The notes under the pieces: generated by a model
What the model saw: the letters and a program-made list of their open reading frames with translations, nothing else
Told to the model about the DNA's origin: nothing
Database searches by the model: none
Made by a program: the position numbers and the translations under genes
From: Rebecca billardiae RCC1528
Lineage: Eukaryota > Protista > Haptophyta
Reading direction: 5' to 3'
Assembly: GCA_965240325.2 (NCBI GenBank)
Contig: OZ251232.1
Span: forward strand, 682,001-746,000
Length of the DNA stretch: 64,000 nt
Part shown: positions 1 to 64,000 of the stretch, in pieces
How positions within the stretch are numbered: the first letter of the stretch is position 1
Layout of the letters: each line of letters begins with the position of its first letter

Positions 1-1506
1 GCCGTGCGCGCTCGGCGCGCGCGCGCGGGCGCTCGCAGACGCCTCGGCTCGCTGCCCGCCGTGGGGCGCCGCCGGCGCCCGCTCGTCGGCGCGCTCGGCC
101 AACGCCGCCGCGGGCGCCGTGGCCGAGCCCGCGGCCGGTATCGTCGGCGCCGCCGCGGCCTCGCGCGCGGCGCGCGGCGGCGCGCACGCGCGCTGCTGCT
201 CGGCGGCGCGGCCTGCGCCTGCGCCGACACGGCCAGCGCGCGAGCCGCCGCCCAGGTCGAGCCCTCCGAGCCCGAGCCGCGTGTGCCACACCGCCGAGTC
301 GTCCTCCGGCGCGCTCTCGCCCGCCCCCCCGTCGCTGCACACGTCGCCAGAGCCCTCAGTGTCACTGCCGCCGCTGCCAGAGCCGGCGGCGCGCGCGGCG
401 TGCGCGGCCGCGCGCGCGGACGCGGCGGCACGCGCGCGCGCGCGCGCGCCGGCGGCGCCGCCCGCCTCCTCCGCGCCGTGCCGACCGTTGGCGGGCGCCG
501 CGATGCCGGCGGCCGTGCTCGCGGCGGCAGCACCGGCGCTCACGCCGCCCGCCGCGGCCGCGCCGCCAGCTCGGGCGTGCGCGTGCGCGTGCGCGTGCGG
601 CGGCGGTGTGCTCAGCAGCGCGGCGCCGCGGACCGGTGCGGGCGGCGGCGGGCTGGCGCCGCCGTCGGCCCGCGCACGCGCCGCGCCGAACGGCGCCGCG
701 TCCACGCCGATCGACGCGCGCGCGAACGGGTTGCTCGACTGCGCCACCAGCGGCGACGAGAGCGTGCTGCCATCGCAGTGCGCGGCAGCGCCGGCCGGTG
801 CGCCGCCCGCGCCCGCCGCGCCCGCCGCGCCCGTGTGCGCGCCGGCTGCTGCCGCGTGCCGCGGGAGCGCCCACCACGGCCGGCCGTCGCCCTGGTGCCA
901 GACGATCGGCGTCGAGCGCGCCGGCTGCGGCCGCGCGGCGGCCGTCGCCCGCCGCTCGCCCTGGCCGTCTGTGCTCACGCGGTCGTCCGCGGCGCACCAC
1001 GCCGCCTCGGGCGAGGCGGCGGTCGAGCGCGCGGCGCGCTTGCTCGCCGAGCGAGCGGCGCTGCCGGCGGGTGCGGAGGAGTGTGCCACCGCGGCGGAGA
1101 GCTGGCACGCCGCGAGGAAGCCCTCCAGCGCGCACTCGCTCGCTGCGCCGGCGTCAGACCGACCCGCATCCGCGGCCGACTGACACGAGGCCGAGCGCGA
1201 GTCATCGTCGCGCACCTGGGCGTCCGAGCCGTGCGCGGGCGCGTGGCTGAGGGTCTTGCTCCGCGCGGCTTTCACCGCGCGCCGCGGCGCCAGGCTCGCG
1301 TGGTTGCGCTTGCTGCCAGACGCGAGCGCTCCGGTCGGCGGTGGCGGCGGCAGCAAACCCGCGCCGCCGCTCGAGTCAGCGAGGACGAGCGAGTCGGCGC
1401 CGTCGGAGCTGGCGCAGCGGAGCACGTTGCCTTCGTACGTCCGCTGCCCCGTCTTCAGCCGGTCCCGCCAGCGGCATCCCGGGTAGCGCGGCGCCCCTGG
1501 CTCCAT
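1..1506 (-). CDS. Hypothetical Ala/Gly-rich protein, 5' part only (runs off the window edge)
   Basis: ATG at 1506 opens a minus frame (MEPGAPRYPGCRWRDRLKTGQRTYEGNVLRCASSDG...) with no stop before position 1. It is divergent from NDUFAF7 across a short, lower-GC spacer. No recognisable domain. Confidence 0.5.
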   Translation of the reverse strand, partial: MEPGAPRYPGCRWRDRLKTGQRTYEGNVLRCASSDGADSLVLADSSGGAGLLPPPPPTGALASGSKRNHASLAPRRAVKAARSKTLSHAPAHGSDAQVRDDDSRSASCQSAADAGRSDAGAASECALEGFLAACQLSAAVAHSSAPAGSAARSASKRAARSTAASPEAAWCAADDRVSTDGQGERRATAAARPQPARSTPIVWHQGDGRPWWALPRHAAAAGAHTGAAGAAGAGGAPAGAAAHCDGSTLSSPLVAQSSNPFARASIGVDAAPFGAARARADGGASPPPPAPVRGAALLSTPPPHAHAHAHARAGGAAAAGGVSAGAAAASTAAGIAAPANGRHGAEEAGGAAGARARARAAASARAAAHAARAAGSGSGGSDTEGSGDVCSDGGAGESAPEDDSAVWHTRLGLGGLDLGGGSRAGRVGAGAGRAAEQQRACAPPRAAREAAAAPTIPAAGSATAPAAALAERADERAPAAPHGGQRAEASASARARAPSAHG

Positions 1507-1765
1507 GCCAAGAGCTCTCCCGCCCCCCTTCGCTGTGCCTGCCCGCCGCGCAAGCGCCAAGCAGGCTTGGCCGCGGGCACCGCCGCACTGGGCATTAGAT
1601 GAGCCCCGATACCTACCGGCGGCTACCCGCCCCGTTGAGTGCCAGTCATCATCAAATCTGAGCTCACGTCCAGCCTGAAAATCTCGTCAGCAGAAAATAG
1701 CGCGGGAAAACGAAAACATGAGAAGCGGTGCCGACTGCCGAGGCCAGGACGCAAAGGTCCGCACG

Positions 1766-3055
1766 ATGGCGTCGCGCTCGGCGCTCGCTCGTGAGCTGGC
1801 GGGCATGATCCGCTTCCGCGGCCCCGTCACGTTCGCCGAGTACATGCGGCAGTGCCTGACGCACCCGGTGCACGGGTACTACATGCGCCGCGACGTCTTC
1901 GGCCGGCGCGGCGACTTCATCACCGGCCCTGAGATCTCGCAGGTCTTTGGCGAGCTGGTGGGGGTGTGGTGCGTCGCGATGTGGCAGCAGCTGGGCGAGC
2001 CTCGCGCGCTGCGCGTGGTCGAGGCCGGTCCGGGGCGCGGTACGCTCATGGCCGACATGCTCCGCGTGATCTCACGCCACGAGCCCATGGCGAGCGCCAC
2101 GAGCATCGAGCTCATCGAAGTGTCTCCGTTCATGCGCGAGGCTCAGCGCGTGGCGCTCGCCGACGACAGCGACAGCACCGCGCCGCCGCGGACTCGGCTC
2201 GGCGGCATGCCAATCGCGTGGCACGACAGCGTGCGTGACCTCGTCGAGCGCGAGCGCCAGGACGCCTCCTCGCCGCCGCCGCCCTGCCTCTTCGTCGCCC
2301 ACGAGTTCCTCGACGCTCTGCCGGTGCACAAGTTCAGCCGAGCGAGGCCCGACGCGGACGGCTTGCCGGGCGAGTGGCGCGAGGTGCTCGTGGACGTGGC
2401 GGACGACGAGGCGGCGGACGAGGCGGGGGTGGTCGGCCAGCCGGACGCGGGCAGCGACGCTCGCGCCGCGCCACCGGACTTTCGGCTCGTGCTCGCGCCG
2501 GGGCCGACGCCGGCGCTTGCCGCGCTGCGGTCCCTCCTGCCCGCGCGCTCGGAGGCGCCCGACGGCGTCCGAGCCGGCGCTGCCGAGGAGGTGGAGCTGT
2601 GCCCGCTGGCGCACGCGTTCGTGCACGACGTGGGCGAGCACATCGCGGCGCACCGCGGCGGCGCGCTGCTCATCGACTACGGCCCCGCGAGCGGGCGCGT
2701 CTCGCACTCGGCGCGCGCGATCGTGGAGCACCAGTTCGTGCCGCTGCTCGAGAGGGCGGGCGAGGCGGACCTGTCCGCGCTCGTCGACTTTGGGGCGCTC
2801 AGCGGCGTCGCGCGCGAGAACGAGGGGCTCGCCGTCAGCGAGGTCGCGACGCAGCGCTCCTTCCTGGGCGCGATGGGCCTCGAGGCGCGTGTGAACGCCC
2901 TGCTCACGCGCGCGAGCGCAGCGGATGCGCGGGCGCTCGTCGCGGCTGCCCACAGGCTGGTGGCCGCCCCGGGCATGGGCGAGGAGTACAAGGCGCTCGG
3001 CTTCAGCGACAAGGCGACCGGGGGGGCAGTGGGCTTCCCGAGCGGCTCGCCTTGA
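1766..3055 (+). CDS. NDUFAF7: Protein arginine methyltransferase NDUFAF7/MidA (complex I assembly)
   Basis: GPVTFAEYMRQCLTHPVHGYY, GDFITGPEISQVFGELVG, VVEAGPGRGTLMADML, AHEFLDALP, LLIDYG and DLSALVDF are hallmark MidA motifs. Alternative in-frame ATG at 1718. Confidence 0.93.
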   Translation: MASRSALARELAGMIRFRGPVTFAEYMRQCLTHPVHGYYMRRDVFGRRGDFITGPEISQVFGELVGVWCVAMWQQLGEPRALRVVEAGPGRGTLMADMLRVISRHEPMASATSIELIEVSPFMREAQRVALADDSDSTAPPRTRLGGMPIAWHDSVRDLVERERQDASSPPPPCLFVAHEFLDALPVHKFSRARPDADGLPGEWREVLVDVADDEAADEAGVVGQPDAGSDARAAPPDFRLVLAPGPTPALAALRSLLPARSEAPDGVRAGAAEEVELCPLAHAFVHDVGEHIAAHRGGALLIDYGPASGRVSHSARAIVEHQFVPLLERAGEADLSALVDFGALSGVARENEGLAVSEVATQRSFLGAMGLEARVNALLTRASAADARALVAAAHRLVAAPGMGEEYKALGFSDKATGGAVGFPSGSP

Positions 3056-5316
3056 GAGAAACCGCCCGGCGTTGCGGCGCTCGCCCTCGGCCGCGCGGAC
3101 CCTCGCGGGACAAGTCGCACCGGCAGGCGCTGCCGCCGCCGGCACCCGCGCCGAGGGCCCCTGATGATGATCGACCGGGCAGCCGTGCGATCCCGCTGGT
3201 ATCCCTCACTCAGTGACCCGGCAGACCGCGGGACCTCGCCGTCGGGCCTGGTCCAGCCGCCGTCGGGCGATGGCTGGATGGCAGAATCGATCGTCGGCGG
3301 GCGGGGCCCATTGGGCATTGCAATATGCCGGTAAATTGGATTTGTGGACGACGATTATTTATTATATTAATTGCGTCGTAGTACGAGTAGTAAACATCAA
3401 GCAGTCGTAGTAACAAAATATATAATAAATAGTAGATATATATAAGTTTTAGTAATATTATTGGCCGGGCCAGCCCGCAGCCACCCAGCCACTACTGTGT
3501 CATGGGTTCAAAACCAGTTTCCAGGTCTCTCTTCGGAGAGCGTGCGCTGAAGGATGGCGCGGCAACCTGCCACCGTGAGCCTTACGCACGTTAAAACAAA
3601 TAAACTGTACTCTCCCGCAGCTGCGCCGGCCGGCGCAGGCAGGCTGAGGCAGGCTGGCCATCGGATTGTCGTACGACGTCAGTATATAGCCGCCTCATCG
3701 ATCATCGCGCGTCATTATTATATTACGTACAGACTATACTCGTCTGATCTTACATTGGCCACGCCAAATCAGGACGGTGACTCAGGCCTGAGCCCCGGCG
3801 GAGATAGTGAGCCCGCGGGCCCGCCGGGCCGGCGCGGGGCGCCGCGGCCCCCGGGCGGCCCGCGGGCGGGCCGCGCCCGGCCGGCGTTGCGGACGACCGA
3901 CCGGCCCGGGTCCGGCGCTGCTGAATGAGCTGAATCTGATCCGGGAACAGCTAGTCCGAGCATCTTGCCCTTGATGGTGATCTCAGATCTGATGCTTGGA
4001 CTACCCCCATAGACACTACTCACTAGTGAGTACGCGTGATGAACTTGAAGTAACCGAATCTTGGAAGTTGGAACCATAATAAAATTTTGGACTACTAATC
4101 ACTGTCTGTCAGTACTAATTCTATATGATTTAAAGACAAGTGAGGCCGGTTAATTAATAAACGAATTAATAAAATTTGAGTACGTGAGCGAATCGCTGCG
4201 ACTTCCGGTCGTAACACGCGGGTACGCGGACGGCGACGGGACGGCGCGCGGCCTCCGCAGTCCGCGGCGGGACGGCGCTGCTCCGGCTCCCGGACTCGGG
4301 GCCACCGTCTGGCTGCGAGTGCGGCACTGCGGCCCGCCGAGTGCGTCTCCGACTCCGAGTCGCGGTTGACCGTGTGACTCGGTGACTGCGGGTAGTGACT
4401 AGTGACCGGTGTCTGCGGCACTCTCGGACTCGGACTCGGAGGCCGCCGGCGCCGCGCGGCCGCGGGACCCGGGCGTAGTTTTTTGAGTCTAAGCCGAGAA
4501 GGACATCAGGTATCCGGTCGGGCTCAGTCGCAGTCGGCCGGGCGCCCTGCGATCCGCCTGATCCGACTATCCGAGCAGCACCGATACTCCGACCTCTGCC
4601 TCTGGCTCAATTGCCCTCCGTATCGGACCGAGCCACGGCCGCCAGTGAGTCTGTCGATTCGGCCATCAGCCAGGAGCGGCCTTGGCAGCTGGTGGCTCGT
4701 CGTTGGAATCGAGTACGCACCGCGTCGCCGTGGATATGTTCACGAGAGCGTGCACTGGGAAGGCTCAACGCACGCGACGTGCCCTGTGTCGTCATCATCC
4801 ACGTACACGGCGCGCCGGACGAGTGGTGTGCTCTCGCCGCCAGTGATGGGTTGCGATGGCAACGCCCCTGCGTGTCGCTGGCGCAGGCGCCCAGTCGGCT
4901 TGGCGCGACCAGCAAGCTCGGCAGCCGCGGCAGGCGGCACCGCCGGGAATGATTCGTACACGTCATTTGCGCCCACTGGGCAGCCTCCGGGCGTGTATGC
5001 TTGGCACGCGAACGCGGATGGCGTGAATGCACTCCTGGAGGGCGCGGCGACGCGTGCCGCCCGTGGGGGGCAGGATGGTGGAGCTGGCGAGGTGGACACG
5101 TGAAGTTCGTGCTGCTCCTTGAAGAGTTCGATGTTCTGATCCACGTCGACGGACGGCGTGTTGCGCTCGCCAAGCGCCCTGCGCTGCGGCATGGCTGTTT
5201 GAAGCAGACCACTGCCAGCGTCCGCCTTCGGGCCCTTCGCGCTCGAAAGTCCGGGAAAAGTGGTGGCCACCGGACGGGCTTGTTGGCGACCTCTCCGCCC
5301 ACGCGGAGCAGCAGCC

Positions 5317-8300
5317 ATGGGACGCGGGGGCGCGGACGACGACGACGATGAGGAGGAGGACGACGACTTCGTCCCCGGTGGCGAGGAGGAGGAGGAGGAG
5401 GAGGAGGAGGGCGGCGAGGAGGGTGGCGATGCGGACGACGCCGGCGGCGCCGCCGAGGGCGATGCCGCCGACGACGACCGGCCCGCGCGCAAGAAGCGGC
5501 GGCGCTCGCAGTTTGTCGACGACGAGGCGGGCGTGGACGAGGACGAGGACGAGGAGGACGCGGCGGACGCGCGCGCGCGCCGCGCGCGGGAGAAGGCGCG
5601 CCAGCGCCGCTCGCAGTTCATCGACGACATCGCCGAGGTCGAGGACGACGAGGACGAGGGCGACGACGACGAGGACGACGACGACGACGAGGGCGGCGCC
5701 GAGCCGGACGACGAGCCGGACGAGCTCGACGCGTCGAAGATCCGGCGGCAGAACGAGGAGCTGGCGCGGCAGCAGCGGGACAAGGAGTACGCCGACCTCG
5801 AGCGCCAGGTCGAGGAGCGCTACCGCGACCAGCAGCAGCGCGCGCGCCAGTACGCGGACGAGGGGCCGTCGAGCGGCCCGCGCGACGAGATCCGCAAGCA
5901 CGCCGAGCTGCCGAGCATGTCGGACCCGAAGCTGTTCCTGATCCGGTGCAAGCCGGGGCACGAGCGCGAGATCGTGATCTACCTCATGCAGAAGTTCGTC
6001 AACCACCGCGGCACGCCCGAGGCGCTGCAGGTCACGTCGGCGCTCGCGACCGCGATCAAGGGGTACGTGTACGTCGAGGCGCACAAGGAGGCGCACGTGC
6101 GCTCGGCCATCTCGCAGATCCGCAACCTGTTCGGCTCGTCGGTGAAGCTGGTGCCGCTCGGCGAGATGACCGACGTGCTGCGCATGCCCTCCAAGCGCGA
6201 GCGCGCCGAGTCGCAGATCGCCGTCGGCTCGTGGGTGCGGCTCAAGCGGCCGGCCGAGTACAAGGCCGACCTCGCGGCCGTGCTCAACGTCGACGACCTG
6301 CAGGCGAGCGGCGAGCTGGTCGTGCGCGTGGTGCCGCGGCTGGACTACACGATCCTGGCGCGCGAGCCGAACGAGGACGGCTCGCGCCGCCGATCCGGCG
6401 CGCGCCCCGCCGCGCGCCTCTTCAACCTCGCCGAGGCGACCAACGCCGGCTTCGAGCCGTACGCGCTCGAGCGCACCGCCAAGAACACGGCATACGGCCT
6501 CTCCCAGCCGCGCGAGTACTCGGCCTACCGCTTCGAGGACGGGTTCATGATCCGGACGGTGAAGCTGGCGCACGTCGCGACGGACGCGTCGCCGACGGCC
6601 GACGAGGTCGAGATCTTCCGCGCGATGCTCGCCTCCGTCGGCAAGGAGGGCGAGTCCGCCGCGCTGCTGAGCGGGATGGAGCGCGCCGTGCGCTCGGCCG
6701 TGCAGGCGACGTTTGTGCCGGGGGACACCGTGCGTGTCGTCGAGGGCGACATGGTCGGGCTGAAGTGCACGGTGCTGCGCGTGCACCCGGACGGCGCGCT
6801 GACGTGCCAGCCGCACCACGAGGCGCTCACCGAGCCGATCGAGCTCAAGGCCACGCAGCTCGTCAAGCACTTCCGGCTGGGCGACCACTGCCAGGTGCTG
6901 CGCGGCCAGTACGCGGGCGAGACGGGGCTGGTCGTGCGCGTGGAGGCGGACTCGGTCACGCTCTTCTCCGACCTGTCGAAGCACGAGATCGAGGTGCGCC
7001 CCGCCGACCTGACCGAGGCGGCGGAGGTCTCCGCCGGCCGCGAGACCCTCGGCGCGTACGCGCTCTACGACCTCGTCCAGCTCGACCCGACGAGCGTGGG
7101 CGTGATTGTGAAGGTGGAGCACTCCTCCTTCAAGCTGCTCGGCTCAAACGGCGCGCTGCGCACCGTGCGGCTGGGCGAGATGGGGCGGAAGCGCACGTCG
7201 CGCGGCGCGATCGCGCTCGACTCGAAGATGAACCAGATCTCCGTCGGCGACGTGCTCCTCGTCGACGACGGGCGGCAGGGCGCGGTCAAGCACCTCTTCA
7301 AGTCGTACGTCTTCCTGCACTCCGCCACGTCCGCCGAGAACGCGGGCGTGTTTGTCGTGCGAGCGCGCCAGACCGCGCTGATCGACGGCTCGTCCGCCGC
7401 GCCGAAGCCGGCGTTCCAGGGGCAGTCGTACGGCGTGGAGGTGGGCGGCGACGCGGGCGGGCCGTTCCGCCCGATGTCGCCCTCGCGCTACAACTCCGGG
7501 CTGGGCGGGCCCGGCGGCGGGTGGGACGGCGGCCGCGGGCGCGGCGGCGGGCGCGGCGGCGGCGGCGGGCGCGGCCGCGGCCGGCGCGACGAGTTCGTCA
7601 ACGCGAACGTGCGCATCCAGGCGGGCCCGTACAAGGGGATGTACGGGATGGTGCGCACGGCGAGCGAGTCCACCGCGCGCGTCGAGCTCAGCGCCAAGGC
7701 CAAGACCGTCACCGTCGACAAGACCAAGCTGATGATCGTCGAGGCGCAGGGCGGCGGCGCGCTCGGCGGCGGCGGCGGCGGCGGGCTCGCGCCGAGCCTG
7801 GCGCCGCCCGCCGGCGGCCTCGGCCTGCCCACGCCGCTGCGCGACGACGGGTTCCGCACGCCGATGCGCGGCGACGGCGCGTTCCCCTCCACGCCGATGC
7901 GCGACTCCGCGCCGCAGACCCCGCTGCACGGCGCGCTCGGCGGCGCCGCAGACAACGACGACGACGACACGCCGCACTCCAACCCCTGGGACCCCACGCG
8001 CACCCCTGCGCACGACCCGTGGTCCGCGCGCGAGTCCGTGCACGCCTCGCGCACGCCGTCGCACTCGGTGGGGTGGGATCACAACGCGGACACCGAGTCG
8101 CACGGGCTGGACGACCTGGGCCGCGGGCTCAACCACGCGCCGCAGTGGCCGCCGCCCGAGCCGATCCAGTGCGTCGCACCGCCCGAGCGCGCGCGCGCCT
8201 CCGCCGCGCGCGCCTCCGCCGCGCGCGCCGTCGCGCGCGCACCCGTCTGCGCGGCCTCCCCTTGTGGCGCACGGCCGATGACCCGCGCCGACGCGCGCGC

Positions 8301-8817
8301 GGCGCGCGGCGCGCAGGGCGGCGGGAGGGCCAGCCGAAGGGCGCGCGCCGCCGCCGCCGCCTCCGGGAGCGCCGCCAGCCTGGGCCCTGGGCCAGTCTCA
8401 CGCGCTGCCAGTGCCGCCGCCGCCTCCGCCGGTGCGCGCCGCGGCCGGCCTGCGCGCGCTCGCTCGCTGCCGCCCGCGCCGCCGCCCTCACCGCCGCCCG
8501 CGCCGCGGCGCCGCGCCCCGCCGGCCGCGCCGCCTCCGCTGCGCCCGCCCCCCCCGCGCAGGGCCCGCCGCCCCCCGGCAGCGGCCTGGGCGGCCCGATG
8601 TCGCCGCACGGCGCGGGGCTGGACGCGTATGCGCACGGCGCGCTCGCGCCGCAGCCGTACGCGGGCGGTGCGCCCGGCGGCCCCGGCCTCGGCCTCGCGG
8701 CCAACTCGCCGATGCACCCGGGCGGCGCGCTCGGCGTCACCGCCTCGCCCACGTGGTCCGGCCCGGGAGGCAGCGGCGCGCTCGTCGGCTCGCTCGGCGA
8801 CGTCGGCGGGAGCGCCG

Positions 8818-8861
<44 letters not shown>

Positions 8862-9194
8862 CCTCCGCTGCCGGCTGAGATTGAGGTGCGCGCGCTGGGC
8901 GGCGCGCACGCGGGCAAGTCGGGGAAGATCACGCAGGCGCGCGCGGGCGGCGAGCGCTACGTGGTCGCCCTGAGCTCGGAGGACGGCGTCGTCGTCGCCG
9001 AGCTCGCGCGGCACGAGCTCGAGGTGGTCGCGCCGGGCAAGAAGGACCAGATCATCATCGTGCATGGCGACCTGCTCCACTCGACCGGCACGCTGATCGG
9101 CGTGGACGGCACCGACGGCATCGTCAAGATGGACACGACCAACGACATCAAGATCGTCGAGCTACGCTCGTGCGCCAAGCTCGTGCGCACCTGA
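5317..9194 (+). CDS. SPT5: Transcription elongation factor SPT5; predicted introns 8169-8316 and 8432-8561
   Basis: Acidic N-terminus, NGN domain (LPSMSDPKLFLIRCKPGHERE...KGYVYVEA), several KOW motifs, TP-rich C-terminal repeats (TPLRDDG/TPMRGDG/TPAHDPW) and final KOW (GTLIGVDGTDGIVKMD). Two GT..AG introns join the three frames in phase. Confidence 0.95.
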
Positions 9195-9707
9195 GGCGCG
9201 CGCTGGCGGCGCGCCGAGTCGTGCGGAGCCGTGGCGTGCCGAACATCATCCATCAGCAGAGCAGATGATGCCATGGCCGCCGCGGTAGGATGCGGCCGCC
9301 CCGGCAGGCGGCTCACCTCTGACATCGCTCGGCCGAGTGCCGCTGAGTGTCACTGGTCAGTGGTCACTGCGAGTGCCGCGAGCGCCTTGTCAGCGCCTGC
9401 GGCAGCGGCATGCCATCATCACGATCTGCGGCGCGCGCTGTACATGCATGCGCAGCGCGCGCATATATGTCTGATCGACGACGATCGACTACTATATATA
9501 TATCAGGCGATTAATCGTCAGGACAGTGGACAGTCAATTAAGGGCAAGTCCGCGAGTCCGGCTGAGTCCCGGATCGTGCGCGCGCGCATCATATCATGCT
9601 GTTGACGATGCTGTAGCAGCTACTACACTGAGTAGCACGGTTATATTATAGATGAATGTCGCAGCCCGCGGACTCATCAGGCGGGGCGGTCATTTATTAA
9701 GTCTAGT

Positions 9708-9792
9708 AGCCCGGACGATGGCGGCGATATCGTGATGATCGTCGTCATCGTCATCAGCTAGCAGCCCGGACGATGGCGGCCATATATCGTGA
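9708..9792. repeat. Short imperfect direct repeat (AGCCCGGACGATGGCGGC...ATATCGTGA x2)
   Basis: Copies start at 9708 and 9763. Confidence 0.7.
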
Positions 9793-9904
9793 CACTCTGA
9801 TTGTCCGTTGTCGTCTGTCGTCATCGTCCGATCAGCCAGCAGACTGCAGCAGAGTCGCCAGTCGGACGGACGACTCAGGCTCAGCAGACTGCGCAGATTG
9901 TCAC

Positions 9905-10025
<121 letters not shown>

Positions 10026-10029
10026 GGGT

Positions 10030-10170
10030 TATGGCCCGCGGTGCAGGGCGGAGCGCGCAGCGTGGAGCCCGCACCAGCGGGCCCGAACCACGTTTCAAAA
10101 AGATCTTTGATCAAGAAAAAAGGGACGGGGGGCGGCGGAAAAAAAGGGACGGGGGGCGATTTTTAGGGCT
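10030..10170 (+). repeat. Dispersed repeat, copy 1
   Basis: ATGGCCCGCGGTGCAGGGCGGAGCGCG...AAAGATCTTTGATCAAGAAAAAAGGGACGGGGG...GATTTTTAGGGCT matches 14783-14906. Confidence 0.8.
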
Positions 10171-10928
10171 GGCGGAGACCGAGTTTCGAGTTTTTGAGAT
10201 CGCATAGAGAGGTCTATTAGGCCGAAAAAGAGCGCGCCCAGCTGATTCCCTTAAGTAAAGTGCGATCTGGACGTCAGCTGGACGTGACATTAGTGTAACG
10301 GTTCGTTACGAGCGAATCGTACTCACGTCTTCCCGGATCGCGTGACGTCCGGACTGGGCCACATCCGGATCGTCGGAGGTGACGTGCCCCGGCACGATGG
10401 GCGATGGCGGATATGCGGGACGGCGCCTGCACGTGCCTCCGGACCCGCCTCCCGCTTGCTGCTCACGCAGTCAGCTGCGACCGTGGCGCATGATCGCAGA
10501 AGCAGTGCCGGCAGTACGGCCTGCATCAGCTAGTGCCGCGCCGTCGTGGCGCGCGCGGTACGGTTGCGCGTTTGCAGCGCTCGCCGCTCGCCGGCTCGGC
10601 GACGGCACGCGCGTGCGGCTCAGGTGTGTCAAATGCGGTCTCGTCGGCGCGCTTTCGCCTGCCACCTCGTGCACCCGTGCCGCCAGTTTCATCGTCTTCA
10701 TGAGGACTGCTGCTGCTGTCGCCATCCGCTCTCCATCACCCCGAGTCGCCGGTCGCGCGGCGCGCGCGGTAGGCACTAGGCAGGGCGTACGGTCACTCAC
10801 CCGCGCAACAGGTCAAGTGGCCAGAGTACGTCTGGTCGTTGGCTGGCACGGGCCGCAGCGCTAAAGCACCCTGCTGTCACACCCGACTCCTTCAGTACTC
10901 CGAGCTCCGCGGCACGACTCACTCGTTC

Positions 10929-11076
10929 GGCACGATCGCGGACGGGTCGGATCCGAGCTGATCAGCCAGAGTTGGACACAGTTTGGCAGCTACTAGTAGT
11001 AATTCCGATGCCGATGGCACGATCGCGGACGGGTCGGATCCGAGCTGATCAGCCAGTTGGACATTTGGCAGCTAGT
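10929..11076. repeat. Imperfect ~60-68 bp direct repeat x2
   Basis: GGCACGATCGCGGACGGGTCGGATCCGAGCTGATCAGCCAG occurs at 10929 and 11016. Confidence 0.85.
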
Positions 11077-11917
11077 TGTCAGACGGACGTCCGATTTGAC
11101 GACCGGTGCCGGGTGCGGTCTCAGGTCCGCTGCTGTGATTGTGTGAAGTGTGAATGAGTCTCGCGGTCGCGCAGGCAGGGCGACGGTCGGACTAATAGCT
11201 TCAGTCATCTCAGAACCGACTTCAACTGGCGAACTGCCACTACGGCGGAGAGCCGCGATTGCACGGCCACCGCGGGCCCCCAACTGCGTTGATTCTATGC
11301 AGAAAAGGACCGCGGAACGCGGTCATATTATGGCACTACAATAACTGATATTGTCTAAGAGGACGGTGCCGGTGGGAGCGCAATGCGCCGTATGGTATCA
11401 ACACCTGCCGCTGCCAATCGGCCCGAGGCAGGCGGCCGAGCGGAAGTCCGGCTGCTATCTTGGCCACCCTCTTCTCGTGCCACGAGGGTCTTTCGAGCCT
11501 GCTGCTCTGTGCGCGCGCACAACGGCCCAGAACTAACTGCTAACTCGTTGTGCTGCTCCTGAGCTTTGAGCGGGTTGGCATGGTGATGGTGATTGGTGAA
11601 TGGTGGCTCTGGAGTCTGGACAGCCAATTGGTGGCCTGGATAGTAGTTATTTATTTCATCATCTGGCGCCGAGCCGACCGACGCGGCCCTGTGTCTCTCT
11701 CGCTCACGCAGCGGACGACGCCCTTCGTTTCGGAAGCGCCCATCACTGTCCTGATGGCTGCAGCTGTTCTGGGCCCGCATCTTTCAGGGCGCCCGCCTCT
11801 GCACGATGGTCGTGCCTCGTGCCTCGCTCTCGTGCGGCTTGGCGGCTCTCGAGCTGCGTCTTCCATATGTGATCGGTACATATGTGATCCCGAGCGCTCG
11901 GAGCTGTCCGAGAAGAC

Positions 11918-13168
11918 TCACTCGGTAGCCGGGGGCAGCGCGCCGCGGATGAAGACCTCCTCGTCCGAGCTCGGCTGCACGAGCTCCATCAGCCCGGCCA
12001 CCGGGCGCACGCCCACCACGCGCGCGCGCACGTCCACGTGCGGGCAGAGCGCGGGCACGAAGGGCACGAGCACGCGCTCGGCCGGCCGCGCTGGCGCCAC
12101 GGCGAGCTTGGCGCGCCGGCCGCCAGCCGCGCGCGCCCCGCCGCCCCCGCCGCCGCCGCCTCCGCCCTCGGCCGCCGCCCCGGCAGCCGGCGGGTCCGAG
12201 TGCTGCTCCTTCTCAATGTCGAGCAGGTCGTTGCCCAGCCCCGGCGAGCCCGAGATCTCCTCGGCGCACACCACGCCCACCACGCGCCCCGCGCGGCGCG
12301 CCGGGTCCGCCAGCGCCGCGACGTCCGCCTCGCTCAGCGCCGGCTGCTCCGCACTCGGCCCCTCGCCGCCGCCCTCCGCGCGCTCCTCGCCGCCGCCGCC
12401 GCGCGCCGGCTGCGGGTCGAGCAGCCGCACCTCGCAGCCGACGATCTGCGCGGCGAGGTACTCGTCGTCGGCGAGCGAGGCGGGCCGCTCCTCGGCGCGC
12501 GAGAACAGGCGGCACCCCTTGAGCGCGAGCGCCGCGTCGCGGCTGGTCGAGCCCTCGAGCACCACCGTGAACACGGCGCCCTGCCCGGAGCGCAGCGTGC
12601 GCGCGCGCGCGCCCGAGAGCAGCCGCACCGGCCGCGGCGCGAGCCGCTTGGGCAGCTTGAGGTAGCGCTCGCCCGGCGTGCAGAGGCGCTCGTCGGCGAA
12701 GTGCGAGTCGGACAGCACCTTCAGCTCCCCGCGCACGCCGTGCGCGTCCAGCACGCGGCCGATCTCGAGGAAGCCAAACGTTGCCGGGTCGTCCGGGTCG
12801 ATCTCGGAAGTATCCGGAAAGTTCACCTCGCCGCGCGTGCGGTTGGCGCCGGCGCGCGCGGGGTCGAGCGCGCGGAGCGGGTTGGCCGGGCGCCGCCGGC
12901 CCGCCTCCACCGGCGTGCCCAGCTCCCCGCGCTCGAGCTGCGCCCCAAGCTCCTCGTGCGCGCGGCTGAACTCGGCATACTTGTTCCGCCGCGCGCGCGA
13001 ACGGCGCGCGCCCCCCTCGCGCGGCGGCTGAGGTGTCGGCACCGCGGCGCGAGGCGCGGAGCGCGGCGATGCGGCGCGCCCGGCGACGATCGGCACCGGC
13101 CGATGCACGCGCGTAGGCGCCGCCGTGAGGAGAGCGAGTGCGAGCGCCTGCACAGGCCAGGCCGCCAT
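11918..13168 (-). CDS. rimM: Ribosome maturation factor RimM, probably plastid-targeted
   Basis: LEIGRVLDAHGVRGELKVLSDSHFADERL, SRDAALALKGCRL, DDEYLAAQIVGCEV, GNDLLDI and VLVPFVPALCPHVD. The N-terminus looks like a hydrophobic signal peptide followed by an Arg/Pro/Ala-rich transit-like stretch. Confidence 0.9.
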   Translation of the reverse strand: MAAWPVQALALALLTAAPTRVHRPVPIVAGRAASPRSAPRAAVPTPQPPREGGARRSRARRNKYAEFSRAHEELGAQLERGELGTPVEAGRRRPANPLRALDPARAGANRTRGEVNFPDTSEIDPDDPATFGFLEIGRVLDAHGVRGELKVLSDSHFADERLCTPGERYLKLPKRLAPRPVRLLSGARARTLRSGQGAVFTVVLEGSTSRDAALALKGCRLFSRAEERPASLADDEYLAAQIVGCEVRLLDPQPARGGGGEERAEGGGEGPSAEQPALSEADVAALADPARRAGRVVGVVCAEEISGSPGLGNDLLDIEKEQHSDPPAAGAAAEGGGGGGGGGGARAAGGRRAKLAVAPARPAERVLVPFVPALCPHVDVRARVVGVRPVAGLMELVQPSSDEEVFIRGALPPATE

Positions 13169-13348
13169 CGTGGACCTGACGGTGAGGCGGAGGAACGTGG
13201 AGTCGTGGACGGCAGGACCTGGCGGCGGTGGCGTTGATTTTCAATTTGGAGATTGATGAATGATGATTAGAAGAAAAGATGAATGGAAAGCTGAGCGCGG
13301 CCGCCTTGCCGCCGACAGCCGCGGCGCTGCGAGGCGCCCGTCCACGCA

Positions 13349-14710
13349 ATGCCGGCGGTCGCAGCCCTGCTCGCCGCGCTCGCGCTCGCGCTCGCGCGCG
13401 GCCCCACGCCACCGCACGCCTCTCCCACCGACGGCCTCTCCGCGTCGCAGAGCGCTCGCGCCGAGTCGGACCGCGCCCTCGGCGGCACGACGCCAGAGGC
13501 GAGCGCCGAGTGCCTCGCGCTGGCGAGCCGGGCGGATTGGCGCTGGCTGAGGGTGCCCACGACCGTGGCCGAGCGCGTCGTGGGCGCCATCGCGCTGGTT
13601 GCCGTCACCATCGCCGCCTTTGCGCTCGGCGCCCTGCTGCGGCGCGCGCCTCACAAGGCGCACGCCGCGGCGCTTCTTGCCGGCGCCGCGCTCGCGACGA
13701 CGGACGGCTGGACGGACGTGCTCCTCGCCTCGGAGTGGGCGCGGTGCGGTCACGCTGGGCTGGCCGGGGTCAGCCTCGGCTGCGTCGCGCTGCACACCTT
13801 CTACGCGCTCGGCGCGAGCCGGCACGAGGACTACGCCCGAGAGCGCGGCCTGTGGCTCTCGTGCGCGCTGCAGCTGGGCGCCGTGCACGTGGCGGTGGCG
13901 CGCGTGGCGCAGGGCGAGCACGTGGCGAGGAAGGGCGACGTGTTCATGCTCAAGCTGCTCGAGGTGGCGCTCGAGGGCGCCGCGCAGACCTACCTGCAGA
14001 GCTACATGCTGCTGTGGACCGGCGCGGCGAACGCTTCGGCGCTCGCTCGCTTCTCATGGGCGGTGTCTGTGGGCACGCTCGCGCTCACGCTCGGCGAGTA
14101 CGTGGCGGCGGGGCTGCGCAGCGCGGCGCGCGCGGCGGCGGAGGGCGCGGCGGGGCAGCCGGTCGACGGCGCGACGGCCGCGCCATCGTGGCCGGAGCTC
14201 GGCGCGGCGCGCGCGCTGCCCGCGTGCGGCGTGCTCAGCCGCGCGCTCGCCGTCGTCAGCTTTGGCTGCGCGTTTGGAGTGTGGCTTGCGCCGCCGCTGC
14301 TGGGCGCGTTCGGAGTGCTCGTGCTGCTCGTGCGGCACGCGGGGTACTCGCACATCGAGACGGCGCCCAGCTCGGCGCGCAAGCTCGTCCGCGCGCTGAT
14401 CGCGACCCTGCTCTTCTACTCGGGCGCGCCGCTCCTCGTGCTGGGGGACCCGAGTCTGCTCACGCACGCGCGCGGCGAGGCGCGGGTGCAGCTGTGGGGC
14501 GCGGCGGTCGAGGCGGCGCTGGCGCTGTGCGCGCTGTGCGCGCCGTCGGCGTGGCGCGACGCGCAGCCCGCGGGCGTGCGCGCCGGCGTGGCGTGTGCCT
14601 TTGGCGCGTGCTGGCTGTGTCGGCTGGCGGCCGTCGCGCTGCTGCTGCGCGCGAAGGGCCGCTTCGCAGCTCGGCAGCACGTGCCACTTCGTGAGTACGA
14701 GTACGTCTGA
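13349..14710 (+). CDS. XK-related multi-pass membrane protein (putative)
   Basis: Many hydrophobic segments. KLLEVALEGAAQTYLQSY resembles the XK-family E-x-x-P-Q-L-x-L-Q motif. Confidence 0.6.
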   Translation: MPAVAALLAALALALARGPTPPHASPTDGLSASQSARAESDRALGGTTPEASAECLALASRADWRWLRVPTTVAERVVGAIALVAVTIAAFALGALLRRAPHKAHAAALLAGAALATTDGWTDVLLASEWARCGHAGLAGVSLGCVALHTFYALGASRHEDYARERGLWLSCALQLGAVHVAVARVAQGEHVARKGDVFMLKLLEVALEGAAQTYLQSYMLLWTGAANASALARFSWAVSVGTLALTLGEYVAAGLRSAARAAAEGAAGQPVDGATAAPSWPELGAARALPACGVLSRALAVVSFGCAFGVWLAPPLLGAFGVLVLLVRHAGYSHIETAPSSARKLVRALIATLLFYSGAPLLVLGDPSLLTHARGEARVQLWGAAVEAALALCALCAPSAWRDAQPAGVRAGVACAFGACWLCRLAAVALLLRAKGRFAARQHVPLREYEYV

Positions 14711-14782
14711 CGAGTGACGCGATGCCGAGACTGATGAGACTCGGAGTCTGAGGAGACTGACGATCGTCATCGTTCGATCGTC

Positions 14783-14906
14783 ATGGCCCGCGGTGCAGGG
14801 CGGAGCGCGTAGCGAGTGGAGCCCCGCCGGGGGCCCTCACTACGTTATTGTCAAAATAAAGATCTTTTGATCAAAGAAAAGGGGACGGGGGACGATTTTG
14901 AGGGCT
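14783..14906 (+). repeat. Dispersed repeat, copy 2
   Basis: Homologous to 10030-10170. Its last 34 bp form an inverted repeat with 16480-16513. Confidence 0.8.
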
Positions 14907-15120
14907 AGCCGTTGGAGGGTGAGGGTACCCGCCTGCGGGATGGCGACGGCGTTCTCGGCAGCGACCTGACAAAGCGCGGGCGGTGCTGGGCCAGCTGGGG
15001 TGCTGCAACCGTGCCGCAGCTGCGCCCCGCCATCCGCCATCACCCGCCGCCAACATCCACCGGCGGCCTGGCCGAAGGAAGCCAGCCGCACGCGACAGCG
15101 CACGCGCTCCGCGCGAGTCC

Positions 15121-16361
15121 CTACGCGGCCTTGGGCTTGCGCGGGCCGCTAGCGCCGTCGCCGGCGTGCAGCGCGCCGCGCGACTGCTCCGCCGCCGCGC
15201 GCTCGCGCCACGGCAGCGCGGGCGGGCGCAGCCAGCGCTCGAGCTTGTACGCACTCACGAGCAGGGAGAGGAGGACGACGAAGATGCCGCGCTTCCACAC
15301 GGGCTTGTCGAGCGTGCTGCGGTCGAGCGCGAGCGCGTCGAGCTCTTTGAGCTCGGCCTCGCCCAGACTCCAGCCGAGCGCCGAGGCGGCGCTGTGCACG
15401 TGCTGTGCGCTCTTGCAGCCCACCAGCGGGACGGCGCCGCGCGACACCGCCCAGTTGATGCACACGGCGGCCATGCTGACGCCGTGCGCCTGCGCCGAGG
15501 CGTGCACGCGCGCGCGGAGCGGCGCGAGCTCGTCGTAGCTCGTCCGCGCCATCCGCGTCATCCGGATCGCGCCGACGCGCTCGCGCGTGAGCCCGTCAGC
15601 CAGCAGCCCCTGGCCGAGCGTGCCGTACGCCATGATGCGCACGCCCAGCTCGTCGCACGCGCGCTTGGTCTCGCGCAGCGCGGCCGAGTTGTACGAGAGG
15701 AGGGAGAAGTGGATCTGGTTGGCGGCGAGCGCGCGGCCGCGCGCCCTCGCCACCGCCGCCGCGCGGCGCACCTGCGCGGCGTCACAGTTGGACACGCCCA
15801 CGTCCTGCACCAGACCGAGCTCGGCCGCGTCGCACGCGCCGTGCATCCACGTCTCGATCGGGACCGGGTGCACCGGCGAGTGGATGAGGAGGAGGGCGAT
15901 GGGGTGGCCGCCGAGCCGGGCGAGCATGTCGCGGGTGGCCTGCACGACCGCCCCGCGCGTGAACCGCCACGCAGTCGGCAGGAACTTGGTGCACACCGCG
16001 ATGGGCGGCGCGGCGCCGTCGGGGCGCGCGGCCGCGCGCCGGTCGAGCACGTCCCGCACGCGCTCCTCCGAGCTGCCTCCGCCGTAGCCCTCGGCGCTGC
16101 GCACGCCGCGCCCGCCGCGACGCGCCGCGAGAGGGGAGGGCTCAGCCTCTCGCGCGCGTCCGCGCAGCGCGCTCGGCGCCGCGGCGCCCACCTGTCAAAG
16201 AAGGCGATGCCGTGCTCGTCCATCGCGGCGACGACCGCGTCGACGGCGTCGTCGGAGAGGGCGCCGCGGTTGAGCTTCTCGTCCAGCCAGCAGGTGCCCC
16301 ACTGCATCGTCCCCGCGCAGAGGGGCTGCTTCAGGCGGATGGTGCCGATGGACGTCGCCAT
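15121..16361 (-). CDS. Aldo/keto reductase; predicted intron 16097-16191
   Basis: GTMQWG, spliced FFD-SAEGYGGGSSE (catalytic D/Y), CTKFLP, LLIHSP, VGVSN, NQIHFSLL, AYGTLGQGLL and PLVGCKS. Confidence 0.9.
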
Positions 16362-16479
16362 CGCCGCGGTCTCGGCCGGGAAGAGTCGGACGGCCCCAGC
16401 AACCGAGCGGAAAATAAAGCGAAAACTCACCGCCGGCCCCGCCGCGCCCTCAACCAAAGAAATAGAGGGGGTCCTCAAC

Positions 16480-16513
16480 AGCCCTCAAAATCCTCCCCCG
16501 TCCCCTTTTCTTT
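16480..16513 (-). repeat. Inverted partial copy of the dispersed repeat
   Basis: Its reverse complement AAAGAAAAGGGGACGGGGGAGGATTTTGAGGGCT is 33/34 identical to 14873-14906. Confidence 0.85.
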
Positions 16514-16909
16514 CGTTCACGCCACAGTAGTACTCTGAGACGCACTCACGTGTCACTTTGCAGCGGGCCGCAGAGCCCAGCTGGCACTGGTGGCAGTGGT
16601 GCAGTGCTGCGCGACACGCACTCACTCAGTCCAGAGGCGGAGGGACGAGGGTGAGAGTGAGACTGAGAGGCAGAAGCCGAAGTAAGTGGCGCTAGCGCGG
16701 CATCAGCACTCGCCGCGCCCGCCAATCGGCCATCGGGGTGCCGGGCGCGGTCGCGACGGGCCACGGGGCTCCTCACTGGCGCTTTCGCCCCCAGTAGTTG
16801 TTTGTGGACAAGCCCCTTGGTCGGATGTCCACGAGACCACCTCGCCAGTCACGTACCATCACGAGTTCATCCGTGGCTACCACCGGGGCAGTCAGCCGCA
16901 GCAGTGCTC

Positions 16910-17233
16910 CTAGCGCCACTCGATAGCCTTGTTGATGTGGTAGGCCGCCGAGACGCAGCCAATGGTGGCAATCATGCCAGCGGGGAACACCTTGCCCGTA
17001 GACAGCGTGCGAATCCCCATCGACGCGCCGAGCACGCTCCCGAGCACGCCTGCCGCACCGTGCCCTTCAAACTCAGCCGAGTTGTCGATCGCATTGCCAG
17101 AGGCGATGTAGCCCGCGCCGAAGCTCAGGCCTGCGATGAGCGACGCGCGAGAGCCCTTTCGGAAGTATCCCATGAGACCGCCGGCGATCATCACCACGCC
17201 CACCGCGTAGGCCGGATGCGCCTGGCCAGTCAT
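16910..17233 (-). CDS. TMEM14/FAX family small membrane protein
   Basis: HPAYAVGVVMIAGGLMGYFRKGSRASLIAGLSFG and GKVFPAG are characteristic; 107 aa. Confidence 0.88.
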   Translation of the reverse strand: MTGQAHPAYAVGVVMIAGGLMGYFRKGSRASLIAGLSFGAGYIASGNAIDNSAEFEGHGAAGVLGSVLGASMGIRTLSTGKVFPAGMIATIGCVSAAYHINKAIEWR

Positions 17234-17483
17234 GGCGGGCAGCGACGCACGGCCAGCGACACGGCCGCGAGAACCGATGAGCTTGCTGCGAGCGCCTGCG
17301 GCGAAACGGCCCGTTACATCTCACCGGACCTGTTCGGGCCCAGCACTTCGATGGCGTCCGTGCCCGTGCTCGGGGGGCATGGCCAACATGAGGCAACAGC
17401 ACTTCCGACGCTATCAAGTGCGCACGGCACATCGCCGTCGTGTTCATCGGTCGTCGTGAATGCGCGCGTCCTTCGCGTCCTCA

Positions 17484-20400
17484 TCAGTCCGACTTGGCAT
17501 GGCTTGCTGCTGCCTGCGCGCCGCCGTCGCTGGTACGGTCTGCGGCGTAATCAGTGCCGCCCGTGGCATCTGCGTCAGCGTGGCGCCGGTGCACAGCGAC
17601 AGTGGCAGTGCTGCTGCCGTCGTCGCCGGCACGCGCCCGCCACTTGACGCGCGCGTCGCCAGAGTCGTCACCGGCCGTGCCGCCGCCCGCGGCGTCAGCC
17701 CCGGGGCGCGGCGGAGCGTCGAGGTCACACAGCCGCTCGGCGAGCGAGCCCGACCAGAGCATGTGCCCGGGCAGCACCTCGTGCTTGAGCACGAGCGTGA
17801 GCGGCGTGATGGCGCAGCCGGCCGAGACGACCGCGCCCGCCTGCGCGAGCGAGCGCGGGCCGACGCACACCGCGCCCTCGCCGATGCGCACGCGGCTGTG
17901 CCGCATCGCGCCGTGGTCCACCACGTGCGGGAAGATGAGGACACCGTCTGCCAGCACAGAGCGCGCGCCCAGCTCGATGCTCTCCTGCTCCACCGGCGGC
18001 GGCACGTCGACGTAGGCCGACGCGGGCTCGGCCACCGACGCGCCGAGCGCGCGCCAGAGCAGCGTCATGAGCTCGGTGCCTGCGCGCGCGCGCGGGCGCG
18101 CGGTGGCGTGAGGGTGCGCGAGCGTGCGCGCGCGCAGGCCACGGGCGGCCGCACGGGGCGGCGCGCGCCTCGCCGCGTGCGCGCGCGCACGGCGCAGGCG
18201 CCTCCCGCGCGCACACCTCCGATCAGGTCTGTGGGGATGTGCGCGTGCAGCAGGCCCAGGATGGACCACACCGCGCGGTGCGTGCCGTGCAGCGAGTGCT
18301 CGCCCTGCGTGCAGCGCAGCGGGCACGGCGTGGCGCGCGCGCGCGCGCGACGCAAGTCAGCCGGCCGCGCGCGAAACCTCGCCCGCGCCGCGCCCGCTGC
18401 GGCGGCGCGCAGGCGCGCGCGGCCGGAGCGCGCCGCGCTGGCCGGGGGGCCGCGCGCACCGTGAAGCGCACGCCGGTGAGCGCGCGCAGGCCGAGCACTG
18501 CCGCGAGCAGCGCGCCCACCGCGAGCGCATACGCGAGGGCGATGCCGAGCGTGAGCGGCACCATCGCCACCGCCGCCCCGTGCGCGCCGTGCCGCGCCAG
18601 CGCGGGGCCGAGCACGGCGGGTGCGCCCAGCACGGCAAGCAGCCCCGGCGTGAGCCAGGTGCCCAGTGTGAGCAGCTGCGCGCCGCCGCCGGCGCAGAGC
18701 GTGAGGAGGAGCACGCGCCACGAGCCGCCGCCGTCGGCGGGCGGCGCGGCCGCGAGGCCGGGCTCCGCAGCGCCCCGGCCGCGCGACAGCCGCTCCAGCG
18801 TCTCAAAGTGCGACTGGCGAGATGCGCGCGAGATGCGCGCGAGATGCGCGCGCGATGCGGCGGCGGGCGGGCGCCGGGGGGGGGGGCGTCGGCGCGTGAG
18901 AGCGGGCGGCGCGTGCGCACCCAGGCCGCGCGCGGCGGCGCCTCTCCCCCGCCGCTGCTGGCGCGGCGGCGGCGCGGCGCCGAGCCCAATCTCGGCGCCA
19001 TCTCGGCGCCATCTCGGCGCCATCTCGGCGCCATCTCGGCGCCATCTCGCTCGCGCGGCACCGGCCCGGGCGGTGCGGCGCACCTTGAGACCGGAGTCGA
19101 GCAGCCGCGCCGGACTGCCCACCCAGGTGGAGCGCGCGGCGAGCGCGCGGCGCGCGGACACGGCGGTGAGCGAGCCCACAGTGACGTCGACGTCGGTCGC
19201 GGTGCCGGCGAGCATGTGCGCGTGCTCGGCAAGGAGCGTGCGCGCGCCCACGCGCACGGGCGCGCGCAGCGTGAGCGCGCCGCCGCCCCCGTCCTCCGCG
19301 CGTCCGCCGGGCGCGTCCGCGTCCGCGCCGCGCGCCTCGGCCGCGTCCGCCGCGCGCGTCGGCAGGAGCACCGCCCCCCAGCCCAGCCAGGCGTCGTCGC
19401 TGATCTCGACGAGGTCGGCGTCGGCGCCGACGAGCGTGCTCGCGATGAAGGCGCGCGCGCCGACGCGCGCGCCGAGCGCGCGGCTTAGCGCGCGGCTGAG
19501 CGCGCCGCCTCCGCCCACGTACGCGGCCATGGGCGCCGAGGTGCACAGCGCGTCGACCGCCCACGCGCACACCGCCTCGCGCGCCGACGGCCGGCGCACG
19601 CCCGCCCGCGCCTGCGCGCACAGCAGCCGCTTCGCGCCGACGGCGAGCAGAACGTAGGCGGCCCTCGACAGCAGCTGCCCGCACACGAGCCGGAGCGCGG
19701 AGGGCGGCGCGCGCGCGAGCAGCAGCAGCGAGGGCGAGGCGGACGCGGCGTGCGCGAGCAGCAGCGCGAGGTGCGCGAGGGCGAGCAGCGCGCACGCCGG
19801 CGGCGCGGGCCGCACATGCGCGCGCGCGGCCGCCGAGCGGCGTGGCGCGTCGTCAGGCGCGTCGGCGTCTGCGCGGACGTTCGCGTCGGCGTCCGCGTCG
19901 GCGACGGCGCGCGCGGGCGCGCCCGCCACGTGCGCGCCCGGCGGCACCGCCGTGCCCGCGAGCGCGTGCGACAGCGGCGCGACGGACGCGCCGGCGCCGA
20001 CGCGCGCGCCCGCGCTGAGCACGCTGCCCGGCCCGACCGCGGCGCGCGCGCCGACCGCCACCGCGTCGAAGCGCACGAGCACGCCGCCCTGCGCCGCGAC
20101 GAACCGATGCGCGAGCACGCACACGTCCCGGCCGAGGCGCGCGCCTTCGCCCAGCTCGAGCAGCTCGGGGTCGTCGATCAGCGCGGTGTCCACGATGGCG
20201 CCCGCGCCGAGCCGCGCGCCGCACAGCCGCCAGAGCGCGGCGCACAGCGGCCCGCCGCGCACCACCGACGCCCAGTGCTTCAGCGGCAGCAGCAGCCGGC
20301 CGGCGAGCCACCACCGAGCGAACGGCCACGACCACAGCCGCAGTGCCGACCCCGGGCGCAGCGGAGGCCGCACCAGCCTGCGCGCGGCCGCGCACAGCAG

Positions 20401-23400
20401 CACGACGCACAGCGCGTTCGCGCCGTGCATCGGCGGCAGCAGGCACAGCGCCCACCACAGCGGCCGCGTGCGCGCCACGTGCACGCTCGCCGCGTACAAC
20501 GGGATCGCACCCGCCGCGTGCACACAGAAGGCACACAGCGCGCACGCAAGCTGCACCGCTCGGCGCGCGGCCGGCCGCATCGGCGGCGCGAGTGTGGCGA
20601 GCTCGGCCGGCGGCGGCGGCGCGAAGGCCGCGCGCCGCTCCGCCGCCGCGGCGGCGTCCGCCGCGCCCGCGCCGTCCGCGCCCACCGCCGCGCCCGCGCG
20701 CGCCGCGCCCGCCTCCGCCACGCGCTGCGCGACGCGCGCGGCCAGCTCGCGCACGGTGTCCGCCGCGGCAATCTCAGCCAGGCTGAGCGCGATGCCGTAG
20801 TGGCGGCGCAGCGTGCCGAGCAGCTGCATCCGGCGGAAGGAGTCGGCGCCCACCGCCTCGCTGAGCGAGTCGAGCGGCGAGAGGCGCGGGCCGCCGCCGC
20901 CGCCGCCGCGCACGCCTGCGCCGCCGCCGCCATCCGCACCGCGCTCGGTGCGCTGCGCGCCGGTCAGCGCGCGCTCTGCGGGCGGCAGCGCGGGCGGCGC
21001 GGGCTCGGCGGGCTCGGCGGGCTCGGCGGTCTGGATGTCGAGGTCGGCCGCGAGCAGCCGCAGGAGGTGCGCCTCGAGCTCGGACGCGGCGGGCGCGCCC
21101 TCGGGGCTGCCTGCGCCCGGCGCGCCCCCCGCCTCCGCCTCGTCGCCGCCTCCCAGCCCGCCCTCCGCCGCGGCCAGCGCCTCAGCACATTCGCCAAGGT
21201 CGGCGTCGGCGCGCGCCGTCGCGCGCGCCGCGTCGGCGCGCGCGCGCCGCCGTCCGCGCGCGTCCGCGCCGTGCGCGTCCGCGCCGTGCGGCGGCCCGTC
21301 CGGCGTGAGCAGGTGCAGGCTGCCGTCGGGCATCAGCTGCCCCACCCAGCCCGTGCGCACACACACGCCGTAGTCCGCGTCGTCGTCGCGCACGAGTGGG
21401 TTGGAGGTGAGGGCGGGAGCGCACGCGCTCGGCTCAGAGGCGCCGGGCGGCGCCGACGCGGGCGGCGGCGGCGGCGGCGAGGCGGCCGCCGCGCTGGGAT
21501 CGGCGGCGGCGCCGGCCGCGCCCGGCGCGTCGCGCTCGCGCGCGCCCTCGCCGCCCGCCGCCGCCCGCTGCTGCCCCCCCCCCACCCGCGCCCGCCGCCG
21601 CTCCCCCCACGCCCTGCGCAGCTGCACACTCGCGACGTGAACAAATCCGGCCGCGCCGCTCGGCACCGGCCTGCCAAACCCGTCGAGGACGTACACGCAC
21701 ACGCCGGGGAGCGCGCGGCCCGCGCAGCCGGCGGAGACGTGCGTGCGCTCCGCCTCGTCCGCCTCGGCGCCGAGGTCCGCCGCCGCGGCGAGCGAGGCGA
21801 GCGGCGCGCGCCACACGCCGACCAGGCTCGCGCCGCGCGCGCGCCAGCGCGCGCACGCGTGCGCCGGCGGCCGCCCTTCGACCCAGAGTCGCTCCACGGC
21901 GGGCAGCGCCTCGGGGGCGAGCGCGGCGGCGGCGCGCGCGCGCAGCGAGAGCCAGCGCGCGCCGTGCGCGCGCGCGTGCGCGCACAGCGCCTCGGCGCCG
22001 CACGCCGCGCGCGCCGCCTCCGACTCGTGCACGAGCGCGCTCGCGCCGCGCGCGAGCGCCGCGGCCGCCATCTCGATGAAGGGCAGCGAGGGCCAGGCGT
22101 GAGCGAGCAGGGCGCACGCGTACTCGGAGGCGTCGGCGGCGTCGGCGGCGGGCGCGCGCGCCGCGCCGCGCATCGGGAGCAGCTGCCGGCAGTTGCGCGC
22201 GGCGTTGCCCAGCGCGGCGTGCGTGACGCAGTGCCACGCGCCCCGCTGCCACAGCCGCAGCGCGGGCGCGCGCGGCGCGGGCGGCCGCACGCGCGCCGCC
22301 TCCGCTCCGAGCGGCGCGGCGGCCCCGCTGCCCTGCGCGCCCGCGAGCAGGCTGCCATCCGGCGAGAGCTCGAGCGTGCAGCCCGGGGGCGCGCCCCCTC
22401 CGCCGCCGTCGCCGTCGGCCGCGGCCGCAGCCGCCGTCTGGCGCACGCGCAACAGCGCAGCGCCGGGCGGCTGCGCGCGCGACAGCGCGTCCGCCCGCGG
22501 CTCGTCCTCGCCCCGCGGCCCCGCCGCGCCCTCGGCGCGCGGCTCGCTCGCGCGCGGTGGCCCGCCGCCCAGCTGCACGACGCAGCCCGCGCGCAGCACG
22601 CCGAGCAGGCCGACCAGCCCGGCGCCGGCCGAGCGCGCTTCGAGCGCCACGACCGGCGGGGTGGCGGCGCCGTCGGCCGCGTCGCCGCCGTCGGCCGCGA
22701 CGCCGCCGCCGCCGGCGGGCTCGGCCCCAGAGCCCACGGGCGGCGCCGTGCCGCTCGGCGCGCGCGAGCCGAGCGCGGCGCGCACCGCGGCGGCGAGCGC
22801 GTTCGCGCGCGCGTCGAGCTGCGCGTAGCTCAGCGCGAGCGCGGCACCGCCCGGCCCGGCTCCGTGCGCGCGCGCGAGCACGATCACAGCGCTGCGCTCG
22901 CCCGCGGCGCGCGCCTCCGCCGCGTCGGGCGCGTCGGGCGCGTCGACGCACGCGGCGCGCGCCCATGGCAGCGCGCCGACCGCGCACGCCTCGGGCGCCA
23001 CCGGCCTGTGCGCGGCCGCGGCCGCCGCCATCGCCTCGGCGGGCTGCAGCAGCGGCTGGCGCAGCAGCGGGCGCGACGGCCGCTCCGCCACCGCTCGCAG
23101 CAGCGTGACGTAATGGCCCGCCATGCGCCGCATCACGCGCGCGTCGTACAGCTCCTGGTGGAACTCGAGCGAGCCCGAGGCGCGGCCGTCGGCGTGCATC
23201 TTGAGCTCGAGCTTGAGCTCCAGGTCGAAGCCGTTGCGCACGCTCGGCGCCTCCACGGGCTGCGCGGCCAGCCCGGGCGCCGTTTCGTACCGCCACTGCT
23301 CCACGTTGAAGTAGATCACGCGGCCGCGCCGCGCGCTGCCGCGCCGCCAGCCGTCGAGCAGCCGTGCGAAGAAGGGGGACGAGTGCTCGAGCCCGAAGAG

Positions 23401-24232
23401 CACGGCGGCGTGCACGCGGCGCACGAGCTCCGCAAAGTCCGTGCGCGGGCCCACGGCGCCGTCGACGCACAGCAGGTTGGTGACGAACCCGACGACGGCC
23501 GCCTCCGCGTCGGTGCGCTCGTTGCACGCAATCAGGCACGCGGCCGGCGCGCCGCGCGGCGAGAGGTAGCGCGAGACGAGGCCGAGGAAGGCCGCGAGCA
23601 GCGTCGTGTTGAGCGTCGCGCCCGCCGCCGCGCCGAGCGCGCGCACGCGCGCGAGCAGCGCGCGGTCGATCTCGAGCGGCGCCTGCCCGATCAGCTTGCG
23701 CGCGGCCTCGGACGCGGCACGCTCCTCCGCGGACGCGCCCGCGGGCGGCGCTGGCTTCTCGAGGGCGAGCTTGAGCTCGGGCAGCGGCAGCCCAGCCTCG
23801 CCGTACCGGCGGCGCCACGCGTCCCACTGGCCCGGGAAGCCGGCGCGCATCTCCGCCGCCTGCCGCGCGATGTAGCTCGCGTAGTCCACGCGCTGGTGCT
23901 CGAGCGCCCCGAGCGCCGCCTCGAGCGCGGCGTCCGCCTCCGCGCCCGCGTCGCGCCCCGCCGCCGCCGCCGCCGCCGCCGCCGCCATCATCGCGCGGTA
24001 CAGCGCCCAGAGCTCGTCGAAGAGAATCGAGACCGAGCCTCCGTCGTCGATCAGGTGGTGCAGGTTGAGCAGCAGCACGTGGTGCTGCGCGCCGAGCACG
24101 AGCAGCCGCGCGCGGAAGAGCGGGCCCTCGAACGGGTCCATGGGCAGCGCCGCCTCCTGCGCGTACGCGCGCGCCTCCGCCGCCGAGCGCGGACCGTCCG
24201 CGGACGCGGCGCGCGCGCCGCCGTCGTCGCCC

Positions 24233-24264
<32 letters not shown>

Positions 24265-27200
24265 CTCCGCGCTGAGGTCGTCCACGCGCAGCCACGCCTC
24301 GCGCGGGTACTCGGCCGCGTGCGGCGCCCACTGGTGCCACGTGTGCTTGTCGAAGCGCGTGCGCAGCTGCGCGTGCCGCCCGACCAGCGCCTCCAGGCCG
24401 CGCAGCAGCAGCGGCGCGCGCAGCGGCCCGAGCAGGCGCGTCGGCACGAGGTAGCCGTATGTGAGCTCGCCCTCCTGCTCGAGCATCTCGCGCACCGTCT
24501 GCAGCAGGTAGTACTGCTGCACCGACGGCGGCATCAACGGCTGCGCGCACCAGCCGGACGCGGCCGCGGACCCGCCGCCGCCACCCGCGCCGCCGGGCGG
24601 CGGAGCGCTCGGGCCGTCCGCGCGCGCGAGCGCGCCGCCGCCGGCCGGCCCGGCGGCGCTCGCGGCGACGGCCATCTCCGGGAGCGGCGGCGGCCGGCCG
24701 TCCGCGCCCGCCGCGCCGCGCGCGCCGCCCCAGATCGCCGCCCTCGCGCGCGCGGCCGTCGGCAGGTAGGGCCTCGCGGCCGCGCTCGCGCTGTGAGCCG
24801 GGTCGCCGGGCGCGGAGCGGAAGCGCTGCAGCGGCGGCAGCGGCGCGGCGGCGGCGGCGGCGGCACGTCGGCCGAGCGCGGCCGCCGAGTCGGCCGCGCT
24901 CCCGCCCGCCGACGCCGCGCCCCCGCCGTTTTGCAGCGCGCCCGCCGCGCCGCCGCCGCCGCCGTCGGCGCCGCCCCAGCGCGCGCCCGCGCTGCTCGCG
25001 CCGCCGTCCGAGGCCGCGGCCGAGCTGGGCGCGCGGACGAGGGCGACGACGGCGGAGTCGAGGCTGCTCTCGCGCGCGGCGAGCGGCGGCGGCGTGGCGG
25101 TCGGCTGGGACGCCGCCGAGCCGCCGCCGCCCGCCGCCGCCGCCGCCTCCGCCGCCGCGCGCGCCGCCGCCGCCGCCTCCTCCGCCGCCTCCGCCTCGGC
25201 CGCGTGCGCGTGCACAAACGCCGCGAGCGCGGACACGGAGTTGAGCGAGCCGCGGAGGACTGCGCGCATGGTGAGCGCAGTGCCGCACCGGCTGTTGAGC
25301 GCGCGCACGAGGGAGACCACGCCGAGCGAGTCGATGCCGAGCTGCACGAGCGTGCGCTCGGCGGGCGCGCCGCCGCCGGCCGCGCCCGCGCCCGCCGCCG
25401 CGGGCGCGCCGGCCGCCGCCGCGGCGCGGTCGTCAGCGCCACCGGCCTCGGCCGCGGCCGCGGGGGCGGCCGCGCCGCCATCCAGCTCGGCGCCGAGGTC
25501 GACATCGACCGGCAGCACCTGCGCGACGAGCGCGCTCACGAGCGCGTGCGCGTCCGCGAGCGAGCGCACGCTCTGCGCCGGCGGCAGCTCCCGCGCGCGC
25601 TCGCCGCCGGCCGCGGCGCGCTCGCCGGCCGCCGCGAGCGTGCCGCCGCCGCCGCCGTCGCCCCCAGCGGCGCGCCGCCCGGAGGCGCCGCCGCCGCCGC
25701 CGCCGCCGCCATCCGGTGGGCCGACGGCTGGCCAGGGGAAGCGCTGGCGCCGCCACTTCACCGGCTCAGCGTCCGCGTCCGCCTCGCTCCCGCGCGCGAA
25801 CGCGGGCACCCACTCCGCCTCGTCGCCATCGTGCCCGCCGGCGGCGGCGCCGAGCGCTGCCGCGTGCGCGTGCGCGTGCGCGTGCGCGTGCGCGAGTGCC
25901 TCGCCGCCGTCAGACTCGTGCGCGCCGCCCTCCGACGCGGCGTCGGCGTGCTCGGCGTCGGGCGCGCCGCCGTCCGCGCCGCCAGGCCCGCCGTGCTCGG
26001 GCGCGCTCAGCACCAGGTGCACGTTCGTGCCGCCCAGCCCGAAGCTGCTCAGGCCGATGTGCAGGGCAGAGCGCTCGGCGGCCGCGGCGGCCGCGCGCGC
26101 GCGCGCGGCCGCCGACGCGCCGCGCACGCGCACGCCGCCCTCGTGCAGCGCGTCGACGGCGGCGCTAAAGGCCGCGTCGGCGGGCTCGGCCTTGTCGAGC
26201 AGCGGCACGAGCAGCGGGCACGCGCCGCGCTCGCCCTCGAAGATCCGCCTCGCCATGTTGCACAGCGTCGGGTGCGGTCCGAGCTCGACACACACGCTCG
26301 CCCCCGCGCGCAGCAGCTCGCGCGCCGCGCCCTCAAAGTGCACGGGCTCGATGACGTGGCGCACCCAGTGCGACGGCTCGTGCGCCGCGCCGCACGCCTC
26401 CCAGCCGTCCGCGCCGCGCACGCACGAGACGAGCCGCGGACCCGCGCCGCGCGCGCGCGCAAAGCCGGCCGCGGCGGCCGCCGCGGCCGCGGCCGCGGGC
26501 GCGCGCCACTCGACGCGCCGCGCCGCCTCGGCAAAGGGCGCGAGCACCGGCGCCATCAGCGGCGAGTGGAACGCGTGCGAGACGTTGAGGAGGCGGTGCT
26601 TGGCGCCGACGCGCTCGACGAGCGCGCCGACCGCGCGCTCCGCGCCCGACACCGTCACCGCGCGCGCGCCGTTCACCGCTGCGAGCGAGAGCGCCAGCGG
26701 CGGCGGCGCGGCGCCGCGCTCGGCGCGCGCGCCCTCCGCCGCCATCGCCTCGATCGCCGCGCGCACCTCGGCGGCGGGCGCGAAGATGGCCGCCATCGCG
26801 CCGCCGGCGGGCAGCGCGTCGATCAGCTTGCACCGCGTGAGCACGAGCCGCACCGCGTCCGCCACGCCCAGCACGCCCGCCACCACCGCCGCCACGTACT
26901 CGCCCAGCGAGTGGCCGCACACAAGGTCGGGCACGCACCCGCGCGCCGCCAGCGCGCGCGCGAGGGCGTACTCGAGGGCGAAGAGGGCGGGCTGCGTGTA
27001 CCGCGTGCTGTCGAGGAGCGGCGGCGGCGGCGCGTGCGCCGCGGCGGCGGCGGCGGGCGCGGCGGCGGGCGGCGCGCTCGGCCCGCGCCGCGCCGCCCGC
27101 GCGGCGTCGCCCTCGTCCGCCCTGGGCGGCCCCTGGGCGCCCGCCTCCTCCTCCTCCTCATAGCCCAGCAGCTGCGTGAGGCGCACACCCTCGCCCAGGG

Positions 27201-28767
27201 CGCGCATCGCCGCGTCGCACTCGGCGATCGCCGCGCGGAAGGCCGGGTCCGTCCGGTGCAGCGCGCGGCCCATGCCCACGTGCTGCGTGCCCTGCCCGGG
27301 GAAGAGCCACGCGACGAGCGGCCGAGCTGCGCCCGCGCCCGCGCGCGGCAGCCGCGTCACGCGCGTCGGGAACTCGACCAGAGGGGGCGGCGAGGCGGCG
27401 CCCGCGCCGCCGCCGCCGCCGGCGGCTCCGTCGGCGTGCGTTGGCGGCTCGTCGGCCGCCACCGCCTCGAGCACGGCGGGCGCGAGCTGCGCCAGCCCGA
27501 CGGTGGGGAGCACCGCGCGCGCGGCCAGCTGCGCGCACACCTTGAGCAGTGCGGCCACGCCCGCCGCCGCCTCCAGGTTACCCACCGCGCCCTTGGCGGA
27601 GGAGACGAGCAGCGGGCGCGCGCGGCCGGCGCAGCCAAAGACTGCGCCGAGCGCGCCCGCCTCCGCCGCGTCGCCGAGCGCCGTGCCCGTCGCGTTCGCC
27701 TCGACGGCGGCGATCTGTGCGGGCGAGAGCTCTGCCGCGCCGAGCGCGCGGCGCAGCAGCTCCTGCTGCGCCGTGCCCGACGGCGCAATCAGCGTCAGCC
27801 CGTGCCCGTTGTGCCCGACCGCGCGCGCGCGCAGCGTGGCGAGCGCTCGGCCGCCCGCGCCGCCCGCGCCGCCCGCGCCGCCCGCGCCGCGCCGCAGCAC
27901 GAACAGCCCACAGCCCTCGGCGCGCACGTACCCGTCCCCGCGCGCGTCAAAGGGCAGCGCGCGCTCGGCGCGCGAGAGCAGCCCGAGCCCGCACAGCTCG
28001 GTGTACCGGCGCGGGTGCAGCAGCAGGTTCACGCCGCCCGCGAGCGCGAGCGCGCACCCACCGCCGTGCGCGCCGCCGCCGTGCTCGAGCGCGGAGGCGG
28101 CCAGGTCGAGCGCCACCGCCGTCGAGGAACACGCCGTGTCGACCGCCAGCGACGGCCCGTCGAGGCCGAGCGCGTAGGAGATGCGGTTGGCGCCGATCGA
28201 GGGCGTCTGGCCGAGCAGCGAGTGCGCGCCCACCGCCGCCCCGCCGTCCCGGCACACCTCCGCCCAGTCCGAGTTGCACAGGCCCACGAGCACGGCCGCG
28301 CGCGCGCCGCGCAGCTCGGCGCGTGCGTAGCCCGCGCGCGCCAGCGCCTCGACTGCGCACTCGAGCAGCAGGCGGTGTGCCGGGTCGACCGCGCCCGCCT
28401 CGAGCGGCGAGAGGCCGAACGCGCCCGCGTCGAAGCACTCCGCCGTGTCCGCGTCGAGAAAGTGGCCGGCGCGCGCGTACGCGAGCCCGGCGCCGCCGCC
28501 GTCGGCGCCGCCGCCGTCCGCGGCCGCGCGCGCCGCCCACGCGTCCGCGTCCCAGCGCGAGGGCGGCGCGGGCCCGAGCCCGCTCGGCGCGTGCGCGCTG
28601 AACGCGCGCCACGCGCCCTTCAGGCTGCGCACGCCGCCCGGCAGCCGCACGGCGTACCCGACGATCTGAACGGCAGAGCCGCCGCCCGGCGCGCCCGCGC
28701 CTCCGCCCGCCGCGGCGCGGCGCGCGAGGCTGTGCGCCGGCTCGGTGGCGGGGAGTGGCGCGGGCGC

Positions 28768-28799
<32 letters not shown>

Positions 28800-30544
28800 G
28801 GCCGAGCCTCCGCTCGAGGAATGCGCACAGCGCCCGGGGCGTGGGGTGGTCGAAGATGGCTGCCGCGGGCACGCTCACGCCCAGCCTCGCGCGCAGCAGC
28901 GTGCGCAGCTCGATCAGAGCGAGCGAGTCGAGCCCGCCCTCGGCGAAGGTGGCGTCGGCGTCGAGCGGCGCACCGGTGAGCTCGGCAACCGCCGCGCGCA
29001 GGGACTCGGCCACGCCCCCCGCGGCGGCGGCGGCGGGCGGCTCGGCTCGGCTCGCGGCCTCGGCCGCGTCGGCCGCGCCGCCGCGCGCGCGCGCGCCCTC
29101 GCCGCCTCGTCCGTCCACCGCCGCGAAGCGCGCGAGCCTCGGCCGGCCGCGCGTGTACGCGGCCCAGTCGACGTGCGCGACCGCCACGCCGTGCAGCCCG
29201 TCGTCGAGCGCGGCGCCCAGAGCGCCGAGCATCAGCTCGGGCGCGACGGCGCCGAGGCCGCGCCGCGCCAGCGCAACATCCGCGCCGGTGCGCGCGCCCA
29301 TGCCGACGTGTGACACGGCGCCCAGCTGGAGCGAGCACGCCGGCAGGCCGGCGTCGGCGCGCGCGCCCGCGAGCGCGTCCAGCGCCGCGTTGGCTGCCGA
29401 GTAGTTGGCCTGGCCGGGCGCGCCGAGCGTCGAGGACACGGATGAGACCAGGACAAAGGCCGAGAGCTCGAGGCGGCAGCTCAGGCTGGCGGCGTGCCAC
29501 AGGTAGGCGCCGTGCGCCTTGGCGCCCCACACCGCCGACATCGACGCGCTGTCCTGCGCGCCCAGCGTGCCGTCCGCCAGCACGCCCGCCGCGTGCACGA
29601 TGCCCCGCACCGGCGGCGCGGCCGGCTTCGCGGCGCGCGCCGTCGCCAGCGCGGCGCGCACGTCGGCGGCGCGCGCGCAGTCGCAGCGGGCGTGCAGCAC
29701 GCGCGCGCCCGAGCGCGCCAGCCGCGCCCAGTCCGCCTCCGAGCCCGCAGGCACGCGCCCCGAGCGCGAGGCAAGCAGCACGCAGCGCACGCCCACGCTC
29801 TCGACCAGCCAGCACGCGATGCGCAGACCGAGGCCGCCCGTGCCGCCTGACACCACCCACGTGCCCGCGGCGCCGCTCTCGCGCCACGCGCGCGCGCCGA
29901 CGTGACCGCCGCCGTCCCCGCCGCTGGGCGCGGCGGCGGGCGCGCCGAGCGCGCGCGCCGGCCGGCACGGCACGAGCCGCGCGCACCACAGCTCACCCCC
30001 CCGCTCGGCCAACTCATGCTCGGCGAGCGCGCGCGTGGCCACACCCGCAGGCGTGCCCGCCGCGCCGCCCGGCGCCTCCGCGCGCGCCTCGAGCAGCGCG
30101 AGAGCGCGCAGCAGCGTGGCCGGCCGCACGGCGGCGGCGCGCGAATCGTCACCGTCACCGCCGTCGCCACCGCCGTCACCGCCGCCGCCGCCGCCGCCAC
30201 GGCCGCGGGGCGGCAGCTCGAGGTCGAGCGCGGCGGCGCGCAGCTCGGGCACCTCGGCGCGCGCCGAGCGGAGGAGGCCCCACGCGCCCCCGTGCAGCGC
30301 GCTCGAAGCGGAGCACGGCGCACGCGCGGCCGGCCCGGCGGGCGCGGCGGCGCGCACGCGCTGCGTGCCCGCGGTGAGGACGAGCAGCGGAGGCGGGCGC
30401 GGCGCGCCGCCGCCCTCGGCCGCGAGCGCGCCCTCCGCGAGCGCCTGCACGAGCCTCAGCAGCTCCTGCGCGCACAGCAGCGAGCACCGCGCGGCCGCCT
30501 CGTCCGCCTCCGCCTCGGCCTCCGCCTCCGCCTCGGCAGCGTCC

Positions 30545-30581
<37 letters not shown>

Positions 30582-33456
30582 GCCGCGCGGCCAGCGACGC
30601 CCCTCGCTCCGCGCGCGCCAGCTCGGCCGGGCGCGCATACACGACACCGTCCCAGGGAGCGGCGCTGTCCGAGCGCAGCAGCGCCTCGAGCGCGGCCGAG
30701 AGCGCCTCCGCCGGCGCGTCCGGGTCGGGCGGCGCGCGGCGCACGAGCTCGACGGCGCCCGCTCCGGCGCCGGCGCCCCACGCCGCGCCCTTGCCCTCGA
30801 CCCCGCCGCCCGCCACGACCGCATCAGACGCGGCAAGCAGCAGCAGCCTGCGCCGCGGCGGCCGCGCTGCTTGGGCGCCGTCGGCGCCGCCGTTGAGTGG
30901 CGCGGCGGGCGGCGGCGGCGGCGGCGGGTGCTCGCCCTGCGGCACGCGGCGCCACTCGACGTGCCACAGCGCGCCCTCCAGGGCGGGCTGCTGCGGCGGC
31001 TGCTGCTGCGGCGGCGGCGCGGCCGTGGCCGTGCCGGCGGCGCCGTCTGCCGCGGCGGCGGGCGCGGCGGCCATCGCGCCGTCGGGGGCCGCCGCCGCCG
31101 TGGACGGCGCCGCGCCGAGTGCCGCGTGCGCCGCGGCGCTCGTCGCGGCGGGCTCCGCACCCCGCGGCGGCGGCGGCGCGTCCTCGCGCGCGCCCTCGAC
31201 AAACTGCGCCCACGGGTACGGCTGCCGCTCGAGCGAGGGCGCCGGGCGCGCGTCGAGCGCGGCGGCGAACGCGCCACAGCCGAGCGCGGCCGCGCCGCCC
31301 GCGCGCGCGGCCGCCGCGCGCCCCTCGCCCTCCGCCGCGGCCGCGGCGGCATCGGCGGCGGCGGCGGGCGTCGTCGCGCTCGGCGGCGGCGGCGGCGGCG
31401 GGGCGCACGCGCGCAGGATCACGTGCGCATTCGTGCCGCCGAAGCCAAACGACGAGACGCCGCCGACGAGCGGCACGCCGGCGCGCGTCGGCGCGCCGTC
31501 CGCGCGCGGCGCCGGCAGCCGCACCGGCGCCTTGGGCAGGCACACGTCAAACCCATGCAGGTTGAGCCCGGGGTTGACGGTTTGCAGCCCGCCGAGCGGC
31601 GCGGCCACGCCCTCGCCGAGCGTGAGGATCAGCTTGAGCAGGCCCGCCGCGCCCGCCGCGCCCTCGAGGTGGCCGATCGCCGTCTTCGCCGAGCCGAGCA
31701 CGAGCGCGCCCGCGCCCGAGCGCGGCGGGCGCGCGCCGCCCGCGCCGCCGCCGGCCGGCTCGGCGGCGCCGCCGCCGCCGCCGCCGCCAAAGACCGCGCG
31801 CAGCGCCTCGAACTCGATGACGTCGCCGAGCCGCGTGCCGGAGCCGTGCGCCTCGACGTAGTCCACGCCCGCCGGCGCCAGCCGCGCGTCCTCCAGCGCC
31901 GCGCGGATCACCGCCTGCTGCGCCGGCCCGTTGGGCGCGGTGAGCGTGGCCGAGCGCCCGTCCTGGTTTGTCGCGCAGCCGGCGAGCTCGGCGAGCGCTC
32001 CGGTGGGCGCGGCGGGCTGGGTGCCGCCGGACTCGGGCGCGAGGACGAGCGCGCCCGCGCCCTCGCCGCGCACGTACCCGTCCGCGCCCGCGTCGAACGT
32101 CGCGTTCCGCCCCGCGCGCGAGAGCATGTGCGCCTTGGCGAAGGCCACGAACAGGTGCGGCGTGAGGCACACGTTCACGCCGCCCACGAGCGCCGCGCCG
32201 CACGCGGACGCGCGGAGCTGCGCGGCGGCGAGCTGCGCGGCGACGAGCGAGGAGGAGCACGCGGTGTCGACGGTCAGCGCCGGCCCGGTGAGGCCGAGCG
32301 CGTACGCCACGCGGTTCGAGATGAGCGACAGCGAGAAGCCCGAGTGGCCGGTGCCTGAGAAGGCGCCCGCGCCCATCCGCGCTGCGAGCAGCGGCCAGTC
32401 GTTGGAGCACGCGCCCGCAAACACGCCGACGGGCGCGCCGGACAGCTGCTCGCGCGAGTAGCCGGCGGAGAGCAGGGCCGCGTGGCTCACCTCGAGGAAG
32501 AGCCGCTGCTTCGGGTCCATGCACGCCGCCTCGCGCCGGCCGATCCCCCAGACCGCCCCGTCGAAGCACTCGGCACTCTCCAGGAACGCGCCGTGCCGCG
32601 CGTACGCCTTGCCCGGCGCTGCGTCGTCCGGGTCGTAGTGCGCGCCGTGCGCCCAGCGAGAGGCGGGCACCTCGGTGACCGCGCTGCCGCCGTCGAGGAG
32701 CAGCTGCCAGAACGCGCGCAGCGACGAGGCGGAGCCGGGCAGCAGCGCCGCCACGCCGAGCACACGCAGCGCGGCCGGCGCGGCCGGCGCGCCGCTGCCG
32801 CCCGCGCCGCCCGCGCCCACGAGCGCGCCGCCGAGCGGCGGCGCCGCGCCGAGCGTCGCGAGGTGCGCGGCGAGCGCGCGCGCCGTCGGGTAGTCGAACA
32901 CGGCCGAGCCGGGCAGCGACACGCCCAGCCGCTCGCTCAGCTGCCGCCCGAACTCGATCGAGCCGAACGAGTCGACGCCCGCGCCGACGAGCGACTCGTC
33001 TGGCCCGGGCGGCGCGGCCGCGCCCGTCACCGCCACAACCACCTCGCCGATGGCGCGCAGCAGCGCGGCGAGCGCGCCGCCGCCCGCCGACTCGGCCGCG
33101 GGCTCGGCCGCCGCGAGCCGCGCGGCCGGGCCCGCGCCCGCTCCGCCTCCGCCCGCGCCGCCCGCGCCCGCGAGCGCGCCGCCGAGCGGCGGCGCCGCGC
33201 CGAGCGTCGCGAGGTGCGCGGCGAGCGCGCGCGCCGTCGGGTAGTCGAACACGGCCGAGCCGGGCAGTGACACGCCCAGCCGCTCGCTCAGCTGCCGACC
33301 GAACTCGATCGAGCCGAACGAGTCGACGCCCGCGCCGACGAGCGACTCGTCTGGCCCGGGCGGCGCGGCCGCGCCCGTCACCGCCACCACCACCTCGCCG
33401 ATGGCGCGCAGCAGCGCGGCGTGCGCGCCGCCGCCCGCCGCCGCCGCCGCCGCGCC

Positions 33457-33487
<31 letters not shown>

Positions 33488-36400
33488 CCGACACCGATGC
33501 CGGCCGCACCGGAGGCGGGCAGCGCGGCGGCGGCCTCGCACCGCGCGCGCGTGAGCGAGCCGCGCGGCGTCGCCGCCGAGCGCGCAAACGCCGCCCAGTC
33601 CGCCACGGGGAAGACCCCGACGACAGCGTCCGCGAGCGCGGCGGCGGCGCCGCCGGGCGGCGGCGCGGCAGGCGCGGCGCCTGCCGACCCGCGGGCGCGC
33701 GGCGGCGCCTGCGCGCGCGCGAGCCCGCCGAGCGCGCCGAGCGCGCTGTGCGGCTGCATGAAGGCCATGCCCTGCGCGCGCCAGTAGGCCTCAAAGCGCG
33801 CGCCGAGCGAGTGCGCCATCCCCGCCTCCGCCCACAGCCCCCAGTTGACCGTCAGCGCGGGCAACCCGCGCGCGCGCCGCCACGCGCCCAGCCCGTCCTG
33901 GAAGCCGTTGGCCGCGGCGTAGTGCGTGAGCTGCGCGTACCCCAGCTGCGCGTACACGGAGGAAAACTGCACAAAGTGCTGCAGCGGCGCGCCCACGCGC
34001 GCGCACGCCGCGTGCAGCGCGAGCGAGCCGCGCACCTTGGGCCTGAGCACGCGCAGCACGTCGGACCAGCGCTGCGCGCCCAGCGTGCCGTCGCCGAGGA
34101 CGCCCGCCAGGTGCAGCACCGCGCGGATGGGCGGCCCGGCGGCGTGCGCGGCCGAGAGCGCGGCGCAGAGGGCCGCCTCGTCCGCCACGTCCACGCGCGC
34201 CACGCGCACGACCACGCCGCGCGCGCGCGCACGCGCCACCGCCGCCGCCGCGCCTTCCGGCTGCTGCGGCGGCTGCGGCGGCTGCGGCTGCTGCTGTGGC
34301 TGCTGCGGCGGCTGCGGCTGCTGCGGCGGCTGCGGCGGCTGCTGCGGCTCCTCCGCCTCGGGCAGCCCACGGCGCGCGAGGAGGAGGAGGTGGCGCGCGC
34401 CGCACGCGTCGACCAGCCACGCAATCAGCCGAGCGCCGATCCCGCCGGTGGCGCCCGAGACGACCACCGTGCCCTCGGCCGCGCCGAACAGCGGCGCGCG
34501 CTCGGCCGACGCGGCCCGCACGGCCGCGCGCTCGGCCGCGCTCAGCGCGACCAGCCGCGGCGCGCGCCACGCGCCGCGCCGCACGGCCAACTCATCCTCC
34601 GCGGAGGCGGCGTCGGCTGAGGGGCGCGCCCCGCCGCTGCCGCCGGCGGTGGCCTCGTCGGCAGCGGCGGCGGCTGCCGCGCCGCCCGCGCCGCGCGCGG
34701 GCGCCGTGGCCGCGCCGCCCACCATGCCGCCGAGCAGCCGCGCCGCCCACGCCGCGCACAGCTCCGCGTCCGCGCCCGGGCAGAGGTCGAGAGAGCGCAC
34801 GCCGCCGCACGCGCCCGCGCCGCGCGGGCGCTCGCGGCGCAGCGCGCGCGCCGCGGCCCACAGCGCCGCGCCGGGCGGCGAGGGCGCGTGCACGTCGCCG
34901 CCCAGCGCGTGCGCGCCGCGCGTGAGCAGCAGCAGCGGCGCCGCACACGAGGTGCGCTCGAGCGCGCGCGCCAGCGGCAGCAGTGCGCGCAGCCACGCGT
35001 GTGCGCGCGCCTCCATCGCACGCGCCGCGCTCGCCTCCGCCTCCGCCGCCGCCTCCGCCTCCGCCTCCGCCTCGGCGGCGCCCGCCGACGCGAGGGCAGC
35101 TGGCGCGTGGGCCTGCGGCGGCGGCGCCTTGCCACCACCGCCGCCGCCGCCATCGCTGCCGTCGCGCAGCGCGTCGAGTGCTGGCAGGGCGAAGACAAGC
35201 CCGCACACGGCGCCGCCGCCGCCCGCGCCGAGCGCGCTCGCGAGCGCCTCCGCCATCGCCGCGTCCGGCGCGTCGTCCTCGTCGTCGGCGGCTGCGCCAG
35301 CACCGCCCGCGCTCGCGCCCGCGGCCGGTGCGGCCGCGAGCGCGGCGGCCGCGCCGCCGGCAGCGGCCGGCGGCGCGCGCGCGCACGGCACGCACCGCAC
35401 GCGCACGCGCGCCGGGCTGAGCGCAGCCCCGAGCGCTCGCACAAAGGCAGCCTCTGGCCCGGGTTCGGCCGCGCCGGGCTCGGCCGCGCCCAGCAGCAGC
35501 ACCGTGCGCCAGCCCGCCCCGACGCCGTCGTCGTCGTCGCCGCCGCCGCCGCCCGCGGCGTCCGCGCCGGCGTGCGCGCGCGCGCCCCGCGCGCCGTCGT
35601 CGCGCGCGCCATCGTGCTCGGCCGCGCCCGGCGGCGGCGGCAGCGGCGGCGGCGGCGGCACTGGCTCCCAGGAGACGCGCTGCAGGGCCGAGTCGGCGAA
35701 CGCCTCGGGCACGGCGTACGCCGACGGCGGCGCGGGCTCGGCCGCGCCGCCGCGCTCGGATCCCGCCGCGGCACGGCCGCCGCCGCCGCCGCCGCCGGCG
35801 GTCGGCGTCAGCGTCTGCGCCGAGTGCAGCGGCTGCTGCTGCGCGCCGCCGCCGCCGCCGCCGCTGTGCTGCTGCTGCCGCGCGTGCGCCTCGCGCAGCG
35901 CCGCCTTGCGCACCTTGCCCGAGCCGGTGAGCGGCAGCGCGGGCACGAACTCGACGATGGCGGGCAGCTTGTACCGCGCGAGCCGCTCCGCACAGAACTG
36001 CGTGAGCCCCGCGCGGCTCGGCGGCGCGGCCGGGTCGGTCGGCACGAGCACCGCCTTGACCAGCTCGCCCAGCGTGCCGTGAGGGTCTGGCACGCCGATC
36101 ACCGCCGCCTCGGCCACGCCGGCGTGCGCCGCGAGCACGCGCTCCACCTCGGCCGCGTACACGTTCTCGCCGCCGAAGAGGATCATGTCCTTCTTCCGGT
36201 CGACGATGCGCAGCGAGCCGTCCGGGCGCACGGCGCCGAGGTCGCCTGTGGCGAACCAGCCGTCCCTGAAGGCCTCGGCGGTGGCGAGCGGGTTGGCTCG
36301 GTACCCGTCACAGAGCGAGGGCGAGCGCAGCCAGACCTCGCCGGGCTGCTCGCCGTCCGCGGCGACCTCGCGGCCGTCGTCGCCGAGCACGCGCACGCAC

Positions 36401-39400
36401 ACGCCGGGGAAAGGCCGCCCCACGCTCGCCGCGAACTCGAGCCGCCCCGCGCCGTCCCGCGCGCGCACGTCCGGCGCGCGCGGCATGGAAGTGCAGATCT
36501 TGCCGCAGCACTCGGTCATGCCGTAGGAGACGAAGAAGTGGCCGTCGGTCGGGCAGGGGGCGTGCTGCCCGGCGGGGGAGCGCGCGGCGCGTGCGGCGCG
36601 GCCGCGGCCGACGACGCCCGTCAGCGCCGCGCGCACGTGCGCGGGCGCGAGCCCCGAGCCGCCGCACGAGAGCAGCCGCAGCGAGGCGAACGAGGCGGCG
36701 GCCGCCTCGGGCCGTGCGAGCAGCATTGCAAGCATCGTGGAGGCGAGGTTGGTCACGCTGACGCCGTGCGCGTCGATGGCGGCCGCGGCGCGGCCCGCGT
36801 CCCAGCGCGCCTGCACGACGTGCACGCCGCACACCGCCGTCGCCGCGTACACCCCGAACGCGTCAACCAGGTGGAAGATCGGCGCGAAGTGCCCCCACAC
36901 GTCCGAGGCGCCGAAGCCAAACTCCGCGAGCGCCGCGTGCGCGTGGGCGAGCACGGCCGCGCCCGAGAGGCACACGCCCTTCGGGAAGCCCGTGGTGCCC
37001 GAGGTGTAGTAGAGCGCGCACGGGCGCGCGCGCGCGTCGCGCGGCGCCGCGCGCCAGCGCAGCGCCGCCGCGCCGCCGCGCGCGCCCTCCTCCAGCGCGC
37101 CCTCGAGCTCGAGCGCGCGGAACGGGCGGCGCGCGGCCGCGTCGGCCGCCGCCTCGGCCGCGGCCGACTCGCGCGCGCCGCCGTGGCTCGCGATCCACAC
37201 GACGACGCGCGGGCCGCGCCAGGGCGGCGGCCGCGCGGCCGCGCCCGCGCGCGCCGCCGCCTCCGCCAGCCCCGCCGCCTCCGCCGCGCCGCCGCCCTCC
37301 GCCGCGAGCACGTCCAGCGCAGCGCGCAGCAGCGGCGCGTGCTCTGTGTGCGCGAGCAGCAGTGCGGGCGCGCTGTCTGCGAGGATGAACGCCAGCTCGG
37401 CGGGGGCGAGGCGCGGGTTGAGGTTGAGCAAGGTGCAGCGCGCGAGCGAGGCGGCAAAGTGCGCCTCGAGCACCTCGAGGGAGTTGGCGCAGAGCACGCC
37501 CACGCGCGGCGGCTCGTCGGCGGCGGCGGCGGCGGCGGGGGCAGTGTCGGCGGCGGCGGCGGCATCGGCGCAGGGTGGCTCGGAGGCCGGGGCGGGCTCG
37601 GTGGGGGCAGGGAGCGGGGCGCACGGCGCGTCGGCGCGCGGCGCCAGTGGCGGCGGCGCGGAGCACAGCGCGCGCATCCCAAAGTCGACGCCTTCCGACG
37701 CGGCCGCACCCGCGGCCGCGGCCGCGCCCGCCCCACCCGCGCCCGCGCCACCCGCGCCCGCGCCGTGCGCGTGCGCGTGCGCGTGCGCGTGCGCGTGCGC
37801 GTGCGCGTGCGCGTGCGCGTGCGCGTGCGCGTGCGTGGCCAGGAATCCGCCGAGGCACGCGGCGCGCGCCCACAGCTGCGCGTAGCTGGCCTCGCGGCCG
37901 TCGTCGCACACCACGCCGAGCGCGTCGGGCGCGCGCGCCGCCGCGCGCCGCAGCAGCGCCCACGCCTCCGCCTCGAGCGTGTGCGCGCGCCGCGCCGAGC
38001 GCAGCGGCCGCAGCAGTGCGCACGGCGGCGGCGCGCTCGGCGCGGCGCGGCGCGGCGGGGCGTGCGGCGGCGGCGGCGGCGGCGGCGGCGGGCAGTGGAT
38101 GAGGAGAGCGGTGACGCGCGCGCGCTCGCCGTCGGCCGCGCCCCCCACCGCGCCCTCCACCGCGTCGCTCAACGCCGCCTCCGCCTCCGCAGCCGTCGCG
38201 CACAGCCGCAGCGCCACGCACCGCGCGAGCGCGCCGCGCCGCAGCCTGGCCGCGAGGGCGCGCACGCGTGTGGGCTGACTGATCAGCAGCAGCAGCACGA
38301 CGTGCGGCGGCGGCGGCGGGGCGTCGTCGTGCGTGCGGGGGCGCGACACGTCGGCCGCGCGGGCGGCAGGCGTCGCCAACTCGCCGCCGCCTTTCCCCCC
38401 ACCTGCACCGCCGCCTTCGCCGCCGCCGCCGCCTGCGCCGAGCCCGCCGCCGCCTGCGCCGAGCCCGCCGCCGCCTGCGCCGAGCCCGCCGCCGCCTGCG
38501 CCGAGCCCGCCGCCGCCTGCGCCGAGCCCGCCGCCGCCTGCGCCGAGCCCGCCGCCGGCCAGCAGAGCGAGCAGCTCCGCGCCGCCCGCCGCGAGCTCCG
38601 GCTCGGAGAGCAGCGCAAAGGCGGGCGCGCCGCGCCGCGAGAGCGCCGCGCCGAGGGCGAGCGCCAGCGGCTGCGTCGGCGCAGCCGAGCGCGGCGCGCG
38701 CTCGCAGCCGAGCACGCACACGCCCGCGCGCACGCGCGCCGCGGCCGCGACCGCGCGCGCCGCGCGGCTCTCGCCGACGACGAGGGCGCTGCTCGGCGCG
38801 CACGCGCGCTGCAGCGCCGCCGCCAGCTGCGCCGGGCGCACGCCGCGCGCCGCGCCGCCGGCGTCCGCGCCGGCGTCCGCCACCGCCGCCGAGCTCGGCT
38901 CCGCGCCGCCGCCGCCGCCGCCATCGCCGCCGCCCAGCTGCAGCGCGCGCCGCCACGCGCGCTGCCGCTCCGCGCCCGCGTCGGCCGCGCCCGCGGTGGC
39001 GCGCACCGCGCTAAGCAGCGCGCGGACAAAGGCGCCCTCGTCGGCGCAGACGGGCGTGCCGCCGAGGTTGGCGCACGGCACGCGCGAGTCCGCGTGCACG
39101 TGCACCAGCGCGTGCGGCGCGATCGCCGTGGGCAGCGCCGCGCGCGCGCCCACCGCGCGCCCGGCCGCGCACCCGATCACCAGAACCGCATCGCACGCGC
39201 CGCGCGCGCGGCAGAGCGTTGCGCGCTCGGCGCGCGGCGCCGAGCCGTCGGCGAGGTCGAGGGACGAGGCGGCGCTGAGCACGGGCAGCGGCGCGGGCGG
39301 CGCGCCCTCCGCGCCGCGCACGCCCTCGGCCGCGCACGCCCCGCCCGCCCCGCGCGCGCCACCGCCGACACCGCCCGGCGCGTCCTCGTCCAGCGCGCCG

Positions 39401-42018
39401 CGGCCGTCCGGCGCCGCAAGGAGCACGGCGCCGAGGGAGGCGCTGAGCGCGGCGAGCTCGTGCGCACACGCGCCGAGCGCGCCGCGGCCGAGGAGGAGGA
39501 GCGGCAGCCGCGAGTCGCACAGCGCCGCGCGCGCGCGCTCCACGTCGTCGGCGCGCGGCTGCGTGCGCGTGAGCGCGCGAGCGTCGCACACCGTGCGCGC
39601 CGTGCGCGCCGTGCGCGCCGCCAAGCGGCGCGCGCCGTCGGCCGCGGCCGGCGCGCCCGCGGACGCGGACGCGCTCGCGGCCGCCGCCGACGTGGCGCTC
39701 GACGCGGCGGCGGCGAGGGCCGCCGCGGGCGCGACGAGCAGCGCGGGCCTGCGCGCGCGCGCGGCCGCGCGCGCCGCCTCCTCCAGCCCCCGCGCGCACG
39801 CCTGCCCACCGCAGCACTCGTCGAGCTCGGCCGTGTACGCGCACACCGCCGCAAGCGCACTCAGGCGCTCGTCGCGCGCGCGGCGCGTGAGCGCGGCGGC
39901 CGCGGCCGCGGCGTGGGCGGTGGCGGCGGTGGCGGGTGCGGGCGAGGGTGCGGGCGAGGGTGCGGCGTCGGAGGGGGCGGGGGCGTGCGCGCCCGCCGCG
40001 CTCGGCGCCTCGCCGTGCGCGAGCACGAGCAGCAGAGGCACGCCCGCCGCGGCGGCATGCGCGAGCGCGCGCGCCGCCTCCGCCCACGCCGCTGAGCCGG
40101 CGCCGCCGAGCGCGCCCAGCTCTGCAGCGCAGGGCAGCACGGCGCACGCCGCGCGGCCCCACGGGGCGGCGGCCGCGGCGCCGACGGCGACGCGCGCGGC
40201 GCAGCCCGCGGGCGCGTGCACGCGCACCAGCGCCGCGGGCAGCCGCGCCGCCGGCGCGAGCGCGCCCAGCGGCGGCGGCGGCGGCGTCGACGCACCATCG
40301 GCCGCGCCGGCCGCGCGCGCGCCGGCCGGCAGCCACAGCGCGGCGCTCAGCGGCGCGGCGCGCAGCCCGGCGTGCAGTGCGCTCTCCGCCGCGCCCGGCG
40401 GCGGCTCGGGGCCCGCCGCCGAGGCAGCGGCGGCGGCGTCGCGGCCGCCGCCCTCCCGACAGCGCAGCAGCACGCACACGCCCGGCCGCCGCTGCCCCGC
40501 GCCGCCATTCGGCCGCGACGGCGCAAGCGCCGCGCGCGCGCCGTCCGCGCTCGCAAGCTCGAGGCCGGCGGCTGGGCACGCGGCCTCGAGCGCCGCCGCC
40601 GTCGCATCGCCGTCCGCGCCGGGCGGCAGCACGGCGCAGAGCAGCACGGGCGCACGCGCCGCCGCGAGCGCGCCATGCACATCCGGCCCGAGCTCGCACA
40701 GCCGCGCCGCGTCGCACACGGCGACAACGGGCGGCGGCGCGGCGCAGTGCGGCGGCGGCGCGGCGCAGTGCGGCGGCGGCGCGGCGCAGTGCGGCGGCGG
40801 CGCGGCGCAGTGCGGCGGCGGCGCGCGCGCGGCGCCGCCGTCCGCGCGAGCAGCCGAGCCGAGCGCGTGCGCGAGCGCGCGCGCGCACGCCGAGGGCGCC
40901 CGCGCCGGGCACAGCACGGCGGGCGCGCTCGCGGCGCGGCGGCCGGCGGCAGCGCCCGCTTCGCCCGGCTCGAGCGCGCCGTGCTCACCCGCCGCACCCT
41001 CGGGCTCGGCCGCCGCCGCCGCCAGCACCGCTTCGACCGCCGCATCGACAAACACGCGCGCGCCCTCGCCGCACGCGCGGCCGAGCGCGAGCCGCAGCGC
41101 GCGCGCCGAGGCGTCGTCGAGCGCGACGGGCGTGGGCTCGGCGTCCTCGCCAGCACGCCGCGCCGCCGCGCCCGCCGCGCCGCCCGGCGTCGGCGCCGCC
41201 AGCCCCGGCGCCGCCGGCGCCGCGCGCTCAGCAATCAGCACGTCCACAGCTCGGCGCGTGGCCGCCGCCAGCTCGGCCGGCAGCGCGGGCGTGTGCACGC
41301 GCGCCGCCGCGTGCGGCGCGGGGCTGCGATGGGGCGGGAGCGGCCCCACGCCTCCCTCCGGCACGCGCACGTACCCCGCCAGCACGTCCGACGGCACCTC
41401 GACCGCCACCGGCCCCGCCGGGTGCGCGCGCGCCAGCCGCGCCGCTCGCAGCAGCTCAGACGGGAGCGCGTCCGCGCGCGGCGGCGCGAGCCACTCCTTG
41501 AGCGTGGGCGCGAGCAGCGCGTGCGCCTCGAACTCGCCGGGCTGGTGGTACGGCGCGTCGGCCGTCGGGTCCGCCCAGCAGCCCTCGACGCCGTCGCGCT
41601 CGCCGTCGGGCGCCGCCGCCGATGCCGGCGCAGGCTGCTCCACCGGCGCGCCGGCATGGCCGAGCACGTCGATGCCCTCGACGAGGAGGAGGAGCGGCAC
41701 GTGCGCGTCGAACGCGCGCACGAGCGCGGGCGCCAGCTCGCCGAGCGCCGCGCCCGCGCGCACGCACGCGCACACGAGCCCTCGGTCGTCCGCAGGCCGC
41801 GCCGCGGCTGCCGCGCCGGCGAGCTCGCCAACACCGAGCTCGGTCGCGAGCGGGACGCACGTGGGCAGCGCGGCCTGCAGCGCGGCCCATGTGCGCGGGG
41901 AGTGGCGCGCAGGCACGCCGACGACGAGGTCCACCCCCGCCGCGCGCAGCGTCGCGGCGACGACCGCGTCGGCGCGGTGCTCCGCGCCCGGGCGCAAGGC
42001 GCTCACGGAGGGAGCCAT
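17484..42018 (-). CDS. Giant hybrid PKS-NRPS megasynthase (~7990 aa) with N-terminal ThDP-fold domains and a C-terminal Pls-like membrane domain; predicted introns 18814-19083, 18305-18459, 18080-18216
   Basis: Approximate positions: ThDP-fold x2 38090-41980; A (YYTSGTTGFPKG, YGMTE, FATGDLG, GSGKVRK) 35890-37980; KR (GATGGIG, YAAAN) 33740-35690; ACP x2 (GVDSF) 32820-33420; KS (DTACSSS, HGSGT, GHLEG) 31410-32775; KR (GGTGGLG, YSAAN) 29160-30970; ACP (GLDSL) 28810-29010; KS0 26005-28672 containing AT (FPGQG, GHSLG, HAFH) 26130-27310; ACP (GIDSL) 25210-25550; C (HHLIDDG) 23060-24530; degenerate A 21310-23000; carrier (GADSF) 20740-21070; TM plus hexapeptide-repeat terminal region 17700-20560. 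The spliced length of 23973 nt is a whole number of codons. Confidence 0.92.
18819..19049. repeat. Two oppositely oriented 11-bp tandem arrays inside a megasynthase intron
   Basis: (GAGATGCGCGC)x3+ at 18819-18858 and (ATCTCGGCGCC)x5+ at 18989-19049. Confidence 0.85.
32820..33420 (-). repeat. Near-identical tandem ACP duplication (offset 351 bp)
   Basis: The two ~250-bp ACP-coding copies encode an identical ACP core, with only about three synonymous differences visible. Confidence 0.9.
37763..37834. repeat. Coding (GCGTGC)n hexamer repeat giving a poly(His-Ala) insert in the A domain
   Basis: Seen directly. A shorter copy lies at ~25862-25892. Confidence 0.9.
38425..38557. repeat. Coding 21-bp tandem repeat (GGGLGAG x~6)
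   Basis: CCGCCGCCGCCTGCGCCGAGC is repeated. A second 21-bp array (PPPHCAA x4) lies at ~40730-40822. Confidence 0.85.
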
Positions 42019-42307
42019 TGCTGCGGACCGGCTCGGGCTGGCGCCCAAATAGAATGCCCAGGGTAAAATGATCGCGAGCTCATCATCAAAAAGGCGCGCG
42101 ACGCCGCTGCGGGGACCAACGCTTTGTCGCTTTCTGGAAGACCGGCGCAGGCCAGCTGCGCAGGCTGCCTGGTTCCTGTGCCTGAGCAGCGTCGTCACCA
42201 GCGTGGAGGCACCGGCGCGGCGCCAAGCACCTCCCTTGGCCAAGCTGAAAGCGCACCAACCCTGCCAGAGAAAGTTCAAAGTGGCTCTGTGCATCGGCAG
42301 ATCCAGC

Positions 42308-44638
42308 ATGGCGGCATTCGCCACGATGGCGTGCCGGGCGCCGGGCGGGTCGATGGCGGTCGTGGCCTTGCTCGTGCACGCCTGCGTGGCTGACCCGCAC
42401 ATCGCCCGCCGGCTCGGCAGGACGGCGTTTCTGCAGGACAGCCCGTTCGACGGCACGCTCATGCTGCGCGATGCGGCGGCGCGCGGGCACGCTGCGCTGG
42501 CGTCGACGACGTCCGTGACGTGCGACGCGCTGCGCCAGAGCTCGGGCGCGGACGAGCGGCCGTCCAACTGCTCGGAGCAGCGCTACCTCGCCGAGGTCGC
42601 CGAGCGGCCCAACGCGCCGTGGCAAGCCGTCCTCGAGAAGACGAGCAGGACGGAGCCGCTCGGGCTGCCGCAGGTGAGCATGCCGCAAGCGCCCTCGGCG
42701 CGCCGCTTCTGTGCGCCGCAGCCGCAATCGTCCATGGTGCTGGCGGAGACGCGCGTGATGCTCGCGCGCGAACCCCGCGACGCGTCGGCGCCGGACGCCT
42801 TCGTGATGGGCTTCCAACGGCAGCACAACCTCTTCCACCTGCTGAACGGCGTGCTCTTCTGCGCATACGCGCAGCTCGCGCAGCGCGCGCCCGCGCACGC
42901 GCACGCGCACGCGCGCCGCGCCGCCAGCGGAGCCGCGGGCCCGGCAGCGGGCGGGGGCACGAACGCGTCGCTCGCGGGGGCGCCGGTGCTGATCCTCGTG
43001 TACGGCGACGCGGAGGAGCTGAAGGGCGCGCGGCTCGCGATGCACGAGGCGCTCGTCGCCGCGCTCACCGTGCCCGGCAGCGCGCGCGTCATCACCGCCT
43101 TTGAGCTCGAACGCGCGGCCGACGCGGAGGCGGCGCGGCAGCGCGCGGATGCGCACTGCCCGGGGCGGCGGCGCCGGCTTGCCGACCGCGGCGTGCGCGG
43201 CGTGGTGCGCGACGTGGTTGTGCCCGTGCGCCATGTGGTCGGCGCGGCCGAGCCAGCGCCGCACATGGCGCGCGTGCGCTTCAGGACGACGCTCGCCGGC
43301 GCGTGCGCCGCCGCCTCGGCAGTGGCCGTCCCGACGGCCGGCCGCGCCGCGCGCGCGGAGGGCGCGCGCGCGGAGGGCGCGCCGCGCCTCCACACGGCGG
43401 CTGTGCGCACGCTGGTCAGCGCGCAGCACGCCGGCTTCCGGCTGACGCCGATGTACCGGTACCTGCTGGCGATGCCGGTGCCGGTGCTCGCGGGCGAGTA
43501 TGCCGACCTGGCCCCCGCGGTGCGCGCGGGGCTGCGGCTCCACGGACGCGCGAGCGCCGCCGACGGTCCGCCCGTCGTCGTGCTGCTGCAGCGGGCGCGC
43601 GGCCGGAGGCTGCTCGACGTGCGCACGGGCACCGAGCGCGCGCTCGTCGCGGACATGTGCGCGGCGGGCGTGTCGCCGCGCGTGGTGACGCTCGACGACA
43701 GCCTCACCCTCCGCGCGCAGGTCGCGGCGCTCGCGGACGCGGCCGTGCTCGTCTCAGCCCACGGCGCGCAGCTCACGCACGCGCTCTGGATGCCGCGCGG
43801 CGGCAGCGTGCTCGAGGTCATCTTGCGCCGCGGCTGGTGCTGCCAGTTCATGCCGGCGTGGGCGCAGGGGGCGGGCGCGCGGCAGTGCGTCACGCCGTGC
43901 GTCGCGTACTACAAGGCGGACTACGCCACGCTCGTGCGCGCGCTCGGGCTGCGCTGGCTGTACGTGGACGCGCACAGCCTCTCGCCGCCCTCCGACAGCT
44001 CGCCCTTTGTCAAGCTGGCGCGCGTGTACGCGTGCGGCAGGCAGCTCGGCCGGGTCGCCGCCGTGCTCGCGCACGAGCAGCGCTGGGCGAGGCGCGAGCT
44101 CGGGCGCGAGTGGACGGAGCAGGCGGCGGAGCAGCTCGAGCCGCCCGGCCTGAGCGCCGAGCTGCTCGCGTGGCGGTACGTGCTGCCCTCGCTGGACGGG
44201 CGCGGCGCGGCTGCCGGCGCCGTGCGCGTGCGCGAGGTGAGCGACTTCAGTCACCAGGCGAGCGCGCGCGACGCGACGCCGAGGGCGAGGGCCCCGGCCG
44301 CGGCGGTCTTCAGCACGCCCGTCGGGAGGCCGCCCAAAATCGCCTGCACTCACTACATGGACCGGTGCTTCCTCCAGACGCCGCCGAAGCGCGCGACCGA
44401 GCGAACGGGGCCGCTCGCGTCGCTGCGGCGGAACAAGAGGAAGTTCATCGCGGAGCCGCTGCTCCCGGAGCAGCCCGGCTGGGTGCCCGCCGGCGGGCCC
44501 AACGGCACGCTGCTGCGGACAACGCCGGCCGAGCGGCTGCCACTCGACGCGGCGTGCAACCTCTCCGCCGCGCTCGAGCGCATCGGGCTGCGCATCACCG
44601 ACGAGTCCATCGTGAACGGGACGACCGCGCCTGACTGA
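42308..44638 (+). CDS. Glycosyltransferase family 61 (DUF563) protein
   Basis: HNLFHLLN, VVLLQRARGRRLL and TLRAQVAALADAAVLVSAHGAQLTHALWMPRGGSVLEV (the GT61 HGAxL motif). Hydrophobic N-terminal segment. Start uncertain (42308 or 42353). Confidence 0.8.
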   Translation: MAAFATMACRAPGGSMAVVALLVHACVADPHIARRLGRTAFLQDSPFDGTLMLRDAAARGHAALASTTSVTCDALRQSSGADERPSNCSEQRYLAEVAERPNAPWQAVLEKTSRTEPLGLPQVSMPQAPSARRFCAPQPQSSMVLAETRVMLAREPRDASAPDAFVMGFQRQHNLFHLLNGVLFCAYAQLAQRAPAHAHAHARRAASGAAGPAAGGGTNASLAGAPVLILVYGDAEELKGARLAMHEALVAALTVPGSARVITAFELERAADAEAARQRADAHCPGRRRRLADRGVRGVVRDVVVPVRHVVGAAEPAPHMARVRFRTTLAGACAAASAVAVPTAGRAARAEGARAEGAPRLHTAAVRTLVSAQHAGFRLTPMYRYLLAMPVPVLAGEYADLAPAVRAGLRLHGRASAADGPPVVVLLQRARGRRLLDVRTGTERALVADMCAAGVSPRVVTLDDSLTLRAQVAALADAAVLVSAHGAQLTHALWMPRGGSVLEVILRRGWCCQFMPAWAQGAGARQCVTPCVAYYKADYATLVRALGLRWLYVDAHSLSPPSDSSPFVKLARVYACGRQLGRVAAVLAHEQRWARRELGREWTEQAAEQLEPPGLSAELLAWRYVLPSLDGRGAAAGAVRVREVSDFSHQASARDATPRARAPAAAVFSTPVGRPPKIACTHYMDRCFLQTPPKRATERTGPLASLRRNKRKFIAEPLLPEQPGWVPAGGPNGTLLRTTPAERLPLDAACNLSAALERIGLRITDESIVNGTTAPD

Positions 44639-44741
44639 CGACGAAACAGATTACAAACAATACGACGTAAGTAGATCTGCATCGAACCTTGAACTGTGTG
44701 CAGAGTCGTCGAGACGTCGTCGGGGCCCTACCTCGTTCGGC

Positions 44742-46291
44742 ATGATGATTACGGTGGCGGTGACCGCGCTCGCCGTCGCCGCGCTCGGCACGGTGCCGTC
44801 CGTCAGCCTGGACTGGGAGGACGTGACGTGCGCGATCGAGAAGGGCGGCCAGAAGCGCCTCCTTCTCGACGGCGTGTGCGGCTCGGCGCACAAGGGCAGG
44901 ATCACCGCCATCATGGGGTGCGGCGCGCGCGCTCGCTCGCGGCCGCGCGCGCGCGGCCCGCGGACGGGCCGGCAGGCACGGCGGCGCGGCGTGGGCGCGC
45001 GGGCGTGCACCTCGCACCGACCGCGCGCGCCGCCCCTTCCTGCCGCGCCCGCAGGCCCTCGGGCGCGGGGAAGACGGTGCTGCTCAACAGCCTGTGCGGC
45101 CAGGTGCGCGCCTCCCCCGGCCTGAGCCTCGAGGGCACGCTGCGCGTGAACGGCGTGGAGTACGAGCCGGACGAGCTGCCGCTGGCGTACGTGAAGCAGG
45201 AGGACCGCTTCTTCGCGCAGATGACCGTGCGCGAGACCCTCGTCTTCAACGCGAAGCTCCGGCTCGGCGCGAACGCGACCGAGGCCGAGATCGGCGCGCT
45301 CACCGAATCCTTGCTCGGCACGCTCGGGCTGACCAAGTCGGCGGACACGCCGGTCGGGGACTCGACGCGGCGCGGCGTGTCGGGCGGCGAGCGCAAGCGC
45401 CTCGCCATCGCGTGCGAGCTCATCTCCGAGCCGCCCCTCCTCTTCCTCGACGAGCCGCTCTCCGGGCTGGACTCCTTCCAGGCGAACAACGTGATGGCGC
45501 GGCTGCGCGCGCTCGCCGACCGCGGGCACACGGTGGTGATCACGCTGCACCAGCCGTCCGCCGCGCTGTACCGGAACGTGGACGACCTGGTGCTCCTCTC
45601 CGAGGGCAAGCTGATGTACTCGGGCCCCACCACGGGCGTCTCGCGCTGGCTCTCCGCCGCGGCCGGCGCCGTGCGGCCGCGCGACGTGCCGGCGGCCGAG
45701 CACATGTTGGACGCTGTCTCGATGGACTACTCGAGCCCCGAGGCGGAGCGGGCGTCGCGCGAGCGCGTCGCGACGCTCGCCGAGGCGGCGCGCGGCGCGC
45801 ACGTGCCGCCCGCGCCGCCGCGGCTGGGCAGGCGCTCGAACGGCCCGCTGCAGCCGCGCAGCGCAAGCCGCGCGCCCAAGGCGGCCGTGGGCGTGCAGTT
45901 CCGGCTGCTGTTCCAGCGCGCGTGGCGAGAGGTCGTGCGCGCCAAGGGCGTCTTCCTCATCAAGGTGGCGCAGCAGGTGATGATCGCGCTGATCTACGGC
46001 GGGATCTACACCCTCGACGACTCGCAGCGCTCGGTGCAGGACCGGCTCGGCCTGCTCTCCCTCATCGCCGTCGGCGCGTCCAACCTCGCGGTCGCGGGCA
46101 CCATCCGCGCCTTCCCCAAGGAGAAGTCGCTGGTGGTCGAGGAGCGCTCGAAGAACCTCTACGGCGTCGGCGCCTATGTGCGCACCGCCGCGCGGGCCGC
46201 GCGGGGCGCGCGCGAGAGAGAGACACACACAGAGAGCGGGCGGGCGAGGCCGGGCGGGGCTGCGTGCGGGGCGTGAGCGCGCGCGCCGTCA

Positions 46292-46344
<53 letters not shown>

Positions 46345-47386
46345 CGCCGCCGCCGCCGCCGCGTGGGGGTCGGATGCGCGCACGCGAGCGTGTCGCGCGC
46401 GCGCCCCGTGCCAACCCGCTCGCCGCCCGACCCGCCCGCCCTGCGTGCGCGCCGCCGCCTCGCCCCGCCGCGCTCTCGCCGCCGCCAGTTCGCCTCCAAG
46501 CTGATCTCGGACGTGCCGGTGAGCGGCTTCCTCTCGGCCCTCTTTGGCGCGCTCATCTACCCGCTCACAGGGCTGCAGAGGAAGGCGCGCAAGTTCCTCA
46601 ACTTCCTCGGTGCGGCGCGGCGCGGCCGGCCGGCGCCGCTGCGCATGCTGGCGTGCAAGGCGCCCGCGCGCCGCCGTCCGTCCGCTCGGGCGCCGCCGCC
46701 GCGCCGCCGTGCGCCGCGGCTCGCCGCGGGCGCGTCGCGCGCGCGCGGGTGCGCGCGGTGCACGCGCCCGCGCTGAGTCGAGGCGCGCGCGCGCACGGCC
46801 GCGCCCCGCCGTCCGAACCCACGCGCGCCGCGCGTGCGCCGCAGGGCTGGTCGCGCTCGAGTCGTTCGCCAGCTCCGCGCTCGGCCTGCTGCTCGGCTCG
46901 GTCGCGCCCTCGACCGACGCCGCGCTCGCCATGTTCCCACCGATCGTCGTGCTGATGGTGATCTTCAACGGCTTCAACATCAACCCCGAGTCGGTGCCCA
47001 AGCCGGTGCGCTGGATGCCCGAGGTCTCGCTCATCCGCTGGGCCTTTGAGGGCTTCGCCGTCAACGAGTTCACGGGGCTCAAGCTCAAGCCGCTCCCGAA
47101 GCGCGCGATGCTCGCGGCGGCCAAGGCCGGCTCGGGGTTCGTCTCGACGGGCGAGCAGGCGCTCGAGAATCTGTCGTTCGGCCGGAGCACTGTGCGCCGG
47201 TGCGCGGTCGCGCAGGGCAGCATCATCGCGGGCTGCTGGCTGGGCTCGCTGCGCGCGCTGCAGGTCAACCGGCCACGGATGGCGCGGATGCGCGCACCGT
47301 CGCAGCGTCGCAAGGGCGGGCCGGGTGCGGCGGGCGCGTCGGGCGGCGAGTCTGGCGCCCAACGCCCCGCCGCCGCGGCAGTCTGA
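44742..47386 (+). CDS. ABCG (White-type) half-transporter; predicted introns 44918-45054, 46178-46488, 46610-46844
   Basis: Spliced Walker A (AIMGPSGAGKT), signature VSGGERKRL, Walker B LFLDEPLSGLD and TLHQP, followed by an ABC2 membrane domain (SLIRWAFEGFAVNEF). Signal-peptide-like N-terminus. Confidence 0.92.
46292..46361. repeat. (GGC)n followed by (CCG)n trinucleotide tract in ABCG intron 2
   Basis: Seen directly; the junction is self-complementary. Confidence 0.85.
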
Positions 47387-48320
47387 GCCACGGGCCGTGG
47401 CTACTGTAGAGAGCTGCGGCCCGCTTGGGCGCAGCGTGCTGGCAGCACGCGGGCCGCCTGGGTCCGGGATGCAGACTGTAGCGCAGAGTCTGCGAAGGCG
47501 GGACGGCTGACACTCGCCTGGGCAGCCGGGCACCGACCGTACCGAGCGACCCGCCATATTGATATTACACGCGCCACCAGTTTTTGCATCCAAGTTTGGT
47601 ACGTCGGCTGTCAGATTTCGTCGTAATACCCACCGAACGAATCTAGGGAGCCAAAAGGCGGACCGGCGGGAATTACGGGACGTGTGTGAGATCACACCTC
47701 GAGCTGAGCGGGAGATCCCGCTCGTTGCCGCTCAACAAGCGCGCGCGAGGGCGCCTTGATCTCGTGAACACAACATGTTCTCAGGCATATAATCGTTTCA
47801 ATCTGAGCGACGAACCAGAGCGACATAAACCCACGCGCGCAATGCTAGGGTTTCGAATACAGCCTATTCGACGTAAATGTTGGTACGAAATATGTCGATT
47901 CGAAGCTGGAAGGGGGAGCACCCACGTGGCAATTGCTTAAAACCGATCCTTGTCGCTCGTTTACAGGTACAACTATTTTAGGTGGGCATTCGTCAACCGT
48001 CGCTTAGCTGCAACATTCAGCCATAGCAGGCGAAAGTCCGTACGATTTTTAAGATCACCAACCACCATAATTACACATATGAAGATTGGCGCCTCGCGCA
48101 TTCCTCGGCCACTCCCCAGCACTAATTACTACGTATTCCGCCCAGATTCAAAGTTGAAGCTGCGTCAATCCTTCGCCAACCGCCAGGAATCCACACTTTA
48201 CCACCCCTCCCCAAGGACTTTGAGTGCCGCCAGCCGCCAAACACCTCACCAGCAGTACACCACCCACACATGCCTCCAGCGACTTGTCTTCACCTTGTGT
48301 CGCGTACGCCGCCCGTCGAG

Positions 48321-49811
48321 ATGCTACCGACCGACCTGGTGGAGAGGATCACCAAGCACCTCCCGCTCCCCGACATCGTGAGCGCGAACGCCGTCTCCCG
48401 CGTCTTCCGCGGCGCGCCCGGCAACCACTCGCCCGTCGAGCGCGCGCTCCTCGAGCGCGCGCGCGCGCGTGGGCACGCGCGCGCGCTCGCCGCGGCGCTG
48501 CCGCACGACGAGAGCACAACGACGGGCGAGCTCCTCGCGCACGAGCGCGTTCACGAGCTCGCGCGCGCGCACAGTCACGCCGTGGCGTGCGGGACGTCGC
48601 TGCTGTATCAGCTCAGCATGAGCGCGTTTGTGGACGCAGACGGCGCGCTCTACACGTGGGGCGAGGAGAAGACATATGACGACGGCGACGACGACGAGGA
48701 GGAGGCGTGCGCGTATCGCGCATGCGCCGGGCTCGGCCACGGCGAGACGGACTCGGTCCTCGTGCCCAAGCGCGTGGCCTCGCTCTCGGCCGTGCGCATG
48801 TGCGCGGTCGCCGCTGGCTACGACCACCTGCTCGCGCTGAGCGCGAGCGGCGAGGTCTACGCGTGCGGCGAGAACCGCGACGGCCAGCTCGGGCTGGGCG
48901 ACACGGCGACGCGCCGCGTGTTCGTCCAAGTCACGGCGCTCGCGCACGAGGTCGTCGTGTGCGTCGCAGGTGGGAGCCACTGCAGCCTCGCGCTCAGCAC
49001 GGCGGGCCGCGCCTACAGCTGGGGCCAGAACAACCACGGCCAGCTCGGCCACGGCGACACGGTCGGCAGGCTGGAGCCTCGGCGCATCGAGGCGCTGGTC
49101 GACGAGCGTATCGCGGGCGTCGGCGCCGGCATGTTCCACGTGCAGCTCGTCTCGGTCAGCGGCGCTGTCTACTCGTGCGGCCGCGGACAGGCTGGCCAGC
49201 TCGGCCACGGTGACCAGCAGGATCAGCACACGCCCAAGCGCATCGAGGCGCTCTCGGGCGTGCACGCCGTGCACGTGAGCGCGGGCGCTGCGCACAGCCT
49301 GGTCGTTGACCGCACGGGCGGCGTATACTCCTTCGGCCATGGCAGGTCTGGCTGCCTGGGCCATGGCGACGAGTCCGCAGTGCGCACGCCGACGCGCATC
49401 GAGGCGCTGGCGGGCGTGCGCGCTGTGCACGCCCGTGCGGGCTCGGACAGCAGCGTGGTGCTGAGCGCGGACGGCAGCTTGCACGCGTTCGGGAGCAACG
49501 GCTGCTCTCAGCTCGGTGCCAAGACAAGGCACACCCGCGTGCCGCACCCGACCCCCGTGCACGTCGACGCGCACGCGCGCGTGAGCGACTGCGCGCTCGG
49601 CCACAACCACGCGCTCTTCATGACGGTGGACGGCAACGTGTACTCGTGCGGCGAGCAGACCGCTGCGCTCGGCCACGGCGTGAGCGCGGACGCGGAGAAG
49701 ACGGACGTCGCCACGCCCTCGCCGTGCATCGCGCGTCGCAACGTGCCACCTGCGTCTGCGGTCCTCCCCCCAGCGAGATCAGCAGGACGGCGCGCGGTGC
49801 CCTGCTACTGA
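48321..49811 (+). CDS. F-box-like plus RCC1-repeat protein, copy 1
   Basis: MLPTDLVERITKHLPLPDIVSANAVSRVFR is F-box-like. About seven RCC1 repeats follow (VAAGYDHLLALSASGEVYACGENRDGQLGLGD, etc.). Confidence 0.87.
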   Translation: MLPTDLVERITKHLPLPDIVSANAVSRVFRGAPGNHSPVERALLERARARGHARALAAALPHDESTTTGELLAHERVHELARAHSHAVACGTSLLYQLSMSAFVDADGALYTWGEEKTYDDGDDDEEEACAYRACAGLGHGETDSVLVPKRVASLSAVRMCAVAAGYDHLLALSASGEVYACGENRDGQLGLGDTATRRVFVQVTALAHEVVVCVAGGSHCSLALSTAGRAYSWGQNNHGQLGHGDTVGRLEPRRIEALVDERIAGVGAGMFHVQLVSVSGAVYSCGRGQAGQLGHGDQQDQHTPKRIEALSGVHAVHVSAGAAHSLVVDRTGGVYSFGHGRSGCLGHGDESAVRTPTRIEALAGVRAVHARAGSDSSVVLSADGSLHAFGSNGCSQLGAKTRHTRVPHPTPVHVDAHARVSDCALGHNHALFMTVDGNVYSCGEQTAALGHGVSADAEKTDVATPSPCIARRNVPPASAVLPPARSAGRRAVPCY

Positions 49812-50396
49812 TGACAGCTCGGACACGACGGTCATCAGAGTCTGATCAATGCTTGACAGATCCGCCGAGATCGACGCCAGATCGGACGCGCCACGCGGAC
49901 GCCGGTCAGGGTCCGCGGATTATTCGATCAATATATTCAACAGCGCATCATTATTGACATCAGATCGCGATCGTTTTGATTATTATTATTATTCGACGAT
50001 ATATGGATATATATGCTGCGCAGATCGATATATCGATGGACGATGTCAGATGATCAGATTTAATGATGACGACGATTTAACACCGCCGCCGACGAGTGAT
50101 GATCGACGCCTGCTTGAATCAGATCGTTAATTGTGTATAACTAGGCACTGCCTCCTATGCCGTTGGCGTCGGTGTCAGACTGTCTTGATGGCGCCTCGCT
50201 GCCGGCCTGCCGCACCCATGCAGCCCTTGGCGGGCCTTGCAGCCGCTTGCGCACCGCGACGACGATGCTGATGCGTCCCGGAGCAAGCCGGAAGCCCGCC
50301 CGCCCTCAGCGCCCGGCCGGTCGGCATGCCGCGGCCGCATTCGCTGCCCGTGCGGACGCCCGCCTTTGGGCGGTGCTTGGCGGCGTGCAGCTTCTC

Positions 50397-51014
50397 TCAT
50401 TCGCTGCCCTTGAGCACGCCCACCTTTGGGTACTTGGCGTACAGCTTCTCCGCCCAGTCGTCCAGCGTGGAGAGCTGCTCGGGCTCGAGGCCCGTGAGGT
50501 CGGCGAGCGCGTCCTCGGCCTTGAGGGACATGAGCGCGAGGGCGCGGGAGCCGTCGCGTCCCGCGAGGTGCTTATAGGGCCCCTCGGGTCCGTAGAAGTC
50601 GCTCCCCGTCTCGTGCACGTCGAGCACTCGTCCCTTCACCGCGAGGAAGAGCGCATGCGCAGGGTGGCGCCCGTCGTGCACGGCGAGCCTGCGGCCGCGC
50701 GCGAGCGGGAGGGCGCGCGTGGACGCTGGGCGTGTCAGCGCGACACGCCCACTCAGGCGGGACCGCCGCCGCGCACCCCGTCCCCCCATCGCGCGCGTGC
50801 GCCGCCGCTGCCGCGCGCACTCGTCGGCTGTGAACGTCCTTGGCTGCTCGCGATACCGCAGCGCCTCCTCGTGGGCACGCTTGGCGAGCGCCCGGCGGTG
50901 CCATGTGCGGTAAAGCTGGAGCGCGGCGCGGCCGACTGTGTACACGCCCAGCCCGACTGTCGCTGTCAGCGCGGAGTACCCGACCACCAACTCGCTGACG
51001 GACTTGCCCGCCAT
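50397..51014 (-). CDS. Membrane-associated cytochrome b5-like heme/steroid-binding protein (MAPR family); predicted intron 50689-50820
   Basis: N-terminal TM segment, spliced FTADELAVHDG, LFLAVKGRVLDV, FYGPEGPYKHLAGRDGSRALA and W...KYPKVG. Confidence 0.9.
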   Translation of the reverse strand: MAGKSVSELVVGYSALTATVGLGVYTVGRAALQLYRTWHRRALAKRAHEEALRYREQPRTFTADECARQRRRTRAMGGRGARRRSRLSGRVALTRPASTRALPLARGRRLAVHDGRHPAHALFLAVKGRVLDVHETGSDFYGPEGPYKHLAGRDGSRALALMSLKAEDALADLTGLEPEQLSTLDDWAEKLYAKYPKVGVLKGSE

Positions 51015-51158
51015 CGCTGAGGCCACGCACGTGGACGCGGGTGCGGGCCTGCTGCCTGCGCCGCCTGGGCGGGGGCCGGGCCTTGCTTGGGCCTTGGCGA
51101 GCGGCGGGGCGATGGCGGCCCGGTAATCCATCCCAGCTTAGAGAGTATCATCATCATC

Positions 51159-53420
51159 ATGCCCTTCGGCATGATGGCGCGCCTGCCGGCGAGGAGCCGT
51201 TGCAGCGCGCGATGGGCTCGCCCTGGCGGCGGCTGCATGGCCGTGGGCGCCGCGAGGTGCCTCGTGGCGCGCGTGCGAGCGCGCGAGGAGATCGCCCGCG
51301 CCGACGACACGGCGCCACCGCCGCCGCTGGATGCGGCGCGCACGATCATGTCGCTCGTGCGGCCCGAGCGGCGGCTGATCGCGGCGGGCGTTGTGCTCAG
51401 CGTGGCGAGCTCCGGCCTCACGCTCGCATTCCCGGCGGCGATCGGCTGGCTCGTCGACGTCACGCTCGCGACAGACCGCGAAGTGAGCCCGATGATCGCG
51501 ACGGCCGCGCTCGGCGCCATCTCCACGAGCCAGGCGGCGGTGATGGTGCTCCGCTCGCGCGTGATGACGGTGGCCGGCGAGAACCTGGTGGCGCGCGTGC
51601 GCACGCGCGCGTTCAGCAGCCTCCTGCGCCAGGAGGTCGCCTTCTTCGACCGGCAGGAGTCGGGCGAGCTGCTGAACCGGCTGAGCGCCGACTGCGCGCA
51701 GCTTCAGAAGGCGGTGAGCTCGACGGTTGTGCAGGCGCTGCGCTCGGTGTCGATGGCGCTGGGCTCGACGGCCATGCTGCTCTACCTCTCGCCCTCGCTC
51801 GCCGCGCTCAGCGTCGCCGTCTTCCCCGCCGTCTTCGCCTTCGGCGCGTGGCAGGGCCGCGCGATGCGCGCGGAGCAGAAAGCCGTGCAGCGGCTGCTCG
51901 CGCGCTCGGCCGCGGTCGCGGGCCGCGCGCTCGCGGGCGTGCGCACGCTGCGCGCGCTCGGCGCGGAGCGCACGCAGCTCGGGCGGTACGAGGCGGCGGT
52001 GCAGAGCTCGCGCGACCGCGCCGTCGCCGTCGGCATGCGCCAGGCGTACTTCGACGGCTCCGTGCAGCTCGCGGCCAACGCTTCCATGCTCGTTGTGCTC
52101 GGCCAGGGCTCGGCGATGGTCGCGGCGGGCGCACTGAGCGCGGGCGAGCTGTCGTCGTTCGTGCTCTACTCGATGTGGCTGGGCTTCGCGTCGTCGCAGC
52201 TCTCCGGCGCGTACGCCGAGACCGTGCGCGCCCTCGGCTCGAGCGAGCGCCTCCTCGAGCTGATGAGCCGCCAGCCGCGCATCCCCGAGCGGGGCGGCCT
52301 GCGGCTGGCGCACGGGCCGACTGACGGGAGCGGCGCGCCGGTGCTGCCTCTCGGCGTGGACTTCGAGGGCGTCGGGTTCAGGTACGCGGCGCGGCTGCCG
52401 TCGGTGGCGCGCCGAGCCGGCGCCCGCGCCGACTCGGGCGCAGAGGAGGCCCTCCAGGACCCCGCCGCGCCCGCGCCGCCCGCGGGGCGCGCGGCAGCGG
52501 CTGCCGCGCGCCAGCCAGACGGGTCGAGCGCACAGCTGCACGCGGCTGCGGCCGCAGAGGAGGAGGAGGAGGCGGCGGCGGCGGAGGAGGAGGAGGAGCG
52601 GCGCACGGCGCTGGAGATCCGCGGCCTGACGCTGCACATCGGCGCGGGCGAGCGCGTCGGCCTCGTCGGCGAGTCCGGCTGCGGCAAGTCCACCCTGCTC
52701 CGGCTGATCAGCCGGCTGTACGATGTGCGCGCGGGCGCGGTGCGCGTGGGCGGCGTGGACGTGCGCCAGCTCGACCCGGCGCAGCTCCGCGGCCACCTGG
52801 TGGCGACGCTGCCGCAGGAGGTGGTGCTGCTCGCGGGCTCGATCCGGGACAACGTCGCGCTGGGCGCGCTCACGCCGGACGCGCTCGACGCCGATGCCGG
52901 CGCCGGCGCCGGCGCCGACGACGCCGACGCCGGCGCTGAAGCCGCGCGGCGGCGAGCGGCGGCGCTCGAGAGCGCAGTGGACGCGGCGGTCGACGCGGCC
53001 GGCCTCCGCGCGCTCATCTCGACGCTTCCGGACGGGCTGGACACGCAGGTGGGCGAGGGCGGCGTCTCGCTCTCCGGAGGCGAGCGCCAGCGCGTCGCCA
53101 TCGCGCGGCTCCTCGTCGCCGACCCGTCGGTCGTGCTGCTCGACGAGTTCTCGTCGGCGCTGGACGCGGTGACCGAGGCGGCGGTGACCGCCTCGCTGCG
53201 CGCGCTGCTGGCCGGCCGCACGGTGATCACGATCGCGCACCGGGAGAGCGCGCTGCGCGGGCTCGGCGTCGAGCGCATCGTCGAGCTGGGGCAGGGCGCG
53301 CGCGTCTTGCGCGACGTGCCGTTCGCGGAGTGGGCCCAGTGCCACCATGCGGCGCACGGCAGACGGCTCGGCGCCGAGTCACTACGAGCGCCCTCCGCCG
53401 CCTCGGGGCCCGGCGAATAA
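51159..53420 (+). CDS. ABCB half-transporter, ABCB10/MDL1-like, probably mitochondrial
   Basis: LLRQEVAFFDRQESGELLNRLSAD, GESGCGKST, LSGGERQRVAIAR, LLDEFSSALD and IAHR. Arg-rich presequence-like N-terminus. Confidence 0.9.
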   Translation: MPFGMMARLPARSRCSARWARPGGGCMAVGAARCLVARVRAREEIARADDTAPPPPLDAARTIMSLVRPERRLIAAGVVLSVASSGLTLAFPAAIGWLVDVTLATDREVSPMIATAALGAISTSQAAVMVLRSRVMTVAGENLVARVRTRAFSSLLRQEVAFFDRQESGELLNRLSADCAQLQKAVSSTVVQALRSVSMALGSTAMLLYLSPSLAALSVAVFPAVFAFGAWQGRAMRAEQKAVQRLLARSAAVAGRALAGVRTLRALGAERTQLGRYEAAVQSSRDRAVAVGMRQAYFDGSVQLAANASMLVVLGQGSAMVAAGALSAGELSSFVLYSMWLGFASSQLSGAYAETVRALGSSERLLELMSRQPRIPERGGLRLAHGPTDGSGAPVLPLGVDFEGVGFRYAARLPSVARRAGARADSGAEEALQDPAAPAPPAGRAAAAAARQPDGSSAQLHAAAAAEEEEEAAAAEEEEERRTALEIRGLTLHIGAGERVGLVGESGCGKSTLLRLISRLYDVRAGAVRVGGVDVRQLDPAQLRGHLVATLPQEVVLLAGSIRDNVALGALTPDALDADAGAGAGADDADAGAEAARRRAAALESAVDAAVDAAGLRALISTLPDGLDTQVGEGGVSLSGGERQRVAIARLLVADPSVVLLDEFSSALDAVTEAAVTASLRALLAGRTVITIAHRESALRGLGVERIVELGQGARVLRDVPFAEWAQCHHAAHGRRLGAESLRAPSAASGPGE

Positions 53421-55456
53421 ATCGGCGCGCAAACAATATATATATATATACCACGTCGTTATATATATATATATATCATGTGCATATATAAGTGTACTCA
53501 TCATCACTTAATATATATATAGTATATCGTCGTCGCGGTATTTATATATTATTATTAATAATCCGCGTGAATCGGGAATGAAGTGTGCCCTGGTGGGCGG
53601 GCCCGCGGGGGGTCGGCGGACCGTGCCAGTGCAGTCGCAATGTTTTTCGATCTGCGGGTAGTTCGCGTCTTTCCACATTCGCTCGTGGCCGTTGGTGACG
53701 GACAGTCGGACCAGTGACACCTGCTGATGCCTGATAATGTTCTCCCACGAGTGTATTGTAGTACACGCCCCGGCGTGCGCATCAGCGCCACTCAATAACG
53801 AGGCCCACACCCATGCACGAGGGAATGTGCAGCACGCGGGGCGGGGCGGGTAGCCCGTTGCTCCGCGCGAGCGCGGGTACGCGCTGCATGTGCCGTAATC
53901 GAGCGCCTTGCCGCCGACGAAGCCGGCAGAATAGATCACGTGCATGTCCTCCTGCTGCCAGCCGAGAGCGGTCGTCGCGAGGATGCTTGCTGATGTCCGC
54001 TCCGGGCATGATGGGCTCGGCGCAGGTCGCGTTGACATTGGTACACGGCCGCCACGCTGAGCACGAGCTCGTTGACGTTCACGCGGTCGTCGCTCTTCGC
54101 ATCTTCGACAGGTCTGGCGCCCGCGTGTTCGGCGGCACGAGGAGCTGTTGGTTGTGCGCGCGCGCGCGCACAGCGACAGCGTGTGCCTCGCGATAGAGAG
54201 TCGGCACGAGCTGGTCACGCATGCACACGAATCGCAGCGCATCCGTCACCGGCGTGACGACTTCCGCCTCGTCCCGCAGCGCCTGCGCCATGGACGAGGA
54301 TGGCGCGGCGATGTTGCATGCTCGACGTTTCATCTCTCTGCGGATGGCATCACGGGCTTGTCTGTCTCGCGCTGCGGCGATGGTCGCCAACTCGCAAAGA
54401 CACGGTTGCCGCCATGGCGACAGACCCGGGAGGTGCGTCCGCTGCGCGTCGTACGCCGTTGGCGCTGCGCTTCCGTCGCATTGGTCACAGTCGACGCCAT
54501 GCACGCTGGACGTGGGCTTCGGCTGAGGGACCGCGAGCGACGACTGAGTCCGGTGCGCGGATTCCGGCGATCGAGTTCAGAAGGCCGCGCCAAATCTGCG
54601 TCGCGTGCGATGGCGCTTCCCGCCCGCGAGACACCTCGTGATGAGGGCCTTTCCGCACCGAGCCCGACGCGCGGCGGTGGATCGCACGAGGTGGTTGTCG
54701 TGCGCAGCGCTTGATACTATGGCCCGTGCGAGCGCTCGACGTGCAAGTCGGGCGAGGACCGCCCCAGGTCGCACGATCGTGTCGACGCGCCGAGCGTACC
54801 GCTCCAAACGGGTCGATTTAGCCCCTGTTCGACCTGCACGCGAGACGACGAGGGCAGCAATCGCGAATCGGGCGAAAACCTGTCTCGGGAATCCTCGCGC
54901 GATGTCCGCGCCGGCGTTGGATCTGGCGCGCGCCGCCCACGCGCTCCGCGCCATCCGGTAACTTAGCGGCATCATCAGCGACGCCAGTGTCCAGTGACTC
55001 TGTTCTGACGATCACGTGATTCGGATGGCGCGTCGTTCACTTGTATGAGGCGTACAGCGCGCTGCGCGTACAGTCGTATTCCGATCCGCGCGGTCGTCAC
55101 GCGCGCATCAAGCTTCGGATGCTGCTGCGCTGTCGCGGCTGTCGTATAGTGCACGCGCACTCGTCGGCCGTCGTCGTCAGCACGTCGTCGTCGTCGGCAC
55201 TCGGCTGACGCCTGCCACTGCACTGCTGACGCACGACGCACCGGAACGCGCAGCACGCGCAGTGGCGCCATCTGTCCTGTGTCCAGCCATCACGGCCATC
55301 AAGGCGCCGCTGTACTGCGAAGCCGCGCCGCCCGCAGTTTGATTGATGCCCGGTGCCCTTGGCGGCGTCCGGTCGGGCCGGCCGGGCAGCATCATCAGCG
55401 CCAGCAGCCACCCGCGATGTCGTCGTCGGTGGCGCAGCGCGCGCCAGGATCAAGAC

Positions 55457-58400
55457 TCAGATGGCCTTGATCTCTTGCAGCGCGGCTTGCGTCGCCGCGT
55501 CCGCGTGCGGCGGCGCGGTCGGCAGGACGACGCGATCGGCCAGCAGGTACCCCAGCTTGGGCAGCGAGTCCGCCCACGCCTGCTGCGGCGATGCCGCCAT
55601 GCCAAACTGCTTGAGCGTGTCGCCGAGCAGGTCGCCGCCTCCCGCCGCCTGCGCACCGGCGGCGCTGGGCTGCGGCGCGGACGTGGACGGCGGTGCGCCG
55701 AGCTGCGCGCGCGACGGGCGCGCGCGCGCGTGCGCGTGGCGGGCGGACGCGCTCAGCCGCACGCGCATGGGCGGCCGCCGCCGCGAGGCGGTCGCACAGC
55801 CGCGCGGCGCGGCGCGTCGCGGCGGCGCGCGCTCACCAGCGAGTCGAGCCCAAACACGTCACCGCGGGGCGCGGGCTGCGCGCCCTCCGCGATGGACGGC
55901 GGGAGCGGCTGCGCGGAGGGCGGGCCGTCGGGCTTGCCCTCGCCGTCGAGCCAGCTCTCGGCGCGCGCGAGCGACGCGCTGGCGCCAAAGTCCGCAGGCA
56001 CGCTCGGCGGGTGCACGGGCGAGCGAGCCACCTGCGCACGCGGGGGGCGCGCTCGCTCGCTCTCAGCACGCGCGCGGGCCGGGCACGCCGCGCATGCGCG
56101 GCGGCTGCGCACGCGCGCGCACGCGCGAGCAGCAGCGCGCGGGCAGCAGCGCGCACGCGCGGCGGCACGCGGCGCGGCGCGCACCGAGGCCGGGTGGAAA
56201 GTGGCGCGCGGGTCGCACGTCGTCGCGGCGTGCAAGTGCCCCGCGCCGAGCGCGCCACCGAAGGGCTGCTCGGCGGCGTCGCTCGCCGCCGCCGCGCCGC
56301 CGGACGGCGCCGCCGCGTCCTCCATGGCGGAGCCTCCGCCGCCCGCGCCGTCGGCGGCGGCGGCGCCGCCGGCGTCGCCGCCGCGCGCCTTTGGCTGTGG
56401 CAGCCCGAGCAGCTGGGAGTAGCCGGCCTCGAGCGCGGAGCCCTGCCACTGCCAGCTCGACGCGCCCGACGGCGGCGGCGCCCTCGCGCCGCCCGCCCAG
56501 TGCCGCACCGCGTGCGCCGCGGGCAGCGCGAGCGAGACGCCCTCCGCCTCCGCGCGGCTCACGAGCTCGCCGAGGAGGGCCAGCGGCGGGCCGGCGTCGT
56601 CCGGCTGCGCGAGAGCGCTCTCCTCCACCAGAGGCGCGTCCTCGCCCAGCGCGGCCAGGAAGGCCGCCCGCGCGGCCGCGCGGAGCTCCGGCTCGGTTCG
56701 GTGCGCGCCCGGCGGTGCGATCGGCAGCGCGGGGGGCGGCGGCGCGGCCGCGCTCGGCACTGGCGCGGCTGATTGGGCGAAGGCTGCAAACTCGTCGTCA
56801 TCGCCACCGCCACCGCCGCCGCCGCCGCCGTCCGTGCCGTCGCCAAAGGCGCCAAAGTCGTCGCCGCCGCCGCCGCCGGCTGCGCCGCCAAAGTCGCCAA
56901 AGTCGCCGAAGCCGTCGGCATCGGCATCGCCGCCGCCGCTCGCGCCGACCGAGTCCGTTGCGCCCGCGGCGGCGACGGGCGCGCTGCCAAAGTCGCCAAA
57001 GCCGTCGCCCTCGCCACTCGCGACGGGCGTGCTGCCAAAGTCGCCAAAGCCGTCGCCCTCGCCACTCGCGACGGGCGCGCTGCCAAAGTCGCCAAAGCCG
57101 TCGCCCCCGCCGCCTCCCGCCGTTGGGGCGCCAAAGACGCCAAAGTCCGCCGCTTCCGCCCCTTCCGCCGCTTCCGCCTCGTCCGCCGCGCGCTCCGCCG
57201 GAAGGTCGGCGGTGGCCGCGGGCGCGCTCGCCGGCGCGCCCGCCGGCGCGGCCGCGGGCGCGGCCGCGGGCGCGGCCGCCGCGCGCTGCGCCGCCTGCCG
57301 CTCCGCGAGGAACTGCGCGTACTCTTCAAAGTCGTCGTCCTCGTCGTCATCGCCCGAGAGGGAGAAGGGGTCGGCGCCGCCGCCGCCCTCGGCCTCGGCG
57401 GCCGCCTCGTCGGCCCCCGCCTCGTCGGCCCCCGCCTCGTCGGCCTGCGCATCGCCGGCCTGCGCATCGTCGGCCTGCGCCGCGCCTGCGCCGCCCTCGC
57501 GCGGCGACGTCGCCGGCGCTTGCTCCGCGCGCGTGGGCGCGGTGGTCGCCGCCTCGTCGAGCGCGCCGCCCGCACTGAGCGCCTCGAGCGGGGCGGGCAC
57601 GTCGGCGGCTGCGTCGGCGTCCGCGTCCGCGCTGCCGAACGCGCCAAAGTCTGCGTCCTCCGCGCTCACGCCTTCCGCCGGCGTGGACGCGAAGTCGCCG
57701 AACGCTGCGTCCGCGCCGCCCTCGCCCCACGCCGCCGGCTGCGCGCCGGGCGCCGCCGCGGGCGGGGCGCCGTCGCTCGAATCGAGCGCCGCGCCGCCGG
57801 CGCCGGCCGTCGGGGACGACGACGCGGCGGTGCGCCCCGCGCCATCGAAGTCGCCAAAGTCGCCGAAGCCGTCGTCATCCGCGCCGCCCTCCGCGAATGC
57901 CGCGGAGGCGGCCGCCTCCGACGGCTGCGCAGCCGACACCAAGGACGCCTCTGCCAAGCTTGCGGCCGCGTCGACGGGCGCGGGCGCAGGCGCGGGCTCG
58001 GCCGGTCCGACGCCGAAGCTCGACTCGGCGTGCAGGCTGGCCGGCTCGGGCATGGCCGCGCTCGGCATCGTGCCAGCGAGCTCGCCAAAGCTCGGCTCGT
58101 CGCGCTGCGCGGCGGGCTCGGCGGGCAGCGTGTTCTCGAAGCTGCGCTCGGGCAGCACGTCCACGGGCGCCGCGCCAATCGTCGGGTCGACGCTCGGCTC
58201 GCTGCGCACGGCCGACGGCTCGGGCGGGAGGCCGACGCTGCCGGTGCTGTCCTCGCCGACGACGACGACCGGCTCCGCCTGCAGCTCCGCCGCAAACTCG
58301 GCGGGCTGGAATGCCGACGACGACTCCCGCGCGCCACCGCCCCCAAAATCGCCAAAGTCGTCGGCGTCGGCGTCGGCGGAAGCGTCGGCGGCAGCAGCGG

Positions 58401-58902
58401 CGGCGTCCGGAGGCGGCGCGGGCGGCTGGGCGCTGTCAGCGCCCGCGTCGGCGGCGGAGCCGAACGCGCCGTCGAGCTCGTGCGCGTCGTCCTGGCCCCC
58501 AAAGGCGCCGAACGGCTCGCCGTCCGCCTCTGCGCCCGCAGCGCCTGCCGTGGGCGCGTCGGCGCTGCCGGCGGCCGCCGCGTCGGCCGAGCCGCCGCCA
58601 AACTCGCCAAACGCGTCGTCAAAGTCGTCCTCAGCTGCGGAGGCGTCCGGCGCGTCGCCCTCGGGCGTGGGCGCGTCGTCGAGCACGCCCAGAGGCTTCG
58701 CCGTCTCGCCCGGCGTCGCCTCCCTCGCCGGCGATCCCAGCGGGCTGTCGAGGTCAAAGTCGCCGAGGTCGAAATCGTCCAGGTTGGCCGCCGCGGCCGC
58801 GGCGGCCGAGGTCGCTGCTGCGCTGCGAGCCGCGGCCAGCTCGGTGCCGTTAAGGGCACCCACATCAAACTCGCTGAACGGGTCGTCGTCGTCGTCGTCC
58901 AT
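55457..58902 (-). CDS. Aftiphilin-like clathrin/AP-1 accessory protein; predicted introns 56032-56184 and 55703-55836
   Basis: Many acidic FG[DE]F motifs (DDFGDF, GFGDF, AFGEF). WQWQGSALEAGYSQLLGL and the terminal ADSLPKLGYLLADRVVLP resemble the conserved aftiphilin C-terminal blocks. Confidence 0.7.
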
Positions 58903-60873
58903 CGCGCCCCGCAGCTGCGCGGCGAAGCGGCGCGAGGCGCGCGGGGGCGACCGTGTTCCTGCGCCTCAAGTACGCCGCAAACACGATGGCGGCGTCGACT
59001 CGTCGTTCGATCAAGCTCAATATGCGCACCGCTTTCTCAAATGCATGGCCCCAGCGCCACGGCTGGGTCAGCGGGGCGTGGCGCAGGCAGGTCGGCGCGG
59101 CCGTACGAGCGCGTGAGCATGACTGACAGCTTCCCTTCATACTTTTCGACCACTCTCACGTCCACTTGTCCACATCGTGTGCGACCGGCGCACGGGAAGC
59201 ACGGGCAAGTACGGGCCAGGGTCACCCTTCTGACGGCCACGCTGACCTCTGGGGCATGGCATGCGAGGATGCGGACCTGTCAACACCCCGTCTCACCGCA
59301 AACGTCGTGAGTCTGACGAGCAAGGTTGGCTGCGCGGTAGTCACGCACATCGGGCTAGCGAGGCTGAGCGGGGCTGAGTGGCAACCTTCTCTGAGACTAC
59401 GCCACGCAGCTCTGCGACCTTGCCAGTGCTCGATGCCCTTCCAGAGGCACCGACGCGCCGCACGACCTGTCCAGCCGCCGCCCCAGAAAGTCGGGTCACC
59501 ACGACACTACCACCTTAGAACTGGCTTCTGGCCGTACCCGTGGTCCTGTCGTAGTAACTAGTAAGTCACCTCAAACTGAAGCGCGCGCTGGCGCTGGCTG
59601 CATGGTTGCATGTCCGCTCACGCCGAAACGAGCGCGCCGCGGCGGCTATCTCGCTCGTGGCGCACGGTCGGGGAGCAGCCGCATTCGCGCGGCCGGCCAT
59701 CGCGCACAGGCGGCACTGACCTGCACCAGCATGGTCGTCGGCACGCACAGTCTCACGGCTGCGCCGCACCGCGCAGGCAATATATTCAAGCGTGGTGCGC
59801 ATGCTCGCACGCTTTGTGTCCCCTGTCCACACCCAGCGGCTGAGTTCGTGCTGACCACTTGCAGGCGCACTGCACACTTTCGCGCAGCTGCCGCGCCGGG
59901 CAGTGCCCAACGGCTCGCCAGGCTCAGCTCGTGGCCAGGGCTCCCTTGATTTCATGCTGGCTCGCCTGTCAGCTGCGACCACTTTCAGCGCACGCTACCG
60001 CCGACTCGCGCACGACACGGCAAGGCTGGCGCGCTGAATGAGGCCAAGAGGTGTGCTGACCCGCACCCGTAGCGCGTGCGCGGCCGTCATGCTGACCACC
60101 CAGACCAGAGGGAAGGAGTTGGTGCTTTCTGGTCACAAGTCACTGTCACTCACTGACAACCCCCCACGGTAAATCGGAGTAACGACAGGGTCGGCGGCAG
60201 GTTCTGACCAAGCTACAAAGCGGAACTGCGAAGGCAGTCTGCAGCCGGACCGTACCGGACCAACCCCCTCCACCGCTGGGCGCTGGGTGTCTGGGGTGTA
60301 GGTCCGGGTTGCGGGGAGCTTGGGGGAGAGGGCGCACCGGCTTCCCAAGCTTCGGTGCAGTGTGCACACCGGCGGTCGGTATTTTTGTTATGACAGCGGT
60401 GGTTGAGATGTCATCACGGTCAAGCGCGTTGAACCGCGCAGGTACGCCTTTCGTATATGATATATCGGCTGAGAGCTGGAGCGACTTCGTATGTCGCGTG
60501 CAAAACGTGCACTCCGATATCCGAGCTCGATTCGGATAGATTCGTCTTTGGTGGTCGATTACCTTTCACGCAAGTAAATATCCGTTTTACGATAGGAGAT
60601 ACTCTGACCACGATTCGTCGGAAATCACCTGACAGACCAATCGCGTCCTTTGGAGAGAGGTGAGCGGGTAGGGCGGGCTCGGGTGCCGTACCACTCACCA
60701 AAGTCCCGCGCACAGATTCTACATCTCAACAATGACGGATCCAACCGCGAGATCGTCGGAACATATGTATTTGTTCTCACTTTACCGCCCGATGATGACA
60801 TCAACACAACCCACACCCCAAAATGGCTCAGACATCACGTCCTCACCCGGTGTCGCAGACGCCGCCCGTCGCG

Positions 60874-62339
60874 ATGCTGCCGACCGACCTGGTGGAGAGG
60901 ATCGCCAAACACCTGCCGCTCCCCGACCTCGTGAGCGCGAACGCCGTCTCCCGCGTCTTCCGCGGCGCGCCCGGCAACCACTCGCCCGTCGAGCGCGCGC
61001 TCCTCGAGCGCGCGCGCGAGCGTGGGCACGAGCGCGCGCTCGCCGCCGCGCTGCCGCGCGACAAGAGCGCTGCGATGGGCGAGCTCCTCGCGCACGAGCG
61101 CGTTTATGAGATCGCACGCGCGCACAGTCACGCCGTGGCGTGCGGGACGTCGCTGATGTATCAGCTCAGCATGAGCGCGTTTGTGGACGCAGACGGCGCG
61201 CTCTACACGTGGGGCGAGGAGCAGACGTGCGACGACGGCGACGACGACGAGGAGGAGGAGGCGTGCGCGTATCGCGCATGCGCCGGGCTCGGCCACGGAG
61301 AGACGGGCTCGGTCCTCGTGCCCAAGCGCGTGGCCTCGCTCTCGGCCGTGCGCATGTGCGCGGTCGCCGCTGGCTACGACCACCTGCTCGCGCTGAGCGC
61401 GAGCGGCGAGGTCTACGCGTGCGGCGAGAACCGCGACGGCCAGCTCGGGCTGGGCGACACGGCGACGCGCCGCGTGTTCGTCCAAGTCACGGCGCTCGCG
61501 CACGAGGTCGTCGTGTGCGTCGCAGGTGGGAGCCACTGCAGCCTCGCGCTCAGCACGGCGGGCCGCGCGTACAGCTGGGGCCAGAACAACCACGGCCAGC
61601 TCGGCCACGGCGACACGGTCGGCAGGCTGGAGCCTCGGCGCATCGAGGCGCTGGACAACGAGCGCGTCGCGGGCGCGAGCGCCGGCATGTTCCACGTGCA
61701 GCTCGTCACGGCCAGCGGCGCCGTCTACTCGTGCGGCCGCGGCCACGGTGGCCAGCTCGGCCACGGTGACCAGCAGGATCAGCACACGCCCAAGCGCATC
61801 GAGGCGCTCTCGGGCGTGCGCGCCGTGCACGTGAGCGCGGGCGTTGCGCACAGCCTGGTCGTTGACCGCACGGGCGGCGTGTACTCCTTCGGCCATGGCA
61901 GGTCTGGCTGCCTGGGCCACGGCGACGAGTCCGCCGTGTTCACGCCCACGCGCATCGGCGCGCTGGCGGGTGTGCACGCCGTGCGCGCCAACGCGGGCTC
62001 GGACAGCAGCGTGGTGCTGAGCGCGGACGGCAGCTTGCACGCGTTCGGGAGCAACGGCTACTCTCAGCTCGGTGCCAAGACACGGCGCACCCGCGTGCCG
62101 CATCCGACCCCCGTGCACGTCGTCGCGCACGGCGCCGCGTGAGCGACTGCGCGCTCGGCCACAACCACGCGCTCTTCATGACGGCGGACGGCGACGTGTA
62201 CTCGTGCGGCGAGCAGACCGCTGCGCTCGGCCACGGCGTGAGCGCGGACGCCGAGGGCACGGACGTCGCCACGCCCACGCCCGTCGCGCGCAGCGTGCCA
62301 CCCGGCGCGGTGCTCGCCACAGGGTGCGCAGTGCGCTGA
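60874..62339 (+). pseudogene. F-box-like plus RCC1-repeat paralogue, copy 2, with a +2 frameshift near 62130
   Basis: Highly similar to 48321-49811. CACGCGCGCGTGAGC in copy 1 is CACGGCGCCGCGTGAGC here, giving TGA at 62140-62142. The last RCC1 repeat continues in another frame (62139-62339). This could be a sequencing error. Confidence 0.7.
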
Positions 62340-62367
62340 GTGGCTGCGCCGCGCACTTCCGCTTGGA

Positions 62368-62911
62368 CCCCCTCCACCACGCTGGTCGCTGCTCCACCCG
62401 TGAGGCCGCTGCTCGCCGCCTCACGCCTGGGCACTCTTCCAGTGCGCTTCCATCCTTCTCTTCTCATTCCACATCTGCATGCTGCCGTCCTCAGCGGCCT
62501 CCCCCCTCCACCACGCTGGTCGCTGCTCCACCCGTGAGGCCGCTGCTCGCCGCCTCACGCCTGGGCACTCTTCCAGTGCGCTTCCATCCTTCTCTTCTCA
62601 TTCCACATCTGCATGCTGCCGTCCTCAGCGGCCTCCCCCCTCCACCACGCTGGTCGCTGCTCCACCCGTGAGGCCGCTGCTCGCCGCCTCACGCCTGGGC
62701 ACTCTTCCAGTGCGCTTCCATCCTTCTCTTCTCATTCCACATCTGCATGCTGCCGTCCTCAGCGGCCTCCCCCCTCCACCACGCTGGTCGCTGCTCCACC
62801 CGTGAGGCCGCTGCTCGCCGCCTCACGCCTGGGCACTCTTCCAGTGCGCTTCCATCCTTCTCTTGACCCTTTCCATTGCACATCTGCATGGTGCCGTCCT
62901 CAGCGGCCTCC
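62368..62911. repeat. 134-bp tandem repeat, 4 copies
   Basis: CCTCCACCACGCTGGTCGCTGCTCC... recurs at 62371, 62505, 62639 and 62773. The last copy diverges at its end. Confidence 0.95.
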
Positions 62912-64000
62912 TCCCGTGTCTCGCCTGCGCCGTGGCCTCCGCGCGCGCGCGGCCCGCTGCTCGTGGCCCCGGGCAGCAGCACCCCCTCGCTGCTGCCCGC
63001 CGCCTCCAGCTCGCCGCCCGCCCCGGACCCCCGGCCGGCTTCTCTTCATCGACTCCTCGCCTGCCGACGACCGCCGCTGCCGCCGCCGACACGGCTCCGC
63101 CCACGTCCGCGTGGGCGCGACTCCGTGCCTGGCCGCTGCCGCCCCGGCCGCCGACAGTCTGCTCGCCGCCCACGCACGGCCCGCGCCGTCGCGTGGCGGC
63201 GCGCACCGCCAGCCACCAGCCGCTCAAGCCCGTGCTCCCTCGGTCGTCCTCCCCTCGGACGGCCGCTGGGGCTCGCCCTCGAGCGGCGGCTGCCAACTCG
63301 GCCCGAGACAGTAGCAAGTCTCGTCCGAGCCTGCAACCGCAGGCTCCGAGTGAGTCCGCCAGCAGGCCTCGGCTCGGCCAGTGCTCACTCTCCGTGCGCT
63401 GCGGCGCCGTGCCGTGCCGCCTGCGCCTGACGGCGTGAAACGCCTCGTCCTGTCGACGTGTCGTACTCGAACTACTCGATCCGGACTAACTCACCGTTAG
63501 TGACTAAGCTCATAGTCATACTCATTCTATGATTTAATAACGACACTGTCAGACTAGTAGAGTTTACTAAGAATAAGAGACGCACATTCAGTTTACTAAT
63601 AAGAATAAGCCAGACGCACACATGTCACATCAGCTCAGCCTCAGGTCATAGGCGCGAGATTATTGACGGCCCGCCAACTGTCACGACCGCCGCCATGAAG
63701 CCGTCGCCGATGGTAGCGCCGCCGGAAAAATTCGTTCAGCCGTCCGCCTGCGAGGCCTGGACGAGGGCTGCGGCCGCCTCGCGTCGCGCCAGCGCCCGTC
63801 GTCCTCGCCCCACCGTCGTCCACAAAACGTCGTCGGCTCGTCGTCCGAACTCGCCGACTGGGCGCCGATGCGACAGCGCGCCGACAGGATGAGGATGAGT
63901 AGTAGGGAATGTAGAGCCCCACTGTCGGTTGGGGAAGGTGTGTATCAAGCGGCATGACTGGGGTAGCTTAATTATCACACAGAAGGTCTGGCCCTCAGGT

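What the first reader, a model, noticed from the sequence alone, without database searches (positions are those of the whole stretch)
17484..20560. Pls/PosA-type membrane terminal domain in place of a thioesterase
Seen: three repeats of hydrophobic helices followed by hexapeptide-like beta-helix segments. Examples are PGSALRLWSWPFARWWL...LWRLCGARLGAGAIVDTALIDDPELLELGEGARLG, LSRALGARVGARAFI...DADLVEISDDAWLG, and LWRALGASV...EQESIELGARSVL...VRIGEGAVCVGPRS. Known: this layout matches the NRPS terminal domain (TIGR02353) of bacterial epsilon-poly-L-lysine synthetase, which polymerises carrier-bound monomers at the membrane, normally after a simple A-T. Inference: here it offloads or polymerises a PKS-derived monomer. 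The only introns I can detect in the gene are in this region, which hints at a separate origin.
Basis: partly seen in the sequence, partly recalled or inferred. Interest (0 to 1): 0.8.

Follow-up and report, generated by a model that had tools for sequence, protein, structure and literature searches.

The report
Membrane acyltransferase end on algal megasynthase
A giant polyketide/peptide synthase gene of a GC-rich alga really does end, instead of in the usual release enzyme, in a membrane-embedded domain related to bacterial polylysine synthetase, but it belongs to an unstudied side branch of that family that caps multi-step assembly lines, so it most likely releases the finished chain at a membrane rather than making a polylysine-like polymer.

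Summary
The last ~1,000 codons of the minus-strand megasynthase gene (17484-20655) encode three pairs of hydrophobic helices, each followed by a left-handed beta-helix. They are collinear with the Pls/PosA terminal domain (TIGR02353: E 6e-30 and 4e-17; my own profile: E 1e-57 and 8e-17). Three GT-AG introns interrupt the third repeat; homology across the junctions and GC3 periodicity support them. No RNA run was listed.

It is not a canonical Pls/PosA domain. It scores below the curated cutoff and lacks the near-invariant motifs (E[IV]S, F[IV]GN, QTHLFEDR). It falls in a supported variant clade (0.93) whose other members cap multi-module NRPSs (A-T-C-A-T-term, C-A-T-term). It keeps the invariant C3 histidine and has a second one in C1.

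The A domain just upstream is a dead relic, the C and T domains look intact, and the ORF has no TE or R domain. My best reading is a membrane-bound chain-release acyltransferase. Polymerisation is possible but unsupported.

Only one other PKS with such an end turned up (Coccomyxa COCSUDRAFT_47508, different clade), and I found no paper on it. The scan had already noted a separate one-module Pls-type gene elsewhere in this genome (s1-341019). Verdict: new variant of a known kind.

The parts
23035..23883 (-). Condensation (C) domain of the last module, with an intact HHLIDDG motif
   Evidence: Pfam PF00668, E 8e-13 on this piece and 2.6e-25 on the larger piece. The motif was read directly in the translation.
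20911..22863 (-). Relic adenylation domain: the fold order is kept but the catalytic core motifs are lost
   Evidence: Pfam AMP-binding scores only 18.9 bits (cutoff 29.9), covering profile positions 220-378. In the profile alignment A5 NxYGPTE is GVWRAPL. By direct reading the A3 P-loop is replaced by LWQRGAWHCVTH, A7 is VRTGW, and there is no A10 GK.
20731..20886 (-). Last carrier (T/PCP) domain with the GADS serine
   Evidence: Pfam PP-binding E 5e-8. It aligns to the family's LGGHS motif.
20371..20574 (-). TM1-TM2 helical hairpin
   Evidence: AlphaFold2 helices 28-63 and 66-95 of exon A, hydropathy peaks, profile positions 70-135.
19894..20370 (-). C1: conserved PG..LRLWSWPFARWW and GARLG motifs plus the first left-handed beta-helix. 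It holds a clade-typical His at codon 20109-20107.
   Evidence: Profile alignment, AF2 beta-helix at residues 166-250, His column. This region is 59% identical to an environmental ortholog fragment, L004.
19621..19803 (-). TM3-TM4 helical hairpin
   Evidence: AF2 helices 285-314 and 320-345, hydropathy.
19084..19620 (-). C2: second beta-helix with an Ala/Asp-rich loop insertion. Its motifs are FIS / WLAD / LLAE in place of the canonical E[IV]S / F[IV]AD / F[IV]GN. Exon A ends at AAG|GT.
   Evidence: splice donor read.
18802..19083 (-). Intron 1: 282 nt, GT..AG, in frame and stop-free, so the ORF reads through it
   Evidence: In-frame GC3 is 0.81 against 0.95 in the flanking exons. It holds two 11-nt tandem arrays, at 18989-19049 (100% matches) and 18817-18859. 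The junction is not verifiable by homology because the linker is variable.
18472..18801 (-). Exon B: linker plus the TM5-TM6 hairpin
   Evidence: GC3 0.945, two hydrophobic stretches at aa 43-69 and 75-105, weak profile match at positions 580-607, aligned with relatives.
18305..18471 (-). Intron 2: 167 nt, GTGCGC..GCAG, shifts the frame
   Evidence: The B/C junction gives ..TGGEHSLHG.., matching ..AGGQHDLYS.. and ..SSGDHQLHS.. in the nearest relatives.
18217..18304 (-). Exon C: 88 nt, GEHSLHGTHRAVWSILGLLHAHIPTDLIG, the pre-C3 helices
   Evidence: It aligns to P0010 GDHQLHS-THILVW and P0021 GQHDLYS-GHMLLW. GC3 0.93.
18080..18216 (-). Intron 3: 137 nt, GTGTGC..GCAG
   Evidence: Splicing restores the family's conserved G-T (LIGG|TELMTLLWRALGA against LLLGTPFLALVLRLLGA).
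17733..18079 (-). Exon D, catalytic part = C3: third beta-helix with PPVE and FPHVVDHG. The invariant His is at codon 17927-17925.
   Evidence: Own profile E 8e-17, TIGR02353 E 4e-17, AF2 pLDDT 94.8, GC3 0.97, His invariant in alignment A3.
17484..17732 (-). Low-complexity C-terminal tail and the TGA stop (17484-17486). The true 3' end is uncertain.
   Evidence: GC3 falls to 0.76. A donor-like CT|GTGTGA lies near 17735.

Best explanation
The gene's 3' end encodes a catalytically competent but non-canonical member of the Pls/PosA superfamily. Six membrane helices carry three fused left-handed beta-helix units that presumably pack as a pseudo-trimer. The domain takes the place of a thioesterase. 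It receives the thioester-bound product from the last carrier domain and transfers the acyl or peptidyl group to a nucleophile (an amine or a hydroxyl) at or in a membrane, which releases the chain. A histidine acts as general base. The candidates are the family-invariant His in C3 (codon 17927-17925) and a clade-typical His in C1 (codon 20109-20107). Shown here: the homology, the three-repeat topology, the fold, the exon structure, the clade placement, the retention of both histidines, the absence of any other release domain, and the dead adjacent A domain. Inferred: that the domain is active, that it performs chain release, and the chemistry. The chemistry is inferred from two things I know from the literature but did not test: Pls uses T-bound lysine as donor and free lysine or polymer as acceptor (Yamanaka et al. 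2008), and hexapeptide acyltransferases move acyl groups from thioesters to O or N nucleophiles. Unknown: the acceptor, the membrane, and what loads the last T domain.
For: The region is collinear with TIGR02353 and with my own profile. AF2 models have pLDDT 87.6 and 94.8 and show helical hairpins plus beta-helices. The best PDB matches are maltose, galactoside and serine O-acetyltransferases and GlmU. The family His is invariant in 51/51 C3 sequences and is kept here. It lies in the segment that aligns with the His-containing loop of galactoside acetyltransferase. Pfam finds no TE or R domain in the 8114-aa ORF. The nearest relatives are the ends of TE-less multi-module NRPSs: P0006, P0178 and P0179 are A-T-C-A-T-term with only a PPTase gene next door, P0180 is three C-A-T modules plus term, and P0010 is C-A-T-term. 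The clade has support 0.93. Codon usage in the exons is strongly coding (GC3 0.93-0.97). An ortholog fragment from another GC-rich organism conserves C1 at 59%, against 44% for the TM helices.
Against: There is no RNA or protein evidence. The acidic and polar residues that are near-invariant in proven polymerases (E432, N483, Q701, E706, D707, R708 in my profile numbering) are replaced. The adjacent A domain is dead, so the substrate on the last T is unknown. dN/dS against the only ortholog fragment is about 0.7 and uninformative at this composition. No member of the variant clade has been studied. The joined three-repeat model was not folded, so the pseudo-trimer is inferred from the PosA model in PMC10522769.
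Confidence: 0.55

Rival explanations
1. The domain works as a true Pls-like polymerase. It repeatedly joins carrier-bound monomers made by the PKS-NRPS line, using their own hydroxyl or amino group as nucleophile, into a polyester or polyamide that is extruded at the membrane.
For: The domain is homologous to proven polymerases. Two KR domains and an A-KR loading module would leave hydroxyl groups on the product. The LbH superfamily includes both O- and N-acyltransferases. The histidine is retained.
Against: The motifs that are near-invariant in over 110 of 150 representatives of the polymerase group are absent. The score is far below the equivalog cutoff. The clade relatives cap multi-module lines, where each turnover costs a whole assembly-line cycle. 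The A domain that would supply a diamino-acid monomer is dead.
Confidence: 0.2
2. The domain has lost catalysis and serves only as a membrane anchor or scaffold for the megasynthase. Release is by hydrolysis or by a separate enzyme.
For: Many residues conserved in the canonical family are lost. The neighbouring A domain and, according to earlier scan notes, the ThDP units and one KS of this gene are degenerate. C2 has a long low-complexity insertion.
Against: The soluble C1 and C3 parts are better conserved than the TM helices: 59% against 44% versus L004, with near-identical PPVE, HVVDHG and IG.GAVVG blocks versus P0021. The same variant motifs recur in intact bacterial NRPSs that have no other release domain. 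Both histidines are kept.
Confidence: 0.15
3. The 3' region is not part of a functional transcript. It is a decaying pseudogene tail or a wrong gene model, and the frame shifts are damage rather than introns.
For: No RNA run was listed. Three frame interruptions fall within 800 nt. The 82-codon tail loses coding periodicity.
Against: Each interruption has GT..AG ends with similar donors (GTGCGC, GTGCGC, GTGTGC). Removing them restores conserved junction motifs (GGEH, GGT) seen in relatives. Exon GC3 is 0.93-0.97 against 0.80-0.81 in the removed pieces. There is no stop in 1,570 nt of exon A.
Confidence: 0.08

Closest known systems
[quoted passage not shown]
   Same: It follows a carrier domain and has six TM helices in three pairs alternating with three hexapeptide beta-helix units. 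It is collinear over the whole ~700-residue domain. There is no TE. The invariant C3 His, the RWW motif and the GAxxG motifs are present.
   Different: Identity is 25-29%. The score is 104 + 62 bits against a cutoff of 423 (a canonical protein scores 873). The motifs are FIS/LLAE/FPHVVDHG in place of E[IV]S/F[IV]GN/QTHLFEDR. It is preceded by PKS modules, a C domain and a dead A domain instead of one active diamino-acid A domain. It has three introns and sits in a different, supported clade.
Unstudied 'HVVD[HN]G' clade: Pseudomonadota MAG NRPS MFH0784194.1 (P0006, A-T-C-A-T-term), P0178/P0179, P0180 (three modules plus term), and environmental P0010 (C-A-T-term), P0021 and P0070
   Same: They share the variant motifs in C2 and C3 and the His in C1. 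All have a C-containing assembly line upstream and no TE. They form one tree clade (0.93), and exon C and exon D match block for block.
   Different: Those lines are pure NRPS with active A domains. None has KS or KR domains; P0070 has a trailing AT. Identity is only 25-37%.
Coccomyxa subellipsoidea C-169 COCSUDRAFT_47508 (P0279)
   Same: It is an algal type I PKS (KS-AT-DH-MT-ER-KR-ACP) that ends in a Pls-type membrane domain instead of a TE.
   Different: It is a single fully reducing module with no C, A or T domains. Its terminal domain falls outside the 25-leaf clade nearest the haptophyte's domain (C3 motif YCHLASHK), so the fusion is probably independent. I found no publication on it.
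Hexapeptide (LbH) acyltransferases: galactoside and maltose O-acetyltransferases, serine acetyltransferase, and LpxA/LpxD (acyl-ACP dependent)
   Same: They share the left-handed beta-helix fold and are the best structural and profile matches. The donor is a thioester. A histidine-bearing loop precedes the V.IG coil.
   Different: Those enzymes are soluble homotrimers of one chain that use CoA or free ACP. Here three diverged copies are fused in one chain, anchored by six TM helices and fed by a covalently attached carrier.
Canonical release domains of PKS-NRPS lines (TE, terminal reductase R, terminal condensation CT)
   Same: They hold the same position after the last carrier domain and have the same presumed task of chain release.
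   Different: The fold and chemistry are unrelated, and none of them is membrane-integral.

Membership tests
Pls/PosA family NRPS (NCBIfam TIGR02353 equivalog; homopoly(amino acid) synthetases) | Three pairs of TM helices alternating with three tandem hexapeptide (C1-C3) units after a T domain | tested here: met
Pls/PosA family NRPS (NCBIfam TIGR02353 equivalog; homopoly(amino acid) synthetases) | Score at or above the curated cutoff (423.1 bits) | tested here: not met
   104.2 and 61.7 bits, with the exons scored apart. Canonical P0001 scores 872.8. Clade relatives score 222-324, also below the cutoff.
Pls/PosA family NRPS (NCBIfam TIGR02353 equivalog; homopoly(amino acid) synthetases) | Near-invariant motifs E[IV]S, F[IV]AD, F[IV]GN (C2) and QTHLFEDR (C3) | tested here: not met
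   The alga has FIS, WLAD, LLAE and FPHVVDHG. Only A-D and the His (plus an Asp one position off) are kept.
Pls/PosA family NRPS (NCBIfam TIGR02353 equivalog; homopoly(amino acid) synthetases) | Single active A domain for a diamino acid directly upstream (A-T-term), with no C domain | tested here: not met
   The A domain is a relic at 18.9 bits with its core motifs lost. A C domain with HHxxxDG and PKS modules lie upstream.
Pls/PosA family NRPS (NCBIfam TIGR02353 equivalog; homopoly(amino acid) synthetases) | Product is an isopeptide-linked cationic homopolymer | not testable with these tools
   This needs chemistry.
Variant 'HVVD[HN]G' clade of the Pls/PosA superfamily (defined provisionally here) | Placement inside the clade in a tree of TM1-C2 columns | tested here: met
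   FastTree support is 0.91 and 0.93 for the 10-leaf clade; sister to P0010 + P0021 at 0.74-0.77.
Variant 'HVVD[HN]G' clade of the Pls/PosA superfamily (defined provisionally here) | Motifs W-x-[AG]-x and x-x-A-E in C2, H-x-V-D-[HN]-G in C3, and a His in the C1 loop | tested here: met
Variant 'HVVD[HN]G' clade of the Pls/PosA superfamily (defined provisionally here) | Caps a multi-module line that contains a C domain and has no TE | tested here: met
   P0021 and P0070 are N-terminally incomplete or different.
Left-handed beta-helix (hexapeptide) acyltransferase superfamily | LbH fold | tested here: met
   AF2 models plus Foldseek and profile hits to MAT, GAT, SAT, GlmU and LpxA.
Left-handed beta-helix (hexapeptide) acyltransferase superfamily | Pfam Hexapep above the gathering score | tested here: not met
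   19.1 bits against a cutoff of 27 for exon A; 11.8 bits for exon D. The fold evidence outweighs this.
Left-handed beta-helix (hexapeptide) acyltransferase superfamily | Trimeric packing with active sites at the subunit interfaces | not tested
   The pseudo-trimer is taken from the PosA model in PMC10522769.

The most novel reading that the evidence does not exclude
The variant Pls/PosA-type domain is a new, membrane-integral class of assembly-line release domain. It has been recruited independently by NRPSs (bacteria and protists) and by PKSs (this haptophyte and Coccomyxa). It couples chain release to acylation of a membrane or extracellular acceptor, or to export or oligomerisation through its six-helix base, and it may have two histidine sites (C1 and C3).
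Probability: 0.4. Interest if true: 0.8.

Novelty: new variant of a known kind. Interest (0 to 1): 0.62.

Why it matters
The ways that polyketide and non-ribosomal peptide lines release their products (TE, R, CT and a few others) decide the shape of the product. They are also the handles used in pathway engineering. A membrane-embedded hexapeptide-acyltransferase terminator would be a further release logic. It would deliver the product directly to a membrane, a lipid, a wall polymer or the outside. The domain recurs at the end of TE-less NRPSs in bacteria and protists and of PKSs in two unrelated algae, so the question can be tested in tractable hosts, for example with the Pseudomonadota two-module NRPS. 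It also shows that the TIGR02353 superfamily is much wider than the cationic homopolymer synthetases studied so far. For algal biology, almost no algal megasynthase has a known product, so knowing where the chain is delivered narrows the search.

Tried and rejected
1. A word-index search for giant (4.4-14 k aa) relatives using the terminal region found none. The first word search was swamped by low-complexity words and gave only four bacterial hits.
2. The RNA run search listed none.
3. A PDB sequence search and Foldseek found no solved Pls/PosA membrane domain, only generic LbH enzymes.
4. dN/dS against the only ortholog fragment (L004) was 0.67-0.73. This is uninformative at GC3 ~0.95 and 53% identity.
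5. I tested whether C, the A relic and T came in together with the terminal domain. They are too diverged (best hit E 3.5e-4 to the P0179 C domain), so I cannot tell.
6. I considered that the downstream TMEM14 ORF might be a further exon. I rejected this as unlikely because it has its own ATG and a different codon bias, but it is not excluded.
7. I considered one large intron from 18471 to 18080 in place of introns 2 and 3. I rejected it because exon C matches the relatives.
8. Literature searches for a Pls-type end on algal PKSs, for TIGR02353 and for COCSUDRAFT_47508 found only a dinoflagellate gene labelled 'NRPS_term_dom, unknown function'.
9. I did not verify the taxon (haptophyte) myself. 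It comes from earlier scan notes.

Full report
SETTING. The window is very GC-rich, 62-85% in 2-kb bins. A single minus-strand ORF, 18223-42567 (8114 codons), dominates it. Pfam gives this order: a weak ThDP-enzyme N domain, AMP-binding plus AMP-binding_C, KR, two PP-binding, KS, KR, PP, KS, AT, PP, Condensation, then a last PP-binding. No thioesterase or reductase is found. Earlier scan notes call the organism a GC-rich haptophyte alga. I did not test that.

- NCBIfam TIGR02353 (Pls/PosA terminal domain) hits the end of the big ORF at E 6e-30 (profile 34-305 of 695). It hits the frame-shifted ORF 17487-18326 at E 4e-17 (profile 582-693).
- tblastn with four bacterial Pls/PosA proteins is collinear: 20655 to 19051, then 18080 to 17748.
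- An exhaustive HMMER search of 1.84 billion representatives with codons 7305-7820 found 1129 relatives at E <= 1e-3.
- A profile I built from 53 canonical A-T-term relatives gives exon A E 1e-57 (positions 55-525 of 770) and exon D E 8e-17 (positions 655-766).
- Hydrophobic pairs lie at the family's TM1/2, TM3/4 and TM5/6 positions.
- AlphaFold2 of exon A with a 98-sequence alignment (pLDDT 87.6, pTM 0.88) shows helical hairpins 28-63/66-95 and 285-314/320-345, each followed by short helices and a beta-helix.
- Exon D folds as a third beta-helix (pLDDT 94.8).
- Foldseek and profile searches of the PDB return only hexapeptide acyltransferases and gamma-carbonic-anhydrase-like proteins. No Pls/PosA membrane domain has been solved.

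GENE MODEL (minus strand).
- Exon A runs continuously from the PKS/NRPS part to 19084 (AAG|GTGCGC).
- Intron 1 is 19083-18802. It is 282 nt, in frame and free of stops, which is why the ORF reads through it. It contains two 11-nt tandem arrays.
- Exon B is 18801-18472 and encodes TM5/TM6.
- Intron 2 is 18471-18305.
- Exon C is 18304-18217.
- Intron 3 is 18216-18080.
- Exon D is 18079-17487, followed by the TGA stop at 17486-17484.

Support for the model comes from four lines.
- All three introns are GT..AG with similar donors.
- In-frame GC3 is 0.93-0.97 in the exons but 0.80-0.81 in the removed pieces. A 40-codon GC3 scan of the whole ORF flags exactly these pieces.
- The B/C junction yields TGGEHSLHG-THRAVW. 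This matches P0021 AGGQHDLYS-GHMLLW and P0010 SSGDHQLHS-THILVW.
- The C/D junction restores the family's conserved G-T before the L..LR.LGA motif.

No RNA run was listed for this stretch, so the junctions remain predictions. The last 82 codons (17732-17487) lose codon periodicity (GC3 0.76), so the true 3' end is uncertain.

They are aa 73-201 near the putative start, a G-rich repeat at 38523-38338, and a short stretch at 35217-35080. Stop codons are so rare in this composition (one per 131-262 codons in the off-frames) that in-frame introns cannot be excluded. The three introns lie inside the third repeat. The T-to-terminal-domain boundary has none.

NOT A CANONICAL Pls/PosA DOMAIN.
- In the 150 best representatives, more than 110 share almost invariant motifs: E[IV]S, F[IV]AD and F[IV]GN in C2, and QTHLFEDR in C3. 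The alga has FIS, WLAD, LLAE and FPHVVDHG.
- The same variant pattern occurs in P0006, a Pseudomonadota MAG protein whose Pfam order is A-T-C-A-T-term. It also occurs in P0178/P0179 (same architecture), P0180 (three C-A-T modules plus term), P0010 (C-A-T-term), P0021, P0149 and P0070 (T-term-AT).
- In FastTree trees of the TM1-C2 columns the alga is sister to P0010 + P0021 (0.74-0.77). It sits inside a 10-leaf clade with support 0.91-0.93. That clade lies inside a variant super-clade (0.989) distinct from the canonical synthetases.
- TIGR02353 scores calibrate this. A canonical protein scores 873 bits, the clade members score 222-324, and the alga scores 104 + 62. The cutoff is 423.
- Other variant branches are eukaryotic: Phalansterium and Diplonema (C-A-T-term), a Goniomonas cluster, chytrids (term followed by a reductase), and Eucalyptus and Marchantia (A-T-term plus a catalase-like domain).

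WHAT FEEDS IT.
- The C domain keeps HHLIDDG, and the last T domain keeps its GADS serine.
- The A domain between them is a relic. Pfam AMP-binding reaches 18.9 bits (cutoff 29.9) over profile positions 220-378 only. The A5 motif NxYGPTE reads GVWRAPL, the P-loop region reads LWQRGAWHCVTH, A7 reads VRTGW, and no A10 lysine motif is visible (direct reading).
- The last carrier therefore cannot be loaded by its own module. Either an amino acid is loaded in trans and N-acylated by the C domain, or the polyketide reaches it by another route. This is unresolved.

HOW IT PROBABLY WORKS.
- From my own knowledge of the literature (Yamanaka et al. 2008; summarised in PMC10522769 and PMC8117764): in Pls the terminal domain uses T-bound lysine as acyl donor and free lysine or polymer as the amine acceptor. 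AlphaFold and RoseTTAFold models of PosA show the three units packing as one pseudo-trimeric beta-helix domain on six bent helices.
- Hexapeptide acyltransferases move acyl groups from thioesters (CoA or ACP) to O or N nucleophiles, with a histidine as base.
- The C3 histidine is invariant in 51 of 51 aligned sequences and is present in the alga (codon 17927-17925). It lies in the segment that aligns with the His-bearing loop of Staphylococcus galactoside O-acetyltransferase. The exact register is ambiguous by a few residues.
- The variant clade, including the alga (codon 20109-20107) and its environmental ortholog, has a histidine at the equivalent C1 position as well. Most canonical proteins do not.
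- There is no TE or R domain, and the clade relatives are also TE-less with only a PPTase next door. The most economical reading is therefore a membrane-bound chain-release acyltransferase.
- Polymerisation of a hydroxyl- or amine-bearing product is chemically possible but has no specific support. The residues that distinguish proven polymerases are gone.

HOW UNUSUAL.
- Among the 154 best representatives, only four have a C domain (P0006, P0010 and P0101 by local phmmer, plus P0078 by Pfam), one has an AT, and none has KS or KR.
- A further search found one PKS with such an end: Coccomyxa subellipsoidea COCSUDRAFT_47508, KS-AT-DH-MT-ER-KR-ACP-term. Its terminal domain falls outside the 25-leaf clade nearest the haptophyte's domain.
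- A 788-nt environmental contig (74.5% GC) encodes a 53-54% identical ortholog fragment.
- I found no paper that describes this domain at the end of a PKS or a multi-module NRPS. A survey of algal PKSs does not mention it. A 2026 preprint lists a dinoflagellate 'NRPS_term_dom' gene as being of unknown function.
- The scan has separately noted an intronless one-module Pls-type gene elsewhere in this genome. I could not compare it.

LIMITS. There is no expression evidence. The acceptor and the product are unknown. The clade is defined from few sequences, many of them environmental. The taxon was not verified.

Noticed in passing
window 20911-22863 (-): The A domain of the last module is a relic: it keeps the domain order but has lost the P-loop, NxYGPTE, the A7 Asp and the A10 Lys. 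The flanking C (HHLIDDG) and T (GADS) domains look intact, so the final carrier must be loaded in trans or by another route.
   Followed up: partly
window 16913-17233 (-): A 107-aa TMEM14-family gene (PF03647, E 1e-19) lies 250 nt downstream of the megasynthase stop on the same strand. Its codon bias differs (GC3 0.81 against 0.945), so it is probably a separate gene.
   Followed up: partly
window 17487-17732 (-): The last 82 codons before the stop lose GC3 periodicity (0.76 against 0.97 just upstream), and a donor-like CT|GTGTGA lies near 17735. The real C-terminus may differ from the ORF end.
   Followed up: partly
window 20107-20109 and 17925-17927 (-): The variant clade has a histidine at the catalytic-loop position in C1 as well as in C3. 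Most canonical Pls/PosA proteins have it only in C3. There may be two active sites in the pseudo-trimer.
   Followed up: partly
window 18989-19049 and 18817-18859: Two near-perfect 11-nt tandem arrays (5.5 and 3.9 copies) lie inside intron 1. Because the ORF reads through, they mimic an 11-residue peptide repeat (RWRRDGAEMAP).
   Followed up: yes
window 41965-42351 (-); also 38338-38523: The GC3 scan marks codons 73-201 of the big ORF as non-coding-like. The true start therefore probably lies downstream of the TTG at 42567. A GGGLGAG repeat at codons 1349-1410 also looks less coding.
   Followed up: no
window 19750-29313 (+): A 3187-codon antisense ORF overlaps the gene. It is a by-product of the extreme GC content, in which stops are rare in all frames, and is not evidence of a gene.
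   Followed up: no
P0279 (Coccomyxa subellipsoidea C-169, COCSUDRAFT_47508): A fully reducing single-module PKS (KS-AT-DH-MT-ER-KR-ACP) also ends in a Pls-type membrane domain. It appears to be undescribed.
   Followed up: partly
L001:7652-11197 (P0070, JGI metagenome 3300045300): Here the Pls-type domain is not terminal: the order is T, membrane domain, then an acyltransferase (PF00698). Fragmented TE, C and A gene calls lie upstream on the same strand.
   Followed up: no
P0048/P0165-P0172 (Eucalyptus), P0098/P0173 (Marchantia MpACOS18), P0014 (Cladochytrium): Land plants carry A-T-Pls-type domain proteins. P0048 (Eucalyptus cluster) has a catalase-like domain after the membrane domain (PF00199). 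P0098 (Marchantia) showed no such hit. A chytrid carries the domain followed by a reductase domain. All seem uncharacterised.
   Followed up: no

What the first reader, a model, noticed from the sequence alone, without database searches (positions are those of the whole stretch)
26005..28672. Acyltransferase domain inserted inside the second ketosynthase (split KS)
Seen: KS2 runs normally through DTACSS, EANATGT, GNLEAAAG and ...VEFPTRVTRLP. A complete AT follows (WLFPGQG ~27300, GHSLG ~26910, HAFH ~26575). Only after the AT come the KS C-terminal strand LHIGLSSFGLGGTNVHLVL (~26005-26065) and the post-AT-linker-like WRRQRFPWP. KS1 in the same protein has SSFGFGGTNAHVIL directly after its core. 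Known: in cis-AT PKSs this motif precedes the AT. Inference: the AT was inserted into a surface loop of an AT-less KS.
Basis: partly seen in the sequence, partly recalled or inferred. Interest (0 to 1): 0.85.

Follow-up and report, generated by a model that had tools for sequence, protein, structure and literature searches.

The report
Acyltransferase nested inside a ketosynthase fold
In a giant polyketide/peptide synthase gene of a GC-rich haptophyte alga, the only acyltransferase domain lies inside the last hairpin loop of a catalytically crippled ketosynthase instead of after it, a domain topology I could not find in about a thousand other ketosynthases or in the literature searched.

Summary
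One continuous minus-strand reading frame (18223-42567, 8114 codons) encodes, in this order, the KS2 core, a complete malonyl-type AT, and only then the two terminal KS strands.

- **Sequence evidence.** A KS profile built here matches KS1 in one piece. It matches KS2 in two pieces that flank the AT. The KS-tail motif occurs exactly twice in the protein, once per KS.
- **Reading frame.** Third-position GC stays at 0.92-1.00 across both junctions, so an intron or frame artefact there is unlikely.
- **Structure models.** In two AlphaFold models the distal hairpin completes the thiolase fold, and complete FabF structures align through it. One of the two models used an alignment that worked against this idea.
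- **Rarity.** None of about 998 KS and 596 AT motifs in 432 retrieved bacterial PKS proteins shows this order. Neither do 79 metagenomic AT loci.
- **KS2 chemistry.** KS2 keeps its cysteine but has Asn at both catalytic His positions, so it is probably a non-elongating scaffold or transfer domain.
- **Role of the AT.** It keeps every invariant catalytic residue and is the only AT in the window, so it probably loads malonyl units for the AT-less KS1 module.

Three gaps remain. No relative with the same topology was found. No algal PKS could be sampled. No sequencing reads were available to check assembly or expression. Earlier scan notes cover this same stretch only, not other DNA.

The parts
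27496..28674 (-). KS2 core (ORF aa 4632-5024): N-terminal thiolase half and most of the C-terminal half. Active-site Cys in DTACSS (28123-28140). Asn replaces catalytic His 1 (27694-27696) and His 2 (27577-27579).
   Evidence: Pfam PF00109/PF02801; custom KS HMM positions 11-384; pLDDT above 90. His fills both positions in every motif-matched bacterial KS (998 for the second His, 864 for the first) and in at least 90% of A3 rows.
27385..27495 (-). Low-complexity Ala/Gly/Pro insert (ORF aa 5025-5061) between the KS helix and the hairpin strand
   Evidence: Translation. Disordered in both models, pLDDT below 50.
27346..27384 (-). First strand of the terminal KS hairpin, PLVEFPTRVTRLP (ORF aa 5062-5074). 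It corresponds to DVCLPKAPVRLP of KS1 and to the '...TExxPWP' strand of bacterial KSs.
   Evidence: Comparison with KS1. Strand residues with block pLDDT 85 in the A3 model.
27310..27345 (-). Short linker from the KS hairpin loop into the AT (RAGAGAARP plus the start of the first AT strand). No flanking subdomain or KS-AT linker domain is present.
   Evidence: Translation. The distance from the second catalytic motif to the AT GQG motif is 97 aa, against a median of 189 in 495 bacterial KS-AT pairs.
26128..27309 (-). Complete acyltransferase domain (ORF aa 5087-5480) with GQGTQ, YTQ, GHSLGE (Ser nucleophile), Arg, and HAFH (malonyl-type). It carries two low-complexity inserts.
   Evidence: Pfam PF00698 positions 2-318 of 319, E 2e-48. 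All invariant AT columns of 70 bacterial ATs are shared. pLDDT above 90 in the A2 model. It is the only AT in the window.
26068..26127 (-). Ala-rich, predicted helical return linker from the AT end (…HEGGVRVRG) back to the KS
   Evidence: Translation; helix 862-873/876 in both models.
25999..26067 (-). Distal KS segment (ORF aa 5501-5523), LHIGLSSFGLGGTNVHLVL: the two terminal beta-strands that complete the KS2 thiolase fold
   Evidence: KS HMM positions 414-436 and tail HMM E 2.5e-08; phmmer to CurL and GfsA KS ends. Strands 879-885 and 890-897 have pLDDT 91-94 or 56-71. FabF 1kas residues 2-412 align to model residues 6-899.
25729..25755 (-). WRRQRFPWP motif about 85 aa after the distal strand. 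The counterpart after KS1 is QPYPW at 31210-31221. It resembles the end of a post-AT or post-KS linker.
   Evidence: Translation. Function inferred from resemblance only.

Best explanation
**Shown.** The gene encodes a real KS[AT] nested didomain. A complete malonyl-type acyltransferase sits in the loop of the last beta-hairpin of KS2. It is joined by a linker of about 9 residues on one side and an Ala-rich helical linker of about 20 residues on the other. The KS terminal strands return after the AT and complete the thiolase fold. There is no KS-AT flanking subdomain.

**Inferred: KS2.** KS2 keeps its active-site Cys and Lys but has Asn at both catalytic His positions. It therefore cannot perform decarboxylative condensation. 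It most likely works as a dimeric scaffold, and possibly as a KS0-like transfer station. In that role it would pass the chain from the upstream ACP to the downstream ACP that feeds the condensation domain.

**Inferred: AT.** The embedded AT is the only AT of the A-KR-ACP-KS1-KR-ACP-KS2[AT]-ACP-C line. It would load malonyl units onto the ACP between KS1 and KS2, so that the catalytically intact but AT-less KS1 can elongate.

**Inferred: origin.** The arrangement probably arose by insertion of an AT-coding segment into an AT-less KS of the kind common in algal modular PKSs.
For: - **Order on the DNA in one frame**.
- **Coding signal.** GC3 is 0.92-1.00 through both junctions, with no N and no long repeats.
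- **Split KS match.** The KS HMM is split exactly around the AT, and there is one KS tail per KS. PDB matches are non-collinear.
- **Fold.** AF2 places the distal hairpin in the KS with pLDDT 91-94. It still forms with an alignment that gave it no support, at pLDDT 56-71. KS-only chains and full-length FabF align to the model through residue about 900, with Z 43-54 and rmsd 1.6-2.6 A.
- **AT residues.** All invariant AT residues are present.
- **KS2 residues.** Cys is kept and both His are Asn.
- **Only AT.** There is a single AT in the ORF and the window.
- **AT as an insertable unit.** Canonical ATs are already insertions in the flanking subdomain, so their termini lie close together (10.1101/2023.02.11.528132).
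- **Algal context.** Algal modular PKSs are mostly AT-less (PMC4661987).
- **Tree.** KS1 and KS2 group together, SH-aLRT 98.
Against: - No second organism or paralogue with the same topology was found, so conservation under selection is not shown.
- No DNA or RNA reads were available.
- The confident placement of the distal strand comes from the model whose alignment already paired it with KS tails. The independent model gives only moderate confidence there.
- Residue-level coordinates could not be inspected, only aligned ranges.
- KS2 is a long, compositionally odd branch, which also fits decay.
- Which ACP the AT serves, and whether KS2 transfers chains, are inferences.
Confidence: 0.7

Rival explanations
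1. Decaying module. A rearrangement scrambled a former KS-AT module. KS2 is a dead relic, having lost both His, and the nested order is a scar with no architectural role. The AT may or may not still work.
For: KS2 lacks both catalytic His. It has the longest branch in the tree, 2.28 against 1.19 for KS1. Low-complexity inserts are present. No conserved relatives were found.
Against: The frame is open and strongly codon-biased throughout. Cys, Lys and the whole KS core model at pLDDT above 90, and the distal strands complete the fold. Every invariant AT residue is kept. It is the only AT for an otherwise intact KS1.
Confidence: 0.13
2. Same topology, different history. The didomain descends from a canonical KS-flanking subdomain-AT unit. 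That unit lost its flanking subdomain and relocated or replaced its terminal strand through a duplication-deletion, permutation-like route. It was not an AT dropped into an AT-less KS.
For: The AT is most similar to bacterial cis-AT PKS ATs, at 34-44% identity. The AT still ends with a GV-x-V motif like the start of canonical post-AT linkers.
Against: This route needs at least two precise in-frame events. KS1, its apparent sister, is AT-less, has no recognisable flanking subdomain, and has the same post-KS Pro-Trp motif. No remnant of a flanking subdomain lies on either side of the AT.
Confidence: 0.12
3. Assembly artefact. The AT-coding block was misplaced by mis-assembly in a GC-rich, low-complexity region.
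For: The region holds many short GCC-type low-complexity repeats. No read support could be obtained.
Against: Both junctions are in frame with unbroken GC3 of at least 0.92. There are no long exact repeats flanking the AT and no N. The pieces fit one KS fold exactly, with one core, one tail and nothing duplicated or missing. The linkers are sensible.
Confidence: 0.05

Closest known systems
Canonical cis-AT type I PKS/FAS KS-AT didomain (e.g. DEBS module 5, PDB 2HG4; CurL, 4MZ0; GfsA, 7VEE)
   Same: The same two folds lie on one chain, with KS 36-40% and AT 34-44% identical to bacterial examples. The AT is malonyl-type with a full catalytic set.
   Different: In the canonical didomain the KS fold is finished before the AT, and the AT is inserted in a flanking subdomain of about 100 residues (10.1101/2023.02.11.528132). 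Here the AT is inserted one element earlier, inside the KS hairpin, with no flanking subdomain. Didomain structures fit both domains together only at rmsd 26 A. The KS lacks both His.
Non-elongating KS0 domains of trans-AT PKSs at PKS-NRPS junctions (own knowledge of the family)
   Same: The Cys is kept and the catalytic His of the HGTGT motif is lost. The position is just before ACP-C. The neighbouring elongating KS has no AT of its own.
   Different: KS0 domains carry no AT and have a flanking subdomain. Here both His are lost and an AT is embedded. Clade membership was not tested.
Interrupted adenylation domains of NRPSs, where a methyltransferase or other domain is embedded between A-domain core motifs (own knowledge)
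   Same: One catalytic domain of an assembly line is nested in a loop of another, and the host fold closes around it.
   Different: The folds and enzyme class differ. In those cases the host domain stays catalytically active.
Algal AT-less (trans-AT-like) modular PKSs (PMC4661987)
   Same: A eukaryotic algal multimodular synthase whose elongating KS has no integrated AT.
   Different: That survey describes ATs as absent, free-standing or ordinary cis domains. It does not mention an AT inside a KS.

Membership tests
Type I PKS ketosynthase (thiolase fold, PF00109 + PF02801) | Matches to both KS profile halves | tested here: met
   PF00109 E 5e-54 and PF02801 E 1.3e-25; custom HMM 295 bits.
Type I PKS ketosynthase (thiolase fold, PF00109 + PF02801) | Complete five-layer fold including the two terminal strands | tested here: met
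   Met only by counting the post-AT segment. FabF and KS-only chains align through model residue about 900.
Type I PKS ketosynthase (thiolase fold, PF00109 + PF02801) | Cys-His-His catalytic triad | tested here: not met
   Cys is present and both His are Asn. Every motif-matched bacterial KS has His: 998 at the second position, 864 at the first.
Canonical cis-AT KS-AT didomain | KS terminal motif (FGxGGTNxH) precedes the AT | tested here: not met
   The motif lies 179 aa after HAFH. 0 of 596 AT motifs and 0 of 79 metagenome loci show this order.
Canonical cis-AT KS-AT didomain | Flanking subdomain (KS-AT linker domain) between KS and AT | tested here: not met
   Nine residues separate the hairpin strand from the first AT strand. 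Only the KS-tail part of PF16197 matched.
Canonical cis-AT KS-AT didomain | Post-AT linker that returns to the KS and ends in an aromatic-Pro/Arg-Trp motif | tested here: inconclusive
   An FPWP motif exists about 85 aa after the distal strand, and KS1 has one too. It was not modelled.
Malonyl-CoA:ACP acyltransferase domain (PF00698) | GQGxQ, GHSxG Ser, carboxylate-binding Arg, and HAFH His with malonyl signature | tested here: met
   PF00698 full length. G467 Q468 G469 Q471 Q568 H595 S596 R621 H707-H710 are shared with 70 ATs.
Malonyl-CoA:ACP acyltransferase domain (PF00698) | Transacylase activity and extender-unit choice | not testable with these tools
   Needs an enzyme assay.
trans-AT PKS non-elongating KS0 | Cys kept, HGTGT His lost, followed by ACP and a downstream non-KS acceptor domain | tested here: met
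   Motifs. Domain order KS2-ACP-C.
trans-AT PKS non-elongating KS0 | Placement in a KS0 clade in a KS tree | not tested
   No trans-AT or algal KS sequences were retrievable for the tree. Only bacterial cis-AT KSs were sampled.

The most novel reading that the evidence does not exclude
This is the first example of a distinct KS[AT] architecture. A functional acyltransferase is grafted into the thiolase fold of a non-elongating ketosynthase without any flanking subdomain, and it serves a neighbouring AT-less module from within the same chain. That would make it a natural third solution beside cis-AT and trans-AT PKS organisation, and a natural template for grafting domains into KS loops.
Probability: 0.5. 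Interest if true: 0.78.

Novelty: new variant of a known kind. Interest (0 to 1): 0.66.

Why it matters
PKS architecture is usually described as cis-AT or trans-AT. In cis-AT systems the AT follows a finished KS, inside a flanking subdomain. In trans-AT systems the AT is a separate protein.

A natural KS whose fold closes around an embedded AT would show three things:
- the KS terminal hairpin loop tolerates a 430-residue insertion;
- the flanking subdomain is not required to hold an AT next to a KS;
- one embedded AT on a dead KS may serve a neighbouring module.

All three bear on how modules evolved in eukaryotic algae, and on engineering efforts that need permissive sites for swapping or adding ATs. 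The domain also gives a compact construct for structural work on an algal megasynthase.

Tried and rejected
- **Whole-ORF homology search with a region.** It timed out twice.
- **Other homology searches.** I tried a mid-size query, the 906-aa segment and the 491-aa AT-with-junctions query. They returned only bacterial PKSs at 45% identity or less.
- **Exhaustive representative search.** It was swamped by multi-module bacterial PKSs.
- **Metagenome scan.** It gave 80 bacterial-type AT loci at 40% identity or less, none nested.
- **Sequencing runs.** None was listed.
- **One alignment holding both KS-only and AT-only rows.** MAFFT mixed the two groups (A1; local trials), so this was abandoned. 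I used two separate alignments, A3 and A2, instead.
- **Pfam boundaries alone.** They cannot settle the question, because PF02801 ends before the terminal strands. I built a custom HMM instead.
- **Intron, frameshift or repeat-mediated artefact.** Considered and rejected.
- **Seven apparent long KS-tail distances in bacterial proteins.** All were regex misses with a normal tail.
- **Literature.** Searches for interrupted, split or nested KS found nothing relevant.
Full report
**What is on the DNA**

The finding lies inside one very long minus-strand open frame, 18223-42567 (8114 codons). The region is 80-85% G+C, against about 70% in the flanks.

Translated in that frame, the stretch reads in this order:
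1. a KS with DTACSS, EANATGT and GNLEAAAG;
2. a low-complexity Ala/Gly/Pro insert;
3. the strand PLVEFPTRVTRLP;
4. nine residues;
5. a full acyltransferase, from WLFPGQGTQ through GHSLGE and SHAFHS to LGPHP and …HEGGVRVRG;
6. an Ala-rich linker of about 20 residues;
7. LHIGLSSFGLGGTNVHLVL;
8. about 85 low-complexity residues, then WRRQRFPWP.

Pfam gives the whole chain as follows (ACP serines):
- weak ThDP-enzyme-like matches;
- AMP-binding, KR, ACP;
- KS1, which has no AT;
- KR, ACP;
- KS2, AT, the KS-tail part of KAsynt_C_assoc;
- ACP, condensation domain.

**Is the KS really split?**

Pfam's Ketoacyl-synt_C model ends before the terminal strands. Its full-length match before the AT therefore says nothing about them. 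Three other tests do.

- **PDB sequences.** phmmer gives non-collinear matches. The post-AT segment (query 876-902) aligns to the KS ends of CurL (444-467) and GfsA (417-440). Those KS ends lie before their ATs. Query 456-855 aligns to the ATs themselves.
- **Custom KS HMM.** A 438-position KS HMM built from 70 bacterial KS domains hits KS1 once, at positions 11-435. It hits KS2 twice: positions 11-384 at ORF 4632-5024, and positions 414-436 at ORF 5501-5523. The AT (5087-5480) lies between the two hits.
- **Tail-only HMM.** It finds exactly two sites in the 8114 residues, one per KS.

So nothing is duplicated and nothing is missing. There is one core and one tail, with an AT between them.

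**Artefact checks**

- Third-position GC in the ORF frame is 0.92-1.00 in every 60-codon window from aa 4500 to 5700. That range includes both junctions. It argues against an intron, a frame change or foreign DNA.
- There are no Ns.
- The only repeats are short GCC-type low-complexity runs, and none brackets the AT.
- No public sequencing run was listed for the stretch. Assembly and expression therefore remain unverified by reads.

**Does the distal piece complete the fold?**

Two AlphaFold2 runs were made on the 906-residue segment.

*Alignment A3.* It holds KS-only rows plus KS1 and pairs the distal strand with KS tails. The model gave:
- a KS core at pLDDT above 90;
- strands at 879-885 and 890-897 at pLDDT 91-94;
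- a poor AT, which had no alignment.

*Alignment A2.* It holds full bacterial KS-linker-AT rows and works against the hypothesis in two ways. It gives the distal segment no aligned sequences at all. MAFFT also placed the bacterial last strand on the poly-Gly stretch 419-434. Even so:
- the model folds KS and AT at pLDDT above 90;
- it leaves 418-455 disordered;
- it again forms strands 879-885 and 890-897, at pLDDT 56-71.

*Structural alignment.* It shows that these strands belong to the KS.
- For the A3 model, KS-AT didomain chains align by their KS part. GfsA 24-453 aligns to model 4-900 (Z 54, 1.7 A, 404 residues). A KS-only bacillaene chain, 5e5n residues 3-428, aligns to model 7-904.
- For the A2 model, KS-only chains lead the list. 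Full-length FabF, 1kas residues 2-412, aligns to model 6-899 (386 residues, 2.5 A).
- KS-AT didomain structures fit both domains of the A2 model at once only at rmsd 26 A. The predicted KS/AT arrangement is therefore not the canonical one.

One caveat: I could see aligned ranges, not coordinates.

**How unusual is it?**

In 432 retrieved proteins, all bacterial PKSs:
- there were about 998 KS second-His motifs and 596 AT HAFH-type motifs;
- the KS tail followed the second-His motif by a median of 70 residues (5-95%: 68-76);
- no AT motif was followed by a KS tail within 900 residues;
- the apparent exceptions had a normal tail that my regex missed.

In this protein the tail is 517 residues after the second catalytic motif and 179 after HAFH.

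The 80 best metagenomic AT loci yielded 79 HAFH-type motifs. None had a downstream tail, and 61 had the normal upstream one.

These baselines are bacterial. Only this PKS is noted in the genome so far.

Full-text searches for interrupted, split, nested or embedded KS found no description of such a topology. The literature describes canonical ATs as insertions within the KS flanking subdomain, after the KS fold (10.1101/2023.02.11.528132). It describes algal modular PKSs as mostly AT-less (PMC4661987).

**State of the two domains**

- **AT.** It shares every invariant column of 70 bacterial ATs. These include the GQGxQ loop, the Ser596 nucleophile, Arg621 and the HAFH His (segment numbering). 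It is a PKS-type, malonyl-signature AT.
- **KS2.** It keeps Cys189 and Lys368 but has Asn at positions 334 and 373. Every motif-matched bacterial KS has His there: 864 at the first position and 998 at the second. KS2 should be unable to decarboxylate or condense. An earlier scan note had said the same, and I confirmed it.
- **KS1.** It has the full Cys-His-His set and no AT. There is no other AT in the window.
- **Tree.** KS1 and KS2 group together against 45 bacterial KSs (SH-aLRT 98). Both are long, compositionally biased branches, with KS2 the longer, so this is weak evidence.
- **After the KS ends.** Both KSs lack a recognisable flanking subdomain, and both are followed after 60-100 residues by a Pro-Trp motif.

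**Most likely mechanism**

*Shown.* The AT is nested in the terminal hairpin loop of KS2, and the fold closes after it.

*Inferred.*
- KS2 is a non-elongating, KS0-like scaffold. It may still take the chain on its Cys and hand it to the next ACP, which feeds the condensation domain.
- The embedded AT loads malonyl onto the ACP between KS1 and KS2, so that KS1 can elongate.
- AT termini are known to lie close together, because canonical ATs are themselves insertions. This makes the AT an insertable unit.

The origin is most simply an insertion of an AT segment into an AT-less algal KS. A permutation-like route from a canonical didomain is not excluded.

**Comparison and verdict**

It works like a cis-AT didomain in keeping the AT on the chain. 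It works like a trans-AT KS0 junction in logic. It fails defining features of the canonical didomain: the tail does not precede the AT, and there is no flanking subdomain. It also fails the catalytic-triad criterion of an active KS.

I file it as a new variant of a known kind: known folds in a topology not found elsewhere.

Confidence is high for the topology and moderate for the function. The main limits are the single example, the missing read evidence and the missing algal comparison.

The scan's other notes on this topic concern the same stretch, not other DNA.

Noticed in passing
window 31693-31782 (minus strand, ORF aa 3596-3625): KS1 carries a Gly/Ala-rich insert of about 30 residues between its EAHGSGT and GHLEGAAG motifs. 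This splits the Pfam Ketoacyl-synt_C match into two stretches. Low-complexity inserts in surface loops seem to be tolerated throughout this protein.
   Followed up: partly
window 31210-31221 and 25729-25755 (minus strand): Both KS domains lack a recognisable flanking subdomain. After only 60-100 mostly low-complexity residues, each is followed by a similar Pro-Trp motif (QPYPW after KS1, RFPWP after KS2). This may be the remnant of the linker that packs back on the KS.
   Followed up: partly
window 25861-25890 (minus strand, ORF aa about 5560-5569): A perfect (His-Ala)5 repeat lies in the linker after the distal KS strand. It is encoded by a GTGCGC hexanucleotide run, seen as repeat D4.
   Followed up: no
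window 42030-42567 (minus strand, first ~180 codons of the ORF): Third-position GC falls to 0.72-0.82 here, against 0.92 or more in the PKS part. The true start codon or a first exon boundary probably lies downstream of the mechanical ORF start. Smaller dips occur near 38517, 35457 and 18447-19167.
   Followed up: no
window 19750-29313 (plus strand): A 3187-codon antisense open frame overlaps the PKS gene. At over 80% G+C stop codons are rare, so this and the many other long ORFs on both strands are most likely by-products of composition, not genes.
   Followed up: no
window 38090-41980 (minus strand, ORF aa about 199-1068): Weak ThDP-enzyme N-terminal and central domain matches (E 2e-07 and 2e-03, below the Pfam cut-off for the second) lie ahead of the loading adenylation domain. 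This agrees with an earlier scan note. I did not examine them.
   Followed up: no
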